DNA of 64,000 nt from Candidatus Poribacteria bacterium (GTDB lineage Bacteria > Poribacteria > WGA-4E > WGA-3G). Below, piece after piece: positions 1 to 64,000 of this stretch (position 1 is the first letter of the stretch; each line of letters starts with the position of its first letter). The notes under the pieces are model-generated. The model saw only the letters and a program-made list of their open reading frames with translations, searched no databases and was not told the DNA's origin. The position numbers and the translations under genes are program-made. The DNA lies in the NCBI GenBank assembly GCA_963663765.2, contig CAXXUA010000005.1:192001-256000 (forward strand), written 5' to 3'.

Positions 1-110
1 ATTTTCCAAAGTAATAGTAGTATACCGATGAGTAGTATGATGTACCAGACTATCATTGGTTTTATATGCTTTTTCTTGAGGAAGGAACGTGTCGGTTTGT
101 TTTGGTTCAT
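1..110 (-). CDS. 5' end of a membrane-anchored protein running off the window edge (MNQNKPTRSFLKKKHIKPMIVWYIILLIGILLLLWK...)
   Basis: Manual translation: ATG at 110, AGGAG ribosome-binding site just upstream, basic N-terminus followed by a hydrophobic helix; open to base 1. Confidence 0.7.
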   Translation of the reverse strand, partial: MNQNKPTRSFLKKKHIKPMIVWYIILLIGILLLLWK

Positions 111-152
111 TTGAATGCTCCTGTGAATTATGACTGCGTTTTTGCTTTGATA

Positions 153-181
153 ATGGTAACATTTTTTTGATTTTGTGTCAA
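153..181 (-). promoter_or_regulatory. sigma70-type promoter for the edge gene
   Basis: Minus strand TTGACA-17 bp-TACCAT with TG extended -10. Confidence 0.6.
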
Positions 182-193
182 TTTGATTTGTTT

Positions 194-585
194 TTGAATC
201 TCGGATTACGCGAATAAGACATTTGCATTAGGATTTTTGCTTGTTTTTTTGTCTGAACCAGGATTTACAGATTTTCAGGATAAGACCTCTTCATTAGGTT
301 TTTTGCTTGTTTTTTTGTGTGTTTTTTGTTTTGTCTGAACCAGGATTTACAGGATTTACAGATTTTCAGGATAAGACATTTGCAATAGGTTTTATTGTCT
401 GAACCAGGATTTACAAATCAACGGTATGAATGCCTTATGGCATTCCCCGGGATTTACAGATTTTCAGGATAAGACATTTGCAATAGGTTTTTTGGCATAG
501 AATAAGCATTTTATAAGAAAGAGATTCTATTGCAGGTATCTTCTCCACGTAATCCATGAAATCTGTGTAATCGGTGAATCTGATG
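194..585. repeat. Cluster of TTGTCTGAACCAGGATTTACAGATTTTCAGGATAAGAC-family dispersed repeats
   Basis: Near-identical units at about 249, 331 and 395; further copies at about 2937, 3060, 23601, 23720 (inverted), 38386, 40200 and 60375 (inverted). Confidence 0.9.
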
Positions 586-611
586 CATGGTTTGTTTTTG
601 ATTTAATTTTT

Positions 612-2771
612 TCATGATTTCTTTTGGGGGACGCCGCCGATGTGCTTTTCAGGGTCCCATTTTTCTTTTGGAATGCCCATTGCCCAGAATAGGTGTTTGC
701 CGGTGCCGACAGTGCTGTTTTCTTTCTGACTTAGCAGCAGATAGGCTGTGCTGTCTATGCCGTGATGGTCGCCTTTTATTGCCTCGTCGTCTTTGCCGGT
801 ACCCGTGAGTTTTTCTTCGTAGGTGCAGGTTAGGAACTCATCGGTGACGTCAAGAGGACGATATTCGTTTCTGAGGTCTTCGTCGGGGTCGTAGACAAAT
901 CTTTCACGGAAGAAAGAGATTACGGGTTTGCCTGTTGAGTCTACCCTTAGACGTTGTTTGATGATGTCGATTTGCGCGATACGCGATTTTTTGGGTTCCT
1001 GTATTCTGAATCCTGCTTTGCGAAGCTGCGCGATTTCGTCTTGGTCGGCATTGTCTACGGAGACATATCTGAAAGTTTCGTCATCCTTGCAGTTTGCTTT
1101 GATAAGTTCTATAGAATTCGGGGACTGTGAGTTTTGTTTTGTATATTTCTTTGTATGAATAGAGGCGTTTGGCTTTGTCGCGTGCCCACCAGATGCAACT
1201 TGCTGGATTTCGGAAACCCCAGTCTATACTCAGGTAGCGTACCCATTTTTTTGGGATTTTGAAGTTGTCAATGATGTGGATGTCTGGTGAGAATTTCTCA
1301 AATACGAGTCCTTCTGCTGATACCCACACGCCTTCGTAGCCACGTTTGTATCGCATGCCTTCAAGGTTTCTCAGTTTTTCCACACGTCTGTGAGTTCTCC
1401 AGTTTCTTGGTCGTAGATTTCGGGGTTGTCCCTGTATGTTATCTCAAAGTATTCAATTTTTCCTGCTTTGGTCTGTTGGCGATTCCAGTGGTTCGGTGTA
1501 CTTGGGTTGCAGTCGCCGAGTAGGAATGCAATTGGGAGGACTCCTGTCCGTTCGGAAACTCTGGCGGTGAGTTCGTCCCATCTGTCAAAGGTTAGGAGTT
1601 CCGCTTGGTTGACGAAAGCTGCGTCGAAGAAGTCGCTGAGAAGGTTATTGGTTTTGTCAAGACCGTTCATGTAAATTCTGCTTCCGTTCCAGTATTCGTA
1701 AAATGAGGGTTGTTCGCCACCGTATTTTGCGATGGGTGTTGGGTTCGGAACGTCTATCCTTTTGGGTTTGAAGCCGAGATATTTTTCGTAGGTTGGGATG
1801 ATATTGTGAAATATTCTGTTATGGTATCTGTGGATGAAGGTGAGTCGTGCGCCGGGGTAGTTTCTTGCGAGGTGGTCTATGTATGCGACGCAGCTAAAGG
1901 TTTTGCCTGCGTCATAGGTGCCGCCGACTATTTTGACGGGTGCGTGTGAGTTGAAGACATCCTGCATTTGTCCGTAAGGTTTGAAGCCTTTCGGGTGGTA
2001 TTGGATGATGGGTTTGGGTTGCTTGAGGATTGTTGGTTGATCGGTGATTATTCTTATGTTTTGATCAATGGTATTGTTTTCTGTATCGGGGTTGGAAACC
2101 CCTCTCACCAGAGGTTCGGGGAGGTTCTGTTCGTATTCCTGTATGTCGTGGTGCAGGTGTATAAGTATTGGTGGGTTTTCGGTTTCGGTTGCGTTTTCAT
2201 GTTCTAAGGCGAGTTCTTCCTTTTGATATGCCTTTCGTGTGATGGTTGCTTTGGTGTCGTAGCCGCGTGTTTCTATGTTTTCGCGCCTTGTGTGAATGTC
2301 ATAAGAGCGAATCTCTCTGTCAAAATCGTCGATGTAAAAGAATAATTCCTCAATGTTATTTTTTGGATCGAAGTTTTCTTTAATCGCTAATATGCTTTCA
2401 TTGGTGTCTTCTAACTCTTCAAAATGATGTTGTTCTACCGTAGCATAGATATCGTATTCTCCAGGTTCTGGTCAGTCTTTGTTTTTGTCTGCACGCATTT
2501 GCGTTATGATCGTGGCTGCTTGTTTCTTGTTCAGAGATTGTTTGTAGCTTACATAGGCGTTGGTGTCAAAGCCGCGCGTTTCTATGTTTTTTCTTTTTTT
2601 CATGATGTCATAGGTGCGCGACAATCTATGTTTTCGTTGTTTTGCCTTTTTTAGGAGTTTCAGGTCATCTGGGGTTTTTTTCCCTTTTTTGAAGTGTCTG
2701 ATTACATCATGGATTATGTTCCAAAGTAATCTATAGACTTCAAATTGGCGTTGGAAGGTTTGTTGTTGCAT
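612..2771 (-). pseudogene. Disrupted phage terminase large subunit (PBSX/Terminase_6-like) with a long N-terminal extension
   Basis: ORF 2771-2472 reads in frame through one TGA into ORF 2108-1371 (Walker A GTYDAGKT, Walker B-like AAFVNQAE, coupling motif DCNPS). A frameshift near 1383 leads to the nuclease part (SIDWGFRNP). A 1-nt insertion near 1111 leads to a frame ending ...GDHHGIDSTAYL...QKKS* at 612. Confidence 0.85.
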
Positions 2772-3188
2772 GTTTTTGTCCTCAAAGGTTTGTTAGGAAT
2801 GAAGCACAAACTAACAGTTTGTGCTTCAAAGATCAGTAATGATGTTATTATTATAATTGGTGGTGGGATATGGATGGGAGGTTATGTGGGGATGAGGACA
2901 AGGGATTTACAATAGATATACATTGGATTTGGAGGATTGTCTGAACCAAGATTTGCAGATTTTCAGGATAAGACATCTGCATCTGATTTTATAGCATAGA
3001 ATAAGCATTTTATAAGTAAGACGATTATTGGTGCAATCTTTTCCGTGTCATCTGTGATTTTGTCTGAACCAGGATGGACAAATCAACGGTATGAATGCCT
3101 TATGGCATTCCCCGGGATTTTGAGATTTTCAGGATTTACCCCATCAAGGTTTTTGAATTGTGCATTTCGCGTCATCCATGATTCAGAA

Positions 3189-3312
3189 ATCGGGGTTGGA
3201 AACCCCTCCCACAAGAGGTCAATATCCTTAGATTGACGCCTATGGTGCGGTTTCCTAACCGTACCATTTACCGGGTATTAGGTATGGTATGGTTAGGAAA
3301 TCGCACCTACCG
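3189..3312. repeat. Composite REP-like element (TCGGGGTTGGAAACCCCTCCCAC plus GGTGCGGTTTCCTAACCG inverted pair)
   Basis: The same units recur in the 33816-34127 element and at about 17750. Confidence 0.8.
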
Positions 3313-3377
3313 CAATGTAATAGTAATTTTTGTGATTTCATAAGAGAAAAGAGGGTTGCTACAAGATGACAATTAGT

Positions 3378-3406
3378 TTGACATGTGAGGACTGATGTGT
3401 TAGTAT
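3378..3406 (+). promoter_or_regulatory. sigma70-type promoter of lnt
   Basis: TTGACA-17 bp-TAGTAT, 25 nt upstream of the start codon. Confidence 0.65.
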
Positions 3407-3430
3407 ATTTTTATCAATTACATCTGTCCA

Positions 3431-4999
3431 GTGGAAGACATTTTGAATCACATAAAACGCTACAGATATTTGCTTGCAGTATGTTCTGGTGTATTATTGT
3501 TTTGCAGTTTTCCCAGTATTAATTTCTTTCCACTCACATGGGTGAGTTTAGTTCCGTTGTTGTTTGTGCTTGCGTGTGCTGATGATTGGAAGGCAGCGTT
3601 TCGTATCGGTTATGTGTCAGGATTGGTATTTTTCGCTGGTTTGTTAATTGCAATTGCGCTTCTTTATCCTTATGCGAACATCTGGACGACTGCGCTTGGA
3701 TACTTGCTATTAGTTGGTTATACTGCCCTCTATATTGCGTTATTTGCATTGTTTGTGTATCGGTTGCCGTGGCAATCTGGGATATTATATCCGTTATCGG
3801 TTGCTTTGATTTGGGTAAGTTTAGAATGGGTGCGCGGTTGGTTGCTTACTGGTTTTCCGTGGGGTTTCATTGGGTATTCACAGTGGAACTATCTACCTGG
3901 GATTCAGATTGCATCACTCACTGGTGTGTATGGTGTGAGTTTTGTGATAGTGTTTTTTAATGCTGGGATTGTAACGTTAATTCGTAATAGACGTGCGTGG
4001 CGTAAGGAGGTTGTTGCATTTGCTGTACCGTGCGTCCTAACTATTGCAACGTTTGTGTATGGATATGTTGTGATTGGTAAGGGACAAGAGGTATCAGGAG
4101 ATAGTGTAAAGGTTGCGCTTGTGCCGGGTAATATTTCTCAACTTGAGAAATGGGAGCTTGATAGTTTTCAGAAGATCTTCTTTAAGTATCTGAATCTGAC
4201 GGAGCAAGTTGCAGCGGAAGGTCCGGACATTATTGTTTGGCCTGAAACGACAGTAAGAGGGCAGATATTGTCTGGTGAATGGGAAAATTATCACATGTAT
4301 TTTGAGCGGACTCATAGGAAAATTAGTAGAATTCCGATGTTGATTGGTGCGACAGATCCTGATACGATGGGAGATGTATATAATCGTGTGATTTCAGTAT
4401 CTTCGGAAGGTGAGATTCTTGGTAAGTATGCTAAGATGAAGTTGGTTCCGTTTGGCGAATATGTGCCGTTAGGAGATTTTCTTCCGAATTTTATTCAATT
4501 TCAACCTTATACACATGGTAAAACGGTTGATGTTTTGCCAATTTCAGAAGTCAAAGAATCTACGTTAGAAGTAGGCACATCAATTTGTTTTGAGTCAGCG
4601 TTTCCGGATCATTTTCGTCAGTTCGTTAGAAAAGGAGCAGATATGATGGGTATTCTTACGAACGATGCGTGGTTTTCTGGTACTGCGTTTCCTGAACTGC
4701 ATTTAGCGATGGCTTCGTTTCGTGCTGTGGAGAATCGGATTTCAGTGTTTAGGTGTGCGAATGGTGGGTATTCTTGTGTGGTTGATCGTTTCGGTCATAT
4801 CTATACGCCGTTTGTAGCGCCTGGGACGTCTGAAGAATACTTGGTTGCGGATATTGCATTGAAAGATGGAAACAACACAATATATACTCGTTTTGGTGAT
4901 TGGTTGCCGATACTTTGTTTTGTAATTTGTATATTTTGGATTGCTTATCGGTTAATTAACAATTATTATGTCATCAAATTTACTGACCTTAACAACTAA
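3431..4999 (+). CDS. lnt: Apolipoprotein N-acyltransferase
   Basis: Multi-TM N-terminus, GFPW motif, nitrilase-fold triad motifs WPET, KMKLVPFGEY and ICFES, plus TNDAWF and RAVEN. Confidence 0.95.
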   Translation: MEDILNHIKRYRYLLAVCSGVLLFCSFPSINFFPLTWVSLVPLLFVLACADDWKAAFRIGYVSGLVFFAGLLIAIALLYPYANIWTTALGYLLLVGYTALYIALFALFVYRLPWQSGILYPLSVALIWVSLEWVRGWLLTGFPWGFIGYSQWNYLPGIQIASLTGVYGVSFVIVFFNAGIVTLIRNRRAWRKEVVAFAVPCVLTIATFVYGYVVIGKGQEVSGDSVKVALVPGNISQLEKWELDSFQKIFFKYLNLTEQVAAEGPDIIVWPETTVRGQILSGEWENYHMYFERTHRKISRIPMLIGATDPDTMGDVYNRVISVSSEGEILGKYAKMKLVPFGEYVPLGDFLPNFIQFQPYTHGKTVDVLPISEVKESTLEVGTSICFESAFPDHFRQFVRKGADMMGILTNDAWFSGTAFPELHLAMASFRAVENRISVFRCANGGYSCVVDRFGHIYTPFVAPGTSEEYLVADIALKDGNNTIYTRFGDWLPILCFVICIFWIAYRLINNYYVIKFTDLNN

Positions 5000-5004
5000 T
5001 AGGA

Positions 5005-5126
5005 CAGGACTTATGTATTTTTCATGATTTCATCAAGAATTATGACGAAAATGATGTAAGTATCAGCATTTTTTAGGTTTCCAGCGTGCTTACAAAGCTC
5101 GCATACCGTTCGGTACGTAAGTCCTG
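5005..5126. mobile_element. MITE with CAGGACTTACGCA-type terminal inverted repeats (family A)
   Basis: Ends CAGGACTTATGTA...TACGTAAGTCCTG; interior shared with copies at 9963, 11715, 23899 and 24281; imperfect 6-bp flank duplication ATAGGA/AGAGGA. Confidence 0.85.
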
Positions 5127-5137
5127 AGAGGAGATAA

Positions 5138-6245
5138 ATGTTAACAGATTTAAAGCCTGCAGTTGATTTAGTTACTACGAGGCTTCATGAGCTTCGGGGG
5201 TATCTTTGACCTTCCGACGAAACAGCAAGAGTTAGAGGAACTTGAAAAAGAGACGATGTCTACAGGTTTTTGGGGTAACTCTCAACGAGTCCAAACTGTG
5301 CATCAACGTATTTCAATTCTTAAAGAGGAAATAGGAGAATATGACAAGTTAAGTAGTGCGATTGATGATTTACAGACATTACTTGAGCTTGGCATAGAAG
5401 AAGATGAGGAGAGCATAGAATCAGAGATTCAGAATGGGTTATCCATTGTTAATAAGAAGTTTGAGAAGCTTGAACTCCAAATCATGTTGGATGGTGAGTT
5501 TGATGAGAACGATGCGATTCTGAGCATTCATCCGGGTGCGGGAGGTGTTGATGCGCAGGATTGGGCAGGCATGTTGATGCGTATGTATCTGCGTTGGTGT
5601 GATCAGCGTGGTTATGCGACTGATGTTGTTGATCTGACTGCAGGTGATGAGGCAGGTATCAAGGGTGCGACATTTTTGGTGAAAGGCACTTTTGCGTATG
5701 GTTACCTGAAAGCAGAATCCGGAGTGCATCGGCTTGTCAGACTTTCTCCTTACGATTATAACAAACGGAGGCATACATCTTTTGCAGCATTGAAAGTTAC
5801 GCCTGAGATTGACGATAGTGTTGAAGTAGAGATCAATGCTGAAGATCTTCGGATTGATTGCTATCGTGCGAGTGGTGCTGGTGGTCAACATGTGAATGTG
5901 ACGGATTCGGCGGTACGTATTACACATTTGCCGACTAACATCATGGTGCAATGCCAGAATGAACGTTCACAGCACAGAAATCGTGAAACTGCTATGAAGG
6001 TGTTACGTTCGCGTTTGTATAATCATTTTAGGGCGCAACAAGAGGCAGAACTTGCTAAACTTCAACCGGAGAGAAGGGATATAGATTTCGGCAGCCAAAT
6101 CCGTTCTTATGTGTTACATCCGTATCAACGTGTGAAAGACACCAGAACAAATGTTGAAACTGGTAATGTTGATGCTGTCTTGAACGGTGAAATTCATGTG
6201 TTTATTGAGAGTTTTTTGAAAATGAAACCTACAGAAACGAAATGA
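5138..6245 (+). CDS. prfB: Peptide chain release factor 2 with programmed +1 frameshift
   Basis: ATG at 5138 after GAGGAG; codon 23 CTT followed by TGAC at 5204-5210, preceded by SD-like CGGGGG; GGQ motif and SPY recognition loop (SPF in E. coli). Confidence 0.97.
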
Positions 6246-6390
6246 TTACCTACTATTGGAGGGACGTATGTAGTGTTTCATCAGTTGGTAAGAAGGTCGT
6301 TATTTGGGGAGATTTGAAAAGGAGATAATGTGATACTGGTGAATTCAAGGATGCAGAATCAGTGCTAACAGCGTTTTTAAAGTATTGAAG

Positions 6391-6419
6391 TTGCATTGAA
6401 GGTAAAATGTAGTTATAAT
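6391..6419 (+). promoter_or_regulatory. sigma70-type promoter of the Uma2 gene
   Basis: TTGCAT-17 bp-TATAAT. Confidence 0.6.
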
Positions 6420-6477
6420 TATAGTGGTTTTTTGGTAGATTTGAAACGGATATAACTTGAGCCTGGGGGATTCAACG

Positions 6478-7296
6478 ATGCGGAAAAAGATACTGTCTGC
6501 GCCGACAATATTCTATCCGGAATCAGACGGTCAACCGATGGCAGAAACAGATACACACAGAAAACAGATGAATGATACGATCTTGACTCTTGAAAAGCAT
6601 TTTGAGGGTCAACCGGATGTATATATATCAGGTAACCTTCTTGTGTATTATGTTGAAGGAGATCCTCGGAAGAGTATTTCTCCGGATGTTTTTGTTGTGT
6701 TTGGAGTTGAAAAGAAGGCACGAAATACCTACTTGGTTTGGGAGGAGGCAAACACGCCTGATTTTGTGTTAGAGGTTGCGAGTCCGAGTACGATTTCTAA
6801 AGATTTGGGAGATAAGAAGAAGTTATATGCGTCAGTTTTCGGTGTGAAGGAGTATTTCATTTTTGATCCGTTAGGAGAGATAGTTTCAAGTTTTGTTGGT
6901 TTTCGTTTGGTTGATGGTGAATACCGAGAGATAGAATTTGTTGATGGTCGATTACCATCAAGCGTGTTGGGTTTAGAGTTGGGTGAGGTAGATGGTGAGT
7001 TGCGTATGTATGACACGATCAAGTCAGAGTGGTTGTCTACTCCGACTGAACGTGCTGATATTGCTGAGGAACGTGCGGAACGGGAAGCAATCGCGCGAAA
7101 ACATGCTGAGGAACGTGCGGAAAAGGATGCAGTCGCGCGAAAAAGTGCTGAGGAGCGTGCGGAAAAGGATGCAGTCGCGCGAAAACATGCTGAGGAGCGT
7201 GCAGAACAGCAGAGCATAGCGCGACAAGGTTTAGAATCTGATCTTGAAGAAGCTTTAGCAGAAATTGAAAGGTTACGCGGCATAACAAAAGGTTAA
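6478..7296 (+). CDS. Uma2 (DUF820) family PD-(D/E)XK nuclease-like protein with C-terminal coiled-coil repeats
   Basis: YPESDGQPMAE, SPDVFVVFGV, PDFVLEVASPST and GVKEYFIFDP motifs. Confidence 0.9.
   Translation: MRKKILSAPTIFYPESDGQPMAETDTHRKQMNDTILTLEKHFEGQPDVYISGNLLVYYVEGDPRKSISPDVFVVFGVEKKARNTYLVWEEANTPDFVLEVASPSTISKDLGDKKKLYASVFGVKEYFIFDPLGEIVSSFVGFRLVDGEYREIEFVDGRLPSSVLGLELGEVDGELRMYDTIKSEWLSTPTERADIAEERAEREAIARKHAEERAEKDAVARKSAEERAEKDAVARKHAEERAEQQSIARQGLESDLEEALAEIERLRGITKG
7063..7224 (+). repeat. 42-bp in-frame tandem repeat (AEERAEKDAVARKH, about 4 copies)
   Basis: Visible in both DNA and protein. Confidence 0.9.
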
Positions 7297-7357
7297 TTTA
7301 GGTTAACAGAACAATTGTGCATTTATTGATTGTAATAAGAAGGAGGAGGGTAGATGA

Positions 7358-8830
7358 ATGGATGAGTCAAATGAGTTGATGCGCCAACGTAAAGAGAAAT
7401 TAAGTGAAATCCGCAAAGCAGGTATAGACCCTTACCCACATAAATTCACCCCAACCCATACGACAGTAGTCATTCGGAAAGATTTTGATGAAGTTGATGA
7501 TACTCCGGACGAAACGCATCGTGTCACGGTTGCGGGTAGAATCATGACGAAACGCGATCATGGTAAGAGTAGTTTTGCGAATCTTCAGGACAGCGAGGGA
7601 CAGATCCAGATTTATGTGCGGAGAGATGGTGTTGGTGCAGAGTCTTATTTGATCTATCGTCGTTTTGATGTAGGTGATATTATCGGTGTGAGTGGTGTTG
7701 TATTCCGTACGCGTACTGGTGAATTGACGATTTTGGTTGATGAAGTGGAGCTTTTGTCTAAGTCCATCCGTACGTTACCGGAAAAGTGGCATGGCTTACA
7801 AGATAAGCAGACTCGGTATAGGCAGCGTTATGCGGATCTCATCATGAATCCGGAAGTGAAGTCGGTATTCATTAAGCGGACACAGATTGTTCGTACGATC
7901 CGTGAGATGCTGGATGCGCAAAATTTTATTGAAGTAGAAACACCGGTGCTACAACCAATCTATGGTGGTGCGAGTGCGCGTCCGTTTATGACCTACCATA
8001 ACACGTTAGATCAGCAATTTTATCTTCGGATTGCGAATGAACTGTACCTAAAACGTTTGATTGTAGGTGGTTTTGATAGGGTTTACGAGTTTTCGCGTGA
8101 TTTTCGTAATGAAGGGATGGATCGCGATCACAACCCGGAATTCACGATGCTTGAACTCTATGTAGCTTATGCTGATTATCTTGAGATTATGGAGTTAACA
8201 GAAAATCTGATTGCAGCAACTGTTGAGAAGTTACACGGGTCGAAACAGATAAGTTATCAAGAGAAAGCGTTAGATTTTTCCCCACCGTGGCAGAGAATGA
8301 CGATGATAGAGTCAATTCAGCAGCATGCCGATATTGATCCTGAATTGCTTACTAAGCATGAGCTTTATACAACAGCAGTTGCTGCAGGCGTTGCGTTAGA
8401 GGGCGATGAATCGCGGGGTGAAATCATTGCAGAACTGTTTGATGTTTTTGTGGAGTCGAAACTGGATCAACCGACGATTATCTATGACTATCCGATTGAG
8501 GTATCTCCGTTTGCGAAAAAGAAGCCGGAGAATCCTGATTTTGTAGAACGTTTTGAATTTTTTATGTGTGGCATGGAAGTCGGTAATGCGTTTAGTGAAC
8601 TTAATGACCCGATTGATCAACGTCAGCGTTTTATGGAGCAAGCGAGTAAATTGGAACAGGGAGATGAGGAAGCATTTATGGTAGACGAAGATTACCTTCG
8701 TGCGTTGGAGTATGGTATGCCGCCGACGGGTGGTTTGGGAATAGGGATTGATAGGTTGACGATGTTATTGACAGATCAGTATTCTATCCGCGATGTGATT
8801 TTGTTTCCCCAGATGCGTCCTGAAAACTAA
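7358..8830 (+). CDS. lysS: Lysine--tRNA ligase (class II)
   Basis: OB-fold anticodon domain, FRNEGMDRDHNPEFTMLE and YGMPPTGGLGIGIDRL motifs. Confidence 0.98.
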   Translation: MDESNELMRQRKEKLSEIRKAGIDPYPHKFTPTHTTVVIRKDFDEVDDTPDETHRVTVAGRIMTKRDHGKSSFANLQDSEGQIQIYVRRDGVGAESYLIYRRFDVGDIIGVSGVVFRTRTGELTILVDEVELLSKSIRTLPEKWHGLQDKQTRYRQRYADLIMNPEVKSVFIKRTQIVRTIREMLDAQNFIEVETPVLQPIYGGASARPFMTYHNTLDQQFYLRIANELYLKRLIVGGFDRVYEFSRDFRNEGMDRDHNPEFTMLELYVAYADYLEIMELTENLIAATVEKLHGSKQISYQEKALDFSPPWQRMTMIESIQQHADIDPELLTKHELYTTAVAAGVALEGDESRGEIIAELFDVFVESKLDQPTIIYDYPIEVSPFAKKKPENPDFVERFEFFMCGMEVGNAFSELNDPIDQRQRFMEQASKLEQGDEEAFMVDEDYLRALEYGMPPTGGLGIGIDRLTMLLTDQYSIRDVILFPQMRPEN

Positions 8831-8831
8831 A

Positions 8832-9389
8832 ATGATAACTGCACCGACACTTCACACGGAGAGATTGATTCTGCGTTCATTTACGCTTGATGACGCCCCA
8901 GATGTGCAACGGATTACAAGTAATCCTGATATTGTATCCACTACACCTGGCACAGAGGAGTTGCACAAAGACGGCATGGCAGAGGATTGGATTGTATTCG
9001 GTCAGAAATGGTTTGAAAGTGGTTCAGGAGTGGCTTTTGCAGTCATACTAAGAGCAGATGGCACCTTTCTTGGTGACGTAGAATTAAATATCCGAAACCA
9101 TCTACCGTACAATGATGCGTTTCTTGGTTATTGGATTGGAAAACCGTATTGGAATAATGGGTATTGTACTGAGGCAGCAAAAGCAGTAGTTACGTATGGA
9201 TTTCGTGAGTGTGGTTTAGATAGTATTCTCGCGTATCACTTTGCCAGAAATCCTGCGTCTGGTCGTGTAATGCAAAAGATCGGCATGAAGTATTGGGACT
9301 ACTTTCCGAATCAAGTTGAACACTTGGGTGTTTTGGAAGATGAGGTAGGTTATTCGATTTCAAAGGATGAGTTTTTAGCATCATGTTAA
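8832..9389 (+). CDS. GNAT N-acetyltransferase, RimJ/RimL family
   Basis: TERLILR, LGYWIGKPYWNNGYCTEA and NPASGRVMQKIGM motifs. Confidence 0.92.
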   Translation: MITAPTLHTERLILRSFTLDDAPDVQRITSNPDIVSTTPGTEELHKDGMAEDWIVFGQKWFESGSGVAFAVILRADGTFLGDVELNIRNHLPYNDAFLGYWIGKPYWNNGYCTEAAKAVVTYGFRECGLDSILAYHFARNPASGRVMQKIGMKYWDYFPNQVEHLGVLEDEVGYSISKDEFLASC

Positions 9390-9946
9390 CTGTGCCTACA
9401 CTCACGACCGAAAGATTGCTTTTGCGTTCATTTGTCCTTGAGGATTCTTTGGATGTGCAACGTCTTGTAGGTGAACGTGATGTAGCAGCAACAACTTGTG
9501 CTATTCCACATCCATATAAGGAAGGCGTTGCAGAAGCGTGGATTGGTAGCCATGATAAGGCTTTGAAAAATGGTTCTGGAATTGTTTTTGCGATCACGTT
9601 GAAAGATTCTCATGAATTTGATGAGTCTATTTTGATTGGTGCGATAGACATAAGAATTGACAAGGCGGAAAAGATTGGTGAACTCGGTTATTGGATTGGT
9701 AAACCCTATTGGGGTTGTGGGTATTGTACAGAAGCAGCGAAAGTAATCTTAGCCTATAGTTTTGACGTTTTAGAGTTAAGGAGTGTTCAAGCATTTTACT
9801 TTAAAGATAACCCTGCATCGGGACGAGTATTGCAAAAGATTGGTATGCAGTTTGAAGCGGAATATCCTCGTGCAGCGGAGAAATGGGGTGTTTTAGTAGA
9901 TTTAGTCAAGTACAGTATTCAATATAAAACATACAATTCACGGTAG
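9383..9946 (+). CDS. GNAT N-acetyltransferase, RimJ/RimL family (tandem paralog)
   Basis: TERLLLR, LGYWIGKPYWGCGYCTEA and NPASGRVLQKIGM motifs. Confidence 0.92.
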   Translation: MLTVPTLTTERLLLRSFVLEDSLDVQRLVGERDVAATTCAIPHPYKEGVAEAWIGSHDKALKNGSGIVFAITLKDSHEFDESILIGAIDIRIDKAEKIGELGYWIGKPYWGCGYCTEAAKVILAYSFDVLELRSVQAFYFKDNPASGRVLQKIGMQFEAEYPRAAEKWGVLVDLVKYSIQYKTYNSR

Positions 9947-9962
9947 TGTGAGGGACATCATA

Positions 9963-10050
9963 AATTATGATGAAAATCAAGAAATTATCAGCATTTTATA
10001 GGTTTCCAGCGCGCTTCCAAAACACAAGTACCGTTTTTGTGTAAGTCCTT
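9963..10050. mobile_element. 5'-truncated family A MITE
   Basis: Retains the interior (AATTATGATGAAAAT...AGGTTTCCAGCGCGC) and the right end GTGTAAGTCCT. Confidence 0.7.
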
Positions 10051-10097
10051 GAATGAATTAGTATCTCAAGAGTTAGGAATTTGTCTGATAGTTGACT

Positions 10098-11183
10098 ATG
10101 AAACTAAACATAATAGAAGCGTTAGCATTTTTTGATTTTCCGATAGAACAATTTCACGATAGAAGCATTCGTTGGTTGCTTGAAGACAAAGAAAATGTCA
10201 AAGGGCTTTTTGAAATTCTCTCAACACATCTGGTAGAACAGATAGATTTTTCGCAACTCACGCTTATCAACAAGACTTATATTCCTGACAACTTGCGCAA
10301 ACAAGAGTCTGACATGATATGTTCTGTTCCGTTTCGTGGTGAGTCGGAAACTGAGAAGTTATTGATTTATATCCTGATAGAACACCAATCCACAGTAGAC
10401 ATATCCATGGGGTATCGTGTATTATTTTATATGACGCAGATATGGGATGCGCAGCGGCGTGATTGGGAATCCAATAACCTTCCGAAAAGTCAGTGGCGTT
10501 TGCAGCCGATTGTTCCGATTGTGTTATATACAGGGGATGGAAAATGGAAGCATCCGCTGACTCTGCATGCGATGATGGATGTGCCAGAGCCGTTAAAAGG
10601 TTTTGTTCCATCTTATGATATATTATTTCTGAATGTGAAGGGTACGGATAGGTCTGACCTTACGCGAACTGATCATCCATTCGGTTGGCTACTGACTGTG
10701 TTGCAAAAGGAACATGGGAGTATAAATGAGTTAATGAGTGCAATATCAGAAGCCGTTAGACATATTGATACGCTTGATGCTGATGATGTACAGCAATGGC
10801 AACGCGCGGTCTTTTATCTCTATTTGCTGATAATGCATCGTCGTCCACCAACTGACCACGAAGTATTGAAATCGTTGGTACGAGAAAACATACAAAATAC
10901 TGTTCATCAAGAGGAGGAAGAACTAATGGAAAGGACTATGGCTGAACATCTCATAAAACAAGGTATTGAACAAGGTTTTGAGCAAGGCATTGAAAAAGGT
11001 GAGAAACGCGGTAAGATACAAGCTAAACGTGAGACACTTTTGAAAATGCTTGATCTGCGTATCGGTTCTGTGCCAGTTTCTGTAGCGAATAAAGTTTCAA
11101 GGATGCGGAGTCTTACTCGCCTGGACTCTCTTTTGGAACAGGTTGCTACTGCTAATGTGCTGGATGATATTGATTGGAAATGA
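10098..11183 (+). CDS. Rpn family recombination-promoting nuclease (YhgA-like PD-(D/E)XK)
   Basis: ESDMI..., YILIEHQST, PIVLYTG motifs; C-terminal GIEQG/GIEKG repeats. Confidence 0.92.
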   Translation: MKLNIIEALAFFDFPIEQFHDRSIRWLLEDKENVKGLFEILSTHLVEQIDFSQLTLINKTYIPDNLRKQESDMICSVPFRGESETEKLLIYILIEHQSTVDISMGYRVLFYMTQIWDAQRRDWESNNLPKSQWRLQPIVPIVLYTGDGKWKHPLTLHAMMDVPEPLKGFVPSYDILFLNVKGTDRSDLTRTDHPFGWLLTVLQKEHGSINELMSAISEAVRHIDTLDADDVQQWQRAVFYLYLLIMHRRPPTDHEVLKSLVRENIQNTVHQEEEELMERTMAEHLIKQGIEQGFEQGIEKGEKRGKIQAKRETLLKMLDLRIGSVPVSVANKVSRMRSLTRLDSLLEQVATANVLDDIDWK

Positions 11184-11627
11184 TGATTTTGTGTTCAGAA
11201 TGCGACTTGTATGTATATGGCTGCTGATAATGCATCGTCGTCCACCAACTGACCACGAAGTATTGAAATCGTTGGTACGAGAAAACATACAAAATACTGT
11301 TCATCAAGAGGAGGAAGAACTAATGGAAAGGACTATGGCTGAACATCTCATAAAACAAGGTATTGAACAAGGTTTTGAGCAAGGCATTGAAAAAGGCATT
11401 GAAAAAGGCATTGAAAAAGGTGAGAAACGCGGTAAGATACAAGCTAAACGTGAGACACTTTTGAAAATGCTTGATCTGCGTATCGGTTCTGTGCCAGTTT
11501 CTGTAGCGAATAAAGTTTCAAGGATGCGGAGTCTTACTCGCCTGGACTCTCTTTTGGAACAGGTTGCTACTGCTAATGTGCTGGATGATATTGATTGGAA
11601 ATGATGATTTTGTGTTCAGAATGCGAC
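10825..11627 (+). repeat. Tandem duplication of the rpn 3' end (10825-11206 and 11222-11627)
   Basis: Copies look identical except for 24 extra bp (two additional GIEK units) in copy 2; 15-bp junction. Confidence 0.97.
11323..11604 (+). CDS. Standalone copy of the Rpn C-terminal domain (predicted RpnS-type antitoxin, 93 aa)
   Basis: ATG preceded by GAGGAGGAAG; same SD/ATG exists inside rpn at 10911-10928. Confidence 0.7.
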   Translation: MERTMAEHLIKQGIEQGFEQGIEKGIEKGIEKGEKRGKIQAKRETLLKMLDLRIGSVPVSVANKVSRMRSLTRLDSLLEQVATANVLDDIDWK

Positions 11628-11714
11628 ATGTCTATTTATTGATTTTGGTATAGGTTTTTGTGGTAAGATGTGTATTTACGAAGGACAATATCCGAATTTG
11701 AAATGCATATCAAA

Positions 11715-11907
11715 CAGGACTTACGCAGTTTTCATGATTTAAACAAGAATTGTGATGAAAATGATGGAATTTTCAGAAATACTTATGTAGCCAGCGAGCT
11801 TACAAAGCACCAAATCAAGTAATCAACGGTATGAATACCTTATGGTATTCCCCGGGTATAAATGCCATTTAGGCATTCCCCGCATACCATTGGGTACGTA
11901 AGTCCTG
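11715..11907. mobile_element. Family A MITE carrying nested hairpin insertions
   Basis: CAGGACTTACGCA...TACGTAAGTCCTG flanked by 5-bp duplication TCAAA. Confidence 0.9.
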
Positions 11908-11992
11908 TCAAATTCACAATATAATTTACTAACACTGATTGTTTATTAGGCTACATTTGCCTTTAAAAACTTTTTTACGAATTCCAAAATAT

Positions 11993-13462
11993 ATGAAATT
12001 TGAATGGTTTGTAGCCTCACGTTATTTACTTTCACGTAGAAAACAGTCGTTTATCTCGATCATCAGTATCATTTCAATTGCAGGTGTTGGTCTCGGTGTT
12101 GCGACGGTGATATTAGTGATTGCTGTGCTTGATGGTGTTGAACATGGACTTAGAGATAGGTTTCTTTCGAATGAGGCACATGTCGTCCTACGATTAATTG
12201 GTAACAATTTCTTCAGTGATTATCAAGATAAAATTGAACGAATTACGAATGTTGGGGGTGTTGTAGCTGCGTCACCCGTTGTGTATTCACAGATGGGTGT
12301 TTTCCAAACGGGGAGTGAAGGTATAAAGGACACTATTTTTGTGAAAGGCATAGATACGGTGCAAGAGGATGAAGTGACGGGTTTTTCACATTTTGTTGAG
12401 GGTTCGGTAGACTTTCAGGTATCCCCATTGATAGAGGAAGCAGCACTCAGAGAAGGTGAGACGATTGCAGGAGGTATGGTGGTTGGTTCTCGCTTGGCGG
12501 CACGTTTGGGGATCGGAGTGGGTGATGTTTTAAGGCTTGTGGTAAGTCTTGAGGAGAATCCAGGTTCTGTTGGATCCCCTACTTTCTTGGTTGACTTTTC
12601 AAATTTTGTTATTATCGGATTCTACGAATCAGAACTTGCGGTCTACGACAATCAAATTGCGTATATTGCAAAGGAAACTGCGCAAGAACTTTACAAGGCA
12701 AAAGACAAAGTTAATGTAATTTTGGTGAAATTAGAAGATGCGGAGATGGCATCTGAACTCAGTGTATTGATAGAAGATGCTGCGCAGTTTTCAGAAATCA
12801 TTGAAATGCCGATAACGACGACGTGGTTAGAGACGCACGCACCATTGTTTGCTGCGCTGAAGTTGGAAAAGATCGCAACAGTCATTATTGAGGCACTTAT
12901 CATATTGGTTGCTGCTTTTAATATTGCGAGTACGCTAATCATGACGGTGATGGAGAAGACACGTGATGTAGGTACTTTGCGTACTCTGGGTGCATCTCGT
13001 GGAAACATCTTGAAGATTTTTATGATTCAAGGCAGTGTGATCGGTATGTTAGGAACAGTTGCTGGTTCAGCATTAGGTCTGGGTCTGTGTTGGTTGTTGA
13101 GTAATAATGTTGTCAGACCGTCTCCGTTATATGCGTTTGGTGCTATTGCGGTTCTTATTATTTTTCAGGTAGTCATTGCTTTCAGACGTTTGATACCTTA
13201 CGGAACAGTGAGAAAGTTGGGTATGTCAGTTTTCTGGATAGTTGTTGTGGGTTTTGTGTTATACTGCTTTGTTAAACCTATCTCTTTGAAGGAGTTGGGT
13301 TTAAGCGGAATCTATCAAATGAATGAACTTCCAATCAGGGTGAATTGGTTATTTGTGGGTTTCATTAACTTACTCTCCTTTGTAATATGTTGGTTGGGTA
13401 CTATCTATCCTGCATGGCAAGCATCAAATTTGAAACCTATTGAAGCGTTGCAATATGAATAG
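11993..13462 (+). CDS. lolE: Lipoprotein-releasing ABC transporter permease (LolC/E family)
   Basis: RYLLSRRKQSFISIIS N-terminus; VAAFNIASTLIMTVMEK and YPAWQAS...PIEAL motifs; precedes lolD. Confidence 0.9.
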   Translation: MKFEWFVASRYLLSRRKQSFISIISIISIAGVGLGVATVILVIAVLDGVEHGLRDRFLSNEAHVVLRLIGNNFFSDYQDKIERITNVGGVVAASPVVYSQMGVFQTGSEGIKDTIFVKGIDTVQEDEVTGFSHFVEGSVDFQVSPLIEEAALREGETIAGGMVVGSRLAARLGIGVGDVLRLVVSLEENPGSVGSPTFLVDFSNFVIIGFYESELAVYDNQIAYIAKETAQELYKAKDKVNVILVKLEDAEMASELSVLIEDAAQFSEIIEMPITTTWLETHAPLFAALKLEKIATVIIEALIILVAAFNIASTLIMTVMEKTRDVGTLRTLGASRGNILKIFMIQGSVIGMLGTVAGSALGLGLCWLLSNNVVRPSPLYAFGAIAVLIIFQVVIAFRRLIPYGTVRKLGMSVFWIVVVGFVLYCFVKPISLKELGLSGIYQMNELPIRVNWLFVGFINLLSFVICWLGTIYPAWQASNLKPIEALQYE

Positions 13463-13537
13463 AAAAGTCTAGAAAGCAAGAAGAGGCACAACCTAACAGG
13501 TTATGCTACAGTGTTTGATATAATGTCGTAGGTTTCA

Positions 13538-14245
13538 ATGGAAAACTTAATAAGAATTGACAATTTACGCAAATCGTTTTATGATGGTGACTCTGAACTC
13601 CAAGTTCTTAAGGGTGTGAATCTTGATGTTCGTAAGGCTGAGATACTTGCGATCATGGGTGCATCGGGAGTAGGTAAGAGTACTTTGTTGCATCTATTGG
13701 GAACACTTGATCGTCCAACAGCTGGAAACATCTATTACGAGGAACAAGATATAACGGCATTCTCTGAGCGAGACCTTACTCGTTTTAGAAATGAAGCGAT
13801 TGGATTTGTATTTCAGTTTCACCAATTGTTGCCAGAATTTACTGCATTAGAGAATGTTGCGATGGGTGGTTTAATCCGTAATGCGAAGGGTTTTGTAGCA
13901 GTTAATGGAAGCAGTTTACCCCATAGCGAAGTCAATGAAACAGCTGAACATCTTCTTGATAGTGTTGGTCTTTCAGAACGTCTTGAACATTATCCGAGCC
14001 AACTATCGGGTGGAGAACGACAGAGAGTTGCTATTGCCAGAGCCCTCATCAATCAACCTACGGTTGTGCTTGCAGATGAACCGACAGGTAACATAGATGA
14101 TAAGACGAGTGAATCAGTACTTGATGTATTGCAGGATATCAACGAGCGTCTCAATCAGACTTTTGTGATTGTGACGCATGACTCCCGTCTATCGGCACGT
14201 GCGCACCGAATGGTTCAACTTGTGGATGGAAGAATTGGTGACTAG
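13538..14245 (+). CDS. lolD: Lipoprotein-releasing ABC transporter ATP-binding protein
   Basis: GASGVGKST, LolD motif GFVFQFHQLL, LSGGE and DEPTGN. Confidence 0.93.
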   Translation: MENLIRIDNLRKSFYDGDSELQVLKGVNLDVRKAEILAIMGASGVGKSTLLHLLGTLDRPTAGNIYYEEQDITAFSERDLTRFRNEAIGFVFQFHQLLPEFTALENVAMGGLIRNAKGFVAVNGSSLPHSEVNETAEHLLDSVGLSERLEHYPSQLSGGERQRVAIARALINQPTVVLADEPTGNIDDKTSESVLDVLQDINERLNQTFVIVTHDSRLSARAHRMVQLVDGRIGD

Positions 14246-14285
14246 GAAAAATAAATGACACTTGTTATATAGGAAGGTATAGGTA

Positions 14286-15167
14286 ATGTTGATTTATGTC
14301 GATGGAGAATATTTTTCACCGGAGGAAGCAAAGCTTTCAGTATTTGATCACGGTTTATTGTATGGTGATGGTGTATTTGAAGGCATTCGGTGTTACAATG
14401 GATATGTATTTAAACTGGATGAACACTTAGCAAGGCTGTATGATTCTGCTAAATCTCTTATGTTAAAGATTCCTATTCCGATTGAGGTAATGAAGGAAAG
14501 TGTTCTTGAAACGCTCCGTCGCAATCAACTTCGCGAAGGTTATATCCGTATGGTTGTAACCCGTGGCATTGGTGATTTAGGACTTGATCCGGCAAAATGC
14601 CCTCGTCCGTCAGTCATAATTATTGCGGACAAAATCACGTTATATCCGCAACATTACTATGAAAATGGCTTGGAAATTGTCACAGTTTCAGTTAGAAGGA
14701 ATTATCCTGAAGCGGTCAATCCTCGCATTAAATCGTTAAATTACCTGAACAACATCCTTGCGTTAATAGAAGCGAAGCAATCTGGTGCTGTGGAAGCGCT
14801 GATGCTGAATGCAGATGGATATGTTGCGGAATGTACGGGTGACAACATATTTTTTGTAAGGAATGAGGTAATTGTTACGCCCCCGGCGCATCTTGGTATT
14901 CTTGAAGGTGTTACACGGAATTGTGTGATCTCCTTGGCGCGCGAGGCTGGATTTCAAGTTGAGGAACGTGTTTTTACCCGACATGATATTTATATTGCCG
15001 ATGAATGTTTTTTAACAGGAACAGCAGCGGAAGTGATTCCAGTGGTCAAACTTGACCAACGCGTTATTGGTAATGGTGAACCTGGCAAGGTAACGCAGAA
15101 GCTGATTGATGCCTTCCGTCATTATGCAAACAACTTTGGTACACCTATATTTTCTAAGGATGAATGA
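14286..15167 (+). CDS. ilvE: Branched-chain amino acid aminotransferase
   Basis: YGDGVFEG, KSLNYLNN, LEGVTR and FLTGTAAEV motifs. Confidence 0.95.
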   Translation: MLIYVDGEYFSPEEAKLSVFDHGLLYGDGVFEGIRCYNGYVFKLDEHLARLYDSAKSLMLKIPIPIEVMKESVLETLRRNQLREGYIRMVVTRGIGDLGLDPAKCPRPSVIIIADKITLYPQHYYENGLEIVTVSVRRNYPEAVNPRIKSLNYLNNILALIEAKQSGAVEALMLNADGYVAECTGDNIFFVRNEVIVTPPAHLGILEGVTRNCVISLAREAGFQVEERVFTRHDIYIADECFLTGTAAEVIPVVKLDQRVIGNGEPGKVTQKLIDAFRHYANNFGTPIFSKDE

Positions 15168-15228
15168 AACAAAACAACGGAACAAATCAAACCACCTGAA
15201 ACGCAATTATTGAAGGAGAATATCTATC

Positions 15229-17670
15229 ATGTCCGCACGAAAAAAATCGCTTCTTACCCCTATCATTAGTATATTGATGGTTTTGATTCTTTTGGTTTTA
15301 CCGAGTTTCACTGTATTTGCTGAAGAGACACCGAATACACCGTTTGGACCGCAACCTGCAGAAGAAACAGCATCAGACGAATCTGTTAAAGAACTCTCTT
15401 CCTCCACATCAGTTGATGATATGTTTGTGGTCAAGAGGATTGAGTTTGAGGGTATTCAAACACTTCGCAAGGAGATGTTGGAGACGTTGATACAAACGCA
15501 GGTTGGTCAAGAAATCTCTGATGAGTTGATTACCAAGGATATTGAAAACCTGTATAAAGATACAGGGTTTTTCTATGACATTAAAGTGGATGTGAAGAAG
15601 GCTGAAGGTGGGGGTTTTGTTGTAACTTATATCCTTGATGAAAGTCCTAAAGTTGAAAGTATCAACATTATAGGGAATGATGAGATAGACATTGGGAAAA
15701 TCATGGATAAGGTGACGCTTCGTCGATCAGAGATTTTCAATGATCGTCTGCGTTGGGAGAGTGAACGTGCTATCAGAAAACTCTACCATGAAAAAGGGTA
15801 TTATCTTGTAAAGATTCAAGTGCATATAGATGTGAATTCGGAGGAGAACACGAATCAGATTACATTTGAGATAGCAGAGGGTCCGCGTGTAAGGATCACA
15901 GAGATCAATTTTATAGGAAACGATCAAGTAGAATCCAAGAAACTGCGCAAGAAGATGAAAACGCGTATGGGTAAGCACTTTGATGAGATTTTGTTTGAGG
16001 AGGAGGACTTAGGTTTTACTCTTAGAAATTACTATCAGGACCTTGGTTTTGCGCAGGTAAAGATTTTAGGACATGAGAAACGGTTCACTGAAGACAAAAC
16101 CGGGTTGATTCTTGATATTACAGTGGATGAGGGTGCTCAATTCATTCTTGGTAAATACTACATTAAGCTTGAATCTGGAGAGAAGATAGTATTTTCAGAG
16201 AAGAAGATTCTGGATATGTTGGATCCTGCTGAAGGTGAAGTATTCAATAGGGATATATTTGAAGAATCCGTTGCGCAACTCCAACAGACTTATCTTGATA
16301 AAGGTTATCTTCTTGCGGAAGTTGTGCCACAACCGCATTTTGATGAGGTGACTGCGTCTGTGGACATTATCTTGAAAATAAATCAAGGAGATGTTATAAT
16401 CATTGACAATGTGCCGATTCAGGGATTGGAAAAGACGAATGAAAATGTGATTCGTCGTGAGTTGAATTTTTTAAATATCAAGTCTGATGAGTTGCTTGAT
16501 GTGAAGTCGCTTCGTAAAGCGCGGCAGCGTCTTTTTCAAATGGGACCGTTTATACGTGCGGTAGATTTTGTTCCGAGTGATACGGAAAACGATAGTCGCA
16601 AGAATCTTGTCGTCAATATTGCGGAATCCCCTACGACTGGTACATTGAGTGTAGGTGGTGGTTATGGTAGTGAAGGTGGTATTTTCGGTACTGCTGAGAT
16701 TGGTCAGCACAACCTATTTGGTCGTGCGTATCGTATACATTTGAAGGGTGAACTTGGTACGCGTGATCACTATACAGCAGAGGCGAGTTTTGGTACACCT
16801 TGGATATTTGGTACGCCGACACGTCTGAATGCGCGTATTTACAACAATCGTAGGTTTCGTCGTTATTATGGCAATGTTGGTACCATTCTTGATCCGGAAG
16901 ATTACTTGAGAGATAGGTATATATGGGATACGCGTGGTGGTTCAATTTCATTAGGTCGTCCGATTGCTTATGATATTGACTTGTCGGTAAGGTTTCGTAA
17001 TGAATTGATAAAAGCGAACACCCCTGAAGAGCAGTTGTTCAATCGGTCAACAAGGAGTATTCTTTTCGCTGTAGGTCGCGATACGCGTGATTATCGAACT
17101 TCGTTGTATGATCCTATGGGTGGTAGTTCTAATAGCATTTCCTACGAGTATTCTGGTGGCTTTTTAGGTGCGGACAACGAGTTCCAGAAGTATACAGCGG
17201 ATACGAGTTGGTTTTTCAACCCGTGGTGGAATCATGTTTTTGCTATCCATGCACGTGCGGGTTATATGAAGAGTAGGGATGAGGATAATAGAGAACTATT
17301 CTATGAAAGGTTTTATTTGGGTGGTGTAGACACCGTACGTGGTTATGAGGACTGGGAGATTTATCCTGATCCGCTTGATTCCGAAGTGCCGAATCCGTAT
17401 GGGGGTAACAAAGTATTTTTCTCTAATTTTGAGTATCGTGTACAAGTTTCACCACAGTTGACGACAGCACTATTCTTTGATGTTGGTCAGGTATGGGATG
17501 AAAGCGTTGTAAACCCATTTCGTCAAATTAATTTGAAACGTGGTGCGGGTGTAGAAGCGCGTTTACAGATGTTGGGCATGTTGGCAAGGTTTGGTTGGGG
17601 TTATGCGTTTGATCGTCAGAATCGCGCACCTCAAGGTAAGTTTTATTTTACGATTGGTCCCGGATTTTAG
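15229..17670 (+). CDS. bamA: Outer membrane protein assembly factor BamA
   Basis: Signal peptide, POTRA repeats, VRGY motif, terminal Phe; adjacent to skp and lpxD. Confidence 0.95.
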   Translation: MSARKKSLLTPIISILMVLILLVLPSFTVFAEETPNTPFGPQPAEETASDESVKELSSSTSVDDMFVVKRIEFEGIQTLRKEMLETLIQTQVGQEISDELITKDIENLYKDTGFFYDIKVDVKKAEGGGFVVTYILDESPKVESINIIGNDEIDIGKIMDKVTLRRSEIFNDRLRWESERAIRKLYHEKGYYLVKIQVHIDVNSEENTNQITFEIAEGPRVRITEINFIGNDQVESKKLRKKMKTRMGKHFDEILFEEEDLGFTLRNYYQDLGFAQVKILGHEKRFTEDKTGLILDITVDEGAQFILGKYYIKLESGEKIVFSEKKILDMLDPAEGEVFNRDIFEESVAQLQQTYLDKGYLLAEVVPQPHFDEVTASVDIILKINQGDVIIIDNVPIQGLEKTNENVIRRELNFLNIKSDELLDVKSLRKARQRLFQMGPFIRAVDFVPSDTENDSRKNLVVNIAESPTTGTLSVGGGYGSEGGIFGTAEIGQHNLFGRAYRIHLKGELGTRDHYTAEASFGTPWIFGTPTRLNARIYNNRRFRRYYGNVGTILDPEDYLRDRYIWDTRGGSISLGRPIAYDIDLSVRFRNELIKANTPEEQLFNRSTRSILFAVGRDTRDYRTSLYDPMGGSSNSISYEYSGGFLGADNEFQKYTADTSWFFNPWWNHVFAIHARAGYMKSRDEDNRELFYERFYLGGVDTVRGYEDWEIYPDPLDSEVPNPYGGNKVFFSNFEYRVQVSPQLTTALFFDVGQVWDESVVNPFRQINLKRGAGVEARLQMLGMLARFGWGYAFDRQNRAPQGKFYFTIGPGF

Positions 17671-17899
17671 GTTAAATTTTTATATTAAGCATATAATTAA
17701 TAGGATATTTTACGCATCAAACATTTAGTTTGTGCTACAACACCCTCGTTATGTTTGGTATCGTAACCGAACCTAACATAATGTCCTATTAATTCTAAAG
17801 TCTATTATATGAAATGAATTCTGAGGTTGATCGTATCGTTTGATTGGAAATTATAATTATAGAGTATTTAGTATTCTGCATGAAATAAAAGGATATATT

Positions 17900-18499
17900 A
17901 TGAAGAAATTTTTGTTTGTTGTTTTCCCACTGATGCTGATTTTGTTCATATCCGGTAGCATTGGTCAAGAGTCGTTTAAAATAGGAGTTGTTGACACGCA
18001 GAAAGTGTTAGAAAACTATGAAAAATATATTGAAGCGGATAAGTTACTGACGACAGCTGAAGCGCGTTTGAAAGAGAAACTTGATGCTATGGGTAAGGAA
18101 ATTGAGACGTTACAAGAGCGAAAAGAGAAAACGGAGCTTTTTGTGGAGGAAGCGCAGACTGCAGAATTAGAGGATGATATTAAAAAGAAACAGTTGGAAG
18201 CACAACAAGAACTCAATCGTGGTCGGGAAGTACTAATACAAAAGCAGAAGGAACTGTTGGAACCGATTTTTAAGGAAATTGAGGAACTGATTATTGAAAC
18301 AGGCAAAGCTGAAAAATACGACCTTATTCTCAATAAACAAGCTGTGCTGTTTGTTAATGAGAAATATGATTTGACCAACAAACTGATTATAGCTATCAAT
18401 GAAAAACCTAAAAAAGGTGATGCAGCCGAACAGGACGAGTCTGAAACGAAAGAGGACAATACTGAAAAACCACTCGAACAGAATGATGAGAAGAAATAG
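17900..18499 (+). CDS. skp: OmpH/Skp periplasmic chaperone
   Basis: Signal peptide, KIGVVD motif, coiled coil, YDLIL...YDLT; bamA-skp-lpxD synteny. Confidence 0.92.
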   Translation: MKKFLFVVFPLMLILFISGSIGQESFKIGVVDTQKVLENYEKYIEADKLLTTAEARLKEKLDAMGKEIETLQERKEKTELFVEEAQTAELEDDIKKKQLEAQQELNRGREVLIQKQKELLEPIFKEIEELIIETGKAEKYDLILNKQAVLFVNEKYDLTNKLIIAINEKPKKGDAAEQDESETKEDNTEKPLEQNDEKK

Positions 18500-18556
18500 T
18501 ATCTGAATTCTCTTAGCAGTAATGACATAGGTTTTTTCTTTTGCGATGAGGTTTTT

Positions 18557-19615
18557 ATGAGTATTAAACTCAAAGATATTTGTGAACATTTGGGTGGTGA
18601 ACTTTCTGGTGATGGAGAAATTGAAATCACAGGAGTTTCTGGTATTGTAGAGGCGTTACCCAGCCAAATTACCTTTGTTGCGGATACGAAATATCTTTCT
18701 GCTATAGCCACGACTCAGGCATCGGCGATCATCATTGGGCGCGGTGTTTCCGGTAATGGCAAACCGACGATATGTGTAGACAATCCGTATTGGAGTTTTG
18801 TCAAGGTAATGGAGTTATTCATCTCGGATTCGGAGCAGCAGACTCACCGCGGCATCCATGAAACTGCGATTATTGGAGAGAATGTTTCATTAGGAGAAGA
18901 CGTTACCATAAAGGCATATAGCGTGATTGGTGACAATGTAGAGATTGGCGATAGAACAGTCATTATGCCGCTTGTCTATGTTGGGAATGGTAGCAAAATT
19001 GGCAGTGATGGAATGGTCTACTCTCAAGTCAGTATTCGTGAGAACATCACTATTGGCGATCGTGTCGTCCTTCATAGTGGTGCGGTCATCGGTAGTGATG
19101 GTTTTGGTTTTACGCCGGATCCTATACAAAAGCGTCCTTACAAAATACCCCAAATAGGGACTGTTGTGGTTGAAGATGATGTCGAAATAGGTGCGAATAC
19201 GACGATAGATAGAGCAACGCTCTCTGAGACGGTGATTAAGCGTGGTACGAAACTTGACAACCTTGTTCAGATTGCCCACAATGTAGTTCTTGGGGAAGAT
19301 TGCTGTCTTGCTGCACAGACGGGTATTGCTGGCAGTTCTATTCTTGGTGATCGCGTTAATATTGCGGGTCAGTCTGGTGTGATTGGTCATCTTAGGGTTG
19401 GTGAAAATACGGTTATCTACTCGAAATCTGCTGTCACGAAGAACATTCCGCCCGGTAGCCATCTTTCCGGCATCCCTGCCCGTCCGCACAAACAGGAGTT
19501 ACGTTCTCAAGCAATAGCACGTAAGCTGCCGGAAGTGATGAAAGAGATTTCAGAGTTGCAGAAACGCGTTGAGGAACTTGAGGAAAATCTTCAAGGCTTA
19601 GAAGAAGATTCCTAA
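18557..19615 (+). CDS. lpxD: UDP-3-O-(3-hydroxyacyl)glucosamine N-acyltransferase
   Basis: Hexapeptide repeats; GSDGFGF, IGANTTIDR and KLDNLVQIAHN motifs. Confidence 0.97.
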   Translation: MSIKLKDICEHLGGELSGDGEIEITGVSGIVEALPSQITFVADTKYLSAIATTQASAIIIGRGVSGNGKPTICVDNPYWSFVKVMELFISDSEQQTHRGIHETAIIGENVSLGEDVTIKAYSVIGDNVEIGDRTVIMPLVYVGNGSKIGSDGMVYSQVSIRENITIGDRVVLHSGAVIGSDGFGFTPDPIQKRPYKIPQIGTVVVEDDVEIGANTTIDRATLSETVIKRGTKLDNLVQIAHNVVLGEDCCLAAQTGIAGSSILGDRVNIAGQSGVIGHLRVGENTVIYSKSAVTKNIPPGSHLSGIPARPHKQELRSQAIARKLPEVMKEISELQKRVEELEENLQGLEEDS

Positions 19616-19849
19616 TTGGTTGCTAATTAATCTAATCCCTCCTATGAAAGAAGAATACCAGCTATTTCCATAAGATGGTTCTGAATCGCGGAGTACACAG
19701 ATTTCACGGAATACGCGTATTTCGCTGATAAGAGATCTTTCTTTAAACAACTCTCACTAATAACCAATGTGGTTGTGAAAATGAGTGTATAGCACCTAAA
19801 ACCCATTCTGTGCTTCTGGCAAAGACATGGGTAAAAAAACTAAAAATTG

Positions 19850-20503
19850 ATGAAACTTCTATCCATAAATGTATCAAAACCGAAACCGATTACCTACAAT
19901 GGTAGGATTGTTTATACTGGTATTTTTAAAGAACCGGTGTCAGAGACGGTGATGCTGAGAGAGAAAAATATTGATGGGGATGGACAAGGGGATTTGAAGG
20001 TACACGGCGGCACCTATAAAGCAATCTATGGTTATCCCTTTGAACATTATGCATATTGGCAGCAGGAATTGAATAGAGAGGACTTGTCTTATGGTCAATT
20101 CGGTGAAAATCTGACTGTTGAGGGTATGTTGGAATCGGAAGTTAACATCGGTGATGTGTTTCAGATAGGTTCAAGTGTGCGATTACAGATAACACAACCG
20201 CGAGTGCCGTGTTACAAATTAGGACATAAAATGGGAATGGCAGAATTTCCTAAACAGTTCTTGCAGAGTCGATGTGTTGGTTTCTATTTTCGAGTTCTTG
20301 AAGAAGGAGAAATCACTGCAGGTGATACAATTTCTTGTGTTGAGAATGCGCCAGAGTCAATGAGTGTCACAGAGATAGTCAACTTACGATATTTTGACAC
20401 TAACAATTATGAGAAGATAGCGAAAGCCAGAAAACTACCTGCTCTATCACCGAGTTGGAAAGAGGACTTTGTACGAATCTTGAAGGCAAAGGATTTGTTG
20501 TAG
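19850..20503 (+). CDS. MOSC domain protein (YiiM-like)
   Basis: [18 protein letters not shown] and QPRVPCYKL motifs; C-terminal 3-alpha domain. Confidence 0.92.
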
Positions 20504-20508
20504 ACACT

Positions 20509-21255
20509 ATGGAAATATTTGAAGTAAGAACTAAACTGGGTACGAGTACGGCAGCTGCAATGGCTGCAAGTACAAAACTGCAGGCAGCCATCAATACCAA
20601 TGGACATGCGAGTTTCATAGTTGCTACGGGGGCCTCACAGTTTGATTTCCTGAATGCATTGACTGCTGATTCCTCTATAGATTGGTCAAAAACAACGATG
20701 TTCCATCTGGACGAATATATCGGTATTTCTGATACACATCCAGCCAGTTTCTGTAAGTATCTTCAGGAGAGATTGGTTGATATTGTTCAGCCAAAAATAG
20801 TGCATTTCCTGAATGGTGAAGCGGACGATCCACAGGCAGAATGTGACAGACTCAACCGAATTATCTCACAACACACGATTGATGTTGCATTTGTTGGTAT
20901 CGGTGAAAATGGTCATCTTGCTTTCAATGACCCTCCTGCTGACTTTGAGACAGAGGAACCGTATATCGTCGTGGCGTTAGATGAGGCGTGCCGTTTGCAG
21001 CAGGTTGGTGAAGGTTGGTTCAAAGATTTGTCTGAGGTACCGACACATGCAATCTCAATGTCTATCCGCCAGATTATGAAATCGGAAGCGATTATTTGTA
21101 CGGTGCCTGATGAACGCAAGGCGGAAGCTGTACGAAATTGCTTATTTGGTGAAATTTCCTCAATGCATCCTGCGTCTATTTTGCAGAATCATCCGGATTG
21201 TAGCATCTTCCTTGATGCTGGGTCGGCATCTTTGTTGATGTCTGTTTCACCATAG
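20509..21255 (+). CDS. nagB: Glucosamine-6-phosphate deaminase family protein
   Basis: ATGASQ, FHLDEY and [13 protein letters not shown] motifs. Confidence 0.85.
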
Positions 21256-21342
21256 TCATCTGTTCACTCTCCGATCGTTCGTGCTATCCAAACGGTTGAA
21301 TCGGATGTCTGTTTCACCATAATCATCTGTTCACCATAGTAC

Positions 21343-21386
21343 AAAAAGAAATCGGATGGGAAATATAACCCACCCGATTTCTTTTT
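21343..21386. terminator. Bidirectional intrinsic terminator between nagB and groEL
   Basis: AAAAAGAAATCGG...CCGATTTCTTTTT inverted repeat with A/T tracts on both sides. Confidence 0.85.
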
Positions 21387-21431
21387 ATGATCGTATATTT
21401 CTCATAGATGTCTATGAGAGAATGTCCGACA

Positions 21432-23069
<1,638 letters not shown>

Positions 23070-23073
23070 TTAC

Positions 23074-23367
23074 TTAATTAGTTACCTTGGCTAAGATATC
23101 ATCTTCGCGCAAAATGAGAAATTCATCATTTTCATAAGTTACTTCTGTGCCACCATATTTTGCGAACAGAACTTTGTCTCCGACTTGAACATCAACAGAT
23201 TGTCGTTCACCGTTTTCAAGGATGCGTCCTTTTCCAACAGCGACAACTTCGCCTTCTTGAGGTTTTTCTTTGGCAGTGTCTGGGATAATGATCCCACCAC
23301 TGGTTTTTTGTTCGTCCTCTTCAGAACGTTTGACGAGGATTCGATCGCCAAGAGGTACAAGTGCCAT
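23074..23367 (-). CDS. groS: Co-chaperonin GroES
   Basis: PLGDRILV and [16 protein letters not shown] motifs. Confidence 0.99.
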
Positions 23368-23453
23368 ATCTATAATTCCCTCCTATGGGTAAAAAGTTTA
23401 TGGGTATAATATGAACCCGTATCTGATAATTTTTCTTATACGATGTTTTATAT

Positions 23454-23470
23454 AGCAAGATGTGTGCCAA
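23454..23470 (-). promoter_or_regulatory. sigma54 (-24/-12) promoter of groES-groEL
   Basis: Minus strand TTGGCAC-ACATC-TTGCT, matching TGGCAC-N5-TTGC. Confidence 0.8.
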
Positions 23471-23535
23471 TTTTGGGAATGTAGGTATAGACGCATTTGG
23501 TGTGGTATGATGTGATTTTTGACTTGGCAAATGTG

Positions 23536-23589
23536 TGACATTTTGTCATATCGTCACAGATTTGGAATAGTTAGTGTGCCATTTTGACA
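23536..23589. promoter_or_regulatory. Putative enhancer-binding-protein sites (TGxCA-N3-TGxCA, two copies)
   Basis: TGACATTTTGTCA at 23536-23548 and TGCCATTTTGACA at 23577-23589, upstream of the sigma54 promoter. Confidence 0.55.
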
Positions 23590-23753
23590 TAGGCAGTTTA
23601 TTGTCTGAACCATGATTTTCAGGATTACCAGATATTCAGGATTTACCTCATCAAGGGTTTTTGATGTGTGTTTTTGCTCTCTTTTGGAATAGGATTTGAT
23701 GAAACAGATCTTGATAATCTACTAATCCTGAAAATCCTGGTTCAGACAAAGAA

Positions 23754-23838
23754 TGAGTTAACTCCCAAAAATATACTAACTCAAGGATTAACAACTGTGA
23801 TAGAATTTACTCAATTAATTGAAAACTGAATAACCCTG
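23754..23838. repeat. 85-bp dispersed repeat, copy 1
   Basis: 81/85 identical to 28845-28929; ends in GAAAACTGAATAACCCTG. Confidence 0.9.
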
Positions 23839-23898
23839 CAAAAAACGCTTGCTTAATGTTAACTTTTTCTGTTATATTAATACTCAGGATTGTACATA

Positions 23899-24019
23899 CA
23901 GACTTGCGCAGTATTCATGATTTAATCAAGAATTGTGACGAAAATGGTGTAATTTTCAGCATATTTTAGGTTTCCAGCGCGCATACAATGCGAGTCTATC
24001 GTAGGGTGCGTATGTCTTG
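23899..24019. mobile_element. Family A MITE with degenerate ends
   Basis: CAGACTTGCGCA...TGCGTATGTCTTG flanked by 7-bp duplication GTACATA. Confidence 0.85.
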
Positions 24020-24041
24020 GTACATAGAATTCATCATTCAT

Positions 24042-24165
24042 TTATCATTCAATATAAGTTATCATTCAATATAAGTTATCATTCAATATAAGTTATCATT
24101 CAATATAAGTTATCATTCAATATAAGTTATCATTCAATATAAGTTATCATTCAATATAAGTTATC
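24042..24165. repeat. Perfect 17-bp tandem repeat (TTATCATTCAATATAAG), 7.3 copies
   Basis: Read directly; no spacers between units. Confidence 0.97.
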
Positions 24166-24280
24166 CAATTTTCCAACTTTTTTATGACAATTAGGTCTTA
24201 TATATTAAGATTCTGTATGCTACTTCTTGCGGACAGTATTCTAATTTGGAACTTGAACTACGATTGAGGGTTAATATTAA

Positions 24281-24497
24281 CAGGACTTGCGCAGTTTTAA
24301 TGATTTAATCAAGAATTGTGATGAAAATGATGTAATTTTCAGCATTATTTGTGCTTCCAACGCGCTTACAAAGCACCAATTCAAGAAATCAAGGGTATGA
24401 ATGCCTTTTGGCATTCCCCGGGTATGAATCATGGAGCATGCCATACGCGCATGCTTCTTTAGGCATTCCCCGCCTACCGTTGGGTGCGTAAGTCCTG
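24281..24497. mobile_element. Family A MITE carrying nested hairpin insertions
   Basis: CAGGACTTGCGCA...TGCGTAAGTCCTG flanked by 6-bp duplication TATTAA. Confidence 0.9.
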
Positions 24498-24635
24498 TAT
24501 TAAATAGAAGGACACGTCTAGCAAAACCAAATTCACTTGATTCTAATATATCCGTGCGGCGGATCAACAATAATCTAACGACTTATGTGGTATTAATTGA
24601 GTCTAACCTTACATGTTTCTGACGACAATTGTGAA

Positions 24636-24691
24636 GCCATAACTGTTTCGCCATAACTGTTTCGCCATAACTGTTTCGCCATAACTGTTTC
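24636..24691. repeat. Perfect 14-bp tandem repeat (GCCATAACTGTTTC), 4 copies
   Basis: Read directly; ends 75 nt upstream of the start at 24766. Confidence 0.95.
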
Positions 24692-24765
24692 AAAGAACAA
24701 AAAATAATAATGCACAAGTGATTGAATATCTACTATAAGAGTTTATGTGAAAAGAGGAGAATAAG

Positions 24766-27700
24766 ATGGAAAGAAGAGAAGAATATACTGAACTACAAAC
24801 GAAGATATTAGCCGCGCGGCGTGTGTGGAAACGTAGTCTATTCTGGACAGGGTTTGCGATAGTCTTGATTGGTCTACTGGCGATTTTAGTAGGGGGTTCA
24901 ATTGTTGACTGGTTGATGCCGCTTCCGAGTGCAGTACGTGTTGTGTTTTTGGTGGGTATTGTTGGTACGACCACCTACCTACTTTATAGGTACTTGGTTG
25001 TACCGATTAGAGCTGCGCTGAGTCTCCGAGATGTTGCGCTTAATGTTGAACATAGTCATCCTGACCTTGAAGATAGGCTTGTGAGTGCTGTGCAATTTGG
25101 TTCAAGAGAGACTGATGACCCAATTGAAGCACACATGCTTCAACGTTTGCTTACGGATACCGTTGATCGTATTAAAGGAATTGATTTTAAAGCCACGGTT
25201 GATCATAGCCGTACACGTAAGTATATGGGTATTGCAGCATTAGTGATTGCTGCGTGTGGTTTACTAACACTTCTCTTTCCAACAGAAACTCAGACGAGTC
25301 TGATGCGTTTGCTTGTTCCGTGGGAAAAGACTGATCCAATAATGACAACTAAGGTTGAAGTTACCCCTGGAGATGCCCGTATCCTTCGCGGTAAGAGTTT
25401 GCCAATTGCGGTAAATGTAACAGGTAAAGATGCAGATAAGGTTGTTTTGACCTACTATGACAAGGACAATCCACCAACAGCAGAAAACGAAGGTAGTAAA
25501 CAAGAAATCAATATGTTGCAGAATCCGGATGACAAACGTGGTTTTGCGTATGAGATTTTCAATATTGAAATGGAAATGGAGTATTTTGTTGTTGCGAATG
25601 AGACGACATCTGAAAGTTTTACAGTTGAAGTCTTTGAGATGCCACGTGTAGAAGATGTTTCTGTTTCTTATACCTATCCTGAATATACCGACCTTTCCCC
25701 AGTTGTGCAGCAAGGTAGTGGTGATATTAAGGCGATTGTTGGCACTACAGCAGAAATACGATTTACTACGAATAAGGCTATCCAGAAAGCCACATTCACC
25801 ATGAAAAGTAAGAAGGATGCTGCCCCAACTGAAGATGTTGGTGAAAGCGATACTGCTGCATCTAATTCTCTTGAGATGACTATTGCGGATGGAAACACAC
25901 TCACAACGACAATTGAGGTCTTGGATGATGGTAAATATACAGTTGACCTATTCTGTATTGATGAATTCCAGAATGAAATTCCGATTGAGTATTCTATTAA
26001 AGCGATACCTGATAAACCCCCAGAAGTGGTTGTTAAGGAACCCGGTCGCGATGTGAAAGCGACAAAACTGGAAGAGGTGAAAATCGTTGCTGAGGCTAAG
26101 GATGATTTTGGTGTTGAAGAGCTTAACTTAAAGTATCGTATAGGTGCAGGTGAATTGAAGAAGATTGCGTTAGAAGCTACAGGTGAGTTAGGAACGGATA
26201 TGCAATCCGGTAAAAAGGTACGCAATGGGACTTATACCTTTTATTTGGAAGAATTTGACATTGAACCTGGTCAAGTCATCTCTTACTATGCACATGCGGT
26301 GGACAATAATACGTTAACAGGACCGAGTGAAGCAAGAAGTGATATCTACTTCATTGAGATCAAACCGTTCAATCAGAGATATGAAGATCAAGAGCCAATG
26401 GATATGGAAGGCATGCCTAATCCTATGACTGGATTGATCGCTCTTCAGAAACAGGTGATTCGAGAAACATGGTCTCACGTTAACAACCAACCCAAAATTG
26501 CTACCGAAGAATTTGCATCAGATGTTAAAAAAACATCGCAAAAACAGGGTGAAGTCAAGGATAAAACGCAAGAGGTGGTAGACAACTTTAGTATGCAGAT
26601 GCAGGAACAACCCGTTCCTCCAGAAATCATGATGAATCTTGAGGAAGCAATTGACAAGATGGGTGAAGCGATGGATGAGTTAAATGCTACGAAACCTATG
26701 GATGCTATTCCACCAGAACAAGCTGCACTTGAATTGCTGAATAAAGTTGATCTTGAGATGCCTAAAGTCTTACAACAGGCAAGGTCAAACCAACCTCAGA
26801 TGGCAGAGAATCTTGAGATGGAATTGGAGGATCTGCAAAACGAGTTAGAGCAGAACCAGGAGGAGCTTGAGGAGCAACTGCAGGAACAGACACAGCAGAT
26901 GTTGGACCAAGCTCGTGAAATGTTGGAACAACAACAGAATCTGAATGAGCAGAGTCAAGAGATGGGTAAACAGGATCAACCATCTCCCAGTGATATGCAA
27001 CAGAATAGCCAGCAGCAGGGACAGTTGTCTCAGCAAGCGGAACAGATGTCGCAACAACTGGGTCAAATGCAGGGTAATGCTCAAGACCCTCAACAGCAAC
27101 GTCTTGCTCAAGCTGGTCAGTCCATGCAGCAAGCGAGTGAACAGATGCAGCAAGCGTCACAAGGGATGCAACAGCAGGAACCCCAGATGAGTGCAGCGAA
27201 AGGTGAAAAGGCTGAAGAAAGGCTTGAGGAAGCGATTGAACAACTTGAGAAAGCTTCATCTGAATTTACAGATAATGCGTTAGAAAGGGCAGCTCAGCAA
27301 CTTCAACAGATGACTGAAGAACAATCTCAAGTGCAACAGCAGACACAAGAACTGAGAAATCGGTCTCAGCAACAAGGTGGTATGAGTGCTGAGGATTATC
27401 GTGAAGCCTCTGAACTTGCTAATCAGCAGCGGCAACTTCAACGTGACTTAGAGTCTTTTGAGGAAAACCTTGATAATGTTCAAGAGCAGCTGAACGAAGA
27501 AAATCCTGAGGCTGCAGAGAATGTTGCGGATGCATCTGAAAGACTTGCCGAGGAACAAACATCAGAAGATATGGCAACAGCACAACGTGCATTACAATGG
27601 CGTAGTTTGCAGTCTGCTGATTTGAATCAACAGGAAGTTGTTGAAACACTTGAACAAGCACAAGCGGATCTCCAACAAGCGAGAGCCAATATGGCACAAA

Positions 27701-28350
27701 CGGAAGAAGAGCAACTTGAAGCTGCCCTTGAACAACTTGAAACGTTTGAAGAACAGATGCAAGATATGCAGCGTGAACAAGAAGGGATGGAAGGTCAAGA
27801 ACAGAGCGAAGCACAACAGCAACGTGAGCAACAACTTGCTGAACAGAATCAACAACTGATGGAACGTATGCAAGAAGCTCAGGAAGCTATGCAAAATGCA
27901 CAGGAAGGGCAACAACCCGGACAGGAAGGGCAACAACCCGGACAGGAAGGGCAACAACCCGGACAAGAAGGGCAACAACCCGGACAAGAAGGGCAACAAC
28001 CCGGACAAGAAGGGCAACAACCCGGACAGGAAGGGCAACAACCCGGACAGGAAGGACAAACAGAAAACGAAACTGATATGGCACGTGGTGGTGTGGAATC
28101 GTATCGTGAGATAAAAGAGTTGTGGCTTGAAATGTTGGATTCCATGCAACCGCCATCAAGAAGTAATCGCTCGCGTCCCTTACCGAATTATGAACTTTCA
28201 ATTCGTGCATTGCAGAAGTTAGAAACTGCTTTAGAGGATCGTTTGAATTCGTTGCAAGAGAAAAAGCAGTTGACACAAGTTGCAAAGGAAGATGTTCCAC
28301 CTGAATACCGTAAGCTTGTTAATAAGTATTATGAGTCTTTAGCGAAGTAA
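24766..28350 (+). CDS. Large membrane-anchored protein, DUF4175-like (TM helices, Ig-like region, Gln/Glu-rich coiled coil)
   Basis: EHSHPDLEDRLVSAVQ, AKDDFGV, YYAHAVDN and C-terminal VPPEYRKLVNKYYESL motifs. Confidence 0.75.
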   Translation: MERREEYTELQTKILAARRVWKRSLFWTGFAIVLIGLLAILVGGSIVDWLMPLPSAVRVVFLVGIVGTTTYLLYRYLVVPIRAALSLRDVALNVEHSHPDLEDRLVSAVQFGSRETDDPIEAHMLQRLLTDTVDRIKGIDFKATVDHSRTRKYMGIAALVIAACGLLTLLFPTETQTSLMRLLVPWEKTDPIMTTKVEVTPGDARILRGKSLPIAVNVTGKDADKVVLTYYDKDNPPTAENEGSKQEINMLQNPDDKRGFAYEIFNIEMEMEYFVVANETTSESFTVEVFEMPRVEDVSVSYTYPEYTDLSPVVQQGSGDIKAIVGTTAEIRFTTNKAIQKATFTMKSKKDAAPTEDVGESDTAASNSLEMTIADGNTLTTTIEVLDDGKYTVDLFCIDEFQNEIPIEYSIKAIPDKPPEVVVKEPGRDVKATKLEEVKIVAEAKDDFGVEELNLKYRIGAGELKKIALEATGELGTDMQSGKKVRNGTYTFYLEEFDIEPGQVISYYAHAVDNNTLTGPSEARSDIYFIEIKPFNQRYEDQEPMDMEGMPNPMTGLIALQKQVIRETWSHVNNQPKIATEEFASDVKKTSQKQGEVKDKTQEVVDNFSMQMQEQPVPPEIMMNLEEAIDKMGEAMDELNATKPMDAIPPEQAALELLNKVDLEMPKVLQQARSNQPQMAENLEMELEDLQNELEQNQEELEEQLQEQTQQMLDQAREMLEQQQNLNEQSQEMGKQDQPSPSDMQQNSQQQGQLSQQAEQMSQQLGQMQGNAQDPQQQRLAQAGQSMQQASEQMQQASQGMQQQEPQMSAAKGEKAEERLEEAIEQLEKASSEFTDNALERAAQQLQQMTEEQSQVQQQTQELRNRSQQQGGMSAEDYREASELANQQRQLQRDLESFEENLDNVQEQLNEENPEAAENVADASERLAEEQTSEDMATAQRALQWRSLQSADLNQQEVVETLEQAQADLQQARANMAQTEEEQLEAALEQLETFEEQMQDMQREQEGMEGQEQSEAQQQREQQLAEQNQQLMERMQEAQEAMQNAQEGQQPGQEGQQPGQEGQQPGQEGQQPGQEGQQPGQEGQQPGQEGQQPGQEGQTENETDMARGGVESYREIKELWLEMLDSMQPPSRSNRSRPLPNYELSIRALQKLETALEDRLNSLQEKKQLTQVAKEDVPPEYRKLVNKYYESLAK
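27901..28055 (+). repeat. 21-bp in-frame tandem repeat (QEGQQPG, 7 copies)
   Basis: CAGGAAGGGCAACAACCCGGA units. Confidence 0.97.
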
Positions 28351-28373
28351 GATCCTTTATTTCCTAAATATAT

Positions 28374-28418
28374 TTGTAGGGACAATTCGGTAGTTCCCAG
28401 TTGTCCCTACAATTTTTT
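28374..28418 (+). terminator. GTAG-type REP-like hairpin probably acting as an intrinsic terminator
   Basis: TTGTAGGGACAA...TTGTCCCTACAA followed by T6. Confidence 0.7.
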
Positions 28419-28461
28419 GCCTAATAAGTAGTTTTGGTAAAAAAAGAATAGGAGGGTATTC

Positions 28462-28836
28462 ATGCGTATTTTATTTATGATTTTAGTAATCAGTATTGTA
28501 TTTGTAGGTTGTGATGACGCTGATATAGCAAACCGTAACTTATCTAAAGCAGCAGACAATTTTGAAATCACCCGTAGGATTATATTTTACAATGGTATCA
28601 CCGACACTTATATTTTGAATATAGAAGGTAAATGTAGTATCAACGACAATGGACTTGGTCAACTTGAAGTCGTATGCAAAACGGGTGATAACACTTATAA
28701 GAAACATTTTCTTGGACTATCCGATAATGTGACATATTTCGCAGAACAGCTTGAAAGTGCAAATGTAAGTAAGGATCACTATCGGGTAACGTTTAAACCA
28801 CAAGCGATTATACCTGATGTTGATGTGCGTAACTAA
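28462..28836 (+). CDS. Small lipoprotein of a family I recognise mainly from phages
   Basis: Lipobox FVGC; motif NLSKAADNFEITRRIIFYNGIT...KKHFLGLSDNVTYFAEQ; GGAGG RBS. Confidence 0.75.
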   Translation: MRILFMILVISIVFVGCDDADIANRNLSKAADNFEITRRIIFYNGITDTYILNIEGKCSINDNGLGQLEVVCKTGDNTYKKHFLGLSDNVTYFAEQLESANVSKDHYRVTFKPQAIIPDVDVRN

Positions 28837-28844
28837 TTAAAGAT

Positions 28845-28929
28845 TGAGTTAACTCCCAAAAATAAACTAACTCAAGGATTAACAACAGTGATAGAATTTA
28901 CTGAATAAATTGAAAACTGAATAACCCTG
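28845..28929. repeat. 85-bp dispersed repeat, copy 2
   Basis: Direct-orientation match to 23754-23838. Confidence 0.9.
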
Positions 28930-28945
28930 GTATAGGCGTTATGTT

Positions 28946-29134
28946 AGGGGTATTCAGTTTTTAGCATTTTAGCTGTTTCCTGAGAAAATCGCGACCGGCA
29001 AATCAAGAAATCAACGGTATGAATGCGCGTATGGCATTCCCCGGGTATGAATGCCTTTTGGCATTCCCCGGGTCGCTCCTACCGCGGGGTTTCTTTTTCA
29101 AAAATCCAAAAATCAGGAAAACTGAATAACCCTG
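28946..29134. mobile_element. MITE-like element (family B; ends AGGGGTATTCAGTTTT / AAAACTGAATAACCCT) with internal REP and nested hairpins
   Basis: Terminal inverted repeats; right end shared with the 85-bp repeat. Confidence 0.7.
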
Positions 29135-29318
29135 CCGTATAGACGTTAGGTATTTGAAAAATTGACTAACCATTGCTATAGTATAAATAAAAACTAAAGC
29201 GTATCTCATTAATGCAATTTGACCAAATTCACCGAATCTCGTGCTTAGTAAATTGAGGATAGAAAACCCACCTACGATTTATGAGATAGGTTGTATATAC
29301 AATCTTATGGAGTAAAAT

Positions 29319-30146
29319 ATGGAACAACCATTTATTGTAAAACCAGGAGAAAGTATCAGTCTTATAGGAGGAAAAAAGAGTCTATCATCTAATTGTAATC
29401 CCGATAATACTGGTTCTTACAGCAAAAAAGATGATACAAAAAAACCACTAAAGAAACTACATAAAAAGTTGCTGGAACTTCAGGAAATACTTTATGCAGA
29501 AGGTAAACATTCTCTGCTTATCATTTTGCAAGGTATGGACACATGTGGAAAAGATGGTACTATAAGGAAAGTGATGTCTGGTATCAATGTGCAGGGTTGT
29601 GAAGTTGTAAATTTTAAAGCGCCGACAGAAGATGACCTTTCCCGTGATTACTTATGGCGAGTGCACAAATCTGTTCCGCGTAAAGGTAAGATTGGGATAT
29701 TCAACCGTTCTCAATACGAGGATGTGCTGGTTGTCCGCGTTCATGATCTTGTTCCGAAGTCAGTTTGGAAGAAACGGTACCAACACATCAATGATTTTGA
29801 AAGAATGCTTGTAGAAAATGGAACAGTCGTCCTGAAGTTTTTCTTAAACATATCAAAGGATGAACAGAAGGAACGACTTGAATCTCGGATTAACACGCCT
29901 TCAAAACATTGGAAGGTCAACGAAGCAGATTTTCATGAACGCACCTATTGGGACGATTATATGCAAGCGTATGAAGTTGTTCTTGAAAAATGTAGCACTG
30001 AATGGGCTCCATGGTATATTATTCCTGCTAATAAAAAATGGTATCGTGATCTTGTCATTACTGAACGCATTGTCAAAACTCTTGAGAATTTGAATATGAA
30101 ATTCCCAAAACCAAATACTGATGTTTCAAAACTTTCTATAGAATGA
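29319..30146 (+). CDS. ppk2: Polyphosphate kinase 2 family protein (class III-like)
   Basis: QGMDTCGKDG Walker A, FNRSQYEDVLVVRV and APWYIIPANKKW motifs. Confidence 0.93.
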   Translation: MEQPFIVKPGESISLIGGKKSLSSNCNPDNTGSYSKKDDTKKPLKKLHKKLLELQEILYAEGKHSLLIILQGMDTCGKDGTIRKVMSGINVQGCEVVNFKAPTEDDLSRDYLWRVHKSVPRKGKIGIFNRSQYEDVLVVRVHDLVPKSVWKKRYQHINDFERMLVENGTVVLKFFLNISKDEQKERLESRINTPSKHWKVNEADFHERTYWDDYMQAYEVVLEKCSTEWAPWYIIPANKKWYRDLVITERIVKTLENLNMKFPKPNTDVSKLSIE

Positions 30147-30165
30147 AATACTTTAGGAACATAGA

Positions 30166-30945
30166 ATGCTGTCTACTGAACAATTAAAGCACTTTGAAGA
30201 ACGGGGATATTTGATTCTTTCTGGATTGATTCCCACAGGGACTGTACAGAAAGCTGAGAAAGCGATGTGGCATTGTTTGGGTATGGACGAAACTGATTCT
30301 GACACATGGGAAGAGGTGCAACGTCCATTTCTTACTGGTTTTTATATTGAACGGATGGGAAATGGTAAACGGGTTGAACTCTATGGTGTGACTCATCCGG
30401 ATGTGTTAGCATGTTGTACACCAGAATATCTTACTGTCCTAAAACAACTTGCTGAAAAATATCCAAATATCCCACATTGTAAGAGTCAAGAACCAGATGG
30501 CATTTGGGCAATAAACCAATTTCCGATAGATGGTAAGTGGAAACCTTCTACGCCACATCTTGATGGAGACTTCCGAGATTTACGATTGGATCCTGGAACG
30601 TTTCGAACAACGAGTTTAACCTATCTCACCGATTCCAATTCTCAACAAGGAACGACTATGATCTGGCCGGAGGGTGCGGAACGGATACGAGCGTTTCGCA
30701 AAAAGAATCCGGAATTTTCTAACCATGTGCGTGATATGCGTGCACATTTTCCGAAGTTGGATTTGGGAGAACCGATGGAAGTTGTTGCTAAACAAGGAGA
30801 TGTCCTGTTTTTTCATCATCTATTGCCACATTCTGGAACGATGAATGTTGGCACTTCGCCGCGTTTCGCTATACGTTATATGTGTCTGTGCTATGATTGC
30901 CGCGCTTGGCAGAAAAAAGGGGAGTGGAATGTCTGGATGCCGTAG
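30166..30945 (+). CDS. Phytanoyl-CoA dioxygenase (PhyH) family protein
   Basis: FEERGYLIL, HLD iron ligands, GDVLFFHHLLPHSG...R. Confidence 0.88.
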   Translation: MLSTEQLKHFEERGYLILSGLIPTGTVQKAEKAMWHCLGMDETDSDTWEEVQRPFLTGFYIERMGNGKRVELYGVTHPDVLACCTPEYLTVLKQLAEKYPNIPHCKSQEPDGIWAINQFPIDGKWKPSTPHLDGDFRDLRLDPGTFRTTSLTYLTDSNSQQGTTMIWPEGAERIRAFRKKNPEFSNHVRDMRAHFPKLDLGEPMEVVAKQGDVLFFHHLLPHSGTMNVGTSPRFAIRYMCLCYDCRAWQKKGEWNVWMP

Positions 30946-31099
30946 AAATGATCCGTATTCAAGTCTTTTCAAACGTTACACTTATCCATCCAAGCAATAT
31001 TATTATTATTTATGAATCTTTACAACATTCTATCGAAATTGATTATTTTACATGTTATGAGTAATTAACTATAATTTACTACCAAAATTGGAGGATATT

Positions 31100-31891
31100 A
31101 TGAACCAATATCTTGAACGAAATATGTCAACATTAAAATATGGTAAATACCACAATTCTATTTTTTCAATGTGTTTTGTTATTATATTCGTTTTTAGTCT
31201 ATTTCTGGTACAGGCTACAATTGCTCAAACGGTCTTAGTTGAAACTGGATTTGAGGAATTTGATCTCGGTGTTGCACCCACAGATTGGGCAGTAAGAGGG
31301 TCTCAGATCGTCGTGTCCGATGACACAGTAAAGACCGGTGAGAAAGCACTCGGAATTTTGGGAGCCAATGACGATAATGTCGGAGTCGCAATAGAAACCG
31401 AAAACCCTATTATCTCAGTAGAATTTTGGGCATACATCAAGGGTGGGGGTCGATCGTTTAATTTCAAAGTAGTTACAAATGAATCAGTTGGAATAAACGA
31501 TGGTGGTGTCTATCTTAATTGGAATGCAAACGCAACCCGAATATACGACGGGTCTGCTTGGGTTCCAGTTGGTGAATTTCCTTTTGAAACTTGGAAATAT
31601 GTTAGGATTGTCGCTGATGCAACGAACAGTGTATTTGATTACTATGTCGGGGATGATCGTGAATCAGTTTTGTTAGCTGATCCGATTTCAGGACTTGCAT
31701 TTCGGAATGCTGCTGAAAATCCTGTTGCACAGTGGGTTTCATTTCATGTTTATTCCACAGTTGCTCAAGGTTTCATAGATGACCTACTTGTCTACGAAGG
31801 TGCGGATCCGCCTTCCCTTACACCTGTTGATCCAAAAGGAAAACTCGCAACCTATTGGGGGCATGTCAAAAAGCAATCCACGTTTAAATAG
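31100..31891 (+). CDS. Secreted beta-sandwich (LamG/lectin-like) protein with C-terminal VDPKGKLATYWG motif
   Basis: Signal peptide; paralog of the next gene. Confidence 0.7.
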   Translation: MNQYLERNMSTLKYGKYHNSIFSMCFVIIFVFSLFLVQATIAQTVLVETGFEEFDLGVAPTDWAVRGSQIVVSDDTVKTGEKALGILGANDDNVGVAIETENPIISVEFWAYIKGGGRSFNFKVVTNESVGINDGGVYLNWNANATRIYDGSAWVPVGEFPFETWKYVRIVADATNSVFDYYVGDDRESVLLADPISGLAFRNAAENPVAQWVSFHVYSTVAQGFIDDLLVYEGADPPSLTPVDPKGKLATYWGHVKKQSTFK

Positions 31892-31950
31892 TACCGATTT
31901 CCCTTTGGCTTTTCAATTGTTGCATTAAATTTGCTTTCAAGGAGGAGATA

Positions 31951-32742
31951 ATGTATAAAAATCAGAGTCGCATAAGTAATGGATGTACCACCACAAGAAC
32001 ACTCCATCTTGTGGTGGGATCATTGCTTTTTTTAGTATTTTCTATGAGTCTTCTTGTTGTATCCACGGTATGTGCACAAGAAGTGTTTTTACAAACCGGG
32101 TTTGAGAAAGACACGGTTGGAAATCCACCTAATGATTGGGAAGTACAAGCAGAGATGATGGAAGTGTCAACTGAAAAAGCAAAGACCGATAATAAATCTC
32201 TCGCAATTTTAGGGGGTGCTAATGACGAAACTATTGGAGTGCTAATAGAAACTGACAATTCAATTATCTCCGTTGAATTTTGGGTTTATATTATGAGTGG
32301 TGGTCGCTCGTTCAATTTCAAAGTCGTTTCATCTGATAATATTGGGATAAATGATGGTGGTGTATATATTAATTGGGACAATAACACAGTCCGACTCTTT
32401 AACGGTGCTGCATGGGTGCATATTGACGATTTTGAAACGGATACCTGGAAATATGTGCGTGTTGTTGCAGATGTCAAAAAAAGTGAATTCGAGATGTATA
32501 TTGGAAACGATAGAAACCAAGCTTTAAAAGATAGAGGACATGATGGACTTGCATTTAGGAATGCAGCCGTAAATCCAACTACGCAATGGGTGGCTTTTCA
32601 TGTCTATGGGATCCTTTCACCGGGTTATGTAGATGATTTGCTGATTTATGAAGGGAGTGAACCTTTGAATCTTGATGTTGATCCGAAAGGAAAGTTGGCG
32701 ACAACATGGGGAAATATCAAAAGCACCTCCGTACAGCAATAA
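31951..32742 (+). CDS. Secreted beta-sandwich protein paralog with C-terminal VDPKGKLATTWG motif
   Basis: Shares ISVEFW, GGRSFNFKVV, GINDGGVY and TWKYVR with the preceding gene. Confidence 0.7.
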   Translation: MYKNQSRISNGCTTTRTLHLVVGSLLFLVFSMSLLVVSTVCAQEVFLQTGFEKDTVGNPPNDWEVQAEMMEVSTEKAKTDNKSLAILGGANDETIGVLIETDNSIISVEFWVYIMSGGRSFNFKVVSSDNIGINDGGVYINWDNNTVRLFNGAAWVHIDDFETDTWKYVRVVADVKKSEFEMYIGNDRNQALKDRGHDGLAFRNAAVNPTTQWVAFHVYGILSPGYVDDLLIYEGSEPLNLDVDPKGKLATTWGNIKSTSVQQ

Positions 32743-32778
32743 GGTAACTCATTCAAACACAATTCCACATGAATTTAG

Positions 32779-33603
32779 GTGATGGCTATGGACGCTGGAA
32801 ATGTGCATCTCACATCTGCACAAAGGTTACATTTTGATATTTATGGGTTTGTTCTGTTGGAGAACGTACTTACCACCGATGAAATTGAGCGAATGAAGAA
32901 CGCGCTGTACAGAATTAAAGCATCTGAAAACCTTGATGGAACGAGGGTTTATTGCAATTGGCGTGGTGAACACCATGCACACATGGGAAATCTGGTAGAA
33001 TATGATCCTGCGCTGTTAGAATATGCTGCACACCCCAAACTTGTGCCGCTTGTGGAGGAGGTTGTTGGTGGAAAAGTGCGTCTTGAAGAGACAGAGGCAA
33101 TTATCAACCGAAGAAACCCGGATCATGCTTTAGAGGAACTTCATAAACGACGGTATAATCCCACGGGTTTTCATCGTGGTACTAAACACGGCTGGGGTAC
33201 CTATATTGAGCAGGACAAATTCCATTGTATCTTTGTGAAGACACTTGCATACTTGACTGATGTGGGACCTGATGATGGAGGAACGTGTGTAATTCCTGGC
33301 AGTCACCGCTTGACGTGGAATCAAAAGGAAATGGTTGAAGCTGCTCTCTCTGATGACAAACTCATCCATCAGGTTGAAGCGTCTGCAGGTTCTGTGCTAC
33401 TTTTTGCTGAGGCGCTCATTCACAGCACGACTGCCATACGTAGCGATAAAGAACGGGTTATCCTGATTGCGGGTTATACACCACCGATGGTGCGCGAATG
33501 GCCGGGTAACGAGGTGAGTCCGGAGTTTATTCAGACACTTCCTGAAGATATTCGTCCGCTAATCTCTGGTAGTGATAGTTGGCACTGGCAGCGTCGTTAT
33601 TGA
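32779..33603 (+). CDS. Phytanoyl-CoA dioxygenase (PhyH) family protein
   Basis: FDIYGFVLL, YLTDVGPDDGGTCVIPGSH and GSVLLFAEALIH motifs. Confidence 0.88.
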   Translation: MMAMDAGNVHLTSAQRLHFDIYGFVLLENVLTTDEIERMKNALYRIKASENLDGTRVYCNWRGEHHAHMGNLVEYDPALLEYAAHPKLVPLVEEVVGGKVRLEETEAIINRRNPDHALEELHKRRYNPTGFHRGTKHGWGTYIEQDKFHCIFVKTLAYLTDVGPDDGGTCVIPGSHRLTWNQKEMVEAALSDDKLIHQVEASAGSVLLFAEALIHSTTAIRSDKERVILIAGYTPPMVREWPGNEVSPEFIQTLPEDIRPLISGSDSWHWQRRY

Positions 33604-33691
33604 CACATCATAACACAATAAACAGAGTTGTAACTCATCCATACAATAATGGACATTTCTACAAGACCTTGTAATACCAAAATGCGACATG

Positions 33692-33759
33692 GTAGTAGGC
33701 ACACTCCGCGTGCCGTTTTTAGACTGAAACACGGAGAACCCACGGAGTGTACCTACTAC
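33692..33759. repeat. GTAG-type REP inverted pair
   Basis: GTAGTAGGCACACTCCGCG...CACGGAGTGTACCTACTAC. Confidence 0.8.
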
Positions 33760-33815
33760 TTTGCACTGATGCAATTATAACTAACTATTAGTAAAACTCA
33801 TTGACTTTCAATTTA

Positions 33816-34127
33816 TTATAGTAAAATCCATAATTACATTGACACCTATGGTTCGGTTTCCTAACCGAACCATAGGTGTCAATGTATGAAAAAAGTGTTG
33901 GTGTTTCTCTTGTGGGAGGGGTTTTCAACCCCGATTTGAGAGGAAAAGCGCGTAAATTCGGGGTTGAAAACCCCTCCCACAAGAGGTCAAATCCTTAAAT
34001 TGAGGCTTATGGTTCGGTTTCCTAACCGAACCTGTATAAAACTGGCAGAATACGCGTATGATTTTCTGTATTGGTTAGAAACCGCACCTACCAGGGAGTG
34101 TAGACATATTTTTAGATTTCACTATAA
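33816..34127. mobile_element. Composite MITE/REPIN-like element with several internal palindromes
   Basis: Ends TTATAGTAAAATC / GATTTCACTATAA; internal hairpin 33835-33886; perfect 28-bp inverted repeat 33907-33934 / 33958-33985. Confidence 0.75.
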
Positions 34128-34167
34128 ACTAAAAAACCCTGCACAATGTATAACTACCATCAATGAA

Positions 34168-35679
34168 TTATGCTCCTGAAGTTCTTGGTGCAGGCAAAGA
34201 TTCTTTTCCCATTTCCGCGAACAGTAGTTTCATCACTAACTCTGCTTTTAATTCAGCATGATTGGGTGAATTCCATAGATTATTGATTTCATCTGGATCA
34301 TCATGCATGTCAAACAACTCACCATACTCCCGATTGTAGTAGACGGTAAGTTTATATCGGTCATCCACAAAAGTCTTTACGTGAACGGTTGTTGGTTCAT
34401 GGTGATTTTCAACGATGATATGGTCGCGCGCTTGGTCTTCCTGACCATACCAAACTGGTGTCTGATCTACACCAGTCATCTGTAGCGGGATGTCAATCCC
34501 TGCAGCACTGAGGAATGTAGGTGCTAAGTCTACTAATGTTTGTAATGCATCAGATTGTTTTCCTGCAGGAACTATCCCTGGATACTGAACGAGAAAAGGC
34601 ACGCGTATCACATCCTCGTAATGGAAAGCACCCTTTGCGATGAGTCCGTGTTGTCCATAGAAGTGTCCATGGTCGGAGGTGAAGACGACCAATGTGTTAT
34701 CGGCAAGACCGAGTTCATCAAGTTTTCCCATGATTTGCCCGATATACTTATCCATCAGACTGACCATACCGTAATAAACAGCAATATCCTTTGCGAGTTC
34801 ATCTCTATCCCGTAGATGCGACCTGAAACCGTGTACACCTTTTCCTGTTTCACGCCAATCGGAGAAATCTGGTTTGCGTTGTTGGGTCATCTGAAAATGT
34901 GGTGGGTTATTGTCATGCTCACCCTCTGTTACGGATGGCACCGTCAATGCTTCTGGGTCGTACATTGTGTCCCATGGTTCAGGTACAAGATATTTTGGGT
35001 GCGGATCGAAGAAACTTGCCCACAGGAAAAAGTTCTCTCCGTTCTGCTGATATTGTTCCATGAGTGCGTTTGTGCGTTCAGCGATCCATGTATCGTAGTG
35101 GTATTCTTCAGGGATTGGCCATTTTCTGTATTGTCCTTTGGCGTTGCCTGTTGGCGGAGAAAAATAGTCACGCCAATTGGTGCACCCCTTTTCTTCCATC
35201 CATATTGCGTAGTGTTGACCGACATGTGCTTCATCTGCGTGATTTCGTGCGAGTTCTACATGCTCAAATCCGTAAAACGGATCGCTGAAGTTTCTCCAGA
35301 AATCTAAGTCTTGTAAGATAGGATAGGATTCCAAAGATGGGAATTCATCTGAACCGCGTAAGGGTTGGAAATGTGCTTTACCAACTAACGCGGTTTTGTA
35401 GCCAGCATTCATGAAATCTTCACCGACGGTATGTTCATCTTCTAAGAGTTTTGTTCCGAGTGACCATGCACCGTGTTGACTAGGATATTTGCCCGTAATG
35501 ATGGATGCCCGGGTTGGTGTGCATGTTGGGTTTGGACAGTAGGCACGATGAAAAAGGGTGCCATCTTGCGCCATTGCATCTAAATGGGGTGTTTGTATCT
35601 CAGGATTTAGACATCCCAATGTGTTCCAATGTTGTTGGTCGCTTGTGATTAGCAATATGTTCGGTCTGGTGTTATCCAT
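34168..35679 (-). CDS. Cys-type sulfatase
   Basis: PNILLITSDQ, CTPTRAS (CxPxR), GKAH and TSDHG motifs. Confidence 0.95.
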   Translation of the reverse strand: MDNTRPNILLITSDQQHWNTLGCLNPEIQTPHLDAMAQDGTLFHRAYCPNPTCTPTRASIITGKYPSQHGAWSLGTKLLEDEHTVGEDFMNAGYKTALVGKAHFQPLRGSDEFPSLESYPILQDLDFWRNFSDPFYGFEHVELARNHADEAHVGQHYAIWMEEKGCTNWRDYFSPPTGNAKGQYRKWPIPEEYHYDTWIAERTNALMEQYQQNGENFFLWASFFDPHPKYLVPEPWDTMYDPEALTVPSVTEGEHDNNPPHFQMTQQRKPDFSDWRETGKGVHGFRSHLRDRDELAKDIAVYYGMVSLMDKYIGQIMGKLDELGLADNTLVVFTSDHGHFYGQHGLIAKGAFHYEDVIRVPFLVQYPGIVPAGKQSDALQTLVDLAPTFLSAAGIDIPLQMTGVDQTPVWYGQEDQARDHIIVENHHEPTTVHVKTFVDDRYKLTVYYNREYGELFDMHDDPDEINNLWNSPNHAELKAELVMKLLFAEMGKESLPAPRTSGA

Positions 35680-35688
35680 ATATCTCCT

Positions 35689-36912
35689 TTATGCCTTTCG
35701 TAATATCAGTAAGTATTCTGATTTCATGCCATCGGGGTTCTTGTTTTTCCTTGCACCAAACAGTTGTCTTGTCTTTATTTTGTCTTCGTATATTTTCACA
35801 AATTTGTATCCGCGTTCAGTGAAATATTCCATTAGTATTCGCCAGATTTCTACCTTGAAACCATCAATTGAAGGGTTGCCTACGAAGATGCAGGTGTTTG
35901 CATTCGGTTTGAGGGAAGTCATAGCATTTTCAAGTGCGTTGATGGTATGGCAGAAATAGGAGTCTAATAAGTTATTAAGGTCTTTTCGTTCTAAAGCGGT
36001 TCTGATAGAATCTAATGTTTCTGTCTGAATGATTCTATGTGCTTTTCGGTATGGTATTTCAAGTCGTGCTAATTCTCTAATCTCCTTTTCGGAATAGCCT
36101 AACCAGAACAGGTCTATTTTTGCTGTTCGCATATATTCCTGTGCTTGGAGATATGGAGGAGATGTAATTAGTGCGTCACATGCACGATCAACTTGATAGT
36201 GTGATGAATCAACACCACCACTGTATTCAACTCTATTCTTATGTCTTGGTGTTATACTAATGAAGTTGTTGATGTCTCGTAAAGTCTTTAGGGATAGACT
36301 ATAGACCATATCCTTTAATTCATCTTTCCATTTTGTCTTTAGAAGTTCTTTTATGTAACTTAGTTTCCGTTTTGATCTGTATAGTTTTGGTATTCGGTGT
36401 TCTGCATAGGAGAAGTGTCTACTGGTTTTTAGCAAAGCGGATTCTATAATCTGTGAATAGGAATTCTGTTCAATGTTCTTGGCATATCCCCAATATTTTG
36501 TTAGTTTCTCCAACATTTCTTGTGGATACCAATAATCAACATTTGACCATTTTGGCATGTAATGAAGTGCAGATTTATCCATTCCTTCTAAGAGTTGGCA
36601 CAAACGTCCTTTATTCAGTCGTTCTTTATGTGGATATATTTTTAGTGGAATAATGTGATTCAAAAGCGGATTCAGGTCAAGTAATAATGCGTTGCGTTGA
36701 CACAAATAAGCCTCTAATCCAACTGTTCCGGACCCCGCAAACGGATCAATAATCCAGTCTTCTTCATTGGAGAAAGAGTTAATAGCATATCTAACGACTT
36801 GCGGTATAAACTTTGCGGGGTAATAGAAAATTGCATGTGTTAAATAACCCGTGTCATTGATTTCAGGAACTAATTCTCGGAATGAAACCAACTCACACTG
36901 TATTTGATGCAT
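35689..36912 (-). CDS. DNA methyltransferase, probably N4-cytosine (SPPY type), orphan
   Basis: YPAKFIP, motif I DPFAGSGT, catalytic TSPPY. Confidence 0.88.
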   Translation of the reverse strand: MHQIQCELVSFRELVPEINDTGYLTHAIFYYPAKFIPQVVRYAINSFSNEEDWIIDPFAGSGTVGLEAYLCQRNALLLDLNPLLNHIIPLKIYPHKERLNKGRLCQLLEGMDKSALHYMPKWSNVDYWYPQEMLEKLTKYWGYAKNIEQNSYSQIIESALLKTSRHFSYAEHRIPKLYRSKRKLSYIKELLKTKWKDELKDMVYSLSLKTLRDINNFISITPRHKNRVEYSGGVDSSHYQVDRACDALITSPPYLQAQEYMRTAKIDLFWLGYSEKEIRELARLEIPYRKAHRIIQTETLDSIRTALERKDLNNLLDSYFCHTINALENAMTSLKPNANTCIFVGNPSIDGFKVEIWRILMEYFTERGYKFVKIYEDKIKTRQLFGARKNKNPDGMKSEYLLILRKA

Positions 36913-36955
36913 AGTAGTAACGTGTTCCTTCGCAAAAAAGCAATTCAGATACCGA

Positions 36956-38278
36956 CTATGTTTTATTTAGACAACACTGCTTGTATTTTCGTCCACTGCC
37001 ACACGGACAAGGTGAGTTTCGTCCAACTTTCTGTGATAGGGTTGTAACCGTTGGGGTTGTAACCGTTGGGGTTGTAACTATATTGGTTCTTCTCTTGCCT
37101 TGTCGCTTTTCCTGCAAGATTGGTATTATGCTATTAGCGGGTTTACCTGCTTGAAGTGCCTCCGCCATAAGTTTCATCGGTTCGTCAATGTGTTTAAAAA
37201 AATGTTTATATCCTTCGCAAAGGTAGTTAAGACCTTCTTCTCCATCAGGTGTTTTGATAATTCTGTTTTTTGGACAGCCTCCATTACAGACAAATTTGAC
37301 TTCGCATTTTTTGCAATATTCGGGTAGCGTGTCGCGTTTATCAGTGCCAAATTTTCGTTGAAACGGTGAATCTACCATGTCAGCAATTGAAGTTTCTTCA
37401 ATGTTGCCGATGAAGTATTCAGGAGTGACATAATGGTCGCAGGAATAAAGGTCACCGTTATGTTCAATTGCCATTGCATCGCCACATGTTTCGTTGAATA
37501 CACAGAGACTGGGGTTATATCCCAACCATGCTTCTAATGCGACATCAAAAATCTGGACGAATATTTTGCCGATGTCACTTACCACCCACTCATCAAAGAT
37601 AGTGGATAGGAATTTCCCGTATTGCTTTGCTGTGACAGAACGCGGGGACACATTTTCACCATCAAAATGCTCAACTGCTGGGATAAACTGCATAAACTCC
37701 ACACCAAGACCTTTGAAATATGAATACACCTCTTTAGGATAATCAGCATTGTGGTTGTTGACGACACATAGCACATTATAGTCTACCTTATGCTTCTGTA
37801 ATATCTCTAAACCACGTATTACCTGATGGGATGATGGACGTCCGCGTTTGTCGTATCTATATTTATCGTGTATTTCTGGTGGTCCGTCTATACTTATGCC
37901 TATTAGGAATTTGTTTTGTTTGAGGAATTGTCCCCATTCATCATCAAGTAGTGTCGCGTTAGTTTGGAATGTATTCTGTATCGTCATGCCGGGACGTCTA
38001 TATTTATATTGATAACGGACGGCTTGCCGGAAAAAATCCACCCCCATCAGCGTTGGTTCGCCGCCTTGCCACGCAAACGTCACTTCGTTTACCTGTTGTG
38101 CTTCAATGTATTGCTTGACGTAGTTTTCCAGAGTATCGTCTTGCATACGGAATGAAGAAGCTTTGGGATATAGTTTTTCTTTGTCCAGATAAAAGCAGTA
38201 TTCGCAATCTAAGTTGCAGATGGGTCCTATGGGTTTTGTCATGACATGAAATGCTCGTGGGGATTTGGCTTGAACCAT
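36956..38278 (-). CDS. Anaerobic sulfatase maturase (radical SAM/SPASM) with C-terminal SEC-C motif
   Basis: CNLDCEYCFY, WQGGEPTL, SPASM cysteines and GRNSPCPCGSGRKYKQCC. Confidence 0.96.
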   Translation of the reverse strand: MVQAKSPRAFHVMTKPIGPICNLDCEYCFYLDKEKLYPKASSFRMQDDTLENYVKQYIEAQQVNEVTFAWQGGEPTLMGVDFFRQAVRYQYKYRRPGMTIQNTFQTNATLLDDEWGQFLKQNKFLIGISIDGPPEIHDKYRYDKRGRPSSHQVIRGLEILQKHKVDYNVLCVVNNHNADYPKEVYSYFKGLGVEFMQFIPAVEHFDGENVSPRSVTAKQYGKFLSTIFDEWVVSDIGKIFVQIFDVALEAWLGYNPSLCVFNETCGDAMAIEHNGDLYSCDHYVTPEYFIGNIEETSIADMVDSPFQRKFGTDKRDTLPEYCKKCEVKFVCNGGCPKNRIIKTPDGEEGLNYLCEGYKHFFKHIDEPMKLMAEALQAGKPANSIIPILQEKRQGKRRTNIVTTPTVTTPTVTTLSQKVGRNSPCPCGSGRKYKQCCLNKT

Positions 38279-38535
38279 TTAATATTCCTCCTGCATTGTA
38301 TTTAGGGATAAGTTTAGCACATTGTGCATGATTCCACAAGTTAAAAGTGAAACAGGGGCAGAGGTGTCTAAAGTTTTTGTTGCTTATCTGAACCAGAATT
38401 TTCAAATCAAGAAATCAACGGTATGAATGCGCCTATGGCATACCTCGTCTTCCGTTTCTGCATTAGTCCTAGCACATTTAAGTATGAAAGTTGAAAGTTT
38501 AGTGGAGCGTTAGTTGCAAGCGGTAGCGGCAGCAT

Positions 38536-40035
38536 TTATCTGACATCGCTGAATATACTCCTACTCTGGTTCTCACGAAAAGAGAGTATTTTCTTTATTT
38601 TTCCTGGTTGTGCCCAGTTGCATTTTCCTGAACCATTTAGTTGTTGCAACAGCACTTGAATTTTTGGTTTTTTTAGTGCGTTCATTATTCTATTTGCGTC
38701 ATTTTCAGACCAGCTGGGAATAAAGGCATGCATTGCTTGATTGCCTTGCCACATTTGTCCATTGATACTACTTAACACAATTGGGGTAAAATGGTTTTTT
38801 CCATAAGCTTGCCATATTACTTTGAAAGGTGCGAAAGCATAAGGTCCAACACCGAATAGTTCCCACCAATTGCCTCTTTTCATTATTGCTTGTAACAGTG
38901 TCCCTTTACGATTTTGTAGCATATTCTTGTATTTCTGCAGATAGCGCCATAATGCATCATATTTCTGAATCTGTTTCCAATCTAATGGTATTGCAGTCTC
39001 TTTCTCATAAGGCAGTAGTATCCATTTGTGTGGTGATTGTAATGGTTGTCGCCAGTTCTCCTTTGTTGCGAGTGGAAACAAAAATTCTTCAGGTAGATGT
39101 TTAGGTTTTTTGTCAAAGATAAAGACACTGTTTGCGCCGCAAGTGTTCACACCTTGTCGAGGTTTTTGGTCTTGGGTTAACACTATCTCAAGTGTCTCGT
39201 CAGTAATGATTTCATCAATGAGTTTGACGATCCGCCACGGGTCGGTCGGATTCTTGTATGGAATTGCTTTATGTTCTATCCATTTTCCCTTCAATTCTTT
39301 GAAATAGGATGCTGGGAATTTCTGTTTGGCATCAATTCGGAATTTTGCACAGCAGTAAGCGGTACTGACCCTATCAAACACTTTGGTTGTCGTAAATTCA
39401 TATACAGAATCTATTGCATACATTCTTTGATTTGCATGGTAGTTTCTAAATCCGTCATGTGCACCATCACCAAAGAATAAAGATGTGGGTAGATAGAAAT
39501 ATGCAGTTCCGTTCTTTTTCAGTAGTTTTCCTAACGTAACTTTCAGCACTAACGCTGCTATATCAACGCGAGAAGAACCTAACAACATGCGTTGCGTATC
39601 TTGAACAAGTCCCTCTTGAATGAAATAGGGTTTTAGTTGAGTTTTGTAACCATAGGGTAAATCACTAAAGTTTGCCCAGGGTGGATTTCCTATTAGGATG
39701 TCGTATTGCTTCTCATGCTTTTCTGTGATTATATCTTGACAGAATATATTATCATCAGGAAAGTCTTTTCCAAAATCTTGTCGGACTTTTCTTTTAAATT
39801 GATCCAGGTGAGATGGGATAACTTCAATAAGGGTTAGACGGGATAGGCGTTCTGTGGTAATGGAAACACGATTATTTTGCGCGATATTCAGCATTGCTAT
39901 GACGAATGCACCTTGTCCTGCTGTAGGGTCACATAAGTGTGCGCCATTTAACCATGCGTCAAAGATATTCCATTTATTGATGAGCCATTCTGCCCATTTG
40001 ATGGGTGTAAAGACTTGTCCAATTTGATTTTCCAT
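38536..40035 (-). CDS. N6-adenine DNA methyltransferase (gamma class, Eco57I/TaqI-like), orphan
   Basis: GQVFTP, DPTAGQG and GNPPW motifs; C-terminal target-recognition region. Confidence 0.88.
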   Translation of the reverse strand: MENQIGQVFTPIKWAEWLINKWNIFDAWLNGAHLCDPTAGQGAFVIAMLNIAQNNRVSITTERLSRLTLIEVIPSHLDQFKRKVRQDFGKDFPDDNIFCQDIITEKHEKQYDILIGNPPWANFSDLPYGYKTQLKPYFIQEGLVQDTQRMLLGSSRVDIAALVLKVTLGKLLKKNGTAYFYLPTSLFFGDGAHDGFRNYHANQRMYAIDSVYEFTTTKVFDRVSTAYCCAKFRIDAKQKFPASYFKELKGKWIEHKAIPYKNPTDPWRIVKLIDEIITDETLEIVLTQDQKPRQGVNTCGANSVFIFDKKPKHLPEEFLFPLATKENWRQPLQSPHKWILLPYEKETAIPLDWKQIQKYDALWRYLQKYKNMLQNRKGTLLQAIMKRGNWWELFGVGPYAFAPFKVIWQAYGKNHFTPIVLSSINGQMWQGNQAMHAFIPSWSENDANRIMNALKKPKIQVLLQQLNGSGKCNWAQPGKIKKILSFRENQSRSIFSDVR

Positions 40036-40400
40036 TTGATTAGAGATTAGCAGTTTATTGTGCTTTTAGCAAGTTTTTTTCTTGTGTGTGAAGTTTTTTG
40101 CAATTGTCGGAATTGTTGGGATTGTCAGAATTGAGGATTACACTGATGATGCGGATTTCGCGGATTATTGCGTTGGTGTATTCTTAGGATCTCAGTTAAT
40201 TGTCTGAACAAGGATTTTCAGGATTTCCAGATTTACAGAATTATCTTCTGCTGAAACTACAAGTCTGTTTTACAAATCCCACCTCACAAGAGTGTTAATT
40301 AACATTACATGTCACTGAATAATCAAAAAGTATTTGAAAATAGTAGTGAATTTGGATAAAATGACAACAGATTAATCAGGAGACAGCGAAAAAAGAAAAC

Positions 40401-41363
40401 ATGCCACAAAAAACTGGATTTGTTTATCACCCAGATTACTTGAAGCACGACACTGGTCCGGAACATCCTGAGCGACCAGACCGTTTGAGGGCAAGCCTTG
40501 CTGCTCTCAAACAAAGTGATGTTTGGAATCAATTGCTACACATTGACCCTTCCCCCGCAAGTGTTGAACAGATTGCTTATGCACACAATCAAGGATATAG
40601 CGAACACATACGCCAATTTTGCGAAGCAGAAGTTCCCTTGACTCATGACACCCCAGTTTGTCATGAGTCCTATGATATTGCATTACTTTCAACAGGTGGC
40701 GTGTTGTGTGCTGCGGATGCGATTGTGACAAAGAAGGTGCCAAATGCTTTTGCGATGGTGCGTCCACCCGGACATCATGCAACTCCTGGACATAGTATGG
40801 GGTTCTGTCTGTTCAATAACATTGCGATTGCTGCCCGTTATCTGCAAAGAGAACATGGTGTTGGAAAGGTCGTAATTATTGATTGGGATGTACATCACGG
40901 TAACGGTACGCAAGACATTTTTTACGAAGACGAATCGGTTTTCTTCATCTCTATTCATCAATCACCTCTTTATCCTGGTACTGGTTCTCAACATGAAAAA
41001 GGTGAAGGCAAAGCACGTGGAACTACTTTGAATATCCCACTGCCGCCAGGGTGTGGTGATGAGGACTATACCTCAATTTTTAGCGAAGTGCTTATGCCTG
41101 CGATACAAGATTTCTCTCCTGAGTTTGTGCTAATTTCTGCTGGTTTTGATGCGCACTACCTTGACCCGCTTGCGAATATCAATCTCACTGCAGAGGGGTT
41201 TGCGACTCTCACCGATTTGGTGCTTGATGTAGCGGATGAGATTGCTTCTGGCAATGTTGTATCTGCTTTAGAGGGTGGTTATAGTTTGGAGGGAATCTCT
41301 GAATCTGTTGTGGCGCATGTGGAACGTTTGGTCGAAAGAAGTGATCAGAGAAAATCACAATAA
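40401..41363 (+). CDS. Histone deacetylase family protein
   Basis: HPERPDR, RPPGHHA, GFCLFNN, DWDVHHGNGTQ, SAGFDAH and LEGGY motifs. Confidence 0.96.
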   Translation: MPQKTGFVYHPDYLKHDTGPEHPERPDRLRASLAALKQSDVWNQLLHIDPSPASVEQIAYAHNQGYSEHIRQFCEAEVPLTHDTPVCHESYDIALLSTGGVLCAADAIVTKKVPNAFAMVRPPGHHATPGHSMGFCLFNNIAIAARYLQREHGVGKVVIIDWDVHHGNGTQDIFYEDESVFFISIHQSPLYPGTGSQHEKGEGKARGTTLNIPLPPGCGDEDYTSIFSEVLMPAIQDFSPEFVLISAGFDAHYLDPLANINLTAEGFATLTDLVLDVADEIASGNVVSALEGGYSLEGISESVVAHVERLVERSDQRKSQ

Positions 41364-41404
41364 ACCGACATCGTTGTTATAATTGCTTCAGGTCAGAGAA
41401 GTTC

Positions 41405-42106
41405 TTACACCTTTACCCCTACATGAATAGCAACAATTCCCAGCGTCTTCCGAAAATATTGCACATCCATCAATCCACACTCTTCCATCGCCTGTTTTAA
41501 GGCATCGCAGTCGGGAAACTGCATGACAGAACGTGGAAGATACCCATAAGCATCGTCCTTGCTGCGCGATATGCAATTCCCAATGAATGGTAGCATTTTC
41601 GTAAAATAGAAATAGTAAATGCTACGAAACACCGGATTGATAGGTTGGGTAAACTCTAATATTGCGATTCTTCCACCCGGAACAGCGACGCGTGTCATTT
41701 CTTTTATACCCAATTTCAAATCGGAGACATTTCGTATTCCAAATCCCACTGAGATGATGTCAAAAGTGTTATCTTGAAAAGGCAGTGTAAGTGTGTCGGC
41801 TTCAATCGGTATGAATGCGTGCTGACGATTTTGCTGTCCCACCTTATCCTTTCCAACAACTAACATCTCATAACAGAAGTCTGAACCGATGACAGAATTA
41901 CTGGGTGCAATTTTCTCGGCATAAGCAAGTGCAAGTTCCCCTGTTCCTGTGCAGACATCAAGCACCTTGCTTGTTGGTTTAACACTGCTTACTTTGACAG
42001 TTTCTCGTCTCCACTTTCGGTCAAACCTTAGGCTTAGCAGTGAGTTTAGGAAATCGTAGTGTCGAGCGATTGCAGAGAATAGGTTTTTTATACGGTATGC
42101 CTGCAT
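41405..42106 (-). CDS. ubiE: Demethylmenaquinone methyltransferase UbiE/MenG
   Basis: IARHYDFLN, LDVCTGTG, GFGIRNV and AYGYLPRS motifs. Confidence 0.93.
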   Translation of the reverse strand: MQAYRIKNLFSAIARHYDFLNSLLSLRFDRKWRRETVKVSSVKPTSKVLDVCTGTGELALAYAEKIAPSNSVIGSDFCYEMLVVGKDKVGQQNRQHAFIPIEADTLTLPFQDNTFDIISVGFGIRNVSDLKLGIKEMTRVAVPGGRIAILEFTQPINPVFRSIYYFYFTKMLPFIGNCISRSKDDAYGYLPRSVMQFPDCDALKQAMEECGLMDVQYFRKTLGIVAIHVGVKV

Positions 42107-42173
42107 AATGGTCTTTGCCGAGTCATCTCAAGATATATCTTATCATACGGGAAATCCTTGTTCAGACAATTAT

Positions 42174-44570
42174 CTACATTCTCAGCTCTGCATTGAGTTC
42201 TTGATACAGTTTTTTAATCACCTTATCGTGTAGTTCATTCACTGCTTTATCAGTCAAGGTCTCGGTTGCAGAGTGATACATGATTGTGTATGCAAGACTT
42301 TTTTTATTCTCTTGCACCTGATCACCAACGTATAGGTCAAAGAGTTTGACGGATTCAACCAGATTCCCACCAGTAGAATAGATTATATCTATTGGCAGAT
42401 CAGACTGCATCTCTTTATCAACGACAATTGCAAGGTCACGTTGTATACTTGGATAGATAGGAATTGGCTTGAATCGTTTGGAAAAATCAGCAGCATCTGA
42501 AATTGTATCAAGGTCAAGTTCAAAGAGATATGCCTTGTATGGTAATTCGTAGTTTGCAAGTACATCGGGATGTGCTTCTCCAAGTATTCCGATGCGTTTG
42601 TTTTTTAACAAGAGTTCTGCGTTGCGACCTGGATGGAATGTTGGTTCTTCAGTCAGTTTGAATGCATAATCAGTAATGCCGCATACCTCAAGGACACCTT
42701 CAACTATTCCTTTGATGTCAAAGAAATCTGGATTTTTATTGGGATTACCGTAGATGCCATCGCCGATTTCACCTGCCAGTATTCCTGAAACGCGTGCGGG
42801 TTCTTTACCTTGAACGAATACAGTAGACATCTCAAATAGCGCGATGTTATTTATCTGATGGTTATGGTTATGTTGCGCGTTATTTAGCAGACTGGGTATC
42901 AGAGTTGATCTCAGAATGGACATCTCTGGACTCAATGGATTTTGGAGTTTTAATGTGTCGCGCAGTGGATTGTCTTCTGGTAACCGTATCTTTTCAAAGC
43001 AGTTTGGGTGAACAAAACTGTAGTTTATTGCTTCCATCATACCAGAACTGAGTAAAAAGTTTTTGATACGTTTACAGACTTCAGCAATTTTGTTTGGTAT
43101 GGGAATAGGTATGTCTCCTTTAGGTAACGTTGTGGGAATGTTGTCATAGCCGTAGACGCGTGCCACCTCCTCAATTAGATCAATTTCCCGAGTAATATCA
43201 ACGCGGAATGAAGGGACGGTGACCAGAAACGCATTTTCTTTTGGTTTAGGTTCAATCAGTTCAAAACCTAATCGTAATAATATTTGTGCGATTTCATTTT
43301 TCTTTAGTGTAGTTCCGAGTATGAAGTTCACTCTTTCTGGTCTAAGAGTTATCTGAATAGGTTCACGTTTACCTGGGTAGACATCAACAATGCCTTTGCA
43401 GATAGTACCGTCAGCAATTTCAGCAATGAGTTGTGCTGCGCGGTTAAGAGCGGGAATAACATTTTCTGGGTCTGCGCCGCGTTCAAATCTGTATGAGGCA
43501 TCTGTGTTTAAACCCATAGTCTTTGCAGTTGCCCGAATGCTTGATGGTAGGAAATATGCACTTTCCAGTAGCACGTCGCGAGTTGTATCGGTGATTTCAG
43601 TATCAAGTCCTCCCATTACACCTGCGACAGCAACAGGTTTTTCAGCATCAGCAATTACTAACATATCGGGTGTAAGTTTGCGTTCATATTCATCAAGGGT
43701 CGTAATTCTTTCCCCTTCTGCGGCACGGCGTACGACGATTCTGTTTTCATTGAGTTTGTGATAATCAAATGCGTGTAGGGGTTGTCCATATTCCATTAAG
43801 ACGTAGTTTGTTATATCAACGATATTGTTGATAACTGCGATTCCTACAGTTTCCAGTTGATGTTTTAGCCAGTCAGGGGATTCACCGATTTTAACGTCTT
43901 TTATGATACGCGCTGCATATCGAGGACACAGTTGAGGATCATCTATTGTTACCACTGTGATTTCCTGTGTTTCCATCTCACTTTCATTGAGTTTTATCTG
44001 TGGAAGTCTTAACTCGTTTCCAGTTTCTGCTCGTATTTCACGTGCTACACCAATCAAGCTGAGACAATCCGGACGGTTAGGTGTAATCTCCAGTTCTAAA
44101 ACTGTATCGTCCAAACCTAATGCTTCAGCCAGTGGTGTGCCTATAGTGAGATCGTTAGACAATTCCATGAGTCCAGCAGCATCGGGAGAGATACCCAACT
44201 CCTTCTCTGAGCAAAGCATTCCAAAAGATTCTTCACCGCGAATTTTTGTCTTTTTTATGAATACACCTGAATGCAATTCAGTGCCTATTGTTGCGACAGG
44301 TGCGACCATTCCTTCGCGTACATTTGGTGCGCCACAGACAATCTGGAGTGTATCATCCTTGTCTATATCTACCTGACACAAAACAAGTTTATCGGCATTA
44401 GGATGTGGATTGATGGATGTTACTTTTCCGACGACAACACCCTCCAATACTACTCCGAGTTGTTTGATAGTTTCAACTTCAACTCCTAACATCGTAAGTT
44501 TTTCAGCGAATTGTTCTGCAGAAAAATCAAAATCTATATATTTTTTTAGCCAATTTATGGTTACGTTCAT
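42174..44570 (-). CDS. pheT: Phenylalanine--tRNA ligase beta subunit
   Basis: HPNADKL, TPNRPDCLS, RFERG and DLIEEVAR motifs. Confidence 0.98.
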   Translation of the reverse strand: MNVTINWLKKYIDFDFSAEQFAEKLTMLGVEVETIKQLGVVLEGVVVGKVTSINPHPNADKLVLCQVDIDKDDTLQIVCGAPNVREGMVAPVATIGTELHSGVFIKKTKIRGEESFGMLCSEKELGISPDAAGLMELSNDLTIGTPLAEALGLDDTVLELEITPNRPDCLSLIGVAREIRAETGNELRLPQIKLNESEMETQEITVVTIDDPQLCPRYAARIIKDVKIGESPDWLKHQLETVGIAVINNIVDITNYVLMEYGQPLHAFDYHKLNENRIVVRRAAEGERITTLDEYERKLTPDMLVIADAEKPVAVAGVMGGLDTEITDTTRDVLLESAYFLPSSIRATAKTMGLNTDASYRFERGADPENVIPALNRAAQLIAEIADGTICKGIVDVYPGKREPIQITLRPERVNFILGTTLKKNEIAQILLRLGFELIEPKPKENAFLVTVPSFRVDITREIDLIEEVARVYGYDNIPTTLPKGDIPIPIPNKIAEVCKRIKNFLLSSGMMEAINYSFVHPNCFEKIRLPEDNPLRDTLKLQNPLSPEMSILRSTLIPSLLNNAQHNHNHQINNIALFEMSTVFVQGKEPARVSGILAGEIGDGIYGNPNKNPDFFDIKGIVEGVLEVCGITDYAFKLTEEPTFHPGRNAELLLKNKRIGILGEAHPDVLANYELPYKAYLFELDLDTISDAADFSKRFKPIPIYPSIQRDLAIVVDKEMQSDLPIDIIYSTGGNLVESVKLFDLYVGDQVQENKKSLAYTIMYHSATETLTDKAVNELHDKVIKKLYQELNAELRM

Positions 44571-44699
44571 AGTAGGTCCTTCGTTCTGTCACTACCAAAA
44601 GTTATAAGATGTATTTAGTGTGATTTCTGAGAATCATAGAATGAACTGGATACTTGTCAGCGCGCTTACAAGGCACACCTACAGTTGCTGTGTCTTTTT

Positions 44700-45716
44700 T
44701 TAGAATTGTTGGAGGAATCGTAGATCGTTTTCATAGAATGTGCGAATATCGGGGATTCGGAACTGTAGATTTGCGATTCGTTCAACTCCCATACCAAATG
44801 CGAAACCAGTAACCTCCTCTGGGTCATAGTTGACAGCACGGAACACTTCTGGATGGACAGCACCGGCTCCCAAGATTTCGATCCAACCCGTATGTCCGCA
44901 ACTCCTGCAACCTTTGCCGCGGCATACAGTGCATGAAATGTCTGCTTCTGCGCTGGGTTCTGTGAAGGGGAAGAAATGAGGTCTGAAACGCATCTGTGTT
45001 TGGTCGCCGAACATTTGGCGCGCAAATGAGACCAAAACTCCTTTCAATTCACTGAAAGTAACGTGCCTATCTACCAGTAATCCTTCAACTTGATGAAACA
45101 TTGGCGTGTGTGAGACATCGTAATCTACGCGGTAAGCTTTACCGGGAACAATAATACGGACAGGTGGTTGTTGATTTTCCATTGCCCGTATCTGTACAGG
45201 GGAAGTGTGTGTCCGCAGTAGGTGTCCATCTGTTAGATAGAAGGTGTCGTGTAGATCACGTGCTGGGTGGTCTGGTGGTGTATTGAGTGCATCAAAATTA
45301 TAGTGCTCAGTCTCTACCTCAGGTCCCGTCACGACTTGAAACCCCATTTGCATGAAAATCTCTTCAATACGTTGTAATACTTGCATGACAGGATGTGCTT
45401 TTCCTTGTGCGGGTTTTCGTCCGGGTAGTGTGATGTCAATAGATTCTGCTTTGAGTTGTTGTTCCTGTTGTTTGCTATCCAAATTGGCTTTTGTTGCATC
45501 AAATGCATCTGATAGTGAAGAACGGATCTCATTTGCGAGTTTTCCGATGATGGGACGTTCCTCTTTTGAGAGTTTTCCCATGCCCTTCATGACATCTGTT
45601 AGTTTTCCCTTGCGTCCGAAGTATTCAATTCTAAGCGATTCAAGCTGATCTTTTGTATTTATCTGCTTTAATGCATTTATGACTTCTGCTTGAATCGCTT
45701 CCAATTCCTCTTTCAT
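44700..45716 (-). CDS. pheS: Phenylalanine--tRNA ligase alpha subunit
   Basis: HPARDLHDTF, LRTHTSPVQ, FPFTEPS and GFAFGMGVER motifs. Confidence 0.98.
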   Translation of the reverse strand: MKEELEAIQAEVINALKQINTKDQLESLRIEYFGRKGKLTDVMKGMGKLSKEERPIIGKLANEIRSSLSDAFDATKANLDSKQQEQQLKAESIDITLPGRKPAQGKAHPVMQVLQRIEEIFMQMGFQVVTGPEVETEHYNFDALNTPPDHPARDLHDTFYLTDGHLLRTHTSPVQIRAMENQQPPVRIIVPGKAYRVDYDVSHTPMFHQVEGLLVDRHVTFSELKGVLVSFARQMFGDQTQMRFRPHFFPFTEPSAEADISCTVCRGKGCRSCGHTGWIEILGAGAVHPEVFRAVNYDPEEVTGFAFGMGVERIANLQFRIPDIRTFYENDLRFLQQF

Positions 45717-45724
45717 AATTCCCT

Positions 45725-45985
45725 TATAAATAGATAACGCCCGTCACGCTGCCCCGTTGTCTCATCATCTTGCATGAGACACATCTGGGGACGAAAGCGA
45801 CAAGCATCTACTTCCGCGGTACCACCCCGCTTGACAGATTGTCATAATCTGTCCGCTTCATTATGTATTTATTAGCTCCAAGATGAAATTCAATTGTTGT
45901 TCTCAAAACCGTGCTTCCAGCCAATGGCACGGTATCTCTTTTTGAGAAGTCTCAACAACTTACTTTGTCTCTTCACAGTCTATAG
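45725..45985 (-). ncRNA. T-box riboswitch (Phe specifier) upstream of pheS
   Basis: Minus strand: stem I start ACTGTGAAGAGACAAAGTA, AG box AGAGA, GCTG box, specifier GAATTTCA (TTC at 45887-45885), T-box AAGCGGGGTGGTACCGCGG (45832-45814), antiterminator arm TTCGTCCCC. Confidence 0.9.
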
Positions 45986-46118
45986 TAGCATTTATATCAA
46001 GTTTTCTTGTTTTCGCAGTTTTTCCAATATTCCGATACAGTCACGACCGGGAGGTCACTCCTACCATAAGAACCTATGTTAGAATGTGTGATTAATCTAC
46101 ATTTAAATGCTATTAAAT

Positions 46119-46466
46119 TTATCCTTTTGCGAGGATGGCAAGTTGTCCAAAACCATCTGCATCGTTGACAGCGATGTCAGCGAGTACTTTTCTGTCTAAT
46201 TCAACGCCTGCGTTTTTGAGTCCGTGTATAAAGCGACTATATGAGAGTCCATGTAGTCTTGCTGCGGCGTTTATTCGTATGATCCAAAGTCTTCTAAAAT
46301 CGCGTTTTCGTGTGCGTCTATGTGCGTATGCGTGGTTCCATCCTTTTTGTACTGCTTCCATAGCGGTACGTTTAAGGTTGTTTCTTCCACCGCGATACCC
46401 TTTGGAATGTTTTAGTATGCGTTTCCGGCGTTGTCGCCGGACATTCCCTGTTTTGACTCTTGACAT
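46119..46466 (-). CDS. rplT: 50S ribosomal protein L20
   Basis: MSRVK...[14 protein letters not shown] motif. Confidence 0.98.
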
Positions 46467-46475
46467 TTAAAACTC

Positions 46476-46667
46476 CTAATAAATCAGTCTTTTCAAACGT
46501 TTTTCGTTACTGGGGTGAACCAGTGCGGGTTGTCTTAATCTGCGTTTACGTTTTGCGGATTTTGAGATGAACAAGTGTCCAGCGTACGCGCGATTGCGAC
46601 GTATTTTTCCTTTTGCGGTAAATTTAAAGCGTTTGGCTGCGCCTTTATGTGTCTTCATTTTCGGCAT
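46476..46667 (-). CDS. rpmI: 50S ribosomal protein L35
   Basis: MPKMKTHKGAAKRF motif. Confidence 0.98.
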   Translation of the reverse strand: MPKMKTHKGAAKRFKFTAKGKIRRNRAYAGHLFISKSAKRKRRLRQPALVHPSNEKRLKRLIY

Positions 46668-46763
46668 TACAATTTCCCTTTGCTGACGGTGTGATGCAAG
46701 TTAATTCTGTTTACTATAGACAATGTTGCAGTCTATGTATAAAACTACATAATAGACTCTTTT

Positions 46764-47309
46764 CTACGAAGATTTCGGGGTTAAGAGCATAGACATCACG
46801 CGCGTTTCCATCTTTGGAGGTTGCTCTACCTCAGCAAGTTCAGCAACATCTTTTACCAAACGTGCCAGCATATTCTTCCCTAATTGTGTGTGAAGGAGTT
46901 CTCTGCCGCGAAAGCGTACAGTGGCTCTGACCTTCCACCCATTCTTCAAAAAATCTTCTACGTGACGTTTTTTGAATTGATAATCATGTTCAGCAGTATC
47001 GGGTCGGAACTGCATCTCTTTTAGAACAATTTTTGTCTGCTTTTTTCGTGCTTCCCTTGCACGTTTATTCTTTTCGTATTGATATTTGCCGTAGTCCATA
47101 ATTTTACAAACTGGTGGCTTTGCATTCGGCGAGACTTCAACGAGGTCTAAACCGACTTCTTCGGCAAGGTCCATTGCTTCGCGTGGTGTCATGACGCCGA
47201 CCTGTTTGTTTTCGTGGTCAATCAACAAAATCTCTTTAGCACGAATTTGGTAATTTGAACGTGACTGTCTTTCCTTCGTTTTCTGATTTCGTCTGCCTCT
47301 ATAGTGTAT
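46764..47309 (-). CDS. infC: Translation initiation factor IF-3 (probable ATA start)
   Basis: LDLVEVSPNAKPPVCKIMDYGKY motif; SD-like GGGGGTG just upstream of an in-frame ATA at 47309. Confidence 0.95.
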   Translation of the reverse strand: MHYRGRRNQKTKERQSRSNYQIRAKEILLIDHENKQVGVMTPREAMDLAEEVGLDLVEVSPNAKPPVCKIMDYGKYQYEKNKRAREARKKQTKIVLKEMQFRPDTAEHDYQFKKRHVEDFLKNGWKVRATVRFRGRELLHTQLGKNMLARLVKDVAELAEVEQPPKMETRVMSMLLTPKSS

Positions 47310-47558
47310 TTTCCACACCCCCATGTAATCGTTGGTTTTGAATGCTTAATAGTGCAGAATTAGGTTATCTACAAACTTATGACTAAATGAACCCAAATTT
47401 TCCTACACTTGTCTTAATCTTAAATTTACAATATTCTTGCTCTGTATAACAAAAAACTAATCCTAACAATATGTGAATTACTTCAATTTCTATGTTTCGG
47501 AAATAGTTTGTCTACAATTAATTATGATATTATATCACAATTATATCACAAATGCAAA

Positions 47559-47915
47559 CTAAAAATATCCGATAGTCCAAAGTGTTCGTAAAATTATAAT
47601 ACCCGTTTCCAAACCACCAATGATAACGATTAGCATTATGTTGGTAATTAATGCAAGTCGAAAGATGTCTTTCGTATTTTCTGGTTGTTCTTTTGACCAT
47701 GCTCGTGCTAAGTTGAACGTCAATACAACACTGATTAGACAGAGAACAACTGCTCCCAAAAACGATAGTAGGATACCTTGAAAATCTACCATCTCCATTG
47801 TATCTGGGATTGAACCGTATTGTGAATACTTTATTATTACCCCAATTATGATACAGATAAGGATCATAATAAAACTGAGATATACGAACAATGAAATTTT
47901 ATAATGTTTTCCCAT
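47559..47915 (-). CDS. Hypothetical membrane protein (three TM helices)
   Basis: 118-aa ORF with three hydrophobic segments. Confidence 0.6.
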   Translation of the reverse strand: MGKHYKISLFVYLSFIMILICIIIGVIIKYSQYGSIPDTMEMVDFQGILLSFLGAVVLCLISVVLTFNLARAWSKEQPENTKDIFRLALITNIMLIVIIGGLETGIIILRTLWTIGYF

Positions 47916-48027
47916 TTTTTACAAACTTCTCTGGTTTGTCGGTTCTTCTTTTAGTTTATTGTAACATATTTATGGATATAATGGCAAAGTATTTACACAC
48001 ACCATATCGATTTATCGATTTTACCAT

Positions 48028-48057
48028 TTGCTTATAATGTGAGAAATGTGCTATAAT
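48028..48057 (+). promoter_or_regulatory. sigma70-type promoter of the thiamine operon
   Basis: TTGCTT-18 bp-TATAAT with TG extension, directly before the riboswitch. Confidence 0.65.
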
Positions 48058-48067
48058 AGAATTGTAA

Positions 48068-48155
48068 TAATTTTAAGGGGTGCTCTTAACACAAAAAAGA
48101 GCTGAGAAAACACCCATTGAACCTGATCTGGATTATGCCAGCGTAGGGAAATAAA
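48068..48155 (+). ncRNA. TPP riboswitch
   Basis: AGGGGTGC...GCTGAGA...ACCC..TGAACCTGATCTGGATTATGCCAGCGTAGGGAA consensus, upstream of thiamine genes. Confidence 0.97.
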
Positions 48156-48252
48156 AGAAGAACAGCAATAAACCGCTGCTACTATCTGCGACTGATCAAT
48201 TGTGGAGAACACACGTATTCACTGCGATTGTATATCTCTAAAAAGAGACTCT

Positions 48253-48308
48253 GAGCCGCTTCCTTTTTTGGCATTTTTCCTTTACCGAAAATGGAAGACG
48301 GCTTTTTT
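48253..48308 (+). terminator. Riboswitch expression-platform terminator
   Basis: GAGCCGCTTCC...GGAAGACGGC followed by T6. Confidence 0.75.
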
Positions 48309-48316
48309 GTTAGGAA

Positions 48317-49090
48317 TTGAAATGGATGTTTAGCAAATATGTATTGCCAGTGGTAATCCTATTAGCAGTATTGGGAATATGGGAAGCAGTAGTATACTTC
48401 TTAGATATAAAACGTTTCATATTACCTGCCCCTACCGAGATCTTAGTGGCAGTGTTTGAAGAACGCGAATCATTATTGAGACATTCTTGGGTAACATTAC
48501 AAGAAATGCTATTGGGGTTCGTTTTGGCAATCACCGTTGGAATTCCGTTAGCAGTGTTAATGTTTGAGTTTCCAGTATTGGAGAGAGCTTTTTATCCTTA
48601 TGTCATTGGTTCACAAACTGTGCCTGTGTTTGCAATTGCCCCTTTGTTAGTAATTTGGTTTGGGTTCGGGATTGCGTCAAAAGTTGTTATGGCGGCAATT
48701 ATCGTGTTTTTTGCTATCGTGCTAAATACAATGGATGGCTTAAGGTCAACTGATCCTGACATAGTGAACCTTTTTCGTATACATCGTGCAACGCGATTGC
48801 AGATTCTATGGAAAGTTCGTATTCCATCTGCATTACCATTTATCTTTTCAGGTGCGAAGATTGGGATCTCCATCTCTACGATAGGTGCGGTAATTGGGGA
48901 ATGGGTTGGAGCAGGTGCTGGACTTGGGTATCTGATGCTGTATGCAAAAGCACAATATCGGTATAACCTTGTGTTTGCTGCTATATTTTCTTTGACGCTG
49001 ATGGGGTTAGGTTTGTTTGTAATAATGTCGTTGCTGGAAAGGTATGCCATGCCGTGGCGACAACATCAGAGATATATACCAGATACCTAA
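48317..49090 (+). CDS. ABC transporter permease, NitT/TauT family (ThiX-like)
   Basis: ILPAP, QTVPVFAIAPLLVIWFGFG and GAVIGEW motifs; under TPP control. Confidence 0.88.
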   Translation: MKWMFSKYVLPVVILLAVLGIWEAVVYFLDIKRFILPAPTEILVAVFEERESLLRHSWVTLQEMLLGFVLAITVGIPLAVLMFEFPVLERAFYPYVIGSQTVPVFAIAPLLVIWFGFGIASKVVMAAIIVFFAIVLNTMDGLRSTDPDIVNLFRIHRATRLQILWKVRIPSALPFIFSGAKIGISISTIGAVIGEWVGAGAGLGYLMLYAKAQYRYNLVFAAIFSLTLMGLGLFVIMSLLERYAMPWRQHQRYIPDT

Positions 49091-49264
49091 TAAGGTTTTC
49101 ACAGTTTTTTGGTGAAAATATTAGAAGAATAAATTTGATATAATGGAAAGTTTGGAAATTTCTTGTAAACCATGAAATGGGATAATTATGGTACAGTTTC
49201 AGAATGCAGTCACACAACATGTCAGAAACTGAATCTACATTCCCGATAGTAGGAGGACTTTTTG

Positions 49265-50848
49265 ATGAAAACGAGTTTTTGTTCTATTCTTTACTTTACA
49301 CTGTTTTTGATTTCAATTTTCTGTCTATCTCCTTGCAATGCTCAAGAGTATATTACCGGTCCTTGGCTTTGGATGATCGCCCCAACCGCAACAGATCAGG
49401 GTGGTGCAAAATCCACTGATGTGGATTCTCTTGCAGTTGCCAGCGACGGTGACATCACAGAGATAGATATTGCAAATAACGGAGCAATAGCTGGGGACTT
49501 CGTTGGCAAATATGCGTGGACACTCAGTGAACTTCGCTTCAATGGGTTTGAAAATACCTATGCTTTCTCAGGTGAGGTTGATAATCTTACAGATATCTTT
49601 GAGAAATTGGATTGGGCAGATGGTGAAGTATTAGATCATTCAGCCTATGGTTTGATTACGCTTGAATCTGCGAGTGCTCAGAAAGATGTGACGATGAGGG
49701 TTGGTAGTGATGACTCTGTAAAAGTGTGGCTCAACGGTATAGTGGTACATAATAACCCAATTGACCGAGGTTCAGGGGGTTATAATGATACGTTTCAAGT
49801 TAACCTAAAAAAGGGTGATAACTTGATGCTGGTAAAGGTAAGTCAAGCTTTGGGAAATTGGAGTATGTTCGTTGGCGTGGATGCCGATGTAAAATCAAGT
49901 TATAAAGTTCCTCAATCTGAAAGAGAAAAGGTAACTTTGCTTTTGGATTGGTTGCCAAATATAGATCACGTCCCGCTTTATGTTGCTCAACAAAAAAGGA
50001 TCTTTGCTGCCCATGGTTTAGATGTAGATTTACGGTGGGGTGGGGATCCGGATGCTCCGATAACACTTGTAGCAGCAGGAAAAGCACCCTTTGCAGTGAG
50101 TTATCAACAAAGTGTTACGATTGCTCGCGCAAGCGAAGTGGCGTTGCCAGTTAAATCTATAGGATTACTTGTAGAACATCCGTTAAACACGATAAGTTTT
50201 TTGAAGAAGACAGGGATTAAGACCCCTGCCGATTTCAAAGGAAAGAAAATCGGATATACAGTAGCACCTTTGGATGTACTCCTGTTCAATGCAATTGCGG
50301 AAAACGCGGGGTTAAAGAAAGATGATTATGAACTGATTAGCGTTGGTACAAATATATTAGCACCGCTGATAAGTGGTCAGATTCATGCTGTGATCGGTCC
50401 GTTTCGTAACTATGAGATCAACATGTTGAAACTTGAAGGCGCTGAAGCAGACTTTTTCGCACTTGAGGAACACGGTATACCAGATTATTACGAATTAGTG
50501 ATAATCACGAATGATACATATTTGAAAGAAAAACCTGAAAACGCTAAAAAACTCATGATGGCGATTCGGGATGCGATTGAATTTACTAAGAATAATCCTG
50601 AAGCTGCATTGCAAATGTTTTTTAAGGCAAATCCTGATGCCCGTAAAGAATTAGAAAAACTGGCATTTAAGGATACTCTGGATTTATTTGCTACAACACA
50701 GATCCAATCTAAAGAGAAGTGGGACGCATTCACGAAATTTGCACTTGATAAAGGACTGATTCCAAAATCGGTTAAGGCAGAAGATCTATTCGTCAACTTA
50801 ATTGAGGAGGAAGAAGAAGCGAAATCTAAAAGAGAAAATGACAGATAA
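49265..50848 (+). CDS. ThiY/NMT1-like substrate-binding protein fused to an N-terminal beta-sandwich domain
   Basis: C-terminal half LLLDWLPNIDHVPLYVAQ...PDYYELV (NMT1/THI5 family); N-terminal ITGPWLWMIAP...GSDDSVKVWLNG domain after a signal peptide. Confidence 0.85.
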   Translation: MKTSFCSILYFTLFLISIFCLSPCNAQEYITGPWLWMIAPTATDQGGAKSTDVDSLAVASDGDITEIDIANNGAIAGDFVGKYAWTLSELRFNGFENTYAFSGEVDNLTDIFEKLDWADGEVLDHSAYGLITLESASAQKDVTMRVGSDDSVKVWLNGIVVHNNPIDRGSGGYNDTFQVNLKKGDNLMLVKVSQALGNWSMFVGVDADVKSSYKVPQSEREKVTLLLDWLPNIDHVPLYVAQQKRIFAAHGLDVDLRWGGDPDAPITLVAAGKAPFAVSYQQSVTIARASEVALPVKSIGLLVEHPLNTISFLKKTGIKTPADFKGKKIGYTVAPLDVLLFNAIAENAGLKKDDYELISVGTNILAPLISGQIHAVIGPFRNYEINMLKLEGAEADFFALEEHGIPDYYELVIITNDTYLKEKPENAKKLMMAIRDAIEFTKNNPEAALQMFFKANPDARKELEKLAFKDTLDLFATTQIQSKEKWDAFTKFALDKGLIPKSVKAEDLFVNLIEEEEEAKSKRENDR

Positions 50849-51974
50849 AGAGATATGCATCATCGGCGGTGGTGTGATTGGGTTGGGTATCGGTTGGCAG
50901 CTTACGAAGATGGGAGTATCGGTCACTATCTTTGAGCGAAACAGTGTCGGACGCGGTGCATCATGGGCAGCTGCAGGGATGCTTGCCCCACACGCGGAAG
51001 CGCATACCGAAGAAGCTGCACTGTTGGAATTAGGCTGCAAAAGTTTAGCACTTTATCCTAAATGGGTTGAGGAATTAGAAGCAGACGCTGATATGTCCAT
51101 CGACTATCGGGTTGAGGGGACGTTAATAGTTGGTTTGGATGAGGATGATACGCAGCAACTACGTCACCAATTTGTTGCACAACAGAATTTAGGTTTAGAT
51201 GCGAATTGGTTGACAGGTCGGGGTGCGCGTGAAATTGAACCTGCACTATCTTCGCGCGTTACCGCTGCTATTCACTGCGCAACAGATCATCAGGTTGATA
51301 ACAGATTGATGCTACCAGCTTTAAAACGTGCATACCAGAAGCATGGTGGAATCTTAATTGAAAACACCTCTGTAGAAAAAATCGTCATTGAAAACGGAAC
51401 TGCAATTGGAGTTCAGACAATAAATGGAACACACAAAAGTGATGTGATCGTGCTCTCTGCAGGGTGTTGGTCTGCACAGATTGAAGGTATATCTGATGTT
51501 GTGCGTCCTCCGGTACGTCCTGTCAAAGGACAAATGTTGGCATTACAGATGGAGGAAGGCATTGCAATAAATACGGTTGTCCGCACCTTTAGAGCAAAAT
51601 ATCCCACTTCTGTGTATCTTGTTCCACGCAAAGATAACAGACTTATTGTAGGAGCAACGAGTGAGGAGATGGGGTTTGATACTCGTCTCACCGCAGGCGG
51701 TATGTTTGAGTTGCTTCGCGGGGCATGGGAGGTTGTACCCGGTATATATGAATTGCCGTTAATGGAAACATGGGCAGGATTACGACCCGGTAGCAGAGAT
51801 AATGCACCTATACTTGGCAAAACACCTATTCAAAATCTGATATATGCCACTGGACATTACCGTAACGGTATCTTACTCACACCAATTACTGCTTATGAGA
51901 TTGCAAATTTGATTGTTACTGGTAAAACGTCCGATACAATTGGATTGTTCCAATTAGATAGATTTATGAAGTAA
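50838..51974 (+). CDS. thiO: Glycine oxidase
   Basis: GGGVIG, ASWAAAGMLAP, PVKGQ and GHYRNGILL motifs. Confidence 0.95.
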   Translation: MTDKEICIIGGGVIGLGIGWQLTKMGVSVTIFERNSVGRGASWAAAGMLAPHAEAHTEEAALLELGCKSLALYPKWVEELEADADMSIDYRVEGTLIVGLDEDDTQQLRHQFVAQQNLGLDANWLTGRGAREIEPALSSRVTAAIHCATDHQVDNRLMLPALKRAYQKHGGILIENTSVEKIVIENGTAIGVQTINGTHKSDVIVLSAGCWSAQIEGISDVVRPPVRPVKGQMLALQMEEGIAINTVVRTFRAKYPTSVYLVPRKDNRLIVGATSEEMGFDTRLTAGGMFELLRGAWEVVPGIYELPLMETWAGLRPGSRDNAPILGKTPIQNLIYATGHYRNGILLTPITAYEIANLIVTGKTSDTIGLFQLDRFMK

Positions 51975-51986
51975 ACACAGGATATG

Positions 51987-52196
51987 ATGATGCATATACT
52001 TGTAAATGGTGAAGACAAAAAGGTTCAACCGAATTTGAACATCATGGAATTGATTAAACAGCTAAATATGAATCCCCTTAAGTCAGGTATTGCGGTGGCA
52101 GTGGATAGAGAGGTTATACCGAAATCCAAGTGGGAAACATTCATACTTGAAGATGGAAGTGTAGTGGAGATAATTCGTGCAGTTCAGGGAGGGTAA
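51987..52196 (+). CDS. thiS: Sulfur carrier protein ThiS
   Basis: VNGE...IAVAV...EIIRAVQGG C-terminal diglycine. Confidence 0.95.
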   Translation: MMHILVNGEDKKVQPNLNIMELIKQLNMNPLKSGIAVAVDREVIPKSKWETFILEDGSVVEIIRAVQGG

Positions 52197-52252
52197 TTTG
52201 AAACAAAATCAAGACACATTACATTTTGTGTTTAGAGCAGCAAGTTAAACAC

Positions 52253-52281
52253 TTGATATGTAGGAGGGTTGGTGTTATAAT
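52253..52281 (+). promoter_or_regulatory. Internal sigma70-type promoter ahead of the HEPN/MNT pair
   Basis: TTGATA-17 bp-TATAAT with TG extension. Confidence 0.7.
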
Positions 52282-52318
52282 TATTTTGTAGACAAATACA
52301 ATTTTTAGAGCAAGTACT

Positions 52319-52744
52319 ATGGATAATCAAGAAGTCCGTTGGATTCAGCGTGCAGGTAGTTTTGAGAAGGCGTTATCCCGATTGAAAGCCGCGGTCACCT
52401 TGGCTGATCAACGTGAGTTATCTGACTTGGAATCTCAAGGATTGATACAAGGATTTGAATACACACATGAACTTGCTTGGAAAACGTTAAAGAATTTTCT
52501 GGAAGCACAAGGACTAGCGACATTGTATGGTTCGCGTGATACCACGCGTGCTGCATTCAATAATGGTGTGATAGAAAATGGAGAAGTTTGGATGGATATG
52601 ATTGATAAGCGCAATCTAACCTCACATACCTATGATGAAGAAACGGCTGCTGAAGTGGTTAAAATTATCCGAGAAACCTACTATACAGCTTTTGAAGGTC
52701 TGTTAAGCAAACTGCATGAGCTAAAAACGGGACACAATAAATAA
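52319..52744 (+). CDS. HEPN-type protein (HI0074 nucleotidyltransferase substrate-binding family)
   Basis: GLIQGFEYTHELAWK and RNLTSHTY (Rx4HxY) motifs. Confidence 0.92.
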   Translation: MDNQEVRWIQRAGSFEKALSRLKAAVTLADQRELSDLESQGLIQGFEYTHELAWKTLKNFLEAQGLATLYGSRDTTRAAFNNGVIENGEVWMDMIDKRNLTSHTYDEETAAEVVKIIRETYYTAFEGLLSKLHELKTGHNK

Positions 52745-52745
52745 A

Positions 52746-53072
52746 ATGAAATTCGGTTTATCTAATAAGACACTTCAAAAAATGCATGCTGTATTTGCTC
52801 AATACCCACAGGTAGAAGAAGCAGTTTTGTACGGTTCCCGTGCCAGAGGTGACTATAAGAACGGTTCTGATATTGACCTAACACTACACGGTGGAGAAGA
52901 CCTTACACATTGGATTATATCCAAAATTGCTACAGACCTTGATGATCAGTTGCTGCCTTATATGATTGACCTATCCATCTACAAAAATATTAAGGACACA
53001 GATTTACTTCAGCAAATTTCAATGGTAGGTGTAACTTTCTATAAGAAAATACATGCACCATCAGAAAGTTAA
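52746..53072 (+). CDS. Minimal nucleotidyltransferase (MNT)
   Basis: [18 protein letters not shown] (GSx10DxD) motif. Confidence 0.93.
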
Positions 53073-53073
53073 G

Positions 53074-53844
53074 ATGCAAAAACTCATAATAGCAGATCAA
53101 ACTTACACATCAAGATTACTCATTGGAACAGCGGGATATCCGAATTTTCATATTCTGTCGGAAGCGATTACTGCAAGCGGTGCAGAAATCGCAACTGTAT
53201 CTATGCGACGAGTGAAATTCACGAATACACCAGAAGAGAATCTTTTTACTCTCTTGCGTGAACAGAATTTGACAATCCTTCCGAATACTGCCGGTTGTTT
53301 TACTGCTAAAGACGCAATCCTAACGGCGCAACTTGCACGAGAAGCTCTTGAGACATCTCTTATCAAGCTTGAAGTAATCGGAGATGAACAAACACTTTTT
53401 CCTGATGTGGAACAACTGCTCAAAGCAGCAGAAAAACTTGTTCAAGAAGGTTTTACTGTTTTACCCTATTGCAATGATGACCCTATCACCTGTCAAAAGT
53501 TAGAGGACATTGGATGTGCTGCTGTAATGCCTTTAGGTGCACCGATAGGTTCAGGTATGGGGATTCGAAACCCATACAACATTCAAATTATACGAGATTG
53601 CGTTAAAGTTCCTCTTATTGTAGATGCGGGTGTTGGTACTGCTTCGGACGCAGCAATTGCTATGGAATTGGGATGTGACGCTGTTCTGCTTAACACAGCA
53701 GTAGCGAAGGCACACCGACCCGTGCTGATGGCAGATGCTATGAAAAAAGCAATTGAAGCGGGTAGGGCAGCATACTTAGCAGGACGTATTCCACGCAAAC
53801 TCTATGCTTCAGCGTCAAGTCCACAAGACGGAATGATTGGTTAA
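53074..53844 (+). CDS. thiG: Thiazole synthase
   Basis: [25 protein letters not shown] and [10 protein letters not shown] motifs. Confidence 0.97.
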
Positions 53845-53894
53845 CCTATCTGATACGTTCCCTGACAAAAATATACAAAAATTGGAGTCTACAT

Positions 53895-55109
53895 TTGAAA
53901 ACAATCAATACACCTTTTTGGATAGGTACACTCTTATGTGCATTACTTCTAAACGTGCGATGTCAACTAACTCATGCTCAAGAACCGCATGAATTCGGGC
54001 AGGATTTACTTCAAATTTTGCCTCAACTCCCTGAACCAGATCCGGCAAAACTCACTATTGATTCATACCTTTCTAACACATTCAACAATCATATAGAACT
54101 TGGCTTAAGTGTTGATCCTCAAAACAGCAGCCTGGCAGGACAGGATGATCCGCAACTTGAAGGATTGATAAATACATTGGGTGTTAACCTACGCGGCGAT
54201 CTACCAATTGGGGATAAAGTGAGACTGAAGTTGCAGTATTCTCCCCAATTTGATAACTACACAGGTTCATCAGGTAAACTTAATGAATTTGATGCATTTA
54301 CCGATGTTACCTCAACTGAATTGAGTTTTCGTCCTAATGCAAGTTTACCCGAAATCGTCGCATATCATCAACTTCAACGGTTGACACGCGAACTAAATGT
54401 CTATGACAACACGGACCGACAGATTGGACTCCGCTTTGGACGTTTATTAGAATACAATTTGCGTATCCACCGATTCGACGATGAGTCTGAAGGACGAGAA
54501 GACTTCCTACTCATCGGATCAACAAGCCACAAAGCAACGACCCGTTTCCAGTTTGGGCTACACAAACAGATACTTGGAAAAGTTGAATACGCAATAGAAC
54601 GTGGGGGCTACCAAACGAATCTGAACAATCTGATTTTGGGTGAAGCAGAATTTGAAGATGGACAACGTCGTCTTGATTGGCGACATATCGGTTCTGTAAA
54701 ATTATTACAAACAGCAGCGAAACGTATTGTGTTTCAAGAAGAGGTTAACCTGTTTATGAACCGTTCCAACGTTGATTACTTCAACTTTGTGAGTACTGAA
54801 GCAGCGTTAAGCACCTTTTATCGTATAGACACGGGACGATGGATGCGGCTTAGGTTTTCGCGTGTTTGGGTGCAGTTTGATAGTAGGCAACTTGAAGATG
54901 AGGAAGGACTTCCTATGGAAGACGCAGATAATAGAAATGATACGCAACTGGGGGTGTCAGCACTTATCAATTGGTCTTTCACACCAAACGTCACATTGAA
55001 TATTGACTACCAACTCATTCACAACCGTACGAATATAACAAGGCAGGTGCTTGATTTTCTGAACTATAATCACAATATTGTCAGTTTGACGTTGCGAGGT
55101 CAGTATTAG
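53895..55109 (+). CDS. Hypothetical exported protein, probable outer-membrane beta-barrel
   Basis: Signal-like N-terminus, alternating amphipathic strands, C-terminal VSLTLRGQY. Confidence 0.6.
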   Translation: MKTINTPFWIGTLLCALLLNVRCQLTHAQEPHEFGQDLLQILPQLPEPDPAKLTIDSYLSNTFNNHIELGLSVDPQNSSLAGQDDPQLEGLINTLGVNLRGDLPIGDKVRLKLQYSPQFDNYTGSSGKLNEFDAFTDVTSTELSFRPNASLPEIVAYHQLQRLTRELNVYDNTDRQIGLRFGRLLEYNLRIHRFDDESEGREDFLLIGSTSHKATTRFQFGLHKQILGKVEYAIERGGYQTNLNNLILGEAEFEDGQRRLDWRHIGSVKLLQTAAKRIVFQEEVNLFMNRSNVDYFNFVSTEAALSTFYRIDTGRWMRLRFSRVWVQFDSRQLEDEEGLPMEDADNRNDTQLGVSALINWSFTPNVTLNIDYQLIHNRTNITRQVLDFLNYNHNIVSLTLRGQY

Positions 55110-55163
55110 TGGTGTTATAATAAAAACATATAACCCATTAAATCAACATAAAGGAGTTCACCA

Positions 55164-55649
55164 ATGCGAAAACAACAAATTGTAACGAGTTACAAACAGT
55201 TCCACGTCATCACCCACGATTTAGATGAGACAGAAGATCTCAAAGCAGAGTGTAATGCACAATTGGGTATAGGCGTTCGGTTAGCTGATTGGAACGACAT
55301 TGTTGCCTATGTCAATGCAGGTGGTTCGTTGGATGACTTCATTGAAGCACTGAAGATTCCACTTGAGTATGTCAACCCTGAGGATATGGACCCAATACCG
55401 AACACATCCTACCGTATCTCTATGAATGGTGAACTACGCTGGCAAGGGGATAGACATTTTTTCTTTGCACGACACGACCATTCTATACGTGGAGACTTTC
55501 TACCACACGATGACCTTGATGACTATCACCTGACACTGGGGTCATGGGTAGGCAAAGGTGGATTTGCACTCTGCTACGGAGACCTTGAAGGTACGGAAGC
55601 ACCCCCTGAACCAGATATATCAGAACCAATAGAGACATCGGGCGGCTGA
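55164..55649 (+). CDS. Hypothetical acidic protein
   Basis: 161-aa ORF with AAGGAG RBS. Confidence 0.7.
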   Translation: MRKQQIVTSYKQFHVITHDLDETEDLKAECNAQLGIGVRLADWNDIVAYVNAGGSLDDFIEALKIPLEYVNPEDMDPIPNTSYRISMNGELRWQGDRHFFFARHDHSIRGDFLPHDDLDDYHLTLGSWVGKGGFALCYGDLEGTEAPPEPDISEPIETSGG

Positions 55650-55859
55650 GGCTGAGGCTGAGGAAGCTAATGCAGTGGCGGTGCCATTGCTTAAATACGT
55701 TTTTTCCAGCAGATGTGTTGACAAAGCCTACCCACCAGGTAGGACAGAAATCATAAAATTTCAATGTAAAAGAATACATCCTTGTAGGCGCACCTTCAAA
55801 TCACGCATACAAGGATGTCTGCTTTTGTTTAATAAATTTCTACAATGTTTCACAGGTTG

Positions 55860-56876
55860 TTATGCCCACGGTTCTAATACGACTTTACCACAATTTCCTG
55901 TACACTGCAGTTCCCATGCTTGCTGTACTTCAGTCATTGGAAAGGTATGTGTGATATATGTTTCCAGTTTGTCAGCAGATTCTTCAATAACCTTCATCAA
56001 TTTGGGATAGAAACCGAGGTTGTAGTGCCAATTCCCTCGGAGTACAAGACCTTTGCGTATCATATCTCTGCTTGCGGCAAGTGGGAATTCGCCACCCTCT
56101 CCAATGAATGTGACCTGACCTTTTCTACGTGAAGCATCCACCATCAACCGATGTGCTGCAGATGCCCCGGAACAGTCTAGGGCTTTGTCAATACCGACAC
56201 CTTTTGTCAACTCACGGATTTGATTGAGGATGTCTTCATCATTCGGGTCTAAAACGACTTCTGCCCCTAACTTCTTGGCGAGTTCGGCACGATAGGGGTG
56301 ACTTTCCACGCCGATCACACGTGCCCCACGGTAGCTTGCATTGATGATACCGCCAAGTCCTACCGGACCTAATCCTGTGACCATTACAGTATCCAAGGCA
56401 TCAACCTGCATCTGTTCCATTGCACCGAATGTCGGTCCGAGTCCACAGCACGCCATACCACCGTGTGCGTAACTCATGCCATCCGGGATAGGGAATAGGA
56501 GGTCCTCCATTTTGTGCATATACTGTGCATAAGTTGCTCCTGCAGGATCTGAACCAAGGATTTCTCGGATATTTCGTCCTCTCATACAGTGGATATGTTC
56601 ACCGACGACACACATCTGACACTTGCCACATGCATTCTGGGGTTGAACAACCACGCGGTCTCCGACCTTTACGCGACCGGGTTGTGCCACTTCAACCACT
56701 TCACCAGCGGCTTCGTGTCCAAAATGCTCTCCTGAGCGATTACCTTTAAATCCCTTATATTCCGTACACATCGGAACGGCATGGATTTTAACCACAACAA
56801 CATCCCCTGCTGCTTTAGGATCAGGTTTGTCTACTACGCCACCTTTGCCTTCACCAAACATTGCTGCTACTTTCAT
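55860..56876 (-). CDS. Zinc-binding (MDR family) dehydrogenase
   Basis: GHEAAGEV, CGKCQMC...C and GLGPVGLG motifs. Confidence 0.93.
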   Translation of the reverse strand: MKVAAMFGEGKGGVVDKPDPKAAGDVVVVKIHAVPMCTEYKGFKGNRSGEHFGHEAAGEVVEVAQPGRVKVGDRVVVQPQNACGKCQMCVVGEHIHCMRGRNIREILGSDPAGATYAQYMHKMEDLLFPIPDGMSYAHGGMACCGLGPTFGAMEQMQVDALDTVMVTGLGPVGLGGIINASYRGARVIGVESHPYRAELAKKLGAEVVLDPNDEDILNQIRELTKGVGIDKALDCSGASAAHRLMVDASRRKGQVTFIGEGGEFPLAASRDMIRKGLVLRGNWHYNLGFYPKLMKVIEESADKLETYITHTFPMTEVQQAWELQCTGNCGKVVLEPWA

Positions 56877-57095
56877 ATTTTTTACTGCATGTTCCGGTTC
56901 AATTATCACCGAAACCCGCGACCAAACTCTCCATAGTACTATATACGGATAGGTCTATCTCTAAAACAGAGTTGGTCTCTACCTCCTTTTATTTCAAAGT
57001 AATAATACCATAACACATTCAGATAAATCTGTCTACAATAAAACGAACGGTATCAGTTTTCTCTAACTTGGTGTGTAATCATATCAAACCATAAG

Positions 57096-58628
57096 TTACT
57101 TTGCTCTAATGCGACTACGTGGATAGATTAAGATAGCGTCAGAAATAGCGCGGCCTTGGTAGGTTGGCATTGGACGGATCCGACGGTTGCCACGTCCAGT
57201 ACGTGTGTTCTGTGCAGGAGTAACCTTTTGAGGTTCCTGTTTTTTCTTAGATGCGTCAGGTTTAACTTCTTTCTCAGATTGCTTTTCAGTTATACCTAGT
57301 TTTGTATTTTTTTCAGGTTGTTTTTTGGTTGAATCAACTTTGACATCCTTCTCAGGTTGCTTTTCTGTGGACACAGGTTTTGTATTTTTCTCAGGTTGTT
57401 TTGCTGGTGGAGTCTGTCTCGGTCTGTTTTGAGATGGAGCGCGAGTTGGTCTTCTTCGTTTCACACTTACCACTTCATTTCGAATGACCATCATTGATGA
57501 AAAACCGCCATCCAAATTGACTGCATCTGTTGCTCCCCAATCCAAGAAGAGTTTAGCGAGTTTTTGTAACATGACACCGCGACGAACACCGGGGTTAGCA
57601 GCAGTGATTGTCACAAAGAGCAGTGTGCCATCCGCTGTTTTTCCAACTGCTGTGCGTGGATGCCAAAAACTGTGAAATGACCGATCAAATCCTTCCTGTT
57701 CATACGACTTTGTTGTCGCTTTAATCCCATCACGTAGTAGCAAGGGACCGCCGCCGATAATATGTGAAAAATCCTTCCACAAATTGCTGTCTCCAGTGCT
57801 TTCAGGAATAATCTTCTCTTGGATTTTAACTTTATCTCCAAGTTTAACTTCTCTCAAAAGCAATCCATGTTTTCTTCCATGTGCCGATAGAACGTAACCA
57901 TCTGATGGGATGGGAGTACTCCCTTTTCCATTTCTGATGTCTGTGATTTCATTGTTCCGGACGACTACTTCAACACCGTCAGACATTGTCAAGGTCACAG
58001 AATGAAAATTAGGTCGGTAAAGTACCAGTTCGTTTCTCAAGCGACCACGATTGATTCCATCAATCGTCAGTGACGCACCGTTTGAAAATACAGCATCTTG
58101 CTGGAGAACAATCCGATCCATGTAGGTTTCTATCTGTCCATCAACATATTTGAAAGCAACCACACCGCGTCCCTGTTCGGGTTCACTCATCCACTTCCCA
58201 TCAATTTTCAATGCACCGACAGACTCCCCGCGAAAAGTGCCTGACATCTCATAGAAACCACCATTGATTGCAATGGGTGCGTTGTGTCGTTGTGCTAATG
58301 AGGGCAGGGTCTCTGTGCCAATTCCCGCGCTGAGTGCTTGAATTGGTCGGATGGCTACCGATTCAGGTTCAATAAACAGAATATTTGTTAGGACTCCATT
58401 GTCCAACATCTGTCTATGGATAATACCGGGTGAGACTTGTCTTGTTTCGTCACTCCGTTCAAAATCGGTATAGGATTTGAAATAATCTGGGATTTTGTCA
58501 AACCGCACCTCTCTGCCAACCCAGATACCGATACCGAAAATCGTAAGAAAACCGATAATTATCCAAGTGCGCGGGTAACGTCTAATAAAACGTATACATC
58601 TTTTGAGTAAGTATGTAATATCAAACAT
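57096..58628 (-). CDS. Phosphodiester glycosidase (NAGPA-like) family protein with C-terminal 13-aa repeats
   Basis: AINGGFY, GGGPLL, HPRTAVG and NLDGGFSS motifs; KQPEK repeats; N-terminal TM anchor. Confidence 0.88.
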   Translation of the reverse strand: MFDITYLLKRCIRFIRRYPRTWIIIGFLTIFGIGIWVGREVRFDKIPDYFKSYTDFERSDETRQVSPGIIHRQMLDNGVLTNILFIEPESVAIRPIQALSAGIGTETLPSLAQRHNAPIAINGGFYEMSGTFRGESVGALKIDGKWMSEPEQGRGVVAFKYVDGQIETYMDRIVLQQDAVFSNGASLTIDGINRGRLRNELVLYRPNFHSVTLTMSDGVEVVVRNNEITDIRNGKGSTPIPSDGYVLSAHGRKHGLLLREVKLGDKVKIQEKIIPESTGDSNLWKDFSHIIGGGPLLLRDGIKATTKSYEQEGFDRSFHSFWHPRTAVGKTADGTLLFVTITAANPGVRRGVMLQKLAKLFLDWGATDAVNLDGGFSSMMVIRNEVVSVKRRRPTRAPSQNRPRQTPPAKQPEKNTKPVSTEKQPEKDVKVDSTKKQPEKNTKLGITEKQSEKEVKPDASKKKQEPQKVTPAQNTRTGRGNRRIRPMPTYQGRAISDAILIYPRSRIRAK

Positions 58629-58692
58629 TTTGTGTAAAACGAGAACTTTACTTGTTCCTGTCTAAATTCCCAACACCCGCGGTGGTTTCTGA

Positions 58693-60111
58693 CTACGTAG
58701 AGTCGTCGAGGCTCATCAAGACGTTTTCTATTCTACTCTCCCATTCATCGCAGGTCGCATGGGTTCTCCGCACAGATGCACCAATATAATTCGTTGGTGC
58801 GTGGAGTGCTTCGCGTTGCGGTTCTGTCAACTTGTCCAAGAACGGACGAAAGGTCTCATCCTCCCATAGTAGTGTCGTCAGACTTTTCCCAGTCTGATGG
58901 ACTTGTGCAATCAACTTACGTGTATGGTCGTAAGCATCTGGAAACCCGTAAAATGCCATCAATAGGTAGATTGGTTCAGCAATTGTGTCCTCTGCACTCA
59001 TATCAAGGTTGCGTTGCATATTATCCGCTTTGACATCCATTTCATCTAATGCACGTCGGAGTCGATAGATTGCATAATTAAAAGCAGTAAACAATTCTGT
59101 CACGAAACGACTGGAAGCAGAATTCGTGAGATCACGTTGATGTTCTAAAATGCTATCCATAAAGACAGTCTGCATGCGTGGTACAAACGCTTTCCACAGA
59201 CTCTTTATGTTTTCATACGCCTCTGGATTGATTTTGTGTGGCATCGTTGACGAACCGACCAGTTGTGGGTTGTACTTCCTGCCGACCTCAGCAATTTCTG
59301 TGCGATAAAGATGGCGCATGTCGTCTGCAAAATTTGCAAGCACTGTATAGGCTGCGGTGACATGATATGCCACATCTGAGATAAACTCAGGTTCCACACA
59401 CTGTGTAGAGGTGTGCGTGTCGGAAGGTTTCAATCCAAGTAGTGCCAAAAAATCTCCTTCTATCTGTTCTGGATGTTCATGGATCAAGGATAATCCGTTA
59501 AATGCACCAACTGCACCCGAAAACTGTCCACGTAGATTCTGACCTGCTTCATGTATCTTTTCGATTCGTGTGCCGAGTCTGCTGATGTAGAGTGCTAACG
59601 CATATCCAAAAGTTGTCGGTTCAGCGTGTTGACCGTGCGTCCTGCCAATTTGCGGTGTCTCTGCGTGTTCACGTGCTAAAGCAATCAGTTGCTTTTCCAA
59701 AGCAATCATATCCGGGACAATCACTTTTTCAATGAGTGCCTTGTAACGCATCGCAGTCGCTGTATCTAAAATGTCTGCTGATGTAGCGAAAAGATGTACA
59801 TAAGGTCGCGCTTCTGGACTGATCTTACTTCGTATTACATTGACCAGGGATCGGATGTTATGTCGAATTCGCCTTTGTTCTTCGTAGACATCCTCAGCAG
59901 TAACCTGATCCACTGCTTTTTCAACTTCATCTGCAATTGCCGATGAACAGACACCGTAGTTTGCCAATGTACGCACCAACGCTGCCTCAACCTTTGCCTG
60001 ATATGTGACATATCCTGCCTCAGAGACGTAGGGTAGGAGTCGTTTCATGAATTTCTCATCGCCGCCATAGTATCTAAAGTCCAATGGACTGACGGCTTCA
60101 TATAACTGCAT
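58693..60111 (-). CDS. purB: Adenylosuccinate lyase
   Basis: SPLDFRY, GRTHGQHAEP, GSSTMPHKINP and EHQRDLTNS motifs. Confidence 0.93.
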   Translation of the reverse strand: MQLYEAVSPLDFRYYGGDEKFMKRLLPYVSEAGYVTYQAKVEAALVRTLANYGVCSSAIADEVEKAVDQVTAEDVYEEQRRIRHNIRSLVNVIRSKISPEARPYVHLFATSADILDTATAMRYKALIEKVIVPDMIALEKQLIALAREHAETPQIGRTHGQHAEPTTFGYALALYISRLGTRIEKIHEAGQNLRGQFSGAVGAFNGLSLIHEHPEQIEGDFLALLGLKPSDTHTSTQCVEPEFISDVAYHVTAAYTVLANFADDMRHLYRTEIAEVGRKYNPQLVGSSTMPHKINPEAYENIKSLWKAFVPRMQTVFMDSILEHQRDLTNSASSRFVTELFTAFNYAIYRLRRALDEMDVKADNMQRNLDMSAEDTIAEPIYLLMAFYGFPDAYDHTRKLIAQVHQTGKSLTTLLWEDETFRPFLDKLTEPQREALHAPTNYIGASVRRTHATCDEWESRIENVLMSLDDST

Positions 60112-60598
60112 AGAACATTTTTCTCCAAGTTTTTTTGGTAATTGTATATTAAACTGTTAAGATTGTAAAGGGATTTATTGATAGGAATATTTAGTTTTAT
60201 AAATGTTCGGATTTTCAAAAAAAGAACTCCACGGTAGTAGCGAACCGGGGAATGCCTTTCAGCATTCCCCTGGATTAGTCGATTTCCAGGATTACCTCAT
60301 CAGGTGTTTCAGTTTAGAGTAAGTGTTTCTTAGGAATAGCACACCACTGCCTAAACCTTTTATCCCGATAATCTATAGATCCTGATAATCCTCGTTTAGA
60401 CACAGGACATATACGGTTCACCCTCTCAATTTATGCAAAATTATTTACACTCTCAGCATTCCTTTTAACTTGCAGAAATCAAAAACTTTTGCTAAAATGG
60501 AAAGAAGACAACAATTCTATCATGTTTATCTGCTGACCGATATATTTCAGATAAAACTTTTGGATTTCACAGACAAATTTATATGGGAAGAAGATTGA

Positions 60599-62836
<2,238 letters not shown>

Positions 62837-62855
62837 TTATTCAAAGTTCGTAACT

Positions 62856-62886
62856 AACAGGAGCGTGAACACCACACGCTCCTGTT
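62856..62886 (+). terminator. Hairpin downstream of katG
   Basis: 12-bp stem AACAGGAGCGTG/CACGCTCCTGTT; weak U tract. Confidence 0.55.
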
Positions 62887-62962
62887 GCATTAATTCCACC
62901 TGCAACGTCAATCTTAGAAAAAGACTTAACCATTCCCGCCAGATCCTTTCATTTGGAGATCA

Positions 62963-64000
62963 ATGAAAAACGATAAGAAATCTATTTTCGGTTGGTGCAT
63001 GTATGATTGGGCAAATTCTGCCTATATTACTACTGTCCATGCTGCATTGCTACCCATATATTTTAAGGAAGGAATTGTTGGGGATAGGGGAGTTACTATT
63101 TTAGGACTAGAGTTTGAGGCAACAGAGTTATGGGGGTATATGGTCGGAAGTGCTGCACTGATTGTTTTTCTCTTTGCTCCTGTACTTGGTTCTGTCGCTG
63201 ATTTTTCCTCAGCAAAAAAAAGGTTTCTTATAGGGTTTGCATATTTTGGGAGTCTGTTTGCCACCTTACTCTTTATCTGTAATCCTGGAGATCTGTGGTT
63301 GACTATTGTGCTTTATATCAGTTCACAGGTCTGTTTTGTTGGTGGTAATGTCTTCTATGATTCATTTCTACCACACATTGCTTCTGAAGATAAACTGGAT
63401 TCTATTTCTGCAAGAGGGTATGCATTTGGTTATGTAGGGGGTTCACTACAATTTGGTCTTTCACTAATTTTCGTCACTATGCACGACACGTTTGGGATTA
63501 GCCAAACGATGGCTGTGCGTATCTGCATGGCAATGACAGGAATCTGGTGGGCAGGTTGGACGATAATTCCTCTAATACTATTAAGAGAGGACAGAACAAC
63601 TCAACTGCTTCCTGAAGCATACCAGAATCGACCAAGAATCTTCGCATATCTTTCCGTCGGTATCAACCGTACAATTGCCACTGCAAAAAAGGTTGGTCAT
63701 TTCAAACATCTCTCTCTATTTGTTATTGCTTACATGGTGTATAATGATGGTGCACATACTGTTACAAGTATGGCAGCAATCTATGGCAAAGGTGAATTAG
63801 GACTAGAAAGCACTCAACTTATGATTACACTGCTACTTGTTCAAGTTGTTGCGATCGGAGGTGCGTTGATCTTTGGGGTACTTGCTAAACGTATCGGTAC
63901 AAAACAAGCAGTAATGTTTTCATTAGTGCTATGGAGCGGTGTTGTGATTTATGGATATTTTATCCATTCAGCAACCGAATTCTTTATATTGGGAATGGTG
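62963..64000 (+). CDS. MFS transporter, UMF1/ATG22-like (runs off the window)
   Basis: Manual translation MKNDKKSIFGWCMYDWANSAY..., APVLGSVAD and GYAFGYVGG motifs; GGAG RBS. Confidence 0.9.
   Translation, partial: MKNDKKSIFGWCMYDWANSAYITTVHAALLPIYFKEGIVGDRGVTILGLEFEATELWGYMVGSAALIVFLFAPVLGSVADFSSAKKRFLIGFAYFGSLFATLLFICNPGDLWLTIVLYISSQVCFVGGNVFYDSFLPHIASEDKLDSISARGYAFGYVGGSLQFGLSLIFVTMHDTFGISQTMAVRICMAMTGIWWAGWTIIPLILLREDRTTQLLPEAYQNRPRIFAYLSVGINRTIATAKKVGHFKHLSLFVIAYMVYNDGAHTVTSMAAIYGKGELGLESTQLMITLLLVQVVAIGGALIFGVLAKRIGTKQAVMFSLVLWSGVVIYGYFIHSATEFFILGMV

Follow-up and report, generated by a model that had tools for sequence, protein, structure and literature searches.

A 34-nucleotide hairpin cassette that probably moves into the hairpin tips of other repeats, and into itself, in two genera of Candidatus Poribacteria

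Near the start of the 64-kb stretch of Candidatus Poribacteria DNA analyzed here (hereafter, the window), a short hairpin interrupts one copy of a repeat that we refer to as H1 (GTCTGAACCAGGATT), and another H1 copy in the window is uninterrupted. The locus raises the question of whether this hairpin is a mobile unit and, if so, which sites it enters and what moves it. The original prediction saw in it a minimal non-autonomous element, one that inserts into other repeats and into itself. We followed it through the window, through the source genome (a 6.35-Mb MAG of 15 contigs and about 41% G+C, in which the window lies on contig C5) and through the Poribacteria as a whole, and found such insertions at sites of many independent kinds.

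The 34-mer consensus is AATCAAC-GGTAT-GAATGCC-N4-GGCATTC-CCCG, and the full sequence at positions 416-449 is AATCAACGGTATGAATGCCTTATGGCATTCCCCG. The cassette measures 34-36 bases, is non-coding and consists of a 7-nt tail, AATCAAC, followed by a 27-nt imperfect hairpin, in which C-GG, a TAT bulge, GAATGCC, a loop of 4-5 nt, GGCATTC, C and CC-G succeed one another. When folded as single-stranded DNA, the 416-449 copy forms a 7-bp stem (GAATGCC/GGCATTC) closed by a 4-nt loop and an outer helix of 3 bp (CGG/CCG) across a TAT/C internal loop, with the 5΄ tail AATCAA unpaired (–7.3 kcal/mol, z = –3.06). We denote by L the 8-nt module (A/T)AATCAA plus one base, by R the 27-nt module GGTAT-stem-loop-stem-CCCC plus one base, by E33 the 33-mer AATCAAC..CCCC and by E34 the single 34-nt cassette. 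The ends of the element (AATCAAC.. and ..CCCCG) are unrelated by inversion, that is, terminal inverted repeats are absent, and the words GTAG and CGTC are both missing from the 33-mer. A related hairpin, the S-type, terminates in CGTCG. At the gathering score, no Rfam family matched the element anywhere in the window, where the sole Rfam match was a TPP riboswitch (48066-48168).

Covariation in the stem, which had been noted in a single copy with GAATACC/GGTATTC (at 11833-11850), was found to extend beyond it. In the source genome, this form occurs 20 times and a second compensatory form, GAATGCT/AGCATTC, 25 times, compared with 3-9 copies for each of the half-changed forms. A third compensatory stem, GAACGCC/GGCGTTC, makes up a large subfamily in genome G102 and is present too in G084, G085 and G094. 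Because three compensatory variants exist, the hairpin stem matters and is under selection; each variant may represent a single event that was then amplified, which would amount to three events rather than dozens.

At up to three mismatches, the window contains four matches to the element, compared with none in 100 shuffled sequences: exact 34-mers at 416-449 and 3081-3114, and copies with two mismatches at 11821-11854 and 24387-24420. Table 1 lists these together with the arrays, relatives and empty sites. The copies expected in H1, in family A MITEs (MITE-A) and in a REP were all present, each kind of host also occurring empty, and so were the variant near 38404 and the degenerate relative near 60246. 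The latter had been described as inverted; because hairpins are palindromic, its orientation is undecidable. A segmental duplicate of positions 562-2805 lies on contig C11 and ends before reaching either of the H1 sites that are occupied by an exact 34-mer.

Table 1. Copies of the cassette, related hairpins and empty host sites in the window (^, insertion point; /, the corresponding point of an empty site)
Feature	Position	Strand	Details
Single cassette, E34	416..449	+	Tail AATCAAC 416-422; hairpin GGTATGAATGCC-TTAT-GGCATTCCCCG 423-449; host H1 (GTCTGAACCAGGATTTACA^GGATTTACAG)
Empty H1 site, paralogue of the filled 416 site	343..361	+	GGATTTACA/GGATTTACAG
Second exact E34, in a different H1 copy	3081..3114	+	CCAGGATGGACA^GGATTTTGAG
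Empty MITE-A core, both sites unoccupied	5082..5108	+	CAGCGTGCTTACAAAGCTC/GCATACCG
Nested array, MITE-A site 2	11812..11882	+	L AAATCAAG 11812-11819; L TAATCAAC 11820-11827; then two hairpins
Inner hairpin of the 11812..11882 array	11828..11854	+	Compensatory stem GAATACC/GGTATTC
Outer hairpin of the 11812..11882 array	11855..11882	+	5-nt loop
Nested array, MITE-A site 2	24378..24472	+	Two L modules 24378-24393; inner L ends in G (rare variant)
4-nt-loop hairpin of the 24378..24472 array	24394..24420	+	
Long outer variant of the 24378..24472 array	24421..24472	+	
Nested array in REP loop	29000..29070	+	GCGACCGGC^...^GGGTCGCTCCTAC; L, L, variant hairpin 29016-29043, 4-nt-loop hairpin 29044-29070
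Two L modules and related hairpin variant	38404..38447	+	GAATGCGCC-TAT-GGCATAC; left flank H1-like
Empty REP hairpin	46042..46064	+	CGACC-GGGA-GGTCACTCCTAC
Degenerate tail-less hairpin relative	60246..60273	.	CGGGGAATGCC-TTTC-AGCATTCCCCTGG; adjoins an H1-like GGATTAG repeat

A search of the whole source genome yielded about 457 complete L+R copies (loops of 4 or 5 nt), 205 matches at ≤5 substitutions, 204 + 202 perfect GGTAT-7-loop-7-CCC hairpins and 101 exact consensus 34-mers, of which 75 carry the loop TTTT. With a pattern allowing ≤2 mismatches, 82 of 176 Poribacteria genomes proved to be carriers, and these belonged to two genera: g1 (31/39, in addition to the source genome) and g11 (50/65), compared with 0/71 elsewhere. 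Copies per genome ranged from 0 to 189, and the reversed control pattern gave no match in any genome. A scan of species-representative genomes returned at least 91 matching stretches, and among the matches listed, 80 of 80 titles were those of Candidatus or uncultured Poribacteria MAGs; the 33-mer pattern had no match in the viral contigs of IMG/VR. Same-genus relatives share 66-79% DNA identity with the genes of the window. Across species of both genera, the 29 bases outside the loop are all identical, and the dominant loop depends on the species.

We classified the hosts of the 257 arrays of the source genome. Site 2 of the 122-nt MITE (CAAAGCAC^GCCTACCG) accounted for 41 arrays, site 1 of this MITE (CCAGCGC^GCTTACAAAGC) for 35, the loop of a CTAC-tagged REP (GCGACC..GGTCGCTCCTAC) for 34 and the H1 repeat (GTCTGAACCAGGATTnAC-A-GGATT) for 33; the remainder lay in two further repeats, host4 (18) and host5 (9), in the loop of the related S-type hairpin (13), next to another L or R module (17) or in other hosts (57). 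The source genome thus offers at least eight unrelated host contexts, and further REP-type hairpins serve in other species. H1 alone has 275 copies genome-wide, 52 filled-like and 223 empty-like. Both flanks are repeated in 164/257 arrays, and host repeats may carry a large share of the cassette's copies; both flanks occur at ≤2 copies in only 20 arrays.

In other Poribacteria species (95 copies), the two arms of a hairpin repeat flank the element (E), and these hairpins are of many different kinds, for example, GCACTCCGG-E-GGGAGTGC, CACCCCGG-E-GGGGGTG and GAGCGACCTCCA-E-GGGTCGC. A perfect stem of ≥6 bp bridges the element in 23/93 cases from other species, compared with 1 in a displaced, 8 in a reversed and 2 in a shuffled control, and in 29/257 arrays of the source genome, compared with 0, 0 and 2 in the same controls. 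Hairpin-apex targeting is real, yet not universal. Typical sites are a hairpin apex, the centre of a palindrome or the linker 5΄ of the element's own hairpin, 5΄ of a G; the MITE insertion points are centres of short palindromes, and that of H1 is a junction of tandem 9-mers. The left flanks vary with the host (..ACCGG, ..GCAC, ..GCGC, ..TTTAC, ..AATCAA, ..CTCC) and share no fixed word.

For 132 of the 257 arrays, we found at least one empty paralogue that matches exact 10-nt anchors to the left and right, and aligning filled with empty sites defined the ends of the cassette and revealed no fixed target motif. In the REP, empty ACCG-GGAGG-TCGC corresponds to filled ACCG-GC-A-E33-GGG-TCGC. MITE site 2 and the S-type loop (both C^G when empty) show a clean insertion of CA+E33 (net +35 in each), and H1 (A^GG) a clean insertion of E33+G (net +34); in the element's own copies, AATCAA-C-GGTAT becomes AATCAA-GA-E33-G-GGTAT (net +35). 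The host hairpin AGCACTCC-GCT-GGAGTGC occurs empty 26, 47 and 27 times in three other genomes, and its filled form is CTCC-GG-E33-G-GGAG. All of these cases fit one description, in which N-A + E33 + G takes the place of 1-3 target bases without any duplication, for a net gain of 33-36 nt per insertion. The absence of target duplication had been predicted; the replacement of target bases had not. The dinucleotide before E33 is CA in 197 copies that follow host DNA, and GA (164), GT (20) or AA (8) after another L. E33 is followed by G, or by C before another L in tandem arrays, and the outer L ends in G at the position where an intact copy has C. The junction bases are accordingly non-uniform (CA, GA, GT, AA, GG), which is unusual for a precise enzyme.

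Insertion of a second copy into the first, directly after AATCAAG, turned out to be general, with 85 + 19 copies having L before and R after. Insertion into the element's own linker gives L-L-R-R nests. The numbers of modules per array (nL,nR) are correlated, namely, (1,1) in 71 arrays, (2,2) in 69, (2,1) in 43, (3,2) in 11 and (1,2) in 4, and inner and outer R modules are frequently of different types; from these two observations, we conclude that self-insertion at the L-R junction is real. The S-type, 5-nt-loop and long hairpin variants nest alike. Identical rare R variants also occur in tandem, up to six in succession, as do runs of variant L modules, and such runs indicate that tandem slippage contributes to the arrays. 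Head-to-tail 35-nt arrays are present as well, with seven units in G102.

MITE-A, which is 122 nt long, has 251 copies in the source genome, of which 126 are empty, 97 carry a single insertion and 28 carry more. We mapped occupancy onto a tree of 248 MITE-A backbones from which the columns around the insertion sites had been excluded. Site 1 (31 filled) required 27 changes on the tree, compared with a mean of 29.0 and a minimum of 25 for shuffled labels, and site 2 (78 filled) required 67, compared with a mean of 64.5 and a minimum of 55. Two control columns adjoining the sites required 20 and 22 changes (63.1 and 40.6 when shuffled). Since the control columns need far fewer changes than shuffled labels, the tree carries signal, though occupancy is independent of it. 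For inserts chosen solely by position and length, diversity was 0.011 (n = 15) and 0.026 (n = 26), compared with 0.075 and 0.105 for the backbones of the same copies. The carriers are thus 4-7 times as diverse as the inserts, which demonstrates youth or constraint of the inserts relative to the carriers and leads us to reject descent from few ancestral composites. In addition, column 86 at site 1 is C in 27/31 filled copies and in 4/217 unfilled ones, and at site 2 the GCGC type is found in no filled copy and in more than 40 unfilled ones. Flanking bases travel with the insert, and short-tract conversion or template switching fits this as well as target preference does; because neighbouring bases travel in this way, short-tract copying from filled paralogues may account for part of the spread inside MITE-A.

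Neither public contigs nor a locus-specific metagenome scan contained a before/after pair at an orthologous locus, and gain is therefore not separable from loss. The public contigs of four runs (X3, X5, X6 and X8), compared with positions 10500-30499 of the window, break at 11.8, 23.7-24.5 and 29.0 kb, where joints derived from paralogues are uninformative on insertion polymorphism. In the metagenome scan, the unique 35-mer adjoining the 3081 site had no match. Nesting of the cassette explains how large composite intergenic repeats build up in these sponge symbionts, and the composite repeats explain why short-read assemblies break there.

On these grounds, we consider it likely that we are dealing with a tiny, non-coding mobile cassette, confined to two Poribacteria genera and copied into hairpin-tip-like sites. 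The cassette is copied, as one discrete unit, to points left single-stranded by the folding of other repeats, namely, the apical loop of REP-type hairpins, the palindrome centres in the MITE, the 9-mer junction of H1 and the linker 5΄ of its own hairpin; the insertion step itself would act at hairpin tips, on single-stranded DNA. Slippage then expands or removes the 8-nt L and 27-nt R modules, and within MITE-A part of the spread would probably be short-tract copying from filled paralogues. The driver may be a conserved, putative trans-acting activity that recognizes tail and hairpin, although we advance this part tentatively. It is favoured because the 29 non-loop bases, with the unpaired tail and GGTAT/CCCC among them, are invariant across two genera, in species whose genes share only about 70-78% identity.

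A broader reading, which we regard as possible but less likely than not, is that DNA grows at hairpin tips in general, with the tail and hairpin being written as an oligonucleotide-sized unit over the 1-3 bases at the apex of whichever repeat folds, itself included. The agent could then, with the same reservation, be a new kind of single-strand DNA integrase that recognizes both structure and sequence and has no relation to HUH, DDE, DEDD or RT enzymes, or a programmed template switch. If such growth occurs, the Poribacteria, with 176 genomes and 0-189 copies in each, would constitute a system for finding the partner of very small mobile repeats by association.

The cassette might instead spread by copy-choice with no enzyme of its own. 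Replication would stall at a folded hairpin and the nascent strand would switch to a hairpin-bearing locus, copy the cassette together with a handful of adjoining bases and return by microhomology of 1-3 nt (the G or GG 3΄ of the cassette). Such a process accounts for targets at hairpin apices or palindrome centres, for the replacement of 1-3 target bases behind a variable left junction dinucleotide, for the site-2-type flank that the insert brings to MITE site 1 (27/31 compared with 4/217), for the nesting shared by several small hairpin modules (S-type, 5-nt-loop and long) and for the lack of a partner gene, element-rich genomes existing without Y1 and RT. However, the 29 non-loop positions are identical in dozens of species whose genes are only about 70-78% identical, whereas a structural process should allow unpaired positions to drift, and the element is confined to two genera, whereas REP hairpins are more widespread. 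We judge copy-choice to be unlikely, and retain the mobile cassette.

The original prediction attributed the movement to a hairpin-guided HUH transposase (IS200/IS605 TnpA or RAYT), so that the element would be REP- or PATE-like and would transpose by single-stranded peel-and-paste under a Y1 enzyme. The absence of target duplication, the dependence on a hairpin and the stem covariation agree with this, the source genome has six Y1 (PF01797) loci with 5-6 genes, RAYT included, and in genus g1, RAYT is present in 17/31 genomes with the element compared with 2/8 without. The link was nevertheless not supported. No TnpA, RAYT or reverse transcriptase gene flanked by the same hairpin was found: the element's hairpin occurs at 0/6 Y1 loci of the source genome, the RAYT (C4:621598-622074, locus L096) is surrounded by dozens of copies of a different, CTAC-tagged REP (xxTCGCTCCTAC), and the resident 1.75-kb IS200/IS605 element (three full copies and one interrupted) has end hairpins, CTGCC-TAAA-GGCAG and CCCA..TGGG, unrelated to the cassette. 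RAYT is found in 63/112 genomes of family f1, and its presence does not track the element. Genomes rich in the element and devoid of RAYT include G105 (133 copies), G102 (111), G091 (61), G100 (57), G010 (54) and G093 (50), and conversely RAYT occurs without the element in G007, G108, G078, G079, G083, G137, G149, G119 and G173. Any Y1 domain is absent from G102, which is a single contig at 92% completeness, and from the genomes G010, G094 (17 copies), G001 (7 copies) and G087. Inverted doublets of the REPIN kind were found in 0/22 neighbour pairs closer than 400 nt, and, as described above, the left flanks have no fixed word. Nor did we detect replichore polarity in the two single-contig genomes G090 and G102, where orientation does not switch at dnaA, taken as the reference from which real origins or termini may differ, or opposite it. 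In the source genome, orientation clusters along contigs. Its local agreement with GC skew (173 concordant, 82 not) cannot be separated from gene strand, and contigs C13 and C15 contradict it. We accordingly regard mobilization by a Y1 transposase as improbable.

Other enzyme families gave no better candidate. Retro-mobility was rejected, because a reverse transcriptase search had no match in the source genome (G000), G102 or G105. The source genome contains no IS110-type DEDD transposase, and a search of it for IS91 Y2 returned no match, the control being likewise silent. The genes between neighbouring elements encode WD40-repeat arrays, housekeeping functions and one DDE transposase, and neither among them nor in the transposase families searched did a candidate partner gene emerge. 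Since the Y1 HUH transposase and reverse transcriptase have both been tested against, a comparative search for the responsible activity is feasible.

A host-useful motif, either a protein-binding site or a structured RNA, could be maintained by selection and spread by gene conversion without being selfish. The exact sequence conservation across two genera is compatible with this, as is placement: the gaps that contain the element are divergent in 71 cases compared with 16 convergent, against a roughly equal background. However, within one genus a species may have anywhere from 0 to 189 copies, the element is missing from 8/39 and 15/65 genomes of the two genera, its orientation relative to neighbouring genes follows no rule (86 compared with 67), it lies almost exclusively inside other selfish repeats and it belongs to no Rfam family; we consider a host function of this kind quite improbable. 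The remaining alternative, that the cassettes never insert independently and ride along in a small number of ancestral composites (MITE, REP and H1) multiplied by their hosts and by tandem duplication, draws on the 164/257 arrays with both flanks in repeats, on the 15-18 loop-TATT copies that share identical flanks within one larger repeat and on the tandem runs of identical R modules, but is largely refuted and highly improbable given at least eight unrelated hosts in the source genome and other REP stems in other species, empty and filled paralogues for 132/257 arrays, occupancy scattered over the MITE-A tree, unlike the control columns, and inserts far less diverse than their carriers.

The mobile cassette resembles several known systems in part. 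It differs from a MITE, as a derivative of a DDE element, in lacking terminal inverted repeats and target-site duplication and in replacing 1-3 nt. Insertion sequences of the IS110/IS1111 family that target REPs were reportedly described by Tobes and Pareja in 2006; these share the preference for REP hairpins, but are autonomous elements of 1-1.5 kb with a DEDD transposase, whereas the cassette has 35 nt and no such gene is found in the source genome. PATEs are miniature elements derived from IS200/IS605 that move by peel-and-paste transposition. Like the cassette, they depend on hairpins and lack terminal inverted repeats and target duplication, and a single-stranded substrate is plausible for both; unlike PATEs with their two distinct ends, the cassette has one hairpin, replaces target bases, follows no fixed 5΄ word and does not reverse its orientation at dnaA in G090 or G102, and the end hairpins of the resident IS200/IS605 are unrelated to it.

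With REP, BIME and REPIN sequences, as portrayed in the REP/REPIN-RAYT literature (Nunvar 2010, PMC2817692; Bertels & Rainey 2011, PMC3116915), the cassette shares a short extragenic hairpin in hundreds of copies, compensatory stem changes, the absence of target duplication and a lineage-specific sequence. In the source genome, 15 of 255 arrays fall within crude ORFs. A GTAG or CGTC tetranucleotide at the hairpin foot is given as the REP tag by Di Nocera 2013 (PMC3733652). The cassette, by comparison, has no such tag, no RAYT that it flanks, no co-occurrence with RAYT or Y1 and no inverted doublets. REPs serve as its targets, and the cassette itself is not one of them.

By behaviour, the closest analogue appears to be the small dispersed repeats (SDRs) of Nostocaceae. 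SDRs of 21-27 nt were reportedly described in Nostoc punctiforme and other Nostocaceae by Elhai and colleagues in 2008. At about 35 nt, such elements are too small to have coding content, but their spread is precise to the base, and to our knowledge the mode of movement of such tiny repeats has been an open question since the cyanobacterial description. The literature that we searched on Poribacteria and repeats contained no report of such repeats in Poribacteria. The same behaviour is now seen in an unrelated phylum, with a clear anatomy, a target rule (hairpin tips, 5΄ of G) and genomes with and without the element. Both systems comprise a module of tens of bases that encodes nothing, has no known transposase, inserts precisely into other repeats or palindromes and is restricted to a lineage. 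Two articles bear on these points: SDR5 is placed between the third and fourth bases of the HIP1 palindrome (PMC4390886), and SDRs are stated to be absent from cyanobacteria outside Nostocaceae (PMC5861425). The two systems differ in their hosts, Nostocaceae as opposed to Poribacteria, and in length, the 21-27 nt reported for SDRs being shorter than the 34-36 nt found here; set against the SDRs, the Poribacteria element displays a tail-and-hairpin architecture, hairpin-apex targeting and self-nesting.

The cassette, a non-coding tail-plus-hairpin element of 34–36 nt, is accepted at two look-alike sites inside MITE-A (GCGC/GCTTAC and GCAC/GCCTAC, where the slash marks the insertion point), and positions 109 and 13 of the MITE-A consensus are additional insertion points. 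MITE-A is a 122-nt repeat with inverted ends CAGGACTTACGCA..TGCGTAAGTCCTG, of which 251 copies were found genome-wide. Another host, the H1 repeat, consists of GTCTGAACCAGGAT followed by two to four tandem 9-mers (GGATTnnCA) and is present in 275 copies genome-wide, many of them on contig C6. Within long arrays of genes encoding WD40-repeat proteins, H1 appeared in almost every gap, mostly in one orientation. We also observed that contig C11 opens with a second copy, 90–93% identical, of 2.2 kb of window sequence.

In many arrays, the junction between the tail (L) and hairpin (R) modules of the cassette, or its tail, was also used by two further small modules: the S-type hairpin, AAATCAAC-GCCGAATGCGCC-TAT-GGCATTCGTCG, and a 52-nt 'long R' module, whose hairpin contains an inner GAGCATGC..GCATGCTTC hairpin. 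The related single-contig genome G102 contained about 45 of the listed cassette copies within 120 kb, and seven 35-nt units in a head-to-tail row. A gene for the HUH transposase domain Y1 (PF01797) was absent from G102.

In the window's own genome (G000), dozens of alternating REPs (GTTCCCTCCTAC / AATCGCTCCTAC / GATCGCTCCTAC) surround a gene of the REP-associated Y1 type (RAYT; locus L096), whose product, counted from an internal ATG, comprises 159 aa. Orthologues of this gene in three other Poribacteria genomes (G005, G007 and G108) show 88–94% identity. The same genome carries a 1.75-kb IS200/IS605-type element, containing tnpA (139–162 aa) and a neighbour of 370 aa, as three full copies (98% identity) and one interrupted copy.

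Locations of the repeats, genes and other features in the window, G000 and G102
Feature	Location	Strand	Score
MITE-A	window 5030-5140, 11704-11920, 24300-24500		
H1 repeat	window 250-500, 2950-3150		
WD40-repeat gene arrays with H1 in gaps	C6:33-57 kb, C6:320-375 kb, C4:1159-1165 kb		
Example arrays with additional small modules	G000 C3:481560-481700; window 24421-24472		
Crowded / head-to-tail cassette copies	G102 C1:4.35-4.47 Mb / 1044374-1044616		
RAYT-type Y1 gene locus L096	G000 C4:620161-623487		
IS200/IS605-type element	G000 C5:687426-689182, C3:286513-288266, C5:549662-551411, C5:352867-355941		
Duplicated segment	window 562-2805 and G000 C11:12-3526		
TPP riboswitch	window 48066-48168	+	72.7 bits (gathering score 54.3)

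Follow-up and report, generated by a model that had tools for sequence, protein, structure and literature searches.

Large terminases (TerL) are regarded as hallmark genes of virion modules and serve as markers for calling prophages. The window analyzed here, a stretch of 64,000 nucleotides from a Candidatus Poribacteria genome, contains a broken terminase gene among ordinary bacterial genes. Is it the residue of a prophage, a gene that still works, a dead copy of some mobile element, or a phage gene that the bacteria kept? A sequence-only reading had proposed a solitary, N-terminally extended and pseudogenized TerL. The lesions, the phage-free flanks in the window and the intact fused relatives described below all supported that proposal. 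The best overall explanation (probability about 0.75) is that the window holds a recently inactivated copy of a solitary fused family, restricted to Candidatus Poribacteria and derived from phage packaging genes.

A broken terminase gene in the window

Three-frame translation of the minus strand gave one collinear reading from 2771 to 612, i.e. a single TerL gene of about 720 codons as it stands. All gene features below are on this strand. The reading starts with an ATG at 2771, runs through a TGA at 2474-2472 and keeps its frame down to 1374. Another frame covers 1443-1084, and the first frame is used again over 1223-615, up to the TGA stop codon at 614-612. The three open reading frame fragments and the C-terminal frame that had been joined in the sequence-only reading are thus one gene. 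The whole feature (612-2771) was identified as a TerS'-TerL pseudogene by translation, by PHROGs matches and by alignment with a paralog on contig C11 of the same genome. The three downstream pieces matched large-terminase families of PHROGs, namely phrog_2 (E 1.1e-10), phrog_5653 (E 4.7e-13) and phrog_6672 (E 3.8e-5).

Three lesions interrupt the gene. The in-frame TGA (2472-2474) was present in the translation as described. Its suggested origin from TGG was unsupported, because the C11 paralog has GCA at this site and the intact ortholog P0002 (70% identity and 99% coverage with the window protein) has Gly in that column. The frameshift placed near 1383 proved to be a 13-bp deletion between 1386 and 1387, and the single-nucleotide insertion placed near 1111 corresponded to an extra base (T on the gene strand) at 1113. 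Both were located by nucleotide alignment with C11 and were seen in read contigs. Near 2081, the window gene also has a 9-bp in-frame gap relative to C11, which is harmless.

We checked the lesions against contigs from four public runs (X1-X4) of two studies. Contigs of X2 and X3 crossed 1006-1471 with 0 differences and 0 gaps, and a contig of X1 crossed 968-1471 with 0 gaps. In a contig of X4, the 13 bases behind 1386 are retained; the deletion is therefore polymorphic. At 2472-2474, no variant was present among the 40 of 89 rows listed for public-run contigs aligned to the window. Might the gene really be intact, its lesions being assembly errors or being bypassed by TGA read-through and two programmed frameshifts? 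In favor of this, a loss of 13 bases and a gain of 1 restore the frame, and the stretch between them still translates into the expected protein sequence. However, contigs from two studies reproduced both frame changes exactly, with the undeleted allele in one run, and the paralog has other lesions and sense codons at these sites. Moreover, the intact relatives need no recoding, TGA terminates both the window gene and the phage genes discussed below, and a release-factor gene adjoins. We give this explanation a negligible probability. The copy in the window presumably does nothing. In genome G052, a stop codon seemingly shared with the window gene was dropped as a candidate since the open frame there simply ends with the contig.

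Four loci of the family were found in the genome of the window, and all four are dead. The second TerL copy, on C11, has lesions different from those in the window. The C6 copy is a 5′ stub truncated by an insertion sequence (IS), and C5:883376-883486 consists of the block found upstream of the gene, without any TerL. Over the core codons, the window and C11 copies had a dN/dS of 0.10, which indicates that most of their divergence is older than their inactivation.

Neighborhood of the window gene

The genes flanking the window TerL encode a solute-binding protein, UDP-glucose dehydrogenase, a DUF309 protein, an IS transposase, Lnt, a release factor and Uma2. No other phage gene was found within about 12 kb on either side. 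This agrees with the earlier remark that portal, capsid, small terminase and integrase genes do not flank it: none of the window neighbors is a phage gene.

The 5′ leader contains a perfect hairpin with an 11-bp stem (2801-2827, minus strand). In the C11 copy, about 1.1 kb of tandem repeats are inserted inside this hairpin. Further upstream lies the block (2849-2961, minus strand) that carries a TATAAT-like hexamer (2855-2850) and occurs exactly four times in the genome: in the window, at C11, at the C6 stub and at C5:883376-883486. A promoter and terminator scan gave counts no higher than those of shuffled sequences, with no site at the conserved TATAAT of the block, and Rfam gave sub-threshold, chance-level matches only. 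A repeat unit of about 105 bp at 451-554 has a direct repeat at 2950-3052 (81% identity), and the two copies bracket the TerL and its upstream block. A REP-like sequence of the GGGGTTTCCAACCCC type also lies within the gene (2085-2105, minus strand), in frame in the linker, where it encodes RGVSNPD; P0002 lacks it.

Terminase motifs and fold

The ATPase and nuclease motifs are still recognizable, as had been noted, and were located by script. The ATPase domain (1387-1990) includes Walker A, which reads GGTYDAGKT (1925-1899), followed by FVNQAE (1616-1599) and CNPSTPNHW (1511-1485). The shifted-frame segment (1114-1385) encodes the domain linker and the start of the nuclease domain with SIDWG (1230-1204), the putative first catalytic Asp motif. 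The rest of the RNase H-like nuclease domain and the C-terminal tail (615-1112) contain VDNAD within VDNADQD (1058-1038) and HGIDS within GDHHGIDSTAY (773-741).

An intact relative matched phrog_2 with E 9e-32, and the TerL structure of phage D6E was matched by sequence with E 1.3e-9. Nothing exceeded the Pfam cut-offs; matches to Terminase_3 and Terminase_3C were sub-threshold only. The two-domain fold (ASCE ATPase plus RNase H-like nuclease) was judged on P0014, an intact relative of the window copy, whose AF2 model had a pLDDT of about 80-90 over residues 240-660. The best Foldseek matches of this model were whole TerLs, with D6E first (6.5e-21), then Sf6, T4 and HK97. An AF2 model of P0002 from 30 sequences had a mean pLDDT of 47.5, and its core was too poor for use.

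Walker A is invariant in the family alignments. SIDWG, VDSAD/VDNAD and HGIDS, which we take to hold the catalytic acidic nuclease residues, are invariant or nearly so in alignments of 30 and 101 sequences. The strand on which the Asp-Glu of Walker B would be expected terminates in an invariant Asn-Gln-x-Glu (FVNQAE), also in the phage-borne members. The HMMER alignment to D6E was ambiguous at this position, and the Asn-Gln counts against assuming ATPase chemistry. Because Walker A, the acidic nuclease motifs and a phage-like C-terminal tail are conserved, the intact proteins are predicted from their sequences to be active ATP-driven DNA translocase-nucleases.

Origin of the N-terminal extension

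The extension has two modules. Module 1 (2475-2771, minus strand; 99 codons) forms a long helical hairpin with NIETRGFDT (2588-2562), and is an extra, duplicated module found only in the sublineage of the window, C11 and P0002. Module 2 (2118-2471, minus strand) contains NIETRGYDT (2279-2253) and HLHHDIQEYEQNLP (2159-2118). The N-terminal piece of the window gene had no Pfam match.

We found the source of module 2 in head modules of a related prophage in a sister genus. At four loci (L067, L070, L072 and L074), the gene order is an upstream gene, TerL, portal (phrog_3753), protease (phrog_80) and major head protein (phrog_3922). The upstream gene encodes 198-216 aa in the same frame as TerL, and ends in TGA like the window gene; only this stop codon and one or two further codons lie between it and TerL. 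Its product begins with a predicted winged helix and also has a helical hairpin and an RGYD motif. Module 2 is homologous to its C-terminal part. When a profile of the N-extension (12 sequences) was compared with a profile of the upstream gene (5 sequences), hhalign gave a probability of 96.4 and an E value of 1.4e-9 over 121 columns, corresponding to residues 84-204 of 207; the pairwise BLASTP E value was 5e-5. The first 83 residues of the 207-aa phage protein had no counterpart in the N-extension, which thus showed no N-terminal DNA-binding domain. Therefore, the extension is no new domain but a piece of the gene that precedes TerL in the phage, fused onto TerL.

The upstream phage gene had no PHROG match at E 0.001 or better. 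A TerS identity is suggested only by its place before TerL and by a weak match to a winged helix (AbiEi, 0.0012). In the Poribacteria phage from which the family descends, this gene is a separate unit directly before TerL. In the genus of the window, its C-terminal 120 or so residues (two thirds) have become fused to TerL, with loss of the winged-helix part.

In a quick ML tree, the 12 phage-type rows were separated from the 33 solitary rows with SH-aLRT 100. The 30 fused rows made up one group (SH-aLRT 99), which implies a single origin of the fused form. The in-frame join is kept in all 30 aligned full-length proteins (595-737 aa), including P0002, so the possibility that it is a peculiarity of the window can be set aside.

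Intact solitary relatives in Candidatus Poribacteria

Intact relatives of 599-737 aa were found only in Candidatus Poribacteria. The family is present in 33 of the 112 genomes of the taxonomic family, and 17 of the 39 genomes of the genus carry the TerL. Genomes with intact copies have 1 to 7 of them; G005 has seven intact ORFs and G021 six. Whole lineages lose the TerL family. The four named members are labeled 'hypothetical protein' at NCBI. Intact copies are dispersed and, together with a short block upstream of each, embedded in REP-like intergenic repeats.

The solitary copies had no portal, capsid, integrase or other partner in their vicinity, and no phage genes flank the C11 copy or any of the 13 copies in G005 and G021. 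None of five genomes had a match to the Pfam portal PF04860 or capsid PF05065. The portal and capsid protein of the related phage itself were absent from G000, G005, G021 and G022 (four of the five genomes searched), and 12 of the 17 TerL-bearing genomes in the genus lacked a portal match. Of the 13 loci, at most a few had any one gene cluster in common, and the sole recurrent neighbor was a short ORF upstream of seven G005 loci, which looks non-coding. A scan of viral contigs with exact peptides of a G005 protein revealed no relative. The idea of a dispersed, N-extended, solitary TerL thus held, although relatives without the extension do exist in true head modules of the sister genus. As the fused copies are intact, solitary and multi-copy, homologs are not confined to such modules.

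These data bear on the simplest explanation, an ordinary remnant of a decayed prophage with no wider meaning. The gene does descend from a phage terminase, it is broken in the window, and three genomes of the genus contain portal genes from this phage lineage in a decayed state. However, such a remnant would hardly leave 13 intact solitary copies in two genomes under strong purifying selection, a single origin of the fused form, four separate family loci in the window's genome, or about 12 kb free of other phage genes on each side. We consider it very improbable.

Purifying selection and concerted evolution

We computed dN/dS over 398 core codons. It was 0.018 within G005 (dS 0.29, 21 pairs), 0.049 within G021 (dS 0.21, 15 pairs) and 0.098 between the two genomes (dS 0.84, 42 pairs). 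The intact copies are under very strong purifying selection. Comparatively, seven flanking host genes had dS values of 0.50-0.81 between G005 and G021. Paralogs of the same genome had a nucleotide identity of 93-96% (dS 0.21-0.29) and not the near-identity of IS or transposon copies. The copies are homogenized within a genome and recombine with one another, i.e. they undergo concerted evolution. Some of them share flanks between species, and exchanged flanks were also seen. One shared locus has the gene in inverted orientation between its two flanks.

A mobile element or an exapted terminase

Could the intact genes be the sole gene of a new selfish mobile element, with the window as a dead copy? 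The terminase would act as a transposase or homing nuclease across REP arrays, or as a minimal 'pirate' that starts packaging at the locus where it lies and so fills the capsids of infecting phages. The 1-7 dispersed copies per genome, their patchy occurrence (17 of 39 genomes in the genus) and the loss of all copies in some lineages would fit such an element, as would their position at synteny breaks, the inverted gene at the shared locus and the breaking of assemblies at the copies. In G005, the common sequence begins about 70 nt before the ATG and ends 2-5 nt past the stop. The copies also lie inside REP-like arrays, like those of some IS families; insertion into REP sequences is reported for ISPpu9 (PMC8450116).

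However, terminal inverted repeats, target duplications and a clean empty site were all not found. Alignments of the seven and six copies revealed neither terminal repeats nor target-site duplications, and the window locus had none. In the search for empty sites, the close relative G057 had the flanks of two G021 loci either rearranged or located where contigs end, and the flanks of the window were not adjacent in five relatives. At C5:883k the flanking repeats are present and the gene is not, yet this site is a paralogous one. The duplicated unit in G005 also includes 440-585 bp of composite upstream repeats. Paralogs with a dS of 0.2-0.3 yet a dN/dS of 0.02-0.05 are unlike old neutral insertions. 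In addition, several copies have flanks common to two species whose host genes differ by a dS of 0.5-0.8, which points to inheritance and gene conversion. A one-gene selfish element therefore seems unlikely, and it is the main rival of the explanation that we favor.

We favor an exapted terminase, one that targets or joins in the packaging of infecting phages. Tentatively, the intact proteins might act during infection by related phages, either cutting or mis-packaging phage DNA (interference) or packaging host DNA in phage capsids (piracy); we hold this for possible rather than probable. Related phage or capsid genes are absent from most carrier genomes, so that a phage-linked role must depend on infecting phages, none of which was observed. 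PADLOC assigned none of three fused proteins to a defence family, and no defence islands were found around the TerL loci.

Candidatus Poribacteria are sponge-symbiont bacteria that keep TerL without virus-shell genes, often as several well-preserved copies per genome. The family breaks the hallmark pattern: the terminase stands by itself, carries part of its upstream partner as a fusion and has no capsid to fill. Up to seven copies occur in a genome, each under selection as strong as that on core genes. Either the hosts re-use a packaging motor for phage interference or transfer of host DNA, or the terminase drives a selfish element, which in the 'pirate' version would transfer itself and neighboring host DNA. 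In both cases, solitary TerL genes will be miscounted as prophage signals in genomes of sponge symbionts.

Comparison with known systems

Among titles and opening lines of abstracts, nothing relevant was found on Poribacteria terminases or on domesticated, multicopy or orphan TerL. The best match in sequence and fold was the Terminase_3/D6E-like TerL (PDB 5OE8-5OEE), which likewise has an ATPase and an RNase H-like nuclease with Walker A, an FNP..HW-like motif and three acidic nuclease motifs. Unlike it, the Poribacteria family lacks an adjacent portal or capsid, has a fused N-extension, is multi-copy in chromosomes, falls below the Pfam cut-offs and has Asn-Gln at the Walker B position. The related Poribacteria prophage (L067, L070, L072 and L074) has a TerL core about 60-65% identical, the same C-terminal tail and an upstream gene homologous to the N-extension. 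It differs in having two separate genes, a winged-helix N-terminus on the upstream gene, an insert of roughly 24 residues in TerL, and portal, protease and capsid genes after TerL.

RAYTs are REP-associated domesticated transposases. Like them and the REP-targeting IS110-type elements, the family consists of a single mobile-element-derived enzyme gene among REP-like repeats without terminal inverted repeats. However, their protein families are unrelated to TerL, and the association seen between this TerL and the repeats is one of position.

SaPI and PICI satellites have integrase, replication and regulation genes, and usually carry TerS rather than TerL. The Poribacteria TerL fusion stands alone without such genes; similarly to these satellites, it is a chromosomal gene derived from packaging that could act on the capsids of a helper phage. 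Gene transfer agents of the RcGTA type retain the complete head-tail cluster and one terminase gene, whereas the Poribacteria family has several terminase copies and no structural genes. What the two have in common is that the host maintains a terminase of phage origin by purifying selection.

A solitary terminase gene and its decay

The large terminase gene (TerL) of the window is a pseudogene of about 720 codons on the minus strand. The window covers 192001-256000 of contig C5 in genome G000. Its frame opens with an ATG at 2771, meets a TGA at 2474-2472 and continues in the same frame to 1374; from there another frame is used over 1443-1084, and then the first one again over 1223-615, up to the stop codon at 614-612. 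In PHROGs, the three downstream pieces matched large terminase families (phrog_2, E = 1.1e-10; phrog_5653, E = 4.7e-13; phrog_6672, E = 3.8e-5). No piece had a Pfam match over the cut-offs. Walker A (1925-1899) and the nuclease motifs SIDWG (1230-1204), VDNAD (1058-1038) and HGIDS (773-741) all lie on the minus strand. A REP-like unit sits in frame within the linker at 2085-2105, and the 'GRSDLRNA' linker repeats of other family members may have the same REP-like origin. Short intergenic repeat families (REP/MITE-like) fill this genome, G000, some with more than 100 copies; those of the window are at 189-560, 2849-3270 and 4985-5137.

The sequence-only reading held that no portal, capsid, small terminase or integrase gene flanks TerL. 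This was borne out, as only non-phage genes were found within about 12 kb on each side: a solute-binding protein, UDP-glucose dehydrogenase, DUF309, an IS transposase, Lnt, a release factor and Uma2. The release-factor gene (5187-6245) encodes PCRF and RF-1 domains. Its listed ORF begins at about the position of the programmed frameshift of RF2 genes, so that a short frame further upstream may be part of it.

That the fragments are one gene broken by a TGA and two frameshifts also proved correct. The lesions were placed by nucleotide alignment with a second copy, about 90% identical, at the end of contig C11. The TGA corresponds to GCA in C11 and to Gly in the intact relative P0002; relative to C11, 13 bp are deleted between 1386 and 1387 and a single base is added at 1113. 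A harmless 9-bp gap, in frame, also separates the two copies. Among contigs from four public sequencing runs, those of X2 and X3 cover 1006-1471 with zero differences and zero gaps, and that of X1 covers 968-1471 without a gap. Both frameshifts were thus confirmed when checked for assembly error. The X4 contig has the extra base at 1113 and retains the 13 bases at 1386/1387. The deletion, missing from one of the four runs, is therefore polymorphic, and the insertion is probably older. No variant at the TGA was seen among the 40 of 89 rows listed for the public runs.

The C11 copy has lesions of its own: two TAA codons, an IS630-like insertion (DDE_3 + HTH_32), a 1-nt deletion and about 1.1 kb of tandem repeats within the leader hairpin (C11:3545-4660), with 'GALTKHACRWGAVGG'-like units in every frame. 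As each copy reads through the breaks of the other, their ancestor was one long frame including the N-terminal extension. Between the two copies, dN/dS is 0.10 for the core (dS 0.27) and 0.32 for the extension. The low core value indicates that the bulk of the divergence is older than inactivation. The copies look mosaic, with dS varying from 0.08 to 0.42 by segment. In G000, an upstream block of 113 bp is present in exactly four copies. One of the other two loci (C6:278612-278831) still has the block and the leader, but only 7-8 codons of the gene before an IS starts; the other (C5:883376-883486) keeps the block alone, with a common REP-type palindrome in the gene's place. All four family loci in G000 are dead. 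The IS that cuts the C6 stub has an end resembling MITE ends near TerL in genome G005. It differs from the IS at C5:186572-187933 (window -5428 to -4067; DDE_Tnp_1 transposase), which shares 99.4% identity with a C4 copy over 1362 bp and was thus probably active recently.

Relatives and distribution

The identity and history of the family were established. The read-through protein, with X in place of the TGA, matched 217 proteins at E <= 1e-3 among 2970 candidates. The best match, the 737-aa protein P0002, is 70% identical at 99% coverage; it is a full-length, intact ortholog whose N-terminal module is doubled, as in the window gene. About 30 more proteins of 595-690 aa have a single-module extension, and a large group of proteins about 480 aa long aligns to the TerL core only. 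The four NCBI-named rows were all 'hypothetical protein [Candidatus Poribacteria bacterium]', and one JGI row was named 'phage terminase large subunit'. Close loci in the genome collection all came from Candidatus Poribacteria (29/29). In a first draw of whole genomes, 10 of 41 including G000 had a match (9 of 24 in the window's genus), and none of the 16 from three other families of the order did. Across the whole taxonomic family, again including G000, matches were found in 33 of 112 genomes: 17 of 39 in the window's genus, 14 of 65 in its sister genus g13 and one of three in genus g9. No description of such solitary TerL genes was found in the titles and abstract openings covered by the literature searches.

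Origin of the N-terminal extension

In g13, TerLs of about 480 aa sit in genuine head modules with the order upstream gene (198-216 aa), TerL, portal (phrog_3753, E = 3e-8), protease (phrog_80) and major head protein (phrog_3922, E = 1.6e-13). The upstream gene is in frame with TerL and stops one or two codons short of its ATG. It had no PHROG match, so 'TerS' names it by position only. Profile-profile comparison of 12 extensions with five upstream genes gave a probability of 96.4 (E = 1.4e-9, 121 columns; pairwise, E = 5e-5). The match covers residues 84-204 of 207, a stretch that holds both the RGYD motif and a C-terminal '..LP' motif; nothing in the extension corresponds to residues 1-83, which are winged-helix-like. 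Judging from this match, the extension is the C-terminal two thirds of the TerS-position gene, fused to TerL.

A quick ML tree (SH-aLRT support, midpoint root) set 12 phage-type rows, three of them assigned by sequence type only, apart from 33 solitary ones (support 100). All 30 fused rows fell into one group (support 99), with three extension-less solitary rows at its base; P0067 had been removed by the motif filter. Phage neighbours are likewise lacking at extension-less solitary copies of 456 aa.

Head genes were sought in the carrier genomes. The Pfam portal (PF04860) and HK97 capsid (PF05065) families matched none of five genomes, and the portal and capsid protein of the g13 phage were absent from G000, G005, G021 and G022. 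In G024, a portal gene decayed by two stops and an open capsid gene lie more than 2.5 Mb away from the TerL copies; they form a decayed remnant of the related prophage head module (G024:C1:4446219-4452373), with no TerL match beside it. Portal matches occurred in 20 of 112 genomes of the family and in five of 39 of the window's genus, three with stops. As all five also carry TerL, 12 of the 17 TerL carriers in the genus have no portal match.

Intact copies under constraint

Counting intact full-length copies in relatives gave seven in G005 (599-608 aa) and six in G021 (621-641 aa), all solitary and dispersed over single-contig chromosomes. Clustering of adjacent ORFs revealed no conserved partner gene; small ORFs recurring upstream were considered and appear non-coding. 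Core nucleotide identity is 93-96% inside one genome and 81-83% between the two. Over 398 core codons, dN/dS was 0.018 within G005 (dS 0.29, 21 pairs), 0.049 within G021 (dS 0.21, 15 pairs) and 0.098 between them (dS 0.84, 42 pairs); seven flanking host orthologs had dS of 0.50-0.81 between these two genomes.

Several G005 and G021 copies have flanks in common: the upstream flank for L024/L028, L027/L033 and L025/L029, the downstream flank for L024/L033, and both flanks, with the gene inverted, for L026/L030. Yet positional counterparts were never closer than own-genome paralogs. Such is the pattern of old loci that gene conversion has homogenised and that recombination among copies has reshuffled. 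G057, a close relative of G021 (flanks 92-93% identical), has just two copies left, both broken and both at loci common with G021; the extension type of one differs from that of the copy at the matching G021 locus.

The common sequence starts about 70 nt 5' of the ATG and ends 2-5 nt past the stop in G005, where six of seven copies carry a 440-585-bp upstream repeat composite; in G021 it spans about 135 nt upstream and at most about 40 nt downstream. The G005 and G021 copies and the window locus showed neither terminal inverted repeats nor target duplications, and no clean empty site turned up; in G057, the flanks of two G021 loci are rearranged or lie at contig ends. It seems unlikely that the intact genes are a selfish element, and a classical IS would fit poorly with paralogs that are old yet constrained and have no defined ends.

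A second phage-like family, seen at L026:6232-6927 in G005 and matching DUF2280 weakly (E = 0.024), is also multi-copy and dispersed (three full copies in G005, six in G021, none in G000); one of its members follows a TerL copy at a distance of 1.4 kb downstream. Of the genomes in the window's genus, which are related and non-independent, 14 have both families, three TerL only, four the DUF2280-like family only and 18 neither.

Structure and possible function

The predicted model of the intact relative P0014, built from 101 sequences, had a mean pLDDT of 69, with about 80-90 in the core (residues 240-660). In its extension, a long helical hairpin is predicted (30-107, pLDDT 73-90), and behind it a disordered linker (130-236). 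The top Foldseek matches were whole TerLs: D6E (6.5e-21), then Sf6, T4 and HK97. The expected Walker B strand ends in Asn-Gln-x-Glu, invariant in 101 of 101 sequences, phage-type included; in the window, FVNQAE (1599-1616; P0014 positions 359-366 in alignment A2) stands where the Walker B Asp-Glu would be expected. Asn-Gln at this place is unusual for a packaging ATPase. Since TerLs of real head modules have it too, it is a trait of the lineage rather than a mark of inactivation.

The function of the intact genes we infer from what they have kept. Walker A, the nuclease motifs and a phage-like C-terminal tail are retained in every copy, which argues for an active enzyme still meeting DNA and perhaps a portal. 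We give a probability of about 0.35 to genes that act while related phages infect the host, by interference or capsid piracy, and a smaller one to a selfish element; the remaining probability goes to other host functions. PADLOC returned an empty result for three fused proteins, and the neighbourhoods consist of housekeeping genes; both speak against a catalogued defence system.
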